From: a virus
IMG/VR virus record: IMGVR_UViG_3300010347_002547
Coordinates: 1 to 39,147 of that record
Length of the DNA: 39,147 nucleotides
Reading direction: 5' to 3' (one strand)
In this document: piece after piece, positions 1 through 39,147 of the stretch
Position numbering within the stretch: the first letter of the stretch is position 1
Layout of the letters: each line of letters opens with the position of its first letter
Translations under genes and position numbers: made by a program
The notes under the pieces: model-generated
Told to the model about the DNA's origin: nothing
Seen by the model: only the letters and a program-made list of their open reading frames with translations
Database searches by the model: none

Positions 1-290
1 GTGAGCGTGAAGCTGAGGGAGCTGCCGGCCGCCACCACATCAGCGATATAGGCGGCTGAGATCTCTGAGGCAGCCGGGAAGATCTCCTCTTCCAGGTAGG
101 CCCGGGGGTCGTAGCCCTGCCAGGCCACGGCGTCAGCCACGTCTCCCGGCTCCTGCATGGCAGCGAGACGCCGCTCGATATCCGACCAGTCGGTTTCCTC
201 TATGGTCTTCCGGATGCTCGCCTTGAAGCGATCGTTCAGCTCATCGATCGCCTTGTTCTCGATCCTCTCCAGCTCCTCAGCGTGGCCCAT
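1..290 (-). CDS. Partial ORF after the portal gene, runs off the left edge; possibly a minor head/head morphogenesis protein
   Basis: Not in the ORF track. ATG at 290 follows the portal TAG (294-296); frame is open to position 1 (MGHAEELERIENKAIDELNDRFKASIRKTIEETDWSDIERRLAAMQEPGD...). Function inferred from position only. Confidence 0.5.
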   Translation of the reverse strand, partial: MGHAEELERIENKAIDELNDRFKASIRKTIEETDWSDIERRLAAMQEPGDVADAVAWQGYDPRAYLEEEIFPAASEISAAYIADVVAAGSSLSFTL

Positions 291-293
291 GGT

Positions 294-1649
294 CTACACC
301 GTAGTATTGGATGGGTTCATGACGTTGTTTTTGTTTCCGAAGATCAGGGCGTGCTCGGCTGCAAGAGCCGCTATCTCCTCATCAGTCAGAGGATTTAACC
401 CCTCCAACTGCCTAAACTCGTTGATTGTGATTGCATGAGATCGATAATTTTCCAGGTTCCTCTGGTGCTCTTTTTCCTTATCTGCGGGGCTCCAATCCCA
501 CCACGCGAACTCGTCCGCCAGCTCGAACCCATTCCACTCTAGCCACTGTGTCCACAGGTTCTCAAATGGTCGGCCCCACAGCTCTCTCTCCGAGGCGATA
601 TGCAGATCGAGCAGGGTCTTTGAGGGGGCAGTGGTAGCGCTGATGGCCTGGGCCGTTACCTCCAGCACATCACGTTTGAAGAAGAAGGCAATGATCTCTT
701 CCCGGAGGTACTTGTCAGCCTCCCAGGGGTTGAGCGGCATAGAGATGGTCGGGTACTCGATCCTCGTTCCCGCAAGAGCCACCTTTCGGTTGACATATGA
801 CTGGTTTTCAGCCAGATCATCGCAGTGTTCTATGAGGTCCTGCATCTTGATGGGAATCTTAGCCTGGATCATGGATACGACGTCCCTGGCGTCGATCCGT
901 TCGGTCTCATTTGGGACTGCAACCCTTCGCTCGGCAGTCATGCCGTAGCGCCGCACTTCTTTCCAAGCCTCGATGCTCGGCTGGAGCACCTTGAGGAAGC
1001 TGATATCGTCCGGTACGGTCACATCCTCGATGTAGAGGAGGTTGTCAGGGTCAAGCTCCTTGGCTTGGCCGCCCCAGCCCGCGCCGCTCTGGAAGAATCG
1101 TGTGGTATCCTGCTTGGCATCGTAGATGATACCCGGGAGGATCTTGTCAGAGAGGTAGTCCTCGCCCACGCCCGATGCAGTGCTGAAGCTCTGAGCCGGT
1201 AGGTGCTGGATCTCTGCGAAGTTGAGCCAGTTGCCCTCCTGCATGGTGGCGTACTCTGATATGGCCTGGCGGAATGACCAGCCATCCAGGGCTGCTGCCC
1301 GGACCAGACCCAGCGTACCGCACCGGCGGGCCTTTCCTATCCGGCCTATGCGCTTCTCCTGGTTGTGGATCTGGGCCAGGGCCTTCTCGATGGCCGGACC
1401 CTGTGTGTCGTCGGATGAATCGATGGGCTGCAGAACGTGATCGAATCCAGAGAAGCATAATCGAGAGAGCCCAGACAGGGACTCCATGACGACGGGAACA
1501 GATCGGTTAGCTGCTATGCGCTCGGGGGTGATGGCCGAGCTGCGATCTATCCAGCCCAGAGGCTGACCGAACCGCACCACAGGTGAGCCGGACATGGCCG
1601 GAGAGGCAGCTTCCTTCTGCCTCCTAAAGAGTTGATCCAAGAATTTCAT
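294..1649 (-). CDS. Portal protein
   Basis: 451 aa directly downstream of TerL with ATGA overlap. C-terminal ITINEFRQLEGLNPL matches the T-x-N-E-x-R...G-x-x-P pattern typical of portal C-termini. Confidence 0.75.
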   Translation of the reverse strand: MKFLDQLFRRQKEAASPAMSGSPVVRFGQPLGWIDRSSAITPERIAANRSVPVVMESLSGLSRLCFSGFDHVLQPIDSSDDTQGPAIEKALAQIHNQEKRIGRIGKARRCGTLGLVRAAALDGWSFRQAISEYATMQEGNWLNFAEIQHLPAQSFSTASGVGEDYLSDKILPGIIYDAKQDTTRFFQSGAGWGGQAKELDPDNLLYIEDVTVPDDISFLKVLQPSIEAWKEVRRYGMTAERRVAVPNETERIDARDVVSMIQAKIPIKMQDLIEHCDDLAENQSYVNRKVALAGTRIEYPTISMPLNPWEADKYLREEIIAFFFKRDVLEVTAQAISATTAPSKTLLDLHIASERELWGRPFENLWTQWLEWNGFELADEFAWWDWSPADKEKEHQRNLENYRSHAITINEFRQLEGLNPLTDEEIAALAAEHALIFGNKNNVMNPSNTTV

Positions 1650-3091
1650 GCTCGTCTTCCTTTCAGCCTGGAGGTTCCCCAGCCCACCGGAGATACCGAT
1701 TCCACAGCAGCGAACGCCAGCATGAGCGCGTCTGCCCGATCGGGGGAATGCAGCCCTCGCCGCTTCATCTCTTCTTTGCTCTCGATCTGGATCTGCCCGC
1801 GGCTTGTGAATTTGTATTTGATACTGGATAGCTGGGCAGCCAAGTCCTCATCACCATCTATGGCGATGTCGCCGACCTCGAACCGCTCCCTGAGGCCCCA
1901 GAACCACTCGGCCCTGGCGTTCAGGAAGTGCTCAGGATCTGTGGCGGCGAAGCCCGACCTCATCTCGATAGCCGGCTTTCCCTGCTCGTTCAGCCGGTCG
2001 TAGACGCCAGCCCCCAGGCCGTCAGCATCTATCCGGGCCTCGGTGGCCTGCGTCTCTTCCAGGGCAGATATGATCCGGCCAGTCGTCTGCATGGTGTCTT
2101 CTTGGCGAGTTGTCCTGTGAACCTTGGCTACTGGCCCACGCCGCAGCACAATTACGGTCTCGTCTGCCCCATGCCTTGCGATATCGCAACCCAGGACAAC
2201 AGGCTCACCATCCGGGAGCTTGCGCATCTGTGCCGCTTCGATCCAAGATAGGGGGATGAGCGTATCGTTCGCCTTGGTGGGGAATTTTCCCAGGACACGA
2301 GAGACCCAGAGCGGATTATCTTCGCCTGCCTCAGACCCACCGCACCACTTCAGCCACTTGTCAGCTACCCATTCGGGGGTGATCAGATAGGGAGCAGGAA
2401 GATCGCCGGTGATCTTGGCCTTCCAGCTCCCCCTCCTGATGTCATCCAAGGTGATGCCGAAGGCCGTAAAGTTTGGAGTGTCAAAGGCCGAGATGTGGAT
2501 CTTGACCACGCCGGGCCGCTTGAACATCTCAAAGAATTCGCCGCTACTCTCTGTGGGATTTCCGATGGCCAAAAGGTGAGCATCCTGCGACGTGAGAATG
2601 CCATCAATGCCTACCCAGATGTCAGGCTCGATACCAGCAGCCTCATCAGCCACAACGAATATAGCACCTCTGGAGCTGTGGGCCCCCTGGAATCGGTTGG
2701 CATCATTTGTGCTCCGGCCCGTCGCAAACCAGTTCGGGCCGAGGTCAAGCCGCGTCTCAAGCATCTTGCCGCCCAGCGGCAATCGGGCCGATCCATGGGC
2801 CTGCCGGATTTCCTGCCAGAGGATGTCTCGCACCTGGTCAAATGTGGGAGCCGTCGTGACGGCCCGCGATAATCGATGGCAGAAGACAAACCATAGCACG
2901 GCACGAGCTGAAATCCAGCTCTTTCCAGCTGCGTGACAGGATGCCACGGCAACGGATTTGTGGTCTCGGACAGCTCGGAGGATCTCTTTCTGCTTCTCCC
3001 AGGGAGCATTTCCGAGTATGTGCTCAACGAACCAAACAGGATCTTCCCGGCAGCGATCAATTATCTTTTCCACTTGCTCCTTTTTCAGCAA
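1646..3091 (-). CDS. terL: Terminase large subunit
   Basis: Walker A-like VASCHAAGKS, Walker B FVVADEA, coupling motif AIGNP, nuclease acidic motifs LGCDIARHGADET and SPDRADALML. Confidence 0.93.
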   Translation of the reverse strand: MLKKEQVEKIIDRCREDPVWFVEHILGNAPWEKQKEILRAVRDHKSVAVASCHAAGKSWISARAVLWFVFCHRLSRAVTTAPTFDQVRDILWQEIRQAHGSARLPLGGKMLETRLDLGPNWFATGRSTNDANRFQGAHSSRGAIFVVADEAAGIEPDIWVGIDGILTSQDAHLLAIGNPTESSGEFFEMFKRPGVVKIHISAFDTPNFTAFGITLDDIRRGSWKAKITGDLPAPYLITPEWVADKWLKWCGGSEAGEDNPLWVSRVLGKFPTKANDTLIPLSWIEAAQMRKLPDGEPVVLGCDIARHGADETVIVLRRGPVAKVHRTTRQEDTMQTTGRIISALEETQATEARIDADGLGAGVYDRLNEQGKPAIEMRSGFAATDPEHFLNARAEWFWGLRERFEVGDIAIDGDEDLAAQLSSIKYKFTSRGQIQIESKEEMKRRGLHSPDRADALMLAFAAVESVSPVGWGTSRLKGRRA

Positions 3092-3554
3092 GCTCGATCA
3101 GCTCCAGAAAACTTTCTGCCAACTTGCTATCTGGATCGTCGCCTGATAGTTCCAGCTCTGCCTTGATGGCCTTTGCAGCCATCTCTGCCGCTTGACTGTG
3201 CCAGGCAATGACTTGGCCAGGCGTAGCTTTCCGCTTGCCCTCAGAGGTTTCATACTCATCTCCTGGCATCCAATCCAAATGTTCGAATGCGCGGGCCTTG
3301 ATCTTCTCGATGAGGTCCAGTGACTTGACGATCTCCACTTTGACCGCATTCCTGCGGGCCTCATGCTTCTGCGCTCGCTCCTCTTTGGACTCAGCTACTA
3401 GGTCTTTCAAGTCCCAGACAGCAGCTTTATACCTCCGGATGGTTTTGGCCTTGTCCGGAATACCCAGCCTCTTTGCTATATGTTCCGGACTTTCCTTCTT
3501 CTGAAAACCTTCTTCGATCTGGTCAATGTATGCTGCTATCGATTCAAACGCCAT
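3057..3554 (-). CDS. Probable terminase small subunit
   Basis: 165 aa helical protein with an HTH-like N-terminus (SPEHIAKRLGIPDKAKTIRRY), immediately upstream of and overlapping terL. Confidence 0.6.
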   Translation of the reverse strand: MAFESIAAYIDQIEEGFQKKESPEHIAKRLGIPDKAKTIRRYKAAVWDLKDLVAESKEERAQKHEARRNAVKVEIVKSLDLIEKIKARAFEHLDWMPGDEYETSEGKRKATPGQVIAWHSQAAEMAAKAIKAELELSGDDPDSKLAESFLELIELAEKGASGKDN

Positions 3555-3589
3555 TGGACATCATCTGGACAAATTGACAAAAATGGACA
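3555..3589. repeat. Four short direct repeats T(G/T)GACA just upstream of the terS start
   Basis: TGGACA at 3555, 3566 and 3584; TTGACA at 3574. Confidence 0.5.
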
Positions 3590-3631
3590 TTATGCAATTA
3601 GTACTCGGCTCTGGAGTCGCCGCCATTGCCG

Positions 3632-4012
3632 TTATTCATAGATCATGTTACATTTAACACAATATAGATATCCGTGATTGTCCATCTGCAGCTCGCCGCC
3701 GCACGGGCATGCATCGAGCCGTAGGACCTCACCACGCGCTGTCATAATTGATATTTCTGGCTTATTATTTATAGGATCGGACAATTCTCTGGCCGACCTT
3801 CCTTGCAATCTAATTATTTTTGGCGGCCTCCAGGACCACTGGGAGCGGTTAAATGGTCTGCCATTGTAGATCAATCTGCCAGATTCTTCGGCCACTTGAC
3901 AGCGAATTTTTAGATGACAGTGTAGAACTCCGCCGTTTAAAATTGGGCGGAATGCCTTATCCCTATGAAGCGACTTTAATTCCGATTCTGTCAGGTCCTC
4001 AGAGTAATCCAT
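3632..4012 (-). CDS. Hypothetical protein with C-terminal Zn-ribbon
   Basis: CPCGG...YLYCVKC at the C-terminus. Start moved to ATG 4012 (preceded by GAGGAGG) to avoid a 31-nt overlap with the upstream gene. Confidence 0.5.
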   Translation of the reverse strand: MDYSEDLTESELKSLHRDKAFRPILNGGVLHCHLKIRCQVAEESGRLIYNGRPFNRSQWSWRPPKIIRLQGRSARELSDPINNKPEISIMTARGEVLRLDACPCGGELQMDNHGYLYCVKCNMIYE

Positions 4013-4065
4013 CCTCCTCAATCTATATGTCTGTGGTCCGATAATATTATCAGAATTTAGACAGT

Positions 4066-4293
4066 CTATTTGCACCTGCACCTCACCAAGACACATGCGC
4101 GTCCCCCCTGCACGATAGATTCTGTCTCGACTTCGCCAGCGTTTTCAAGCCGCCTGACTGCCTGCTGGATCTTTCCAATGGTCCAAGGCCACCTACCCAT
4201 TTGCTCCTTGGCCTTGCCGAGGAGTTGATAGAGATTTAATCCGGGATTTTCTCGGACCAGAGTCTTGACCTGGTAGTCTGTGAAATTCATCAC
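4066..4293 (-). CDS. Small winged-helix-like DNA-binding protein
   Basis: 75 aa; pattern LVRENPGLNLYQL...KIQQAVRRLENAGEV resembles a wHTH. ATGA overlap with the upstream gene. Confidence 0.55.
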   Translation of the reverse strand: MMNFTDYQVKTLVRENPGLNLYQLLGKAKEQMGRWPWTIGKIQQAVRRLENAGEVETESIVQGGRACVLVRCRCK

Positions 4294-4463
4294 TGCTTCA
4301 CCAACTTCTCCAGCCGTCTAGTCCACGCCCGGACGCTGTTCTCTGCGATCTTTCGATCATCTTCCAGACGTTTGATTGCTGTAGAGATGCTCAGCTCTTT
4401 TGCCTTCCAGTATTCCAGCTCGTTCTGGGCGAGCTGGATATCCGAGTCCTTCCTGGAGCTCAT
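4290..4463 (-). CDS. Small coiled-coil hypothetical protein
   Basis: MSSRKDSDIQLAQNELEYWKAKEL...; start reassigned to ATG 4463, which forms an ATGA overlap with the stop at 4460. Confidence 0.6.
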   Translation of the reverse strand: MSSRKDSDIQLAQNELEYWKAKELSISTAIKRLEDDRKIAENSVRAWTRRLEKLVKQ

Positions 4464-5428
4464 AGATCGGCCCCCTGCGATCTGAGCCGCACACGCACGG
4501 ACTGCTCGCCGTAGTAGTAGCCTTCCAGGTTCAGAGCCTCTGAGATCTGCTTCGGGTTCATTCCAGTCCGCCACATATCCCACATCTTCTGGTCCAGCTC
4601 GGCGCGGCTGATTGGTACAGGATCGGGCATCTCCTCGTTTGATGAGACTGCATCTGCGTCGGAGTTGATCTGATCTTGGCGACCCATCTCTTTGGGCATC
4701 GGGGCATTGTGGGCCATCTCGTCATGGGATTCGGAGGAGCGCTTCTTTCGGATCTCCTGATGGCGTGCCATCACATCGCCTATGGTACAGTCGTGTCCTC
4801 TGCTCCGGAGAGCCTCGTGGATCTCTTTGAATTTCACACCCGCATCTCTTTGTGCATCGATGAAATCATCCTCGCTGTGTGGAATCCTCGGGGGTGCTCG
4901 GCGGGTGGTTTGCGCTTTCGTGGAGGTGCTTGTCTCGTTCTGAATTGTATCTTGCGTCTCCTTCACAGATTTTTCAACTATTCGGGAATCCCGAATAGTT
5001 GGACGCTCTTCAACCATCTGGGTATCCCGGATAGTTGGATCGGAGTGAGCAAGTTCTCCACTCAAAGCTGCATATGCCTCCTTCCTCAGACCTTCGGCCT
5101 TTTGATCCTGTTTGTATTTCCAGTAGCGCATCCTCGCAGCCTTCGGAGTGATGTTACCTGCCTCGGCTGCGATAGCCGGCCAGGACCGGCGCTTCCTATC
5201 TGGCCCCAGCGACTCCCTGAGCTCCACAACCTTCTCGGTGATCCTCTGGCTCTCTTCAGGATCGTAATATCGAGCCGCCAGGCCTGTCCTCTGTGGGTGG
5301 AATCCCTGAGAGAGCTTGATTGCTACGTCGATGTGTCCTCGGATGAGGTTGATCTCGTTCAGCCGGTCGAGCGGAACTGCCCCCTCTGGGGGAAACAGGA
5401 TTTTCAGAATCTCTGCCTCAGTGCTCAT
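4460..5428 (-). CDS. Hypothetical protein (322 aa) with several HTH-like segments
   Basis: Start reassigned to ATG 5428 (AGGAG upstream, ATGA overlap). HTH-like stretches SWPAIAAEAGNITPKAARMRY and GMNPKQISEALNLEGY. Confidence 0.65.
   Translation of the reverse strand: MSTEAEILKILFPPEGAVPLDRLNEINLIRGHIDVAIKLSQGFHPQRTGLAARYYDPEESQRITEKVVELRESLGPDRKRRSWPAIAAEAGNITPKAARMRYWKYKQDQKAEGLRKEAYAALSGELAHSDPTIRDTQMVEERPTIRDSRIVEKSVKETQDTIQNETSTSTKAQTTRRAPPRIPHSEDDFIDAQRDAGVKFKEIHEALRSRGHDCTIGDVMARHQEIRKKRSSESHDEMAHNAPMPKEMGRQDQINSDADAVSSNEEMPDPVPISRAELDQKMWDMWRTGMNPKQISEALNLEGYYYGEQSVRVRLRSQGADL
4975..5037. repeat. Tandem pair of 27-bp palindromes (36-bp period) inside a CDS
   Basis: 4975-5001 CAACTATTCGGGA-A-TCCCGAATAGTTG has perfect 13-bp arms. 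5011-5037 CAACCATCTGGGT-A-TCCCGGATAGTTG has 3 mismatches. Confidence 0.85.
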
Positions 5429-5772
5429 GCTTTGACTCCTTGAATCTGGATATTGACCTCTTCTCCAACATGCGATCGATACCATTCCTCTTTTTGTGGA
5501 GGCCATGCTGGCCTAATTGTGGTCCAAAGATAGCCCCCCGTGAGGAGCAGCAGCACCAAGAACTCTTTTCCATGTGAAAGCTCAAAATTCCCAGGCTTCC
5601 ATCGGAACTTAGTGTCCCACTCGATGAACTCCTTCGAGAGCTGGCTGCGATCTACCTTCAGAACGGCCAGCAGGGTGGTTGGCCTGTCTGGGTCCATCAT
5701 ATCCATTGCAGAGAACGGCATCTTGCAGTACTCGGCAGCGAATTTGATTGTAGCTAAGCCCACTTTCTTCAT
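5425..5772 (-). CDS. Hypothetical protein
   Basis: ATG 5772 in the called frame, stop overlapping the next start. The TTIR...WY motif is weakly suggestive of an ASCH/PUA-like fold. Confidence 0.6.
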   Translation of the reverse strand: MKKVGLATIKFAAEYCKMPFSAMDMMDPDRPTTLLAVLKVDRSQLSKEFIEWDTKFRWKPGNFELSHGKEFLVLLLLTGGYLWTTIRPAWPPQKEEWYRSHVGEEVNIQIQGVKA

Positions 5773-5800
5773 CTCCAATTTTTATATTTCAACCGTCTTG

Positions 5801-5994
5801 AGTCTCGGAGACTTGAGACTCCAAGTCTCTCTCTACCCTTCCAACGTTACTAGCTGTTTATATACTATCTTTCAAATCCTTCCCTTCCCTCAACTAATAC
5901 ATACTACTCTACGACATACTTTTACTAGACTTAGTATGTCGCAGTCTGGCTTTTTACCCCCTTCTCTCCATCCGAGTCTCAAGTCTCCGAGACT
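5801..5994. repeat. Intergenic nested inverted repeats (candidate origin or regulatory element)
   Basis: Perfect 21-bp IR: AGTCTCGGAGACTTGAGACTC (5801-5821) and its reverse complement (5974-5994). Inner 9-bp IR: CGACATACT (5912-5920) and AGTATGTCG (5933-5941). Confidence 0.85.
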
Positions 5995-6010
5995 TGAAAT
6001 GGAGCTTAAC

Positions 6011-6820
6011 TCATCTGATTTTTTGGTTAAGTGTGATTACCCATCTCGCAGATGAATTCTCGGCCTTCATGACACGAAAGCGATCATCCATCCTACATGC
6101 ATCTCGCAGGCGAAAGGCTTGAGCTTTCGATATGCCTAGCCTTCCTCCTTTCTGTCCATGTGGTCCATGTAAGTTGCTGATGTACACTCCGCCGTTTGGG
6201 CTCTTCCTGAGTAGGCCGAAGAGTTCATCACGAAGCTTCTTCATGCCTTCAGAGTCTCGCCTGGACTCTTCCTTTTCGAGAAGCGGAGCCATCTTTTGGA
6301 CCTTTTCTTCCAGGGCTTTGATGCGCCGAAGTGCTATCGCCAGGTCCTCAGCCATGCGATTTTGCCACTCTTCTTGAGTCTCAGAGACTTTGATACCAGT
6401 CTCAGAGACTTTGTGACCGTCTGCTGATGCTGTATTAGGATTATCACTATCAGCAGGAGCATCAACAGTACCAGAGACTTTGTTACCTTTCTCTGATATC
6501 GTTTTTGTATGAACGTTAGCAGTAGGCTTATCTTCGGTCTCAGAGACTTTGTTACCTCTCTCTGGTATCGTTTCTGCTGAACCATTATCCTGAGGTATCA
6601 TCTCAGTCTCAGAGACTTTGATACCTGCGGCCAATAGCGATAATACTTGGCCGTCTGCCTGACGCGCCTGACCTGTCTCCGTGACCTTGGCCTTGCCTCT
6701 GGGCTTCGGCTTGCCTGCGTTCCTGGCCTTAATCTCTGCCCAGCAGGTTGAGCACATGCCGCGCCGCAAGTCCTTCAGGTCTACTTCTTTCTGGCAGCGC
6801 GGGCAGATGGCGAGGCTCAT
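6011..6820 (-). CDS. Zn-finger + 23-aa repeat region + C-terminal putative DNA-binding domain; candidate replication initiator
   Basis: Start ATG 6820 (ATGA overlap). N-terminal CPRC...CSTC, KVSET repeats, coiled coil and a basic C-terminal domain. Initiator role is inference. Confidence 0.6.
   Translation of the reverse strand: MSLAICPRCQKEVDLKDLRRGMCSTCWAEIKARNAGKPKPRGKAKVTETGQARQADGQVLSLLAAGIKVSETEMIPQDNGSAETIPERGNKVSETEDKPTANVHTKTISEKGNKVSGTVDAPADSDNPNTASADGHKVSETGIKVSETQEEWQNRMAEDLAIALRRIKALEEKVQKMAPLLEKEESRRDSEGMKKLRDELFGLLRKSPNGGVYISNLHGPHGQKGGRLGISKAQAFRLRDACRMDDRFRVMKAENSSARWVITLNQKIR
6377..6694. repeat. Iteron-like 21-bp motif (consensus AGTCTCAGAGACTTTGWTACC) on a 69-bp lattice
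   Basis: Copies start at 6398, 6467, 6536, 6605 and (degenerate) 6674, exactly 69 bp apart, plus one tandem copy at 6377. Core GTCTC-N-GAGAC is palindromic. Confidence 0.85.
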
Positions 6821-7044
6821 TCTCCCTCCAGCTTCTTCTTCCATAGCCAGTCTGGCACAATCACTCGGTCCTGAAGGACCCTGATCTGGGAGCGAGGCAG
6901 CCAGTATGTGCGGACCTTGCCGCGCTTCTCGATCCTCAGAAGGATTGCTTTCTCTGTCTTGGACTCTATGCTGATGGACGCCTGGTAGGTGGACTCATCG
7001 AGCGTTCTGAACTCGCTTTCTCCGAGCTTGAAGACTTGGCTCAT
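6817..7044 (-). CDS. Small hypothetical viral protein
   Basis: KTEKAILL...WLPRSQI...VPDWL pattern, reminiscent of small phage proteins. Overlaps both neighbours. Confidence 0.65.
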   Translation of the reverse strand: MSQVFKLGESEFRTLDESTYQASISIESKTEKAILLRIEKRGKVRTYWLPRSQIRVLQDRVIVPDWLWKKKLEGE

Positions 7045-7256
7045 GCCACCCTCTCTTGATAGTCTCGTATAGCGGCTCTGGAGAAGCTATCTGCCTCGCA
7101 GAGGTAAGAATATAGCCAGAAGGCAGCGTTCTTCCAGCCTTGGGCATCCTGCGCAGGACTAGAATCGAAGACTATCCCTTTTCCTCGCAGATCCGCTAAT
7201 GCAGCAGGCTGGAGAGCAGCTATACGCTCTAAGGTTTCCAAGAGACGTGCAGTCAC
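7041..7256 (-). CDS. Hypothetical protein
   Basis: GTG start in a GTGA overlap; stop overlaps the next ATG. Confidence 0.6.
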   Translation of the reverse strand: MTARLLETLERIAALQPAALADLRGKGIVFDSSPAQDAQGWKNAAFWLYSYLCEADSFSRAAIRDYQERVA

Positions 7257-7483
7257 TCTCGTGCCTCCACGCTCGCCCGGCCTACCATGACGCCCAGCGC
7301 CAGGGCCATCTTCTCAACATCAGAGAGTCCATCAAGCAGCGCCACAAGTAGCCTCTCCGGGTACTCCAGGCCATCCCCACGGACTCCCCGGGATTCCATG
7401 GCCTTCTCTTGGGCCTCTTCATACCGGCGCTCGACCTGGTCCCACTGCTGCTCAGAGAGGCAGAAGGCATCTACGACGGTCAA
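7253..7483 (-). CDS. Hypothetical protein
   Basis: Start reassigned to TTG 7483 (GGAGGT upstream, TTGA overlap with the stop at 7480). Confidence 0.6.
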   Translation of the reverse strand: MTVVDAFCLSEQQWDQVERRYEEAQEKAMESRGVRGDGLEYPERLLVALLDGLSDVEKMALALGVMVGRASVEARE

Positions 7484-7761
7484 GGCAAGACCTCCAGCCG
7501 GAATAATCCCAGATCCGACTCCCCTGAGTCGCGCCAATATGGCTCGATCTGGGCCTTAAACTCAACATGCTGCCCTGGCTCTGCTGGTATAGGCCCGTGC
7601 CAGTGCCACGGCCTGATCCAGGCATGGTCCAGGTGGCCGCCAATCGGCGTCTCCACGTCAGAGAGCAGGATGAACCCCTGCTTGCTCCGGCCTGCATAGC
7701 GAGCAGAGAAGCGAGCCCGCGTGATCCCGGCCCGCTGCAGGGCTGCAAGTTCGGGCCTCAT
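7480..7761 (-). CDS. Hypothetical protein, possibly a small beta-barrel/OB-like fold
   Basis: 93 aa with overlaps on both sides; beta-rich pattern (GQHVEFKAQIEPY). Confidence 0.6.
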   Translation of the reverse strand: MRPELAALQRAGITRARFSARYAGRSKQGFILLSDVETPIGGHLDHAWIRPWHWHGPIPAEPGQHVEFKAQIEPYWRDSGESDLGLFRLEVLP

Positions 7762-7997
7762 GCGCTCGCCCCCGTCGCATTGATCAGCCAGATGCTGTTG
7801 TTTCCCTGCAGGATGCTCACGTTAATGGAGTCCCCAATGACGTGGAGCGTATGCAGGCCCGCGCCGGAGCTCTGGCCGGTGATCTGCAGGGTGACCGCCT
7901 GGCCGGTGACTGCGAATACCTCTAGGAGAGCAAACGTCAGGATGGCAACCCAGACGGCAATTGCGGCGATCCAAAAGATTGGGTTGTCGCGTATCAT
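7758..7997 (-). CDS. Small membrane-anchored or secreted protein
   Basis: Start ATG 7997 (ATGA overlap). Hydrophobic N-terminus IFWIAAIAVWVAILTFALL followed by a beta-rich segment. Confidence 0.6.
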   Translation of the reverse strand: MIRDNPIFWIAAIAVWVAILTFALLEVFAVTGQAVTLQITGQSSGAGLHTLHVIGDSINVSILQGNNSIWLINATGASA

Positions 7998-8233
7998 ACG
8001 CTGCACCTCCCGGCCCGGTCCCTGCCCATGATCACGACTCGCTGGCCTACCAGTGGCCTCAGATCTGCCACGAGGTCGGGCGAGATCTCGATCATCATGT
8101 TCTCGACCTGGGCTATGCCCTCGCCGAGTCCCCGGAGCACTCCGATGCATATGCCGTTGGCCGGCAGGGCGATAGGTTCAGAGGATTCACTGATGTCAGA
8201 AAACCTTATAGCCGCGCAGGCAGATGAACTCAT
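7994..8233 (-). CDS. Hypothetical protein
   Basis: 79 aa, coupled to both neighbours by 4-nt overlaps. Confidence 0.55.
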   Translation of the reverse strand: MSSSACAAIRFSDISESSEPIALPANGICIGVLRGLGEGIAQVENMMIEISPDLVADLRPLVGQRVVIMGRDRAGRCSV

Positions 8234-8505
8234 GAGAATCTCGCCTCCGGAGCTGGGCAGGGATTCTCCCTTCCCATTATCGCGGCTTTTCCTTTCTCTG
8301 TTATAGTTGCTCGAGCAAGCCTCTTTTCTGATCTCCGGTCTACAGAAATGAGCTGCTGAGCCTCAAGATCAAGCAGGCGTTTATACAGAACGCGTTGGCT
8401 GCGTCTATCTAAGAGAGCCTCTGCCGCTCTGGCCAAAGGCTGGCCAGGTCTCTTATCAATCTCCTTCAGGAGCTTGATATCGATCTCATCTAGTTCGGAC
8501 ATCAC
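8230..8505 (-). CDS. Winged-helix (MarR/ArsR-like) DNA-binding protein
   Basis: GTG 8505 in a GTGA overlap. LDEIDIKLLKEI...LYKRLLDLEAQQLI...ATITEKGK matches the wHTH pattern. Confidence 0.65.
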   Translation of the reverse strand: MMSELDEIDIKLLKEIDKRPGQPLARAAEALLDRRSQRVLYKRLLDLEAQQLISVDRRSEKRLARATITEKGKAAIMGRENPCPAPEARFS

Positions 8506-8729
8506 GCCTTCCCGAGCCAGGGAAAGCGGACTGCATACCCAGCACAAACCTCACAAATAGCAAGGTTATTATCCTTGCAGCGCACGGTAGTATGCAGCCG
8601 GGGTTGGTCCTCACAGCCTGCGAAGTTGAGAGGGAACGGCCCTGGCTCTTGATTCTCGTAGCTTTGGCTATCTAAGTTTTCTTTGATTATATCTCTTTTG
8701 GTATTCCCAAGATATCGATTCTCGGACAT
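8502..8729 (-). CDS. Hypothetical protein with Cys cluster
   Basis: 75 aa; C...C...CEVC at the C-terminus; AGAGG upstream. Confidence 0.5.
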   Translation of the reverse strand: MSENRYLGNTKRDIIKENLDSQSYENQEPGPFPLNFAGCEDQPRLHTTVRCKDNNLAICEVCAGYAVRFPWLGKA

Positions 8730-8764
8730 AATATACCTCTACCTAGCGTGCGGGGCGAAAGTGA

Positions 8765-9448
8765 TCATGCTTTCACCCTCGTGTCCTTTTTGCATTTCTG
8801 GCAGTGATAGACCTTAACTCTCTGCCCCTCAAATTCACTCACAGTGGAGTATTCAGCCATAGAGCTGCAGTGCTTGCATACGATTGGCTCCTCATCCACT
8901 ATGCAGAAGCCCTCAGGATCGTCTCCGGTGCTGATGTTCAGCAGGAGCATTAGTGCATACTTTTTCGCTTGAGTTTGCGCTTTGGAGAATGCTTTGTCGG
9001 AGGAGTCATATCCCTGCCCGATACCTTCACTCTCGATCAGAGCTCCAGTTTCCGAGTCGATGACGGAGAGGGTGCACTTTGTCGTGACTAACTCCCATAC
9101 ACCTCCCGTCCGGGTAGTGCGCGGTTGGCGGTCCAGTACATCTAGCCGGCAAACTGTCGCGAGCTTTGCCTCGACTAATGCCTGATTGACTTTCCCGATA
9201 ATGGCATCCGAGGAGACATATTTGTAGCCCTGGTCTGCATTTGCCTTGTCTTTCGGCACCACAGCGCAGGTCTGCATGACTTGGCAGAGCTTCGCTGCCA
9301 GCTTCGCGAGGTCCGGGTTGGAATGGCTGCACTGACTGGGATGGCTGTCGCAGAATAGCGGCATGCCATCGAAAGGCGGGTGGTGAGGTATGAACTCCTG
9401 CGGTGCGGCCTCTTGCGGCTTCATGATAGTCTGCTGCTTGGCGGCCAT
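8765..9448 (-). CDS. ERF-family single-strand annealing protein with C-terminal Zn-ribbon
   Basis: KDKANADQGYKY, GQGYDSSDKAFSKAQTQAKKYALMLLLNISTGDDPE are ERF hallmarks; CKHC...CQKC tail. Start ATG 9448 with GGAGGT RBS. Confidence 0.85.
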   Translation of the reverse strand: MAAKQQTIMKPQEAAPQEFIPHHPPFDGMPLFCDSHPSQCSHSNPDLAKLAAKLCQVMQTCAVVPKDKANADQGYKYVSSDAIIGKVNQALVEAKLATVCRLDVLDRQPRTTRTGGVWELVTTKCTLSVIDSETGALIESEGIGQGYDSSDKAFSKAQTQAKKYALMLLLNISTGDDPEGFCIVDEEPIVCKHCSSMAEYSTVSEFEGQRVKVYHCQKCKKDTRVKA

Positions 9449-9450
9449 AG

Positions 9451-9597
9451 CTACACCTCCTTGCTGCCATTCAGCCATGCTACCCTCTTGGCAGCGTCTT
9501 CTCTCGAGTGGTGATCGCTTTCTGGGTGCCATTCCCCAGAAGGTGAGTAGAATCCCACCGTGAAAAGATGGGGTTCAGATCGGATATAGACGTACAT
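9451..9597 (-). CDS. Small hypothetical viral protein (48 aa)
   Basis: MYVYIRSEPHLFTVGFYSPSGEWHPESDH...AAKRVAWLNG; ATG 9597 follows the upstream stop at 9599. Confidence 0.65.
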   Translation of the reverse strand: MYVYIRSEPHLFTVGFYSPSGEWHPESDHHSREDAAKRVAWLNGSKEV

Positions 9598-9598
9598 T

Positions 9599-9925
9599 TC
9601 AGGCCACCCTTGCAGCCCTGCGCACCGGCCTATGATGGATCTCCATCCACCGCCTGCTCTCGGCCTCGATCTCGGCGCGGCACTCTGCACTCGCTCCCTC
9701 CTCCTCGTAATGGCAGCAGTTCCCACATCTGCGCCAGCCATTTCTGAACTCCACCGGCATCCACTTCTCCCCACAGACGGGGCATCTTTCGTACTCGTGG
9801 GATACCAGAAAGGGCTTCATGCTGCGGATGGCCGCGAGGACTGTCTCTGTGCGACGGTCCTCTGGGATCGATTCTATCTGGTCCTGCAGACGTTTCTCGA
9901 CTGCGATTTTCTTGGATCTGGACAT
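9599..9925 (-). CDS. Zn-finger protein, first gene of the leftward operon
   Basis: CPVC...CGNC; AGGTGA RBS upstream. Confidence 0.65.
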   Translation of the reverse strand: MSRSKKIAVEKRLQDQIESIPEDRRTETVLAAIRSMKPFLVSHEYERCPVCGEKWMPVEFRNGWRRCGNCCHYEEEGASAECRAEIEAESRRWMEIHHRPVRRAARVA

Positions 9926-10053
9926 CGACTTTCACCTGCCCTAATGGGCAATAACCTATTATTACCCAACTGTATATAAGTATTTTCCTAATATTTGGAA
10001 TAAAAAGGAAATAAAGGATAAGTATATATAGTTTAAACCCGTCATGAAGAACT
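9926..10053. promoter_or_regulatory. Divergent promoter region with TATA boxes and operator-like inverted repeats
   Basis: AT-rich; TATATAAG near 9974 and GTATATATAGTTTAAA near 10022. IR TGGGCAATAA-CCTA-TTATTACCCA (9945-9968, 9/10 match) and palindrome TGCCC-TAAT-GGGCA (9937-9950). Confidence 0.65.
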
Positions 10054-10251
10054 ATGCGTGAATATACCACAATAACGGAAATAGATGAGAGGGGTAGAAT
10101 GTTGATGCCTCTCGCTGTCCGAAAAGCGCTTGGTATCGAGAATAAAAAAGCGCTGCTAGAAATCAGAGTATCATTGGTCGATGCAAAGAAGGAAGAGAGC
10201 GAAAACCCTCTGAAGGCCCACGCTCCTGAATTCCTTCTCGCTTCAGCTTGA
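10054..10251 (+). CDS. AbrB/SpoVT-like transcriptional regulator
   Basis: TEIDERGRMLMPLAVRKALGI matches the AbrB (I/V)D-x-x-G-R-x-x-x-P-x-x-x-R motif. Confidence 0.8.
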   Translation: MREYTTITEIDERGRMLMPLAVRKALGIENKKALLEIRVSLVDAKKEESENPLKAHAPEFLLASA

Positions 10252-10316
10252 GACAGGCAGGTGCAACTGCATGTCCCAAGACGACATTAACCTGACTTCG
10301 GCTATTAATCTATCGG

Positions 10317-10439
10317 ATGATTGACAAGATGGGCCGCGTCTATGTGGATCGTAATCTGGCAGAGCAAGAGGTCTTAATAGTGGTTGTCAAGCCAAAACCA
10401 GAGGATAAGATCAACTACATTAAAGTAGGTAGATCCTGA
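10317..10439 (+). CDS. Second small AbrB-fold-like protein (40 aa), possibly frameshifted from ATG 10271
   Basis: MIDKMGRVYVDRNLAEQEVLIVVVK; below the ORF-track size cutoff. Confidence 0.45.
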   Translation: MIDKMGRVYVDRNLAEQEVLIVVVKPKPEDKINYIKVGRS

Positions 10440-10504
10440 AAAGAATGATTATCAAGCGGCCTAAGACCGACCTCTCAGGCCGCCGCAGACAAAGGTGTCA
10501 CCCA

Positions 10505-10672
10505 ATGTCCGAGAATATTATAGAATTATCCCCAGCAATAAACCTTTTTGATATCTCTAATCACCCTGCTGAGGCCATAGTTGCCTTGATAGAAATGTTA
10601 AAGAGGCAAGAACAAGAGATATTGGACAGCAGGATACGGCCATCTGCTGACCACACTGGACGATGGGGATGA
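10505..10672 (+). CDS. Small hypothetical protein
   Basis: Start reassigned to ATG 10505 (AGGTG upstream). Confidence 0.5.
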   Translation: MSENIIELSPAINLFDISNHPAEAIVALIEMLKRQEQEILDSRIRPSADHTGRWG

Positions 10673-10682
10673 GGTGGCTTAA

Positions 10683-11162
10683 ATGGCTGTGCATAATCTG
10701 AAGCTGCTGATAGTAGCCGTTCTGTGCTTCCTTGTTGGCATGGCTTCAGCCACCACAGTTGAGGTGTTCACAGCCAACCATGTTGGATTTGGAGATCAGG
10801 AGTGGGTTGACTGGAGCGATAAGCTATCGTATAATGCTGAAGAGATTGAGAGACTGCAGAAGACGCTGAATAAGGACCACTACAACCAGAGCTACGAAGT
10901 CAATGTCTTCGACTGTGCTGATGCTTCCATCCTCTGCGAACAATGGCTGGAGAAGCATGGCTATGATGCCTACATCTTGGTCGATGTCAACAGAGTTCAC
11001 GCTTGGGTGGTGGTGCGGTTTGATGATGGAAGCTATGTGCCCGTAGAGGCAACTGCAGACATGGCCCATACGATGGGCAAAATAAATTGGAATCCCAAAT
11101 ATCTGCAGGGATATGTGTACGATACCGCTCTGGAGCTGATGGTGGCAACTGGAAAGATCTGA
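10683..11162 (+). CDS. Secreted transglutaminase-like (papain-fold) Cys-His-Glu protein
   Basis: Signal peptide LLIVAVLCFLVGMASA; FDCAD (Cys), VHAWVVV (His), VPVEAT (acid); GAGGTG RBS. Confidence 0.7.
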   Translation: MAVHNLKLLIVAVLCFLVGMASATTVEVFTANHVGFGDQEWVDWSDKLSYNAEEIERLQKTLNKDHYNQSYEVNVFDCADASILCEQWLEKHGYDAYILVDVNRVHAWVVVRFDDGSYVPVEATADMAHTMGKINWNPKYLQGYVYDTALELMVATGKI

Positions 11163-11320
11163 ATGGCAAAAAGGCATCGAGCAGCCTGTATAAGGCTGTC
11201 AGAGACATTGAGATCCTGGCCAGCGGTGACCCCGAGAAGGATCGCGAGGAGAGCGAAGAATACTTCCGAGAAGAAAAACTCATATACAATAAATTAATAT
11301 CATATATACAAGAGGGGAAA

Positions 11321-12373
11321 ATGGATACTCCAGCAGTAGTAATTTTTGTAGATATCCGTGGGTTTACAAGGTGGTCAGAGGGTATAGAAGCATTTCAATA
11401 TATCGATAAATTTATTTCGAGCTTTTATGAGATACTTTGTAATAAGTTCCATAATTGTAGCTTTATCAAGCAGTTGGGCGATGGAGCTATGATTATTGAG
11501 GAAATCGAAGAGGATTACTCGGGAGACTATTTGAGGGATACATTAAAAAAGGAATTAAATAAAATCAAAGACGTTGAAAATGAATTTCGAGAATTATGTG
11601 ATGATTTTTCTGAATTACATGGATATCACACAGAATTGAATTTAGGGTGGGGAATAGTACGGGGTGTTGTGAAATCCTTGGAGGATAAAAGAGATTATAT
11701 TGGAGCGAATATTAATAAATGTGCGCGATTGTGTGGGATTGCTAGACCTTTCGGCATCGTTATAGAAAGGGACGATTTTCCAAATCTCCCAGAAGACACA
11801 GAGTATAACTTTGCCAAGCAAATTAGAAAGCTAGAAGGCATAGTCGATGACGTTAATGTGTGGGTCACTACGGAGATATCTAATCAATTGGTCCCAAGGG
11901 AGAAAATACGAGAATCGCCTGAGGTCCATGTCGCGGGATTGTGCATAAAGACTGAAAGAGAGGGAGTCAAAGCACTAATCGCAAAAAGAAATCCAAACAG
12001 AAAACTATACCCTTCATTGTATGAGGGGTGTGGAGGTCAACTTAAATACTCTGAATCATTTGAGGATGGTGTAAAAAGGCATTATTACAGAGAAATGCAG
12101 ATAGATGTTCAGGTAGTAAAGACTATCCACAGTTTTTATGAAATAAGAGTGCCCGAAGAACCACTTATCCCAGGAATAAGATTTTTATGTAAATACGTGG
12201 CTGGGGATCCTGTGTCTAAAAACCATTCAGATATTAGATGGGTTAGCGAGGATGAATTGAAGTCAATCTCAGAAAACGAATTTATTCCTGGTCTCAAAGA
12301 CGAATTTATTAATTTCATAGAAAGATTTAATCATGAGAGTCAAAAAGAATTGAATTTGGGAAGAAAAAATTGA
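11321..12373 (+). CDS. Class III nucleotidyl cyclase fused to a C-terminal NUDIX-fold domain
   Basis: FVDIRGF and IKQLGDG (two metal-binding Asp), GWGIVRG, DYIG, NKCAR (catalytic N/R). Second half has EVHVAGLC, LIAKRNPNRKLYPSLYEGCGG and a Nudix-box variant. Likely start ATG 11321 after GAGGGG; frame is open upstream to 11087. Confidence 0.85.
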   Translation: MDTPAVVIFVDIRGFTRWSEGIEAFQYIDKFISSFYEILCNKFHNCSFIKQLGDGAMIIEEIEEDYSGDYLRDTLKKELNKIKDVENEFRELCDDFSELHGYHTELNLGWGIVRGVVKSLEDKRDYIGANINKCARLCGIARPFGIVIERDDFPNLPEDTEYNFAKQIRKLEGIVDDVNVWVTTEISNQLVPREKIRESPEVHVAGLCIKTEREGVKALIAKRNPNRKLYPSLYEGCGGQLKYSESFEDGVKRHYYREMQIDVQVVKTIHSFYEIRVPEEPLIPGIRFLCKYVAGDPVSKNHSDIRWVSEDELKSISENEFIPGLKDEFINFIERFNHESQKELNLGRKN

Positions 12374-13279
12374 TTGCCCGCTCACGTATTCCAGCATATC
12401 GGTTATAATTTTTTCTACAAATATCGTAGGAACAAAACAGCCAAAATCGTTAAGAGCGTCAAACTAGCGATACCTAGCCAAGGAATCAGCGTTAACCGAC
12501 AATCAAAAACTATTTGGATACCATCTCTGAAGCTGTCATTAAAATATGGATTTCCTGGTAACTTTGAGAAAGTCAACCAGATTGAGATCGGAGAGGAATA
12601 CGCTTATGTGTCGGTATCTGTTTCTGAACCGAAACTCATTCAGGCCAAGAAATGGATAGGTGTTGACAGAAATACAGTGGGACACATAGTGGTGGTGTCT
12701 GATCCTGAAACAGGCGCGGTGATCAAGCTTGGGAAGTCTGCTTTCCACGTTCATCAAAAGTACAAGAATATTCGCAGAAGACTTCAGAAGAAAGGCAAGT
12801 ACAAAAAAGCGCGGCAAATCAAAGATAAAGAAAGGCGGATTACCAGAGATATCAACCACAAGATATCCCGAAAGATTGTTGATGTTGCCAAAGAGTCCGG
12901 TAAAGGTATCAAACTCGAAGATCTAACCGGAATCAAAAGCAGTAAGCATAACAAAAAATCGTTCCGCCGCATCAAGAACAGTTGGCCATTCTACCAACTT
13001 CAAACTCAGATAGAATACAAGGCCAAGCTGCTTGGTGTAGAAGTCGCTTATGTTGATCCAGCGTACACTTCGCAAATATGCAGTAGATGCGGACTCATAG
13101 GAGACAGGAACAAAAAGAAATTCAAGTGTTCGCATTGTGGACACGTCGATCAAGCCGATGCAAACGCGGGATTTAACATCGCCGAGCGTCCGCGCATAGA
13201 TCGATCAGCCAAAGACAGGGATTTGGTTGAGGGGAACACTGACATCCCCAAAGCTGTTTTGGCTCGAATCCGGAGCTGA
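12374..13279 (+). CDS. tnpB: IS200/IS605-family TnpB, N-terminally shortened
   Basis: RuvC residues IGVD, LEDL, DANAGFN and Zn finger CSRC/CSHC present. Only 301 aa with about 97 aa before RuvC-I, versus about 170 aa in the other two copies. No left-end hairpin seen. Confidence 0.85.
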   Translation: MPAHVFQHIGYNFFYKYRRNKTAKIVKSVKLAIPSQGISVNRQSKTIWIPSLKLSLKYGFPGNFEKVNQIEIGEEYAYVSVSVSEPKLIQAKKWIGVDRNTVGHIVVVSDPETGAVIKLGKSAFHVHQKYKNIRRRLQKKGKYKKARQIKDKERRITRDINHKISRKIVDVAKESGKGIKLEDLTGIKSSKHNKKSFRRIKNSWPFYQLQTQIEYKAKLLGVEVAYVDPAYTSQICSRCGLIGDRNKKKFKCSHCGHVDQADANAGFNIAERPRIDRSAKDRDLVEGNTDIPKAVLARIRS

Positions 13280-13319
13280 CAGCAAACACCATATGCGTTG
13301 GCTATGGAACGTATGTCAG
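13280..13319 (+). ncRNA. Right end / omega-RNA 3' part of the first tnpB element
   Basis: Imperfect hairpin CCATATGC-GTTG-GCTATGG (13289-13307) followed by GTATGTCAG, resembling IS605-type right ends. Confidence 0.5.
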
Positions 13320-13353
13320 AAGAGATACCAATTTTGGAAGTAGGAGAACTAAC

Positions 13354-13557
13354 ATGAAAACAGAAACCAATGAATTTGATCTTTATGTGTGCGAGATGCT
13401 ACGAGACAAGCTGTGTAAGATTGGAGCTGATGGTCTTTGTAATCCAATAAAAGAGTGCGGATGTTCGTTAGATGATTTAGCACCGTGCGGTTGCATTTAT
13501 ATAAGAGAGTGTGCGGCGGCAAAAAAGAGTCGGAAAGACCACTACACGATTATGTAG
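13354..13557 (+). CDS. Small Cys-rich protein
   Basis: GADGLCNPIKECGCSLDDLAPC motif; AGGAG RBS. Confidence 0.65.
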   Translation: MKTETNEFDLYVCEMLRDKLCKIGADGLCNPIKECGCSLDDLAPCGCIYIRECAAAKKSRKDHYTIM

Positions 13558-14113
13558 GAATTTCCAATAGATCGAAAGGCCTGTGCACTCCTGGACTGTA
13601 CTTTTCTGCTGCTTCAAGTGCCATCAAAACACGGCTCTGGCTAGTGATTCCGAATGACTCTTCGAAGCCATCAGTTGTGTGTAAGCTGCCTAGTGCGTAT
13701 GGCTCGCCGCTGCCAATCACAGCATAATCCGAGACGTGCTCATTGATATCGTAGGTATAACTTATACGAAATATTGAGTCTTGTATTGCCACGATAAATG
13801 TGGCATCGCAGCTGTAGTCGTTGCCTTCCGAATCTTTGAGATGGTGCTTTTCTATTAGGCTTTTTAGTGCTGGCACAAAATCATGTGTCATGTATGAGAA
13901 CAGGTTGGTAGAATTGTTTTCGGGTGGCTCAAACAAATTCAACATAATGTTGTTTTCTGCGTAGCGGCCAGCCGATCCTAGTATCATGGTGTTTCCAATC
14001 TTTTTGATTTTCGGCCACTTCGACAGCTCTGTGTAGTTGTCGTGGTATGTTATGAGGCGGTCTGCGCCTACAATGATCTTATCCGGCGTCTTTAGAGCCA
14101 CAATACATGTCAT
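13550..14113 (-). CDS. HslV/proteasome beta-subunit-like Ntn-hydrolase
   Basis: N-terminal M-T-C-I-V-A, GAD at 15-17, PKIKK, GSAG, IGSG and ALEAAEKYSPGV; GGAGG RBS. Confidence 0.8.
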   Translation of the reverse strand: MTCIVALKTPDKIIVGADRLITYHDNYTELSKWPKIKKIGNTMILGSAGRYAENNIMLNLFEPPENNSTNLFSYMTHDFVPALKSLIEKHHLKDSEGNDYSCDATFIVAIQDSIFRISYTYDINEHVSDYAVIGSGEPYALGSLHTTDGFEESFGITSQSRVLMALEAAEKYSPGVHRPFDLLEIPT

Positions 14114-14124
14114 TTGGATACCTC

Positions 14125-14409
14125 CTATTTTTTTCTGCGGATTGTAGTCGAAGAAGATAGCGGCTTTTTCGTGCCTTTTCCGTATGTTATGCCGCCTAGT
14201 GGTATAATTTCTGTCTCGAATCTACCATGGTTGATAGCCGGTTGAGTAATTATCAGTTCAGCTGCTATCAATTCTTTGATGGCGGCTATTATTTCATCTG
14301 CTTCTTGGTATGTCTTGTATGTTATGAGATCATCTATCGTGACAATGCGTGATTCGTTGCGGGTGACTATTTTATCAAAAAGTTTTTGAGCGGATGGTGT
14401 TAGATCCAT
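14125..14409 (-). CDS. Hypothetical protein, possibly winged helix
   Basis: 94 aa; helix-rich N-half ending ELIAAELII followed by a beta hairpin. Confidence 0.55.
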   Translation of the reverse strand: MDLTPSAQKLFDKIVTRNESRIVTIDDLITYKTYQEADEIIAAIKELIAAELIITQPAINHGRFETEIIPLGGITYGKGTKKPLSSSTTIRRKK

Positions 14410-14547
14410 CTACTTCACCGCCTCAATCCATATAGCTTTTACGAGGTCGCTTAAGTCATCGACGATCTTCCGGCAATCTTCCAGAGTCGATAGGAAGTTT
14501 GACCGTATTACTGTGTTACACCATACTAATGCTATTCTGTATTTCAT
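14410..14547 (-). CDS. Small hypothetical protein (45 aa)
   Basis: MKYRIALVWCNTVIRSNF...AVK*; its TAG directly abuts the ATG at 14409. Confidence 0.5.
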   Translation of the reverse strand: MKYRIALVWCNTVIRSNFLSTLEDCRKIVDDLSDLVKAIWIEAVK

Positions 14548-14560
14548 GCTGTATCGCCTA

Positions 14561-15760
14561 GTCAACTACCACGGCCTGAAGACCATGGCTTGTAGCTAGT
14601 GGTTAGCCCGCTACGATTGGCTGGTTGACAGACAGCCTGCTACGATCAGATCTACTGAAGGCAGCGATATTTCTGGACGCATTCAAATCAGCATCGATCT
14701 GGAAGCCGCAACTCTTGCACTTGAAGGTTCTACCGTTGCGGTTCTCCTTCTTCTGAAATCCACACCGAGAACAGGTACGAGAAGTATATCTTGGATCTAT
14801 GGCTACTGCCTTCTTTCCGATAGCTGCCGCTTTGTATTCCACGATACTTCTTAGTTCTGCGAAACTCCATTTACCAAGCTTCTTATTCTTCTTACCGTTC
14901 CTGATGTTGGTTAGATCTTCCAAAACGATTACGTCATATGGTTTTGATATGATCCAGTTAGCGATCTGATGATTGGTGTCCTTTTGAAACCGTCTCTCTC
15001 GACCTGAAAGTTTTTGCAGCTTTCTTTTAGCAGATCGAGTGCCTATGGACTGAAGTTTTGATCGCAAATACTGATACTTACCCTTGATAGCCTTTACGGA
15101 ACCCGACTTCCAAAAAGTGTTATCACTGCATACTGCTATGTTATTGATTCCAAGATCTACCCCTAGCCGTCTATCACACGTCATTGGTTCTGGATCAGGC
15201 TGTTCTACCTGAATATTGAGATAACATGATTTTTTGGCTATCTTAAGTTGAGCGTTCATGACTTTCCATGTAGCATATTTCTGGTAGTAGTCTGCTAACT
15301 TGAAATCATATCGCAATCTACCAAAAGTCGTTGTAAGCTTGCAGTATCCAGATTCCAAGAATACCTTCATGGTTCTGGTATCGAATCTGACAGCTCCCAG
15401 AGAATGCTTGAAAGGCTTCTTCTCGAAGTGAAGCCTCTTAAGCATCTCGCTGGCTTGGTCCCTAGCAGTCTGAATCAGGGCAGAGGGTAGGGTAGGATAT
15501 TTATCTCGAAGATCTTTGTATGTGGCTTTGTTGAGTTTGGTCTTGTTGTAATCATGTGCCGCAAAACCATAGTCTATGACATCTTGACAGGCAGCATTCC
15601 AAAGCTTCGCTGTCTGGATGAGTTCATTAGATCTATCGAGCTTTATCTTTATCGTGCGGTACATATTATTAGACCATTAGTGCGTTTATTATATTTATAG
15701 TTTTTGGTGTTAAGGGCAAAGGGTTCCGCTTTCATCACCATCCTGAAGGGTGGGGTCTTT
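14561..15760 (-). mobile_element. tnpB-only IS200/IS605 (IS1341-like) element; left boundary approximate
   Basis: Right-end hairpin CCATGGTC-TTCA-GGCCGTGG (14569-14588) then TAGTTGAC. Left-end hairpin CCACCC-TTCA-GGATGG (15738-15753) with the same TTCA loop. No tnpA. Confidence 0.8.
14603..15664 (-). CDS. tnpB: IS605-family TnpB RNA-guided nuclease
   Basis: LGVDLG, VLEDL, DADLNASRN RuvC triad; CSRC/CKSC Zn finger; 353 aa. Confidence 0.95.
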   Translation of the reverse strand: MYRTIKIKLDRSNELIQTAKLWNAACQDVIDYGFAAHDYNKTKLNKATYKDLRDKYPTLPSALIQTARDQASEMLKRLHFEKKPFKHSLGAVRFDTRTMKVFLESGYCKLTTTFGRLRYDFKLADYYQKYATWKVMNAQLKIAKKSCYLNIQVEQPDPEPMTCDRRLGVDLGINNIAVCSDNTFWKSGSVKAIKGKYQYLRSKLQSIGTRSAKRKLQKLSGRERRFQKDTNHQIANWIISKPYDVIVLEDLTNIRNGKKNKKLGKWSFAELRSIVEYKAAAIGKKAVAIDPRYTSRTCSRCGFQKKENRNGRTFKCKSCGFQIDADLNASRNIAAFSRSDRSRLSVNQPIVAG

Positions 15761-16106
15761 CCGATCCGCACTTCGCGATTCTGAAAGATAAAATTACGCT
15801 TGTTTATGCTCTCAAGTTGTTCCCTAAGATTACTGGTATATTTATCAGGAAATGCAGTTCGAACGCGTTTGTATGTAGTGGCACTAATTCTGAGCAATAT
15901 ATCAATGTATCTTGTTTTTGATGATGTTTCCTGTGATTGAAAGATGCTGCGACAAAAGCCGACTCAATCCATATTCTTTGTCTGGTGTAATTTTGCTTTG
16001 ACCTTGTACAAAACACTCCATATCACACAAAGATGTATTTTTGACACTTGCGGTTTTCGACATTTTCAATCACTCAATAACTAATAACTATTATTAGTAT
16101 TTATAC

Positions 16107-17471
16107 CTATTGGTCAGTTACCGGAATCAACGACGTATTCAATAATGCAGTGTGGCGTTGATCACCAAACACTCGGATGCCAGATTGGTACCATGGTAAA
16201 CACTGTTTTAGGGCTTTTCCGAACGGAACTGCATGCATCGGATCTACATGATTAATATGGCAGAATTTTATGTACTCGGAGTAGACTCGTTCTTTGGCTA
16301 CGCATTCATCTGCGACCTCTTTTAGATGTGATTCTATAAAAGCCATCACCGGATCAGATTGCTTTTTGTACTGCTCTTTGACTTCACTGACTTCGAATGA
16401 ATTGGTGAATCTGCCTGACTCTAACAGTGGCTCCAAGTACGGTACAACCAAGTTGAGGAGGCCACTGAGTTCACGTGGATCTGTGAGCATCTTGAGTTTT
16501 TCTGCGCTTTCGGCTTTCTCTTTTTCGGTGAAGACATGCTCGAATGGTAGTATTTCGATGCGCCGGTAAAATCCGGTTGTATCATCTTTGACTCTCGGCA
16601 ACTTGTTAGCAGCAAATATGATTTTTGCGAAGTTTACGAAGTCGAATGCTCGCTCGCCTTTTCGCTGAGCGCGTATGATATCTTTGTTGGAAGTCAGCAT
16701 TTTCAGCACGTTGACGTTGGGTAGTGTGTGTTGTGAGAGGTCGCCATTTTCATTGAGAAGTTTGTTGTAGAGGTCACTGGAAGCAAATCGGTCTTCTTCC
16801 AGGTCGTGCATGCTAGTGGAGCTCACGTTTTCGTTACCAAGCATAGCACGAATTATATCAATGAAGTGAGATTTGCCTGTGCCTCCAGGCCCCAACAATA
16901 TGAAAGCCTTCTGGATAGGATATTTCCTATACAAACAATAGGCAATGAATTCTAGTGCTTTCCGGAAATCTTCTTTGCGCAATATCGTATTGAACACACT
17001 GAGGATGTTTGGACACGTCGCAGATGGATCATAATTGACATCTAGCTGAATGCGACTGTAGTAGTCTGGACTATGCGGTGTGAATTCCATTGTGTGCCAG
17101 TTCAGCATACCATTCTTACAATTTATGATGTTAGTATCTTCATCGAATACTGAGCTCTCCACATAAGTCATGCCTCTTATGATGTTTGCGACTTCTTTTA
17201 GTAGGTAGATGCTGTAAACGGTTTGGCCGTTTTGCTTTCGATATGGAGCCAATATTTGGACAAGTATCCGATGTATGATTTCGAGACCATTAGGTACATA
17301 ATGTCCACGAACATACACCAGAATTTCTTTTGTTTCGATGAGAGTAGCCATCGGTACGGCATTCACAATCATCTGCGCTAAAGCATGGTGGTTAACGGCT
17401 ACTATTTCTCCTGTTTTTGGATGAAATTTTATACAACTTTCTATATCTGGTTGTTCGAATTCAAATGACAC
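16107..17471 (-). CDS. D5/P4-like superfamily 3 helicase (no primase domain)
   Basis: D5_N-like region INCKNGML...FTPHSPDYY, Walker A GPGGTGKS, ANKLP and DDTTGFYRR motifs. Confidence 0.85.
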   Translation of the reverse strand: MSFEFEQPDIESCIKFHPKTGEIVAVNHHALAQMIVNAVPMATLIETKEILVYVRGHYVPNGLEIIHRILVQILAPYRKQNGQTVYSIYLLKEVANIIRGMTYVESSVFDEDTNIINCKNGMLNWHTMEFTPHSPDYYSRIQLDVNYDPSATCPNILSVFNTILRKEDFRKALEFIAYCLYRKYPIQKAFILLGPGGTGKSHFIDIIRAMLGNENVSSTSMHDLEEDRFASSDLYNKLLNENGDLSQHTLPNVNVLKMLTSNKDIIRAQRKGERAFDFVNFAKIIFAANKLPRVKDDTTGFYRRIEILPFEHVFTEKEKAESAEKLKMLTDPRELSGLLNLVVPYLEPLLESGRFTNSFEVSEVKEQYKKQSDPVMAFIESHLKEVADECVAKERVYSEYIKFCHINHVDPMHAVPFGKALKQCLPWYQSGIRVFGDQRHTALLNTSLIPVTDQ

Positions 17472-17504
17472 TTTATCACACTCACTGAAACAAAAAAAGG
17501 CAAT

Positions 17505-17750
17505 TTATTCGTGGTCGCGGCACATCTCATCTAGTTTACGGAACATCTCATCAAATAGGAGACGCCCCTGGAACCTCATAGCGGATTCTTGATCGGCCGC
17601 AATCGAAATATCGAATCCATAGTTGTTCAGAACAATCCGGATCTCCTCGAACATTTTATTGATTGATGCCTGATCTCGCGTATCATCAAACGTCATGTCA
17701 GACGTAATGATGGTGAATCCGCTGCCTACTATATCCGATACGTTCAGCAT
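17505..17750 (-). CDS. Hypothetical protein
   Basis: 81 aa between nrdD and the helicase, followed by a T7 run on the minus strand. Confidence 0.6.
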   Translation of the reverse strand: MLNVSDIVGSGFTIITSDMTFDDTRDQASINKMFEEIRIVLNNYGFDISIAADQESAMRFQGRLLFDEMFRKLDEMCRDHE

Positions 17751-17796
17751 ACATATTGTTTATTGGTGGACGACTATTTATAGGTTTTGCTTTGGG

Positions 17797-19674
17797 CTAG
17801 TAGAATTTTCGGCGCGGAAACTCGTACTCACGGCGAGTCTTGCTCCAATTATCAATTTTTGTGAAGTAACCTACAATCCTGGTTATATGCGAAAGGATTG
17901 GGGCGCCGCACATTGGACATGTATCGGAGTTACCGCAGACAGTAACATGACCGTTCTTGCACTCGCCAAATGAATAGTTTATGCTGAAGTGTGAGACGCC
18001 GTGCTTAACGGAATATTCGATAAGATGTTTCATGACGGCTGGATCTGTTATTCTGTCCTGGATGTTCAAGTGGAGGATGCCGCCGCCGGACAGAATGTCT
18101 TGGAAGTTGCCGGTTAGGTTGATGCGCTCCGGTAAAGATGATTCCAGAATCAGCGGTATATATTGATTGGAATATAATTCAAATGGTATCTTTTCGTTGC
18201 CGAAAAGTACTTTGTCTTTTGCTACGAATTTGGTGGCTACGGTCTCTCCGGGAATCTCTTCGACATTGAACGGATTACCGGTTTGTTGACTCAGGCTTGC
18301 GGCGAACTTCTCAATGTAAGTCAGTACATCTTTGACGAATTGTGTGCCGTTCGGATCGCGAATATCAAGCCCCATGAAGTAGCACATTTCGTAGACGCCG
18401 ATTATACCGATCGTAGAAAACATTCGGCTGAGCGAGAACCATTTCAGTGGATTATAGAACTGTAGGAAGCCTTGGTCGATGCGACGCTTCAATATTTCTT
18501 CGCGGTGTACCAAAAGCAGGTCGCGACAAACCTCTAGTTGGTGTTGCAGATGCTCATAGAATTTTGTTGTGTCCTTGTTGGACCGTAGAGCAATGCGTGG
18601 TAGATTAATCGTGACCACTCTATGCGATCCAAGGTTGGTTCCGCCGTTGCCGAAGCTATCGACTCTTGGTAGCTGAGTACGATCCGACAGCAATCTGCAA
18701 CATGATGCAATCTTGTTGCCAGTGTTCGCGTAGATGTTGAAGCAGCCGGTTTTACAGTTCACTGCAGAAATGAACGACAAGAACTCTTTATCGACTATAT
18801 CATGATTTTCCGATACCTGGAAGTTAATCGTGACTACTGGAAATCTGTATGGGCTTCCTGATGCAGGATCGCCTTCTGAGAACCACTTACAAAATATTTT
18901 TTGGATCTGCATTATGTACTCGAAATCAGGTTTACTACCGTCCGGATAAATGTGCTGACTGAATATCTTTATAAGATTCGGCATATCAAATATCGAGATA
19001 TTAATGAATGGAGATTGACCACCTACTCGAAAATTGTTGTTGTAGGTGTGGATGGCTCGTTGCAGATCATTGATGATGCGATCTTTTGATAGGTGTTCTT
19101 TTTTGGCGTACCAGGCATAATTGACTAAGAGATCGGATAGGGCGATCGCACCGGCCCACGCCTGACTACAATCCATGCCGAATTCTATGCATTGCGATAT
19201 GAAACTGTCGGCACGTTTTGGCACTAAGCTGTGTAGCTGACCGTATGGTCGACCTTGTTGCATTAACATTGATGTACTGACTGCCATACAATACGGTTGT
19301 TGTACTCCAACGCCAGAGCTGTCATGAAAATAGACGTCGCCGAACAAAATCGATTTTATGAGATGATTTGCACGTTCGGTACCGAATCGTCTCTCGGCGT
19401 ACCTATGAATTAGGTAATAACCTTCAATTTTCTGAATCCCTCGTACAATTTCTGCTCCATAATTATTTGGTGATATTCCACTATCCGCGTTCGCGTTTGC
19501 GTCTATGCTAATATCTGGTAGCTTTTCTGTGAAATATTGGTGGGAGAGCTGACCCACGTCTAGGCATCGACGACTTATTCCGTCAATGTCAAGAAGTTTT
19601 CTGCCATTTTCGTGTTGGTTAAGTTTGTTGTATATTTCGTCAAATGTGTCGCTGAATGTTGTATCGATTCTCAT
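17797..19674 (-). CDS. nrdD: Class III (anaerobic) ribonucleotide reductase, no ATP-cone
   Basis: Finger loop ASCCRL, GSHRVVTINLPR, EEIPGE, Zn site CKNGH...CPMC, glycyl radical motif TRIVGYF. ATG 19674. Confidence 0.93.
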   Translation of the reverse strand: MRIDTTFSDTFDEIYNKLNQHENGRKLLDIDGISRRCLDVGQLSHQYFTEKLPDISIDANANADSGISPNNYGAEIVRGIQKIEGYYLIHRYAERRFGTERANHLIKSILFGDVYFHDSSGVGVQQPYCMAVSTSMLMQQGRPYGQLHSLVPKRADSFISQCIEFGMDCSQAWAGAIALSDLLVNYAWYAKKEHLSKDRIINDLQRAIHTYNNNFRVGGQSPFINISIFDMPNLIKIFSQHIYPDGSKPDFEYIMQIQKIFCKWFSEGDPASGSPYRFPVVTINFQVSENHDIVDKEFLSFISAVNCKTGCFNIYANTGNKIASCCRLLSDRTQLPRVDSFGNGGTNLGSHRVVTINLPRIALRSNKDTTKFYEHLQHQLEVCRDLLLVHREEILKRRIDQGFLQFYNPLKWFSLSRMFSTIGIIGVYEMCYFMGLDIRDPNGTQFVKDVLTYIEKFAASLSQQTGNPFNVEEIPGETVATKFVAKDKVLFGNEKIPFELYSNQYIPLILESSLPERINLTGNFQDILSGGGILHLNIQDRITDPAVMKHLIEYSVKHGVSHFSINYSFGECKNGHVTVCGNSDTCPMCGAPILSHITRIVGYFTKIDNWSKTRREYEFPRRKFY

Positions 19675-19675
19675 G

Positions 19676-20155
19676 TTAAGCACCACTGTAAAGTTTTGTC
19701 AATGATTTTTGGAAATTGGTTGAAATTGGATGTCCGCGTATCCAGACTTGTTGATTGCTGGACGCGGGAAATCCATTGGTGGCTAATGACTGCACGTACG
19801 GTCCATCTATGATAATAGTTATTACCTGCCTGATATGTTCCGGTATTTCATGGTAGTAGAAGCCGGTGTACAGCACAGTAAGGATCTTGCAGTTAGTTGC
19901 TAGGTTATATAGTGCGTTTGGCTGGTAGGCGGGATCTCCGCCAGTAAATACGACACTATCATAGAAGTCCGGATACATAGCTAAGTGATCTAGGATATCT
20001 TCAGTCGTGTAATCATGGCCATTCGTGAAGTTCTGTAATGTTGGATTCTGGCATCCGATGCAATTATGATTACAGCCTTGAAAAAATATGTTAAAAGATA
20101 TGCCGATGCCATCAATGGTTGAGGTTGATGTACCGGCTATGCGAATTGGTGTCAT
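19676..20155 (-). CDS. nrdG: Anaerobic RNR activating radical SAM enzyme
   Basis: FQGCNHNCIGCQNP (CxxxCxxC), TGGDP, IIDGPY, SSNQ; adjacent to nrdD. Confidence 0.92.
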   Translation of the reverse strand: MTPIRIAGTSTSTIDGIGISFNIFFQGCNHNCIGCQNPTLQNFTNGHDYTTEDILDHLAMYPDFYDSVVFTGGDPAYQPNALYNLATNCKILTVLYTGFYYHEIPEHIRQVITIIIDGPYVQSLATNGFPASSNQQVWIRGHPISTNFQKSLTKLYSGA

Positions 20156-20156
20156 G

Positions 20157-20654
20157 TTATAGGTTTTCTTTTTGGTATATACCGGAATACACAGATTCAG
20201 ATTTGTTTGTAAGCGTCATGAAAACTAGCTGGACCAAACGGGCATTCTGGTAAATCTTTATACCGTTGGGGTTGTGTACCACTAGCATGCTTTGAGATCT
20301 ACCTGTATAACCTGGATCCCAGACGGATGTTTCGACTGTGGCACCCATTCTGATCAAACTAGATCTGGGTCGAGCGATGCCCATAGTCACAGCTGGTACA
20401 GATATAACTTCATTGAATGTGATTAGATATGCTCCAGGAGTAAGTATCCAGAACTGGTTATCAATTTGGCCTGGTTCATTTAGACGCGGTAACTCTCGAT
20501 TGGAGTTGTCAAAATCGATGGTTCCTCTACTGCGATAAGATTCGATTTTGGAAACGGTAAGATCGATGCCAACAGGCTGGATTTGTTTGGCTGGATCGAT
20601 CATGTTAGTTACGATGTTGTTGCGTGCAACATCTTCTCCTAGTAGGACTGACAT
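20157..20654 (-). CDS. dut: Trimeric dUTPase (dCTP deaminase/dUTPase superfamily)
   Basis: QPVGIDL, ARPRSSLIRMG, WDPGYTGR, RLVQLVF; lacks the TLE catalytic Glu of dCTP deaminases. Confidence 0.75.
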   Translation of the reverse strand: MSVLLGEDVARNNIVTNMIDPAKQIQPVGIDLTVSKIESYRSRGTIDFDNSNRELPRLNEPGQIDNQFWILTPGAYLITFNEVISVPAVTMGIARPRSSLIRMGATVETSVWDPGYTGRSQSMLVVHNPNGIKIYQNARLVQLVFMTLTNKSESVYSGIYQKENL

Positions 20655-20947
20655 GGTTGATTGGACTCCTTTGTGATTTGTAGTTCTTCGGGCGGTACGG
20701 TGGCTAGCATCCAGAGCCGTTTTACGGTGTTGGGCTCTTTTTGTAGCGCCTGATAAATGTTCTCTGGGATTTCAAACCAATCTTCAAAATACTTCAAGAA
20801 TATTGGTTCGAAATCATGGCAAGAAGAATCCCAGCTGAGTTGCATGTACTGACAATAACAATAAGGTAGGCCACCGCATTCTATTGATTTTTCTATTTCT
20901 TCGGATGTGGTCATATCACCGCACAATTTACATATGTAGTATTGCAT
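20639..20947 (-). CDS. Zn-binding hypothetical protein
   Basis: CKLC...CGGLPYCYC. Confidence 0.6.
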   Translation of the reverse strand: MQYYICKLCGDMTTSEEIEKSIECGGLPYCYCQYMQLSWDSSCHDFEPIFLKYFEDWFEIPENIYQALQKEPNTVKRLWMLATVPPEELQITKESNQPCQSY

Positions 20948-20948
20948 G

Positions 20949-21566
20949 TTACCATGACTCCAACATTCGTTTTGCTTTTTCTGGTAGATCTAAAATAGCT
21001 TCTAGTGGTGTTTTATACTTTTCTTTCATGGTTAATAAAGTTTTTGGCCCGATGCCTGGTAGTTCGCTCAACCACTCTGACGCGGAACCTGCTTTGATGG
21101 TGGATGTCGGCGCATCCAGTTTTGGCAAATAGTTATGGATGTGTATCAGTCGCCATACCGTTTCTTCGAGGTTCAGCGTGTAATACAGGCGGACGCCTAA
21201 TTCTTGTTGATGGGTCAGGAAGTTCGAGAATGTTTGGTAGGACATACCTTTTCTGAGAGTGTTTCCGTCATATAACCATATCTGGCTGTTGGCTATGGTA
21301 TATGTGCCTTCTAGCAAGAGGCCTATTCGATCGTAGTCCAGTTTGCGCATCTTGGCTAACCTAGTTTTTAGAGTTCTGTACGAGCCGCAAAAATCTGAAA
21401 TGCTTTTGCGCTCTATCAAGATGCTGTGTCCGGAATTTTCCAGCAGGTAGTCGGCTAACGGTAAGCACCGAAACTGGAATTCGGGGATTTCCGGACCTAG
21501 AATTTTGGTTACCAACAAATCCTGTATTTGCGGGATGAAATGCTCCCGTGTATCAACGACTATCAT
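20949..21566 (-). CDS. ERCC4/XPF-type nuclease with HhH motif
   Basis: IVVDTRE, ADY, IERKSISD, LLLEG; C-terminal LPGIGPKT. Confidence 0.85.
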   Translation of the reverse strand: MIVVDTREHFIPQIQDLLVTKILGPEIPEFQFRCLPLADYLLENSGHSILIERKSISDFCGSYRTLKTRLAKMRKLDYDRIGLLLEGTYTIANSQIWLYDGNTLRKGMSYQTFSNFLTHQQELGVRLYYTLNLEETVWRLIHIHNYLPKLDAPTSTIKAGSASEWLSELPGIGPKTLLTMKEKYKTPLEAILDLPEKAKRMLESW

Positions 21567-21646
21567 GGTGGACGCTGCTTATAATTCATATGAAAACACA
21601 ATGTCAGTCAGATGATCATGTGATCGATAATACTGAAATTGGAATA

Positions 21647-21949
21647 TCATGTCGTCAAGCTCCCATCAGTATCGTAGTAAGTATAAGATGTAGTATTATA
21701 ATTGTTGGTAGTAGTAACATCACGATATGGATCAGGTATGACTTCGTGCGTATGGAAAACCAAACTAGGATCAGGTATGAGTTTCCAAACAGAATCATCT
21801 TGAAGAATGTCACGGTAAAATCGGATCTGTTTTCCATTGGAATATCCAATTTTTGTTGCGCATTGTTCACATCTGAATTCAGACAGCCTTACCGGATTCA
21901 TGAACCAATTGTTGGTGTGGCCGCATTTGCAAACAAATTGGAATATCAT
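21647..21949 (-). CDS. Zn-ribbon protein
   Basis: CKCGH...CEQC; GGTGA RBS. Confidence 0.55.
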   Translation of the reverse strand: MIFQFVCKCGHTNNWFMNPVRLSEFRCEQCATKIGYSNGKQIRFYRDILQDDSVWKLIPDPSLVFHTHEVIPDPYRDVTTTNNYNTTSYTYYDTDGSLTT

Positions 21950-21953
21950 GTTG

Positions 21954-22766
21954 TCACCATAATATCTGCGGGACTCTGGCTGCGGCTAATACGCTCAACG
22001 GATCAGGATCTACGACTTCTAGTTGGTAGTCTGGGTTGTTGCACGGGAAATCGTGTCCGGTGCTATGTATTAGGGCAACCTGCTTTTTGACGGTTCTACC
22101 TTCTTCTTGAACATCCCGATGAATGAGCTCGATGCTAACATCCGAATTGAAGTCTGTGCTGGTCGGATAAACCAAAGGAATCTTGTTGCCGGTCTCAAAC
22201 TCGCGTGTTGTTCGATGAACTATCAATACGTTGGCGAAATTTTGGATGGTTGTTATTTGGCCGGACATAGCTTGCGTGATCAGTCCAAATTCTTGTTGAG
22301 TCGGCCACTTTCTGCGATTGACCTGTAGGTAGTGTGCAATCTCGAATGCTCTCCATCTATAAGAATCGTCTAATGCTACCCATATTTTTTCGTTGTTTGC
22401 GGCTTTTTCTTCCGCGAAGAACTTTGCCTTCTCTAAGGATATCTGGAAATCTTCCCATGTTTTCGGGAAGCAATATTGGTTTTGGTAATCAAATCCATCG
22501 ATCTTTGGTTGCCAGGTTATGTGTCCGTCTGGTTTTCTAATAGGTCGAAATATCGATCGAAAGCCTTCGCCTACTGATCGGCTAAGAGCAATCTGGTCAA
22601 ACTCTAGTTTGCCGAATGAGAGTTTGGCTGGCGGAAAATCAATGAGAACTACATTAGGAAAACTTGCGGCAAAATAAGTCTTTCCTATTTTGGTGTCCGC
22701 ATACACGGAAACTAGTAGCGGATAGGTGACCTCTCCTTCTGGAATATCAACTGTAAGATCTGGCAT
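21954..22766 (-). CDS. P-loop ATPase, Sak4/AAA_24-like recombination protein
   Basis: Walker A YADTKIGKT, VVLID, Walker B VALDD; located beside an SSB-like gene. Confidence 0.7.
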   Translation of the reverse strand: MPDLTVDIPEGEVTYPLLVSVYADTKIGKTYFAASFPNVVLIDFPPAKLSFGKLEFDQIALSRSVGEGFRSIFRPIRKPDGHITWQPKIDGFDYQNQYCFPKTWEDFQISLEKAKFFAEEKAANNEKIWVALDDSYRWRAFEIAHYLQVNRRKWPTQQEFGLITQAMSGQITTIQNFANVLIVHRTTREFETGNKIPLVYPTSTDFNSDVSIELIHRDVQEEGRTVKKQVALIHSTGHDFPCNNPDYQLEVVDPDPLSVLAAARVPQILW

Positions 22767-22796
22767 GTGTTACCTCCGAGCAAAAAATGTTTTGTT

Positions 22797-22949
22797 CTAA
22801 TTTCTGAGTAATGTTTGTAGCTTCCGGTTTTTTATTTCTGATATGATAATCCTTTTGATCGCCTCCGATACAGATTCTTTGTCGCGGCACAGTAGCTCGC
22901 AGACAGACTCTATGTCTTGATCTGTGAGATCTATTGTGATTGTCGGCAT
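22797..22949 (-). CDS. Ribbon-helix-helix-like small regulator (50 aa)
   Basis: MPTITIDLTDQDIESVCELL...SVSEAIKRII; GGGAG RBS; not in the ORF track. Confidence 0.6.
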   Translation of the reverse strand: MPTITIDLTDQDIESVCELLCRDKESVSEAIKRIIISEIKNRKLQTLLRN

Positions 22950-22979
22950 GCTGATGCTCCCATAAAGGGTGAGGCTAGA

Positions 22980-23750
22980 TTAAGCCTCACTGAAGTCTAG
23001 CGTCTTGCCGTCAGACGTGTACTTTACGTTCTTCATGATTTCCTGCCAGGCAGCTGTTGTTTCCTGATAGGAACCAAACTGTCCGCTGCCGTACAGCTCC
23101 AGGATGTCACGCTTCGGCCTGCCCTGGTAATTGGCTTTCAGGTATTCCAGGAGTGCTTTGGCGCGATCAGAAAGAGCTTCCTTGCCGGTGACAATTGGCT
23201 GAGCAAGCTCCTTCTTGACAATTGACTTCGGGTCAATGCGGGAGAATCCGCCCTTGTCCTTGACGATGGTGAGTACGAATTCGTCGCCAGGCTTGAAGAA
23301 GTCGCTCAGCTTGAATTCGTCACCTGGTTCTACTGGAATGCCGGTAGCTCTAGTGATGAAGTCGGTTAGAGCTTTTCCACCGCCGAGTCTTTCTCCGGAA
23401 GCACCCCACAGGTTGATGGGGAATTCGGCGCCGGACCTGATCTCATAGTTGTTCTCGGAAGGTATTCTGAATATGAATCGGTATTGGTCCACGAATGCAG
23501 TCTTTTCTCTGGGGCTGGTATCATTCGGACGTGCTGGCCAGTACTCGGCCGGTGTTGCATCTACAATTGCCTTCTGCTCTGGCGTAAGACTGTCATACTC
23601 CTTTTGGACAATCTGTTTGCCGCTTAGACCCATCCGGTTTTGAACCACTTTATCTTCGCGGATGATGTCCACTAACTGGGCGACGTATGTTCCTTCGGGG
23701 ATACCACCGCTTCTTATGACGATTTTCTCGTCCCAAGCTTTGTTAGACAT
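22980..23750 (-). CDS. Putative ssDNA-binding (OB-fold-like) protein
   Basis: IPEGTYVAQLVDI N-terminus typical of phage SSB-like proteins; first gene after the promoter, next to the Sak4-like ATPase. Confidence 0.5.
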   Translation of the reverse strand: MSNKAWDEKIVIRSGGIPEGTYVAQLVDIIREDKVVQNRMGLSGKQIVQKEYDSLTPEQKAIVDATPAEYWPARPNDTSPREKTAFVDQYRFIFRIPSENNYEIRSGAEFPINLWGASGERLGGGKALTDFITRATGIPVEPGDEFKLSDFFKPGDEFVLTIVKDKGGFSRIDPKSIVKKELAQPIVTGKEALSDRAKALLEYLKANYQGRPKRDILELYGSGQFGSYQETTAAWQEIMKNVKYTSDGKTLDFSEA

Positions 23751-23820
23751 AGCTATTACCTGCTTTTCTTTGTTGTGTTGATGATCTGATTTATTGTTTT
23801 GTCACCAACAATATTACATT

Positions 23821-23869
23821 ATGTTACCAAGTATATATAGTTTTTGGTTATCGGGATATTGCGTAACAT
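23821..23869 (-). promoter_or_regulatory. BRE/TATA promoter of the replication operon, flanked by a 7-bp IR
   Basis: Minus strand CCAAAAACTATATATAC; ATGTTAC (23821-23827) and GTAACAT (23863-23869) bracket it. Confidence 0.6.
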
Positions 23870-23914
23870 TGTTTCGGTGACATGTAATCCACTGAAAGCG
23901 CCCCGATAACTGTT

Positions 23915-23949
23915 AGAAAAGAAAGCACATGAAACGTGCCTTCCTTTCC
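23915..23949 (-). terminator. 14-bp RNA hairpin downstream of baseplate J (terminator or ncRNA element)
   Basis: Minus strand GGAAAGGAAGGCAC-GTTTCAT-GTGCTTTCTTTTCT pairs at all 14 positions using 3 G-U pairs. Confidence 0.55.
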
Positions 23950-24003
23950 GTTTTGTGGGGGGTAATTGTAAAATAGCATTTGCAACTATAAAAAGGTTTT
24001 GGT

Positions 24004-25425
24004 TCAGGTTACGTTGACTGTTATTGTTCTGGCGCGTATTCTTTGGTCTTCGTCTATGTTGATGACCGAACCTGGTGTGGTAATTGTGATTCCGTTACCT
24101 GTGATTTGGCATAATGTTATGTTGTCTATACCAGTGAACATTTCTGATGTATTATAGTTCATGTAGATATATAGGAATAGGTCCGACCATTCTAAGTCTT
24201 TACCGATGGTAAATTCGTTCAGGAAGGTGGTTATTGAATTTTTGACTCCATCTGAAAGGTTGAGTGGAGCGGTGTTTGTAGCAGTAATGTTTATTGTGGC
24301 GTCTATATAGACGGTACGAGGTAATATGTACATATAGGGATATTGTCCCATACCTATCAGAATGTCATAGCTATTTGTACCGGAATAGAATATTTCATCT
24401 ATGATAGCGGCACGATCTGTATTGCTTTCTAGAGTGGCTTCTACTGTGTCTCCGACAGCTGTACCTGGTGGTATGATTACCGAGGCGGTTCGAGTTCTGC
24501 CCAATATGTCAATGTAATGTAGTGTGAAAGTTTCTCCAGATAGTGCATTACTTGTTGCTCGGACCCAGATTCGGCCACCAGAGCATTCTGAAATATGGTT
24601 GGTTATGACTCCGTTTCGGATAGTAGCTCCAAGTTTACCACGACATGTTATTCCTGCGGCTACATTATCTATTAATACGTCATATATGTCGTTGTAGTCG
24701 AGACCAACACCACCACTGTAATCAACTACGACTTCTAAGTCGCCGTTACTTCTTGGGAATATGTGGGCTTCGGATATATCTTCCAAATCTGTTAGATGCT
24801 CTTCGATTACTATGGAAGTTGCGGTGCCTGTTGCGAGTACAGCATAAAAGTATCGGTTACGTAAGTCGTCGTCACTTTCTTGATCTGTACCACCAGTAAA
24901 AGCTTCTTGGTTTTCTATTCTATAGATGCCCGGGATCGGATACGGAATATTTGTGATCATGTAAGCAGATATGTTGCCTTTTGTACCGGGTTCTACTGCT
25001 CTGGCAGGTACGATAACAGAACTTTCGCCGATTCCTATTTCAGCATAAGATGTTGTTTCGAAGAATATTCGGCTGCCGTCAGCACCAATTGCTAATGCTT
25101 TTGATCCTAGTGGGATTGGTATTGGTGTGGTGGTTATTTCTATACTAGAAAAGGTTAGGGTGCCGATTGCTTGATCACCGGGTAATCGACCTTCTGGTAA
25201 TCGATCAACTACTAATGCATCCAAATCATCACCAGTAGCGGTTAGGATTGATATGCTATAGACTTCTTCTTGGATTCGCTGGTACATTAGGTTGACCTGG
25301 ATGGCGATTATTTCATCCAGAATGTCGAGCATGCTGCCAGGACTGAAGTTTCTGATCTTTGGATGGCGTCGAATTATGGCATCCTTTAAGTTGTTTTTTA
25401 TTTCGTTGATTTCTGGAATTAGCAT
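24004..25425 (-). CDS. Baseplate J-like wedge protein
   Basis: NFSPGSMLDIL, ATGDDLDAL, ARAVEPGTKGN, FTGGTDQESDDDLRNR hallmark motifs. Confidence 0.92.
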   Translation of the reverse strand: MLIPEINEIKNNLKDAIIRRHPKIRNFSPGSMLDILDEIIAIQVNLMYQRIQEEVYSISILTATGDDLDALVVDRLPEGRLPGDQAIGTLTFSSIEITTTPIPIPLGSKALAIGADGSRIFFETTSYAEIGIGESSVIVPARAVEPGTKGNISAYMITNIPYPIPGIYRIENQEAFTGGTDQESDDDLRNRYFYAVLATGTATSIVIEEHLTDLEDISEAHIFPRSNGDLEVVVDYSGGVGLDYNDIYDVLIDNVAAGITCRGKLGATIRNGVITNHISECSGGRIWVRATSNALSGETFTLHYIDILGRTRTASVIIPPGTAVGDTVEATLESNTDRAAIIDEIFYSGTNSYDILIGMGQYPYMYILPRTVYIDATINITATNTAPLNLSDGVKNSITTFLNEFTIGKDLEWSDLFLYIYMNYNTSEMFTGIDNITLCQITGNGITITTPGSVINIDEDQRIRARTITVNVT

Positions 25426-25441
25426 AAAGAACTCCTAAATA

Positions 25442-25885
25442 TTAGTAGTATTCGATTATATTGCTCAATTCGGAGGTAATGGACATAAGTTCTTCTGGTG
25501 TGTACAGAAATTCTAGTGACTCGCCTTGCGTAGTTCTTACAAGAATTTCTGTTTGGAAAGGATCAGTTAGGCTGGTTGAGCATGTTACGGTCTTTATGAT
25601 GATTTCTGGGAATTGATATTTCATGTCGGCTTCTAGGTCTTGTTCCAGTCGGCGCAAGTTTCCACGTGTGTTCTTTTCGTGGAGATAATCTAGGCAGCTG
25701 CATCCGACGTTGGGATCGTAACGCTCGCCTTTTGGTGTTGCCAGATATAGGAAGAATCGTTGTTTTAGTTCGTCCTGGTCAGAAATTAATGAGAGATCGC
25801 CGGTGGCATCGAGCACTAAGTCAAGGCTAGAGTGGCAGTGACAATGTCCGGCACTAATGTCCATGTTGGTACGTAAATCATACAT
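25442..25885 (-). CDS. gp25/gpW-like baseplate protein (sheath initiator)
   Basis: ELKQRFFLYLATPKGERYDPNVG; directly upstream of baseplate J. Confidence 0.75.
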   Translation of the reverse strand: MYDLRTNMDISAGHCHCHSSLDLVLDATGDLSLISDQDELKQRFFLYLATPKGERYDPNVGCSCLDYLHEKNTRGNLRRLEQDLEADMKYQFPEIIIKTVTCSTSLTDPFQTEILVRTTQGESLEFLYTPEELMSITSELSNIIEYY

Positions 25886-25897
25886 GATGTGATTCTC

Positions 25898-27013
25898 CTA
25901 GAGATATGCACAAACTGCGAATATGATTGTTGTGGCTTGTTCTCCATTTATATAAAGGTGCCCTGGAACAGAATCACCCCAATATCCAGTATTTAAATTG
26001 AGATAATACGTGGTCTTTGATGCTAGATTAAGGATCTTTTCTTTTGTAGCTGGTGCAACCAACATAATTGCAGAATTGACGTATGACATCACTGTGAATT
26101 CGTTATCAGATTCGTCGTTATTTGTTGTGGATAACGTAGTAGATAACGTGAATTGGGTGGCTGAACTAAAATTTCCGACTTGTGAATCTGAGAAATAATA
26201 AACCCTCCAAACTCCTATGGGTATGGTTAAAGACAGACCGCCAACGTTATACCAAGTTAAAGCGACTGGGTTTAGCTGGTCTTTCAAGTCTGAATTCACT
26301 AATTTTACCGTCCACTTGTCGGGGCTGAGTGGAAAGCCTGCTGGTGCTTTCATCATGCTGTAAAATGGGTTTGTGATTTCATCACCTGAAAGGTTGTAGT
26401 CTGTGCCACCGTAGACTGTTATAGTGGTATCTGGATCAGAGTAATTGACTTTTACAATTATGAAATATTTCGTAGTGGATTGCGTTAACTTGATACGCAT
26501 TCCAGGATAGTATTTTGTGGTTTTATCTCCTTCAATTTTGAATGTGAACGTTGGATCGTCTTCTTCATCATATGTCCATGTCTCACCTGCAGGTATCCAG
26601 CCATCAATCGGTACACAGCCATTTATACCTAAAACATTTTTTGTTTCAGCTAAAGTTTTCTTAGTGAACGTTCCTGAACCAGAAGCTACTAAAAAATCAT
26701 TTTCAGCGGTGGCTAGTGAATGAGGAATATATCGATACAGGATGTTTCTGGTAAAGACATTCGGGAGTCCTTGTGGAGCGGCATACATACTGTAATAGTG
26801 AGATGTTATAGTGTCATTTGTAAGTGTGTATAATCCACCACCATTAAGATGTAGTAATGTGTCGCCACTACTCAATTCTACTGAGATTATCTCAAAATAT
26901 TTTGTTTGATTGCTTTGTGTGATTGTAACAACCTGATTTTCCCAGTATTTTGAGGTAAGGTCACCATTGATTTTTATAGTTGTTGAATCATAGTATTGCC
27001 ATTCTTCGCTCAT
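25898..27013 (-). CDS. Tail fibre/receptor-binding-like protein with an internally duplicated domain
   Basis: Two ~80-aa copies (W.Y...KI.GD.T.KY...TQS..TKYF.I..V......GG..Y.L....IT...YSM..AP.G.P) plus a beta-rich C-terminal domain. Confidence 0.6.
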   Translation of the reverse strand: MSEEWQYYDSTTIKINGDLTSKYWENQVVTITQSNQTKYFEIISVELSSGDTLLHLNGGGLYTLTNDTITSHYYSMYAAPQGLPNVFTRNILYRYIPHSLATAENDFLVASGSGTFTKKTLAETKNVLGINGCVPIDGWIPAGETWTYDEEDDPTFTFKIEGDKTTKYYPGMRIKLTQSTTKYFIIVKVNYSDPDTTITVYGGTDYNLSGDEITNPFYSMMKAPAGFPLSPDKWTVKLVNSDLKDQLNPVALTWYNVGGLSLTIPIGVWRVYYFSDSQVGNFSSATQFTLSTTLSTTNNDESDNEFTVMSYVNSAIMLVAPATKEKILNLASKTTYYLNLNTGYWGDSVPGHLYINGEQATTIIFAVCAYL

Positions 27014-28200
27014 TCAAACCATCCTCCTTCGCAATGTGGTGGTTCAGGTGGTAGTGGACAACTACATCCATCGTGAGAGCAGAAGCCATCGATTTGTTGA
27101 TTACCATGGTTGTGGACTAGATCCGTTATTTCATCTATTAGGGGGGCTTCTAATGTAATTTTGATTGGAGAATGAAGGATAATTTCTCCAGATTTCATGA
27201 TTCGGACGTAAGCATTGCTCTCAAAATCGTCCATTGACGCCGCAATATCACTTTCGTTTTCCGGAGAGAATACGGCAACGCGCGTTCCTTTGTGCTCTGC
27301 GGTGATTGCGACTTCTTCGTGGACCGAATGTATGTCTATGGAGCCGTCTGGGCTATGGTTGAGATGGCCTTTTTTGGAAGCTTCACATGTTGCTCCGCCT
27401 AACCTGATATGTCCGCAACCTTCTGAATATTCTGAGGATGGATTGCCGCAAGAATTTTCGTTTTCGGATTCGAAACGTAGGTAAGATCCACAACGGCTGT
27501 GCCATTCGGCGCGACTGTTGTATGCTTCCTCAGATTCTGTTTTCGTGGAATATTGTTTGAACCATTGTTCGCTGCAACGAGGTACAGAATCAATAGTCCA
27601 GCAATCTTTGCATGTGGGTTCTGCATCGCCTTTTTGGCAGTCCCAGACAAACATTTGGTCTCGACCTTTGCCGCCAGGTTGGCCGGTAACAGGTCCGTGG
27701 AATAGCTTTTTACAGACCGGCATCTTGCCTTTCGGATGATCTTTGTAGTCATGGTTGTGATCTTGTGTGGGTTCGAGCCACTGACACCATTTCCAGACTT
27801 CGTCGTACATTGCGTCCGCGCAAGTTGGTCCACGCATCACAGGAGCCTGATAAGTTGTGTTAACGGGCCCGAGGATTATAGGCTGTGTATTATAAAGAAA
27901 CAGGACTTGAACGAGGTCGCCGACTCTGGGTGTCCATGGATGGCCGAAACAGTTTCCGACAAAGTCTTGGATGACAATTTCATATTGATGCTCGAGCTTT
28001 TTTGGATCTATCTTTTCTTTGGCATCTCGAATTTTGACTGTGACAGTATTGTAGTATTCTGGGTGATCTGGGCTATGGCATTGAACACCTGGATGACCTC
28101 TTCGATCTACTTTGACTACAGTAGCATATTCCAACTTAAAGATGTTTTGTTGCCAGCGTTGGACGCTATTTCCTAATGAAGTCATTGGCCCGGATGGCAT
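27010..28200 (-). CDS. Baseplate central spike (gpV/gp45-like)
   Basis: OB-fold signature PRVGDLVQVLF, beta-helix-like C-half, HNH (HxH) near the tip; position between hub and gp25. Confidence 0.7.
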   Translation of the reverse strand: MPSGPMTSLGNSVQRWQQNIFKLEYATVVKVDRRGHPGVQCHSPDHPEYYNTVTVKIRDAKEKIDPKKLEHQYEIVIQDFVGNCFGHPWTPRVGDLVQVLFLYNTQPIILGPVNTTYQAPVMRGPTCADAMYDEVWKWCQWLEPTQDHNHDYKDHPKGKMPVCKKLFHGPVTGQPGGKGRDQMFVWDCQKGDAEPTCKDCWTIDSVPRCSEQWFKQYSTKTESEEAYNSRAEWHSRCGSYLRFESENENSCGNPSSEYSEGCGHIRLGGATCEASKKGHLNHSPDGSIDIHSVHEEVAITAEHKGTRVAVFSPENESDIAASMDDFESNAYVRIMKSGEIILHSPIKITLEAPLIDEITDLVHNHGNQQIDGFCSHDGCSCPLPPEPPHCEGGWFE

Positions 28201-28644
28201 TTATTCCACCATCCAAATTGCGTTGCCGAAATAACGGTTTTTCCTGGCAAAAGATCTCAACATGGAATGCGGTACCTTGATGTAAGATTTATTTCGGTCT
28301 TGGTTTTCGACCAGCATCCAGAAGTTACCATCTTTGAATATAGTGTTTCGATGTCGCGACAAAAACAACGATATGAATTCTTCGTCGGAAATTCCGGTGT
28401 CGTTATTGTTGACGGGAAGTTCCCAGGTGGCTGGACGATGTTCGAATACTGGTTTGGGTGACCATTTTCGTTTTGATACGTCTCTGAATTCGTGTGCGAC
28501 TCTGTCAGGTAATTCCGCTAAATCAAAGTTTGAGTAATGGTCATCGGTTAGTTTGGCGCGGACTATATTACCACCTCGATCATATCGGTAGATCCAAGTT
28601 GTAGTTCCGTCGCCATAAAAAGTGTAAGCGTACTTATCACTCAT
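28201..28644 (-). CDS. Hypothetical protein between hub and spike
   Basis: 147 aa; ATGA overlap upstream and its stop abuts the spike ATG. Confidence 0.6.
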   Translation of the reverse strand: MSDKYAYTFYGDGTTTWIYRYDRGGNIVRAKLTDDHYSNFDLAELPDRVAHEFRDVSKRKWSPKPVFEHRPATWELPVNNNDTGISDEEFISLFLSRHRNTIFKDGNFWMLVENQDRNKSYIKVPHSMLRSFARKNRYFGNAIWMVE

Positions 28645-30335
28645 ATCTCGTTTCTCCAGTTGGGGTTTATTGTGTTGTTATTGGCCTCTATAATACTTAT
28701 TTCTTCTTTGTAGTGTTCTATAATTTCTGGTGTAACGTTTTCGGTATAAGACGGTATCTGGTGGCTGGGACCCCATACGCCGGCGATCCACTGACCATTG
28801 CGGAAGACATATTGCCAGATATTGCCTTCAGAATCGGTATATTCATCGGTTGAGGTTATTATTCCTGAAGAATCGATTGTGATTTCATTACCATATTCTG
28901 TGTTGATTCTTGCAACTTCTAAGTGAGATATTATTCCTGAAGAACTGTATTCAACTTCTTTCTTTTTTACTCCGCCATAAATCCAGCGCAGTTCGCCTGT
29001 TATAACATCCGGAACGGTAAAGATAACTATGCTAAGTATTTTTGGAATTTTGTTAGCAACTACTACTTTGATGTCTCTATCAATGTATGCTTTGAAGTTC
29101 TCGTCTTCTAGATCTGCTTCGATGTTGGCTTGTACGGATTGTAAATTAGCATCATGTGTGATATAGGCGGCAGTTTTGGCATATCGATATATGCTTTCGG
29201 TATTTTCTATATGCGCGAAAATTTCATCTTTTACTGGGGTTGGTATGTGGCGCATGGTTTCGTTCATGTCGGTTGTACCGGCTATTACAGTAATGTCGTT
29301 TGCGTGACCGAATATAGTTGATGTGTCGCCTGGATCAATGACATATGGATCTAAAAATACGGTTCCTGTATTGGAATCTGAATCAGTTAGGACTACATAT
29401 ACATTGTCTTCGAAATCATGTCCGAAATAGAAACTTTCTTTGTTGTCTTGGGCGATGCTTCGTAGAGATTCGTTGCCGGACAAATCTGACGGGGTATAAT
29501 CTTGTTTGATTAATTTGGATGCACCATATCTCAAGTCCAGTATTTTTGCATTAGCAGGAGTCTCTGCATTAATTTCATCTATTTTGTCCTGCATTTTGAG
29601 TTCGTAGCCATCTTCTGGTGACCAAGTACTATCATCAAAAGAACCAGCTGCTTCTATCGAAATGCAGCCGAAAGTTACTGTCGCTGTTTCGTTATTGTAT
29701 TTGGCATCCGACATAAAGCCTTGAAAAATCATGTAGGTGTTGGTTTCTACTCCGTGATCAGTGTTAAAGTCAATGGCAGCTTGCGACCATATACGAGTTA
29801 TGCGTGGAGCCCATTCGTAACTAGCTATTTTCTTTCCGTATTTCTGGAAGTTGTTGTTGAGTGTTACTGTGCATGTGGATTGTTCGTTACCTTCGTCGTA
29901 ACCAGATTGTAAGGTAGCTGTGATACTGATAATGTCTTTTGAAACTACGTCACCACCGATTGTTGTATATGTTCTTATGCCTTGTCCGAGTCCGGTATTA
30001 TTACCGCCGCCAGATGATGCGTTTTCTGTTATTGGATCTTCTGGATCTTCGGGTGCTACTGGTTCTGGGGAAGGAACTTCTTTTTTGTCTGGGAGATTGG
30101 CAGTTCCATATGTTAGGAGAGACATCTTGAGGGATGCATCTGGTGTTTCGTCGTTTCTGACAGCTTCTTGATATTGGTCGATTTGGTCATAGAGCTGGTT
30201 GTAACCTTTAGTGTACCAATCGCTCAGTTTGTCGGCGCTTTCTGGTGGAGCTTCTGGCTTGAAGATGCGGATTACTGTTCCAGGATATTCATTGGGGTGA
30301 GCATCCAAATATTCTGGTATTGTCCAGTTAACCAT
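28641..30335 (-). CDS. Baseplate hub (gpD/gp44-like)
   Basis: 564 aa beta-rich; TCTVTLNNN, IFQGFMSD, SLRSIAQD pattern; position after tape measure and tube initiator. Confidence 0.6.
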   Translation of the reverse strand: MVNWTIPEYLDAHPNEYPGTVIRIFKPEAPPESADKLSDWYTKGYNQLYDQIDQYQEAVRNDETPDASLKMSLLTYGTANLPDKKEVPSPEPVAPEDPEDPITENASSGGGNNTGLGQGIRTYTTIGGDVVSKDIISITATLQSGYDEGNEQSTCTVTLNNNFQKYGKKIASYEWAPRITRIWSQAAIDFNTDHGVETNTYMIFQGFMSDAKYNNETATVTFGCISIEAAGSFDDSTWSPEDGYELKMQDKIDEINAETPANAKILDLRYGASKLIKQDYTPSDLSGNESLRSIAQDNKESFYFGHDFEDNVYVVLTDSDSNTGTVFLDPYVIDPGDTSTIFGHANDITVIAGTTDMNETMRHIPTPVKDEIFAHIENTESIYRYAKTAAYITHDANLQSVQANIEADLEDENFKAYIDRDIKVVVANKIPKILSIVIFTVPDVITGELRWIYGGVKKKEVEYSSSGIISHLEVARINTEYGNEITIDSSGIITSTDEYTDSEGNIWQYVFRNGQWIAGVWGPSHQIPSYTENVTPEIIEHYKEEISIIEANNNTINPNWRNEI

Positions 30336-30337
30336 CT

Positions 30338-30736
30338 TCAGTCATTCCTTTCGATTAGTTTCATGTTGCAGGTTAGGTGGTAATCGTCTAAGCCTTCTTC
30401 GGCGTTGGCGGTAAAAGATTGTATGTACATGCTGGCAGATTTGAATGCAGTTTTTACGTCGTACGGTCCGACATTATCAACTAATTTTTGAATTTCTTGT
30501 GCGTCAGAATTAGTGAGTATGACAAATTCTAGATCTAGTTTCCATAATGTTTCTTTGGCAGTTCGGCATGTTTTATGTTTCGGCCACGGTATTTCATGAA
30601 TTTTTATTATGTTTTCTTTAGACCAACTTATCCTTGTTGGATTGGGTCTGCCGGATGGTACAGTTCCATCTGCAGATATAGCAGCTGCTTCTTCATTTAA
30701 GGCATAACTTCCTATCTGAACAGTGAATGTTATAAT
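30338..30736 (-). CDS. Tail tube initiator (gpU-like), probable ATT start
   Basis: Directly after the tape measure gene. GGAGTT-GATC-ATT matches the RBS spacing of neighbouring ATG genes; the called TTG (30742) lies inside the RBS. Confidence 0.55.
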   Translation of the reverse strand: MITFTVQIGSYALNEEAAAISADGTVPSGRPNPTRISWSKENIIKIHEIPWPKHKTCRTAKETLWKLDLEFVILTNSDAQEIQKLVDNVGPYDVKTAFKSASMYIQSFTANAEEGLDDYHLTCNMKLIERND

Positions 30737-30766
30737 GATCAACTCCTTGCTTTTATGTTTGAGTGC

Positions 30767-33184
30767 TTAATAGCTACCATACGTTCTGATACACTTTCCT
30801 ATGATAGATTTGACGGCTCTCTCGAATGCAAAATCGTCTAAGTAGCGACCATTTCCTGTGCCGGTACCAGATGTTTTGTATTCTATGTTAATTGTGATGT
30901 CTTTATTGGTGTTGGTGTTGTTGGCGCCAGAAATTTGGGATATGTTTTCCAGTAAATTTATTAGGTTAGAATCTCTTGCAATTCCAGCCGGAACTATCGG
31001 TTCTCCTGTATCAACCCAAGCCAATCCTGATTGTGTGACTTGTCCACCGATATCGTTTTTCGGAATTCCGAGCCATTCTGCCGGTTTCTTTGCTGCTTCT
31101 GTTAGTGGACTGAAAAATTCGTTTGCTTTTCCTCCCCAGTATTGGAGTCCTGATACGAAATATTGGTCCGCGGCAGCAAATTCTTTTTTCGATTGCTCGT
31201 ATCCGGCTTTATATCCCATGCCAAGATAATCATTGACGTATTCTGAGGGAGATTGTTTTTCTTCTTCAGGTAAGGCTCCAGTTACTGGCTCGTGGTTAGA
31301 CTTAGCATAGGCGCTTTCGATACTCTTTAGATCGATGTCGCTGATTTTGTTTGGATATTTTTTCCTCAGTTCTGGTGCGGTCATCTGGCCGGACGCATAT
31401 TTGTAGAAATCCTCTTTCATTTCTTCTGGTGCGTTCGCGAGCCAGCCATACTGTTCTTTGCTGATTTCGTTGCTAAAAGATACTTTTGTTTCTCCGGTAG
31501 ATTTTATACCTAACTTTTCTAGAATCTTTAAAATCGAATCATATATGTTTTTCAATGGGGTGCCTACGTGATTTATAACAAAATCCCACAAGCCTTTCAG
31601 TGGTGTATAAATATATTTTGTGATCATTCCTATGATGTAGTCTATGAATCCTTCTATGCGTTTGAGTAGATCCTTGATTTCGTTGACGAAATCTATTATT
31701 TTATATAGGGGGACGCCCAATAATTTTGTTATTACGGCAAAGAAGGTTGTTCCGCTGAATACACCTGCTAGTGATTCTTTGATTGAGCCCATCGCGACTT
31801 CTAGTGTGGGTAGTTTGATGCTGGTGAGTTGTTTCCAGGCACCAGCTAAGTCACCACCTAATGCCTTTTTGAAAGCTTCAATTATTGGCTGAAGAATACC
31901 CAACTTATCCGCAATGAGTGCGAGCACACCAATTAGTACGGTTCCAGCTATGATGAATGGTAATAGGGGTGCCAAGGTTGCCCAAATACCAGACGCGAGT
32001 GCCCATGCTCCAGCAGCTGCTCCATGTTCGGCTGTAGCCATTGCAACTGTAGTTGCGGTGTTTGTGACTTTTGCGGCGGTATTTGTACCCAACAATGCAT
32101 TGCTGAGGCCAACCAATATATTATGTGCTCTCAATATAGTCAAGAGTGGAGTAAGCACACCAATTGTAAGACTAACAGCAGATGCCATCGCAAGGAACAT
32201 ACCGAGAAGTCCGATTAGTGCTGGAGCATAGGGTATTTTCAATAGTATTTCAGCAAACCGAGCAACAATGCCAGTAACTGTTACCATTGGTGCAGCTATG
32301 CTGTCTCCAATTGCATATTGTAATTTTTTGATGTTGACTTGTAGTTGTTCCCATGGCCTTTTGTCCAGTTCGGCTTTCATGTCGACTTTGGCGCCTTCTT
32401 GCATCATATATTGTATACGTGCTTTGGCGGATCTCATAGAAGGATCATCGACACTAACACCCATTGCAGTCGCAAATTTGGTGCCAAATCTACCAGACAT
32501 TTTTCCTTCAGTCATGGTAGCGCGTTGTACCAATTGTTCCGCACTATAAATGCCTTGCTCTTGCATCATTTCTTGGTGTTTGAAGTAGAAGTCTGTTATG
32601 GCATCTGCCTGAGCTAACTTTTCTTGACTACCTCCTTTTAGATACTTAGTTGATGCAGTTAGGACGGAATACATTTCTTTTGCGGTGTCTTGTCTGGTAC
32701 CTTCTCCTGCTGCTGCTTGTTGTTCTACAAATGCAGTTAGTTCTTCATATGTGATACCGAGCTTCTTGTTGTTGGTAATGGCTTCTTCTATTCCTTCATT
32801 GTATAATTTGACTTTTGCGCTGTCCATCCATGCAAGACCAGATACGGCGCCACCTAATGTCATGCCCATCAATGCACCGGACATTTCTCTGATGCCCATA
32901 TTAACATCAGATAGCGAAGATTTGAGTGTACCGAGGGCAGAAGATGCTTTAGAGCCGAGATCAGAAAAAGCATTAGTTGCTTTGGAGCCGAAGCTAGTGA
33001 CGGCGCTAGTTGCGTTGTTGGTTGTTGCCGACAGCCTGGTGAAATTATCGGTTGCTTGGCTAGTTCCTATGTTGACCTTTTGTCCAGAAAGTTTATCTAC
33101 TTGACTGGAGACAGCTTGGAGCCTGGCTTCCGGATTTCCAGCAATTTCGACTAGGATTTGTACTGATCTTGCATAGTCAGTAAT
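30767..33184 (-). CDS. Tape measure protein (805 aa), probable ATT start
   Basis: Frame is open for 95 codons upstream of the called ATG 32899 (ITDYARSVQILVEIAGNPEARL...) to ATT 33184, 6 nt after GAGGTGA. Ala/Gly-rich helical protein with hydrophobic segments, downstream of the chaperone. Confidence 0.85.
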   Translation of the reverse strand: MTDYARSVQILVEIAGNPEARLQAVSSQVDKLSGQKVNIGTSQATDNFTRLSATTNNATSAVTSFGSKATNAFSDLGSKASSALGTLKSSLSDVNMGIREMSGALMGMTLGGAVSGLAWMDSAKVKLYNEGIEEAITNNKKLGITYEELTAFVEQQAAAGEGTRQDTAKEMYSVLTASTKYLKGGSQEKLAQADAITDFYFKHQEMMQEQGIYSAEQLVQRATMTEGKMSGRFGTKFATAMGVSVDDPSMRSAKARIQYMMQEGAKVDMKAELDKRPWEQLQVNIKKLQYAIGDSIAAPMVTVTGIVARFAEILLKIPYAPALIGLLGMFLAMASAVSLTIGVLTPLLTILRAHNILVGLSNALLGTNTAAKVTNTATTVAMATAEHGAAAGAWALASGIWATLAPLLPFIIAGTVLIGVLALIADKLGILQPIIEAFKKALGGDLAGAWKQLTSIKLPTLEVAMGSIKESLAGVFSGTTFFAVITKLLGVPLYKIIDFVNEIKDLLKRIEGFIDYIIGMITKYIYTPLKGLWDFVINHVGTPLKNIYDSILKILEKLGIKSTGETKVSFSNEISKEQYGWLANAPEEMKEDFYKYASGQMTAPELRKKYPNKISDIDLKSIESAYAKSNHEPVTGALPEEEKQSPSEYVNDYLGMGYKAGYEQSKKEFAAADQYFVSGLQYWGGKANEFFSPLTEAAKKPAEWLGIPKNDIGGQVTQSGLAWVDTGEPIVPAGIARDSNLINLLENISQISGANNTNTNKDITINIEYKTSGTGTGNGRYLDDFAFERAVKSIIGKCIRTYGSY

Positions 33185-33200
33185 GATTCATCACCTCAAT

Positions 33201-34414
33201 CAGGCAGGAGGCCCCGGCCTTTAGGTCGGGGAGGAATACCGTACGACTCCTACCAAAACATTTATATACCAACAGGTCAAATATGTCTATATTATGATGC
33301 AAACTCTCAAAGTCAAATTAGATACAACGACTGAAGATAGCCGGGCGCTCCTTGAGACTATGCATCAATTTAATGCCGCTTGCAATTACGTGGCTGAGAA
33401 GGCTTTTGAGCTTCATACAGCCAATAAAATCAAATTGCAGAAAATTGTCTATTATAACATTCGTGAGAAATTTGGCATCTCTGCCCAAATGGCTGTTAGG
33501 GCAATCTCTAAGGCGTGCGAAGCCTACAAGAGAGACAAGTCTATCAGACCGGAGTTTAGACCGGATGGCGCTATGGTCTATGATCAACATATTATGTCTT
33601 GGAAGGGACTCGATAGAGTTTCTTTGCTGACACTCAGAGGCAGAATCAAGGTGCCCATCGTTTTGGATAGTTATCATGCTCCGAGACTTAATAATATGAG
33701 AGGCCAAACGGATCTTGTTTATCAGAAAGGAAACTTTTATCTTTGTATCGTGGTAGATGTTTCTGATCCGCCCAAAATAGTTCCTGAGAACGTTCTTGGA
33801 GTAGATCTTGGAATCAAGAATATCGCAGTTGATTCTACTGGTGACGTGTTTTCTGGTGATAAGGTTGAGAGAGTTAGAATCAAAATGGCTAACCTTCGTG
33901 CAGATCTCCAACGTAAAGGCACAAAATCCGCCAAACGTCATCTGAAGAAACTTTCTGGTCATGAAGCACGGTTCAAGAGAGATACTAACCATTGCATTTC
34001 CAAGAAACTTGTCATGAAAGCCACAGACACCTCTTCTTTGATTGCACTTGAAGATCTCAAGTACATTCGTGAGAGGACAACGGTTCAGAAGGCTCAGAGA
34101 CATAGACTTAGTTCTTGGAGTTTTGATCAAATCAGGGAGTTCATTGACTACAAGGCAGCCATTGCTGGTGTTGGTGTGGTCTATATTGACCCCGCTTATA
34201 CCTCTCAGGAATGCCCTATTTGTCATCATATCTCCCGATCCAATCGCCCTAACCGTGATAACTTTCAATGTGTCTGCTGCGGCTTCTCTGGTCCTGCCGA
34301 CACAATAGCAGCCCGAAACATAGCCGCTAGGGTAGCAGTCAATCTGCCTATCGTGACGGGATTCCTCCGGGATTCTCAGTCGCAAGCCCTGCCCTTTAGG
34401 GCAGTGTAGTTGAC
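33201..34414 (+). mobile_element. tnpB-only IS200/IS605 element, antisense to the tail operon; left boundary approximate
   Basis: Left-end hairpin CCCCGGCC-TTTA-GGTCGGGG (33212-33231). Right-end hairpin CTGCCC-TTTA-GGGCAG (34389-34404) then TGTAGTTGAC. Own TATA (TTTATATA near 33262). Confidence 0.85.
33294..34409 (+). CDS. tnpB: IS605-family TnpB RNA-guided nuclease
   Basis: LGVDLG, ALEDL, ADTIAARN; CPIC/CVCC; 371 aa. Confidence 0.95.
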   Translation: MMQTLKVKLDTTTEDSRALLETMHQFNAACNYVAEKAFELHTANKIKLQKIVYYNIREKFGISAQMAVRAISKACEAYKRDKSIRPEFRPDGAMVYDQHIMSWKGLDRVSLLTLRGRIKVPIVLDSYHAPRLNNMRGQTDLVYQKGNFYLCIVVDVSDPPKIVPENVLGVDLGIKNIAVDSTGDVFSGDKVERVRIKMANLRADLQRKGTKSAKRHLKKLSGHEARFKRDTNHCISKKLVMKATDTSSLIALEDLKYIRERTTVQKAQRHRLSSWSFDQIREFIDYKAAIAGVGVVYIDPAYTSQECPICHHISRSNRPNRDNFQCVCCGFSGPADTIAARNIAARVAVNLPIVTGFLRDSQSQALPFRAV

Positions 34415-34427
34415 ACCTTGAAAAAAG

Positions 34428-34724
34428 TTAGGTTGTTTTCTTGTTTTTGTTTGCCTCAATTATGTTCAGCCAGCGTTGCTTTGCGTCGTCGCTACACTTT
34501 TCGTATGTGAAGTTTTCTGGTAATTTACCCTTAACGGTATTAACAAATTCTTTGTGTGAAAGAACTTTGTTCCGTTTGCCGGCTTTTGCCAAATTGATTA
34601 TTTCCTGCATTTTGGCGATAGAGTCTATCTGAATGCGAGTTAGTTTTCCAATTGGCTTATTTGATATTCTGTATCCGGAGTAATGCAGCCAGGTGAGCTT
34701 TTCGCCTTCAGGTCTTTGAAAAAA
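34428..34724 (-). CDS. -1 frame extension of the tail assembly chaperone (gpT-like)
   Basis: Open -1 frame from the slippery heptamer T-TTT-TTC (34724-34718): FFQRPEGEKLTWLHYSGYRISNKPIGKLTRIQIDSIAKMQEIINL... to TAA at 34428. Confidence 0.75.
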   Translation of the reverse strand, partial: FFQRPEGEKLTWLHYSGYRISNKPIGKLTRIQIDSIAKMQEIINLAKAGKRNKVLSHKEFVNTVKGKLPENFTYEKCSDDAKQRWLNIIEANKNKKTT

Positions 34725-35077
34725 TCTATCAGCTCTTTGCTATCGACTGTTGAGATATTAATGATTTCTCGACCGATTTCTATCAGCGCGTTACCGACCA
34801 TGTTTTCGAAGACTTCACGTTTTTGGCCGTCAGCATCTTCTACAATTTCGTGAAGACTCGGATCAACGATACCGTAACGGCAAGCTTCTATCTGCAGGAT
34901 GTAATTGTCGGATAGTTTGGGATCTGTCGTCGAGAAACCTTCATTTTCGACCTTTTTGAATACTTTCGCAATTTCAACTTCGGTTAGTGGTCGGATTTCA
35001 ATATCATCGTCGTATGCGGTGACGTGTACCTTTTTCCGGAATCTAGTTCCTTCCAGAATGAGCTCTTTTGATATCAT
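34640..35077 (-). CDS. Tail assembly chaperone (gpG-like)
   Basis: Between tube and tape measure; IEIRPLTEVE motif; slippery site near its 3' end. Confidence 0.8.
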   Translation of the reverse strand: MISKELILEGTRFRKKVHVTAYDDDIEIRPLTEVEIAKVFKKVENEGFSTTDPKLSDNYILQIEACRYGIVDPSLHEIVEDADGQKREVFENMVGNALIEIGREIINISTVDSKELIDFFKDLKAKSSPGCITPDTEYQISQLEN

Positions 35078-35113
35078 ATTAGGTTTTCCTGACTTTGGTT
35101 TTTGATGTTTTGT

Positions 35114-35135
35114 AAAAACGGAGCGATAAGCTCCG
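35114..35135 (-). terminator. Hairpin plus oligo-T terminator after the tail tube gene
   Basis: Minus strand CGGAGC-TTATC-GCTCCG-TTTTT. Confidence 0.7.
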
Positions 35136-35146
35136 CGTTGTGTTGC

Positions 35147-35647
35147 TTACTTGGGATCTCTGGACATTGCGGTGAATGAATATTTGGTGGTTGATGTAGA
35201 TCCTACGTTACCAACATTCAATGAATCTTGATTCAGGAGGCAACGATTGAATGTGACAATTTTACCACCACCAACAGTAGTTGGTTCTTTGAGGGAACGC
35301 TTATATTCATCACCAGTGTCGCTGACGACAATTGTAAATTCCCGGCTGAGACCAGAACTTGACCATGTCAGATGATTCTTGATCAGATCCATCCAAGTTT
35401 CTGGATTTTCTGCATTGGAAACCCACCAGGTTCCAATTTCGAAATCACCTTTGTAGTCGATTTTGCCTTGGACTTGAGCATATTTTTCGTGTTTACCAGT
35501 ACCATATTCTGACGCGATATCTGTTGTTTTCTGGACAGTAAGAGATTTCAGTGGTATTGAATGTACAGTACCATCATTGGATGAGGTAAATGTGACAACA
35601 ATATCTCCTGGATCTTCTGCCACTATTGTATATGAACTTTCTGCCAT
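35147..35647 (-). CDS. Tail tube protein
   Basis: 166 aa directly after the sheath; GKIDYKGDFEI, VTFNRCLL and YSFTAM beta pattern. Confidence 0.8.
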   Translation of the reverse strand: MAESSYTIVAEDPGDIVVTFTSSNDGTVHSIPLKSLTVQKTTDIASEYGTGKHEKYAQVQGKIDYKGDFEIGTWWVSNAENPETWMDLIKNHLTWSSSGLSREFTIVVSDTGDEYKRSLKEPTTVGGGKIVTFNRCLLNQDSLNVGNVGSTSTTKYSFTAMSRDPK

Positions 35648-35693
35648 AATAAAACTCCATGTATGATTATGATAAAAAATTAATTAGTAATGA

Positions 35694-37379
35694 TTATAGT
35701 TCATCACTAACTTTGGTAACCACTTTGGTATTCTCGTTTTCGTTCAGGATACCAACCGCGATTGTTTCATCTATGCGCTCAATATGACCTATGTTCTCCA
35801 TACTGATCTTGACGATGACTTTTCCAGTATCGGTAGTAGCTGGGAAAACATCTAGTGTGTATGCGCGTATATTTTCGTCACGTAACAGGTCATTCAGAAC
35901 CGAAGCAATTGATGCTTTCATGGCAGCCATCACACCAACAGTTCTCTTCTCGTGGAAGTACTGTTGTGCGATTTCGTTGCTGCAGACAATAACCCAATTG
36001 ATGGTGCGGTTGTCTACTGTCCGCAAGAATTGCCACGTTCTGTCGGTCGTGATTCCGACGTATGGTCTGATGCCGCGTGATTTAATGATGGCATCTACTC
36101 TGGCATCGGTGGCCTGCGTTAGCGTATCAACTTCATCTTGATCAAATGTGTTGAGTAAGCCATTCAAACCGTTCATGGCGTTTCTGGGAAGTGCGGCGCT
36201 CTCGCCAATCGCTACAGCAGCTTCTTTACCGGCTCTGGCGCATGCGATATTCTGCGGTATAGAAGAATTGTCCCAGCCATTTCCGACAATAGTTAGTAGG
36301 CGATTAGAATAGCCGCTAGCTAAATCAAGTAATTGATCTACTGATAGATTTGGTGAAGCAGCTATGAAGCACTGGCATGGATGGAACCTATTTGCCATTT
36401 CCATTGACCATCCGTCTAATACGGGTATCAGATCGTGAGTACCTTCTTCAACTTCGTATTCGGTGAGACAAGCGCACTGAGGAGCACCTATCAGTTCAGC
36501 TGCAGCATTTCCACCAATTCTGAGAGCATTTTCCCAGTCATCTGTTGTTATGGCCAAGCCGTCGAGGCCCCCAGTCAAAATATGTGTAACATCAGCATCG
36601 ATCTTGGGTAGATGAGTTTCTCCCGGAACAATAGTTGCTTTGACGAAACCAATCGAATTCAGTCTGGCAACCAACTTAACTAGTGATGAAATATTGTCGT
36701 ACGTATATCTTGTTTCATTATCGGAAACCACTATTTTAACTGTGGGGTACTTCAAACTATACATGATCAGAGATGTTGGTGGTATTGCCTCGCCGAATGT
36801 TAGACTACCGTTGGTTTTATCAACATAAACTTGATCAGATGTTGGACCGGGGACGTATATAATTTCTTTCTCAATACCGTTTACTTTCACCCAATTAGCT
36901 GTAGATTCCAATATATTCGCGTAGTCTGTATAATAAGGTCCTGCGTTTCCATTTCCTGGTACGCCATAATATGAGTATTCGGTTGCTTTGTAGCTACCTG
37001 GTAGAACTTTTACTGTTATTGCGTTGCCCCAGATTCCAGGTGATGCAGCATCAATTGTTACGACATCGTTTAGTTCGTCCAATCCATCGTTGAGAGTTAC
37101 TGAGGCAGTTGCATGATCGGCACCCAGCACTCTGACAGCATAAACCACCGGAGCTCCTTGAGCAAAAATTATTTCAATTGCGTCCTTGAGACCGCCGGAA
37201 TAGAAGTAATGCTTAGCTTCAGATGAACTTGTCATTACAACACATTCATCTACCGGTCCGCGCACCGCACGACCAACCACCAGAACAGTCCCTTTTCCGA
37301 CTATTACTGGTACTGGACCTACCGTTTCCAGTTTGATTAATAACCGAACAAATTGATTCGGATTTCCGTATTCAACCAT
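35694..37379 (-). CDS. Contractile tail sheath protein
   Basis: VLVVGRAVRGPVDE, AASPGIWGNAITV, LTGGLDG, GITT...RTINW motifs; 561 aa. Confidence 0.92.
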   Translation of the reverse strand: MVEYGNPNQFVRLLIKLETVGPVPVIVGKGTVLVVGRAVRGPVDECVVMTSSSEAKHYFYSGGLKDAIEIIFAQGAPVVYAVRVLGADHATASVTLNDGLDELNDVVTIDAASPGIWGNAITVKVLPGSYKATEYSYYGVPGNGNAGPYYTDYANILESTANWVKVNGIEKEIIYVPGPTSDQVYVDKTNGSLTFGEAIPPTSLIMYSLKYPTVKIVVSDNETRYTYDNISSLVKLVARLNSIGFVKATIVPGETHLPKIDADVTHILTGGLDGLAITTDDWENALRIGGNAAAELIGAPQCACLTEYEVEEGTHDLIPVLDGWSMEMANRFHPCQCFIAASPNLSVDQLLDLASGYSNRLLTIVGNGWDNSSIPQNIACARAGKEAAVAIGESAALPRNAMNGLNGLLNTFDQDEVDTLTQATDARVDAIIKSRGIRPYVGITTDRTWQFLRTVDNRTINWVIVCSNEIAQQYFHEKRTVGVMAAMKASIASVLNDLLRDENIRAYTLDVFPATTDTGKVIVKISMENIGHIERIDETIAVGILNENENTKVVTKVSDEL

Positions 37380-37402
37380 AATAGAACTCCATTAATTTAG
37401 TT

Positions 37403-37558
37403 TTAAATCGTTTCAATCATTGTGGTTTTGACGTTGTAGCCGTCATTTATCCACTTTTGGAAAGCCTTTTTTGTGATTTTGTGTTCTCGATATGCATTGA
37501 GAATACTTATTTTATGTGGCTCTTCCTTCATAGAAATTTCAGATTTCTTCATGAGCAT
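37403..37558 (-). CDS. Small hypothetical protein (51 aa) before the sheath
   Basis: MLMKKSEISMKEEPHKISILNAYREHKITKKAFQKWINDG...; AGGT RBS; not in the ORF track. Confidence 0.5.
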   Translation of the reverse strand: MLMKKSEISMKEEPHKISILNAYREHKITKKAFQKWINDGYNVKTTMIETI

Positions 37559-37630
37559 TACCTATGCATTTTAATATAATCAAATAAAAAGACGTCAAAA
37601 GGTATTTTACGAAAGCCGCAGGAGAATCTG

Positions 37631-37641
37631 AAAAAAAAAAA
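37631..37641 (-). terminator. Oligo-T (T11) archaeal-type terminator
   Basis: A11 run on the plus strand, about 30 nt downstream of the 37669 stop. Confidence 0.55.
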
Positions 37642-37668
37642 TAAGTTTATGTTAGAACAAATTCTCGA

Positions 37669-38391
37669 CTACTCATTGATCAATATGATGTCGAATCCTG
37701 AGTAAACTGTTTTGCTGGGTCCTCTTAAGAGCACATCACAATTAATGCAGCTTCTCCAGCCGCGCAAGCAAATCGACATTTCATACCATGGTGGATGTAC
37801 ATCAGTCAATGTTATGTGATCAGTTGGTACATATGGCAAACCAAAATCATATTGGATGGCGTGAATGTTAGGTGTATCATCCAATATACTGAATTCATAT
37901 TCTATTTTGAAGTCTAGCACAGCCGGATATATCCAATGTTGGTCGGAAGCTCGTGCTTGAAATGGCGGAAGGTAACCTATATGGCTGGATCCTGGAACTA
38001 CTCTCATACGATCGGTAGGCCAATACAACCCCAGTCTGCGCAATTCTATTTGTACCTGTAGGTCATACAGCATTTGATCAAGGACTTCTGGGGTTTGTTG
38101 GTCTGTACCGGCTAATGGGCTTTCCGCCATCAGTGTAACACTGATTGATGCCTGCTCGTGGTGTCCGATCCATTGTCGAGCGTCACCATTCTCGCCTAGA
38201 TAATCTTTCCGGATTGGCCCAGATGTATTTGGCCGAATCCTGATACCTTCCGATATGATAGCTAACCGCATCGATGGGAAATGGTAGTCATCGTTGTCTA
38301 GGCGGTCTTTCCGAAGCTTCTTGATTGTTTGACTGGCGAGATTCGTGGGTATGATGTCAAGGAGTTTGGCCCGTTGTGTGATAGATAGCAT
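37669..38391 (-). CDS. Probable tail terminator/neck protein
   Basis: 240 aa upstream of the sheath; ASISVTLMAES...QMLYDLQ...YPAVLDFKIEY alpha/beta pattern. Called mainly by synteny. Confidence 0.5.
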   Translation of the reverse strand: MLSITQRAKLLDIIPTNLASQTIKKLRKDRLDNDDYHFPSMRLAIISEGIRIRPNTSGPIRKDYLGENGDARQWIGHHEQASISVTLMAESPLAGTDQQTPEVLDQMLYDLQVQIELRRLGLYWPTDRMRVVPGSSHIGYLPPFQARASDQHWIYPAVLDFKIEYEFSILDDTPNIHAIQYDFGLPYVPTDHITLTDVHPPWYEMSICLRGWRSCINCDVLLRGPSKTVYSGFDIILINE

Positions 38392-39147
38392 TTATGGCAC
38401 CACCGGATCTCTTCTGCTATCATATGGTTTGTATGGAATATCTAAATATTCTATATCAAGCATTTGTGGTGTATATTTTTCCACAGAAGATATAATTTCT
38501 TCTATATGATCGTTGATCAAGCGTATGTCACATTTATATGTTTTTTGGTCAGTATCAATAACAGCTAGATCATAAAAAGTGTATACTGGTACAGTCTTTT
38601 TGTCGTAAATTCGCATATCATATGGATTGTAAATTCTTCTGGCCATTGCAGTTAGTATATTAAAATCTTCAATAAATGTGGTTTGAAGCGGTAAACTGGC
38701 CAAATATGATGAATTCATCATTTTTCTGAAGGGAGCACTACAAGTATATGTTTTTATGAATTTCTTTTTGCTCAGTATATCGAACAGGTATGTTTCGTGC
38801 TTGGTAATTAATGTGGTATACAAGAATGGCGTACTTTTGGTGAGAATGCTTCTAGATTTGAGGAGTAGGCTTTGATCCCAAGAAATGCCGCGAACAACTT
38901 TATTCAATTCGATTATCCATTGACCCGAATTGTGACATGGTACTCCTGACCATGTATAATTTGCCAGATATTCTTCATCGAAAGTTTGCTGTCCGGTATT
39001 TGATGGAACATCGCCTTCCCGAACAACTACTGTTTGCGGGTTAATGCTGGTCCAATCAGTTCCGTTTGTAGAAATTTTGACAATTGGATTACCTGAAGCA
39101 TCTACACTAGTTACGGTTGATAATATTTCTGCTTCGGATGTTCCAAT
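38392..39147 (-). CDS. 5'-partial hypothetical virion protein
   Basis: The called ORF (TTG 38907) is open for 80 more codons to the window edge (IGTSEAEILSTVTSVDASGNPIVKISTNGTDW...); its stop abuts the next ATG. Confidence 0.65.
   Translation of the reverse strand: MGTSEAEILSTVTSVDASGNPIVKISTNGTDWTSINPQTVVVREGDVPSNTGQQTFDEEYLANYTWSGVPCHNSGQWIIELNKVVRGISWDQSLLLKSRSILTKSTPFLYTTLITKHETYLFDILSKKKFIKTYTCSAPFRKMMNSSYLASLPLQTTFIEDFNILTAMARRIYNPYDMRIYDKKTVPVYTFYDLAVIDTDQKTYKCDIRLINDHIEEIISSVEKYTPQMLDIEYLDIPYKPYDSRRDPVVP

Follow-up and report, generated by a model that had tools for sequence, protein, structure and literature searches.

Pycsar systems pair a class III-type cyclase, PycC, with a PycTM or PycTIR effector (10.64898/2026.08.12.744502, PMC11224242). 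In Pycsar-2, the cyclase carries a C-terminal AGS-C sensor, and in Pucsar the signal is cGMP (10.64898/2026.08.12.744502, PMC11224242). Immune cyclases show arms-race evolution, and the word NUDIX is absent from the Pucsar preprint, a survey of cyclase architectures related to Pycsar (10.64898/2026.08.12.744502). In our literature search for class III cyclase-NUDIX fusions, no publication dealt with this family. The gene described here encodes such a fusion and was found in the window, which is the whole stretch of DNA that was analysed (39,147 nucleotides, about 28% of the virus genome) and which comes from an archaeal tailed virus of anaerobic digesters. Its product, P0001, resembles Pycsar cyclases in being a small soluble class III-type cyclase with a full catalytic set, and it resembles Pycsar-2 in carrying a C-terminal domain of nucleotide-binding type after the cyclase, which is AGS-C there and NUDIX here. 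Unlike Pycsar cyclases, most members of the cyclase-NUDIX family, the viral one included, have no adjacent effector, and unlike the immune cyclases engaged in an arms race, the family is slowly evolving.

A cyclase and a NUDIX domain in one chain

The gene and its parts are as follows.

10683 to 11162, plus strand: upstream open reading frame (ORF) of 159 aa with a hydrophobic segment at its N-terminus, no family match
11285 to 11318, plus strand: AT-rich stretch (11285-11310) and AGAGGGG (11312-11318), a possible promoter and ribosome-binding site, from sequence only
11321 to 12373, plus strand: cyclase-NUDIX gene encoding P0001 (no internal stop, full-length homologues, AlphaFold2 pLDDT 95.2)
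11321 to 11884, plus strand: class III nucleotidyl cyclase domain, residues 1-188 (Pfam PF00211, Foldseek)
11351-11353, 11468-11470 and 11480-11482, plus strand: codons of catalytic residues D11, K50 and D54 (sequence and alignment)
11693-11695, 11714-11716 and 11726-11728, plus strand: codons of catalytic residues D125, N132 and R136 (sequence and alignment)
11921 to 12370, plus strand: NUDIX-fold domain of the RH subtype, residues 201-350, with a C-terminal helix (Pfam PF00293, Foldseek)
12035 to 12103, plus strand: variant Nudix box G239-x5-E245-x7-R253-H254-x-x-R257-E258-x-x-I261 (sequence)

The gene comprises 350 codons and a TGA stop. Its frame is open from a TTG at 11087, yet all homologues begin at the position of the ATG at 11321 (MDTPAVV...), and the full-length homologues, which are 47-77% identical to P0001, use the same start Met. 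The purine-rich AGAGGGG lies 5 to 11 nt 5' of this ATG. The AT-richness of the stretch upstream of it was as first described, and a separate promoter there was not established, because contigs from RNA libraries cross 11285-11318 from the upstream ORF. One such contig (10675-11380) bridges the upstream ORF and the cyclase-NUDIX gene, which are possibly on one transcript. The upstream ORF had no significant match in Pfam, PADLOC or the PDB and was not seen beside cyclase-NUDIX homologues elsewhere.

Pfam placed Guanylate_cyc (PF00211) on residues 6-137 with 23.7 bits against a cut-off of 21.9 and NUDIX (PF00293) on residues 207-315 with 22.9 bits against 21.1. Both scores are barely above threshold, and the two folds were therefore decided by the AlphaFold2 model and Foldseek. 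The N-terminal half of the model matched Cya2 (2w01), CyaC (1wc1), CyaB (3r5g) and Ma1120, with target TM values of 0.66-0.81 and E values of 1e-9 to 1e-7. The C-terminal half matched MutT2 (5zrh), MutT (3grn), Ap4A hydrolase and RppH and has the NUDIX alpha/beta/alpha fold, with target TM values of 0.73-0.80 to MutT2, MutT and RppH. Both folds are thus assigned within a single 350-aa chain, and the description of a stand-alone, single-chain class III cyclase-NUDIX protein in the initial annotation is upheld.

Class III cyclases use two metal-binding Asp residues, an Asn and an Arg that act on the transition state, and a pair of residues that selects the substrate. P0001 has D11 (in FVDIRGF) and D54 (in LGDG), N132 and R136 (in NINKCAR), and the adenine-type pair K50 and D125. 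All six residues were either invariant or at least 90% conserved among 131 homologues, and each matched its equivalent in mammalian adenylate cyclase 8 in a HMMER alignment. The catalytic set is therefore complete, as had been claimed. With K50/D125, the expected substrate is a purine (adenine) and not a pyrimidine, and the predicted product is hence cAMP, which sets P0001 apart from Pycsar. Compared to CyaC from Spirulina, CyaB from P. aeruginosa, Ma1120 and Rv1264, P0001 has the same fold, metal-binding Asp residues, Asn/Arg and Lys/Asp pair. It differs from these canonical class III adenylyl cyclases in sequence (less than 25% identity), in lacking the N-terminal sensor that they usually have, and in its predicted dimer contact, which comes from a C-terminal NUDIX domain. 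Membership in PycC, for which an HMM comparison had been suggested, was not borne out: the PADLOC PycC HMM gave no significant match to P0001 (E 0.024, residues 5-62 only), and a profile search of the PDB at E < 0.01 found canonical adenylate cyclases and no PycC chain.

The canonical Nudix box reads G-x5-E-x7-R-E-U-x-E-E-x-G-U and contains three catalytic Glu residues. The box of P0001 instead continues as R253-H254-x-x-R257-E258-x-Q and is not canonical. As initially described, G-x5-E-x7-R is retained while RH stands in place of RE and RE in place of EE, and two of the three box Glu residues are replaced across the whole cyclase-NUDIX family. An R-[basic or His]-x3-E arrangement in which the last Glu alone is kept resembles, we presume, that of type 1 IPP isomerase, and we know of no hydrolase activity for NUDIX proteins of the RH subtype. 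Within the family, E245, R253, H254 and E258 were at least 90% conserved among the 131 homologues, and this strong conservation in the two-domain proteins means that NUDIX catalysis may still occur. Two further His residues of this half, H203 and H302, are conserved along with H254. By sequence profile, the closest solved relative of the NUDIX half was E. coli YfcD (2fkb, E 2e-10). Compared to MutT, MutT2, NudG and YfcD, P0001 shares the NUDIX fold, G-x5-E-x7-R and the last box Glu, whereas its box reads RH...xE rather than RE..EE and its NUDIX domain is fused to a cyclase.

Seven three-domain relatives that also contain a radical SAM domain no longer have the Nudix-box residues E245, R253 and H254 but kept the cyclase residues; all six of the latter were invariant in a nine-sequence alignment that included these seven proteins. 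The cyclase residues are thus invariant even where the Nudix box is gone, which argues that the cyclase is the constant catalytic engine of the family. R223, R227, E201, H203 and G238-G239 of the NUDIX half were also invariant in relatives with a decayed box, a pattern that fits ligand binding by this domain. The RH box is common to stand-alone, TIR-fused and radical-SAM-fused NUDIX relatives. The initial annotation had noted that NUDIX domains occur in nucleotide-signalling conflict systems; in keeping with this, the RH-type module was found elsewhere fused to TIR, SIR2-kinase and radical SAM domains. Conversely, the suggestion that the NUDIX domain destroys the protein's own cyclic signal is unlikely, because a 3',5'-cyclic mononucleotide (cNMP) has no pyrophosphate bond and a NUDIX enzyme cannot destroy such a molecule. 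The PADLOC HMM PDC-S07 matched residues 201-316 (E 1.7e-12). PDC-S07 is a NUDIX protein of approximately 130 aa that is present in 99% of Enterobacter genomes, and for this reason the match carries no weight for defence; it reflects general NUDIX similarity and was rejected.

The active sites of class III cyclases form in a head-to-tail dimer. The homodimer prediction for P0001 scored 0.51, compared to 0.00 for the best control; 20 of 30 proteins solved as one-chain pairs scored that high, as did 1 of 23 solved as single chains. Contact agreement between runs was at least 28%, and the pLDDT of the partners was at least 80. The confident contacts were all in the NUDIX half and formed a NUDIX-NUDIX interface (residues 197-202, 240-247 and 267-285) in which residues 197-202, 240-247 and 281-285 are conserved, and the dimer model had no confident cyclase-cyclase contacts. 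These predictions suggest that P0001 is probably homodimeric.

Relatives and their gene neighbourhoods

The cyclase-NUDIX family is rare and strongly conserved: its members in archaea and in many phyla of bacteria are 47-77% identical. It was carried by 7 of 201 genomes of the family Streptosporangiaceae, 3 of 201 genomes of the order Methanosarcinales and none of a set of 400 genomes. Sporadic carriage together with approximately 50% identity across domains implies horizontal transfer of an accessory gene. A tblastn search of 50,697 phage records with P0001 found nothing, and a plasmid search gave one match only, to a 1.57-Mb Methylobacterium replicon. IMG/VR yielded two distant matches, both NUDIX-only, and no BFVD model spanned both domains. 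Most homologues were lone chromosomal genes amid housekeeping genes, and the archaeal ones nearest the viral copy adjoin ribosomal, dapAB or methanogenesis genes. The expectation that homologues would sit in mobile elements or defence islands was weakened by these housekeeping surroundings and by the near absence of the family from the phage, plasmid and IMG/VR collections.

A different arrangement was found in part of the family. A PycTM gene, which encodes a protein of the three-transmembrane type, lies directly upstream of the relatives in L013 (E 1.2e-15), L009 (E 5.5e-16) and L033 (E 1.9e-13), as in Pycsar; in L012, PADLOC gave no match, but a diverged relative of the L013 gene is present. 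All four loci belong to one well-supported actinobacterial clade, which has five members. The PycTM-type gene occurs in two orientations among them, and they have no other neighbour in common. PycTM upstream of three relatives and a diverged form beside a fourth indicate a real link to cNMP conflict for part of the family. When the ORFs within 7 kb of the gene at 31 loci were compared by all-against-all BLAST, no common neighbour other than the PycTM pairs was detected, and no ImmA-like protease gene adjoined family members. The small membrane ORFs that neighbour the gene in L003, L010, L025 and L035 had no PADLOC match. A weak CARF3 match (E 1.7e-4) of a 296-aa neighbour of P0007 was dropped, as this neighbour is confined to one locus and resembles a winged-helix protein. 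At the viral locus, no PycTM, PycTIR, cNMP-binding, CARF or SAVED gene was present among the window ORFs, in agreement with the initial statement that no Pycsar-type effector is adjacent. One ANME-1 carrier genome also encodes an ordinary PycTM-plus-cyclase pair, which indicates that cNMP immunity exists in this host range.

We consider it slightly less than even odds, with a probability of roughly 0.45, that P0001 is a Pycsar-like cNMP synthase whose NUDIX domain both dimerises and senses a nucleotide. The class III cyclase domain would make a 3',5'-cyclic nucleotide, cAMP if K50/D125 is a reliable guide. The C-terminal NUDIX domain would keep the dimer together and bind, or perhaps slowly hydrolyse, a ligand of the nucleoside-diphosphate type, and the cyclase would be gated in this way, a role comparable to that of AGS-C, the C-terminal sensor in Pycsar-2. 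In the actinobacterial clade, the signal is apparently read by the adjacent three-helix membrane effector of the PycTM type, which would make that arrangement a Pycsar-like conflict system. The virus would have taken the gene from a Methanosarcinales/ANME-type host into a hypervariable spot rich in IS200/605 elements, where it may serve in competition between viruses or in manipulation of host signalling. A fuller version, in which a one-protein NUDIX alarm drives cNMP synthesis and effectors against infection and the archaeal virus has captured and expresses this sensor-synthase, is unlikely when all of its parts are taken jointly. In this version, the NUDIX ligand would be a nucleotide that arises or is altered as a virus takes over the cell, such as ADP-ribose, another NDP-X or a modified pyrimidine (d)NTP, and the NUDIX-NUDIX dimer would switch on cAMP or cNMP synthesis. 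The effectors would be unlinked or variable, with PycTM in Streptosporangiaceae, and the virus would either exclude competitors or pre-empt host cNMP immunity.

That the protein is instead an ordinary signalling or regulatory enzyme without a part in defence is somewhat unlikely. In this reading, it would be an accessory synthase of cAMP, its NUDIX domain would read out a metabolic nucleotide, and the virus would use it as an auxiliary gene to reprogram host physiology. ADP-ribose, Ap4A and NDP-sugars are examples of the ligands that such an enzyme might bind. The adenine-type pair, the lone chromosomal genes in housekeeping surroundings and the strong purifying selection on the family (131 homologues) all agree with it, and the virus carries other host-type nucleotide genes (NrdD, NrdG-like and Dcd/dUTPase-like). 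There was also no enrichment of PADLOC families near the gene: 144 ORFs within 3 kb matched 86 families, compared to 99 families matched by 106 ORFs 5-10 kb away, a crude measure in that families rather than proteins were counted and the more distant ORFs may belong to the same islands as the near ones. However, a physiological regulator would not usually be so patchily distributed or have crossed between domains, and the PycTM genes at three loci, with the diverged one at a fourth, also oppose it, as does the lack of a PF00027 cNMP receptor in four archaeal carrier genomes, although all four are incomplete metagenome-assembled genomes and this absence is therefore not established. For the cyclic-nucleotide defence candidate first proposed, the outcome is thus divided, with PycTM beside some relatives in its favour and the partnerless majority of homologues and the lack of PADLOC enrichment against it. 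The related idea that the viral gene jams host cNMP defence was not supported.

Probable capture of the gene by the virus

In the tree, the viral copy groups inside the chromosomal archaeal genes P0003, P0006 and P0007 (support 99), and these archaeal kin are chromosomal genes of Methanosarcinales/ANME. The GC content of the gene is 36.7% (GC3 32.5%), compared to 54.7% in positions 1-10000 and 42.3% from 15665 to the end. The gene is thus more AT-rich than the upstream block, as had been reported, and also than the downstream flank, and the larger outlier is the GC-rich left block. Two further features bear on its history.

12374 to 13279, plus strand: TnpB remnant of an IS200/605 element, 5'-truncated (Pfam Cas12f1-like_TNB, E 2.5e-23)
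11790 to 12330, plus strand: linker and NUDIX segment found with 100% nucleotide identity in other contexts (L105, run X3)

The TnpB remnant abuts the stop codon of the gene in the same frame and lacks approximately 70 N-terminal residues compared to the two full TnpBs of the window. The initial assignment to an accessory island agrees with this variable, IS-rich region of a tailed virus. Taken together, nesting among archaeal genes, foreign composition and a polymorphic spot ridden with IS200/605 elements argue for capture from a host, most likely one of Methanosarcinales/ANME type.

Split relatives, one cyclase-only (P0162) and one NUDIX-only (P0142), and a radical-SAM fusion (P0161) lie on contigs whose short length gave no view of their gene context. 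In L105, 541 bases are identical to the viral gene, with unrelated AT-rich DNA upstream and a hairpin and the start of a full TnpB downstream. In DNA run X3, read depth over 11790-12330 was 376-555, compared to 133-157 upstream, with loose ends at 11824 and 12330, and the NUDIX-only variant was commoner than the full gene. Depth over the TnpB remnant was 27.6 versus about 130 in the flanks, and uneven depth and loose ends extended over 10649-13545. A recent, neutral passenger that IS200/605-associated recombination carried into the virus or left there and that is heading for loss, with a function possible in cells, would account for these observations, for the foreign GC content, for the truncated TnpB at the stop codon and for the absence of the fusion from other viruses of IMG/VR, INPHARED and BFVD. 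It is nonetheless quite unlikely, given an unbroken ORF with no conserved residue lost, a full-length, 99% identical copy (P0002) in other samples and the presence of the region in DNA runs of many studies. Contigs that match the locus at 100% identity also occur in the RNA libraries of two studies. Those of the first (X15, X16) span 10675-12205 and so take in the greater part of the gene, and those of the second (X17) are confined to 10639-11258, upstream of it. The contigs do not cover 10000-10640 or 12256-14200, and transcript ends cannot be read from them. RNA-library contigs may contain DNA, and the matches fit expression of the gene.

Two other readings centre on the NUDIX half. A bifunctional nucleotide-metabolising enzyme without a messenger role, whose active MutT2/NudG/YfcD-type NUDIX domain would act on (modified) pyrimidine nucleotides, is improbable; its cyclase would consume or regulate the NTP pool. 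The nearest solved NUDIX relatives (YfcD, MutT, MutT2 and CTP pyrophosphohydrolases), the conserved E245, R253, H254 and E258 and the relatives fused to MoaA/viperin-like radical SAM domains, which are types of enzyme that act on NTPs, are in keeping with it. The family-wide loss of two box Glu residues, the nearly boxless three-domain relatives with intact cyclase residues and the lack of nucleotide-metabolism neighbours are not. Very improbable is a counter-defence protein whose NUDIX domain hydrolyses a pyrophosphate-bonded host immune nucleotide (an ADP-ribose-derived signal, for example) or rebuilds depleted pools, with a dispensable cyclase half, since the NUDIX-only variant that is in excess in run X3 may simply be left over from a deletion and the occurrence of the same subtype alone in a prophage-like contig and fused to TIR and SIR2 modules is set against a cellular family that always retains a catalytically intact cyclase, a noncanonical Nudix box and no match to any anti-defence family.

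A NUDIX domain as candidate sensor

For the sensing of infection by Pycsar-type cyclases, the NUDIX fusion offers a testable candidate trigger, a small nucleotide ligand, as the conserved nucleotide-binding NUDIX fold is the only extra domain in the cyclase-NUDIX family. The proteins are compact (350 aa), confidently modelled and highly conserved, and expression should therefore be easy; three or four actinobacterial genomes supply a ready-made effector beside the gene. If P0001 were a plain metabolic regulator, it would still represent a new domain architecture for class III cyclases. The viral copy indicates that such genes pass between archaeal viruses of anaerobic digesters and hosts of methanogen and ANME type, a setting in which little work has addressed cyclic-nucleotide immunity and counter-immunity. 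If the protein does sense infection, it would represent the first case of a viral Pycsar-type cyclase in archaea and would provide a defined small-molecule trigger for a Pycsar-like system.

Gene call and domain composition of the viral protein

The window is linear and corresponds to one complete IMG/VR record of 39,147 bp, for which CheckV estimated a completeness of approximately 28%. It carries tailed-virus genes (baseplate J and a sheath-like protein), genes for replication and recombination (a D5-type primase-helicase, ERF, and an ERCC4 nuclease), and nucleotide-metabolism genes (NrdD, an NrdG-like radical SAM protein, and a Dcd/dUTPase-like protein). The mapped features were as follows.

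11321-12373, plus strand: cyclase-NUDIX ORF (ATG 11321 to TGA 12373) encoding P0001, 350 residues
12374-13279, plus strand: TnpB gene, a remnant
14603-15664, minus strand: TnpB gene
33294-34409, plus strand: TnpB gene (35-39% mutual identity among the three)
13550-14113, minus strand: proteasome-beta/HslV-like protein whose second residue is Thr (Pfam Proteasome, E 1.7e-8); nearest solved structure, the beta-proteobacterial proteasome homologue BPH (5ovu)
17797-20654, minus strand: nucleotide-metabolism module, with NrdD (E 3.5e-91) and the NrdG-like radical SAM/Fer4_12 and Dcd/dUTPase-like matches among the small ORFs scanned

The reading frame of P0001 was open already from 11087, and its homologues all began at the Met encoded by ATG 11321, which has AGAGGGG 5 to 11 nt on its 5' side, preceded by an AT-rich stretch. 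The Pfam matches to Guanylate_cyc (23.7 bits) and NUDIX (22.9 bits) were both barely above cut-off. An AlphaFold2 model built with 131 homologues as input had a mean pLDDT of 95.2, and Foldseek matched its N-terminal half to the class III cyclase fold (Cya2, CyaC, CyaB, Ma1120, and Rv1900c) and its C-terminal half to the NUDIX fold (MutT2, MutT, Ap4A-hydrolase, and RppH types). Residues D11, K50, D54, D125, N132, and R136 make up the full canonical cyclase set, each at least 90% conserved in the homologues, and all six aligned with their counterparts in mammalian adenylate cyclase 8. By sequence P0001 was closer to canonical adenylate cyclases, and by HMM it did not belong to PycC, the Pycsar cyclase (E 0.024). 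Unlike the immune cyclase clades (10.64898/2026.08.12.744502), the cyclase-NUDIX family is slow-evolving.

The Nudix box of P0001 reads G239-x5-E245-x7-R253-H254-x-x-R257-E258. The initial annotation had two conserved box glutamates replaced; we read the box in the same way, and substitution of two of the three glutamates proved to be the norm of the family, with H254 and E258 at least 90% conserved. This RH box recurred in many free-standing NUDIX proteins of ~150-190 aa, in a TIR-NUDIX fusion, and in a radical-SAM-NUDIX fusion; the nearest solved relative of the domain by sequence was E. coli YfcD. P0152 and P0181 are the TIR-NUDIX fusion and a SIR2-kinase-2xNUDIX protein, the latter a more distant NUDIX relative with canonical RE boxes. 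Stand-alone RH-type genes lay beside HicB/VapB and PglZ-type genes and within a prophage-like contig with integrase and portal genes (loci L103 and L104).

Distribution and genomic neighbourhoods

More than 300 full-length homologues (~340-360 aa, 47-77% identity) were found in Methanosarcinales, ANME-1, ANME-2, and Methanoperedens archaea and in many bacterial phyla. The family is rare and patchy: it was present in 7 of the 201 genomes from the family of Planotetraspora (Streptosporangiaceae), in 3 of the 201 from the ANME-2 HR1 order, and in none of 400 further genomes from the actinobacterial class. Among 50,697 phage records there was no member, among 72,556 plasmid records there was one, on a 1.57-Mb replicon, and neither IMG/VR, the window aside, nor BFVD contained a cyclase-NUDIX fusion. 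The ESM Atlas labels the cluster 'hypothetical protein', and literature searches found no paper on the family.

No neighbour was common to the family as a whole across 31 genome loci, and the Pfam-annotated surroundings were mainly housekeeping genes: dnaK and adenine deaminase at the ANME-1 locus, the arg operon and pheST in Solwaraspora, and a ribosomal protein operon beside the gene for P0007. The P0006 gene had dapAB and S17e to one side, and to the other a transposase, type I restriction-modification genes, and HicB. The P0003 gene was near Thg1 and ferredoxins, and its immediate downstream neighbour was a transposase. PADLOC matches within 3 kb showed no excess over those 5-10 kb away, a crude control. 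The match of P0001 residues 201-316 to PDC-S07, a PADLOC candidate present in 99% of Enterobacter genomes, was uninformative as defence evidence. An ordinary nucleotide-regulated signalling enzyme is the most serious alternative reading of P0001, and we regard it as rather unlikely.

In one well-supported Streptosporangiaceae clade, a gene for a PycTM-type three-helix effector lay directly upstream in three of five members, co-oriented in L013 and divergent in L009 and L033, with PADLOC matches covering the full profile (E 1e-13 to 1e-16). A fourth member, L012, had a co-oriented, diverged relative of the L013 gene without a PADLOC match. These loci shared no other neighbours, which indicates that the cyclase-NUDIX/PycTM pair travels together. 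In Pycsar and Pucsar systems, PycTM is the effector termed '3TM pJV1-spdB3'. An ANME-1 genome carrying the cyclase-NUDIX gene (G003) had an ordinary PycTM and cyclase pair on a separate contig, 116 (L109:3272-4597, minus strand), consisting of a 197-aa PycTM (E 9e-22) and then a 239-aa class III cyclase-like ORF, with a transposase adjoining. The PycTM model also matched in the Methanosarcina acetivorans control genome.

Origin and polymorphism of the viral copy

Maximum-likelihood phylogeny placed P0001 inside the archaeal clade, nearest to P0003, P0006, and P0007 (support 99), whose genes are all chromosomal. The viral gene had a GC content of 36.7% (GC3 32.5%), compared to 42.3% for the rest of the AT-rich virus body and 54.7% for the left 10 kb. 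Positions 1-10000 (GC3 0.61-0.71) hold ERF and unknown ORFs, and 10001-39147 has ~42% GC. The TnpB remnant at 12374-13279 follows the stop codon directly, lacks ~70 N-terminal residues, and is in one frame with the cyclase-NUDIX gene, a single TGA lying between them.

Window positions 10000-14200 were found in DNA runs of many studies of activated sludge, anaerobic digesters, biogas reactors, and wastewater.

Contig depths in the biogas DNA run X3
Left flank: 133
10649-11853: 157
11824-12419: 376-555
TnpB remnant: 27.6
Beyond the TnpB remnant: 130

The equal depths on either side of the accessory region fit a single molecule better than a chimeric assembly. Loose contig ends occurred in X3 at 11824 and 12330, and a separate contig (L105) contained bases 11790-12330 at 100% identity between unrelated AT-rich DNA upstream and a hairpin and the start of a full TnpB downstream. 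Together with the depth changes, this indicates that the spot is polymorphic and that a NUDIX-only remnant circulates. RNA-library contigs with 100% identity from one study (X15 and X16) spanned 10675-12205, taking in the 159-aa ORF upstream and the greater part of the gene, and those from a second study (X17) spanned only 10639-11258, ending before the gene. Since such contigs may contain DNA, these results no more than suggest that the gene is expressed. That it is simply a passenger in the virus we consider improbable.

Three-domain relatives and proposed mechanism

Seven metagenomic relatives (P0161, P0166, P0168, P0182, P0184, P0192, and P0194; ~610-652 aa) have a cyclase, a decayed NUDIX, and then a C-terminal radical SAM domain, for which MoaA and prokaryotic viperin were the best matches, both weak. 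The arrangement appears to be an undescribed nucleotide-modifying architecture. All cyclase residues were kept and E245, R253, and H254 were lost, with E201, H203, R223, R227, and G238-G239 invariant despite the loss of the box. This pattern makes the cyclase the constant catalytic part, with the NUDIX acting more as a ligand-binding module. We judge an active bifunctional nucleotide enzyme quite improbable. Counter-defence by the NUDIX half is the least credible reading, with very little probability.

Class III cyclases form their active sites only on dimerisation. The homodimer prediction for P0001 passed, with a score of 0.51 compared to 0.00 for the best control; among proteins of known structure, 20 of the 30 solved as one-chain pairs and 1 of the 23 solved as single chains attained this mark. 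Contact agreement between runs was at least 28% and partner pLDDT at least 80. The confident predicted contacts were exclusively NUDIX-NUDIX and involved three conserved segments, 197-202, 240-247, and 281-285. Pycsar-2 cyclases have an AGS-C sensor at their C terminus. With this analogy, the predicted dimer and the dimer requirement lead us to read P0001, at slightly below even odds, as a cNMP synthase gated by its NUDIX domain, for which we infer product, ligand, and viral role. A dimer held by the NUDIX, its geometry set by a bound nucleotide, would provide a simple switch for the cyclase, and the NUDIX would thereby gate cNMP synthesis, with cAMP the likely product because of the K/D pair. 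The initial annotation had proposed a viral cyclase-NUDIX fusion acting in cyclic-nucleotide signalling or (anti-)defence. The fusion was confirmed and its interpretation supported in part, and the suggestion that the NUDIX might destroy the signal is unlikely, since a NUDIX cannot cleave 3',5'-cNMP and so would not remove its own signal. In its way of working, P0001 would resemble a Pycsar or Pucsar cyclase, and where PycTM is adjacent, the cyclase-NUDIX protein would form part of a Pycsar-like system.
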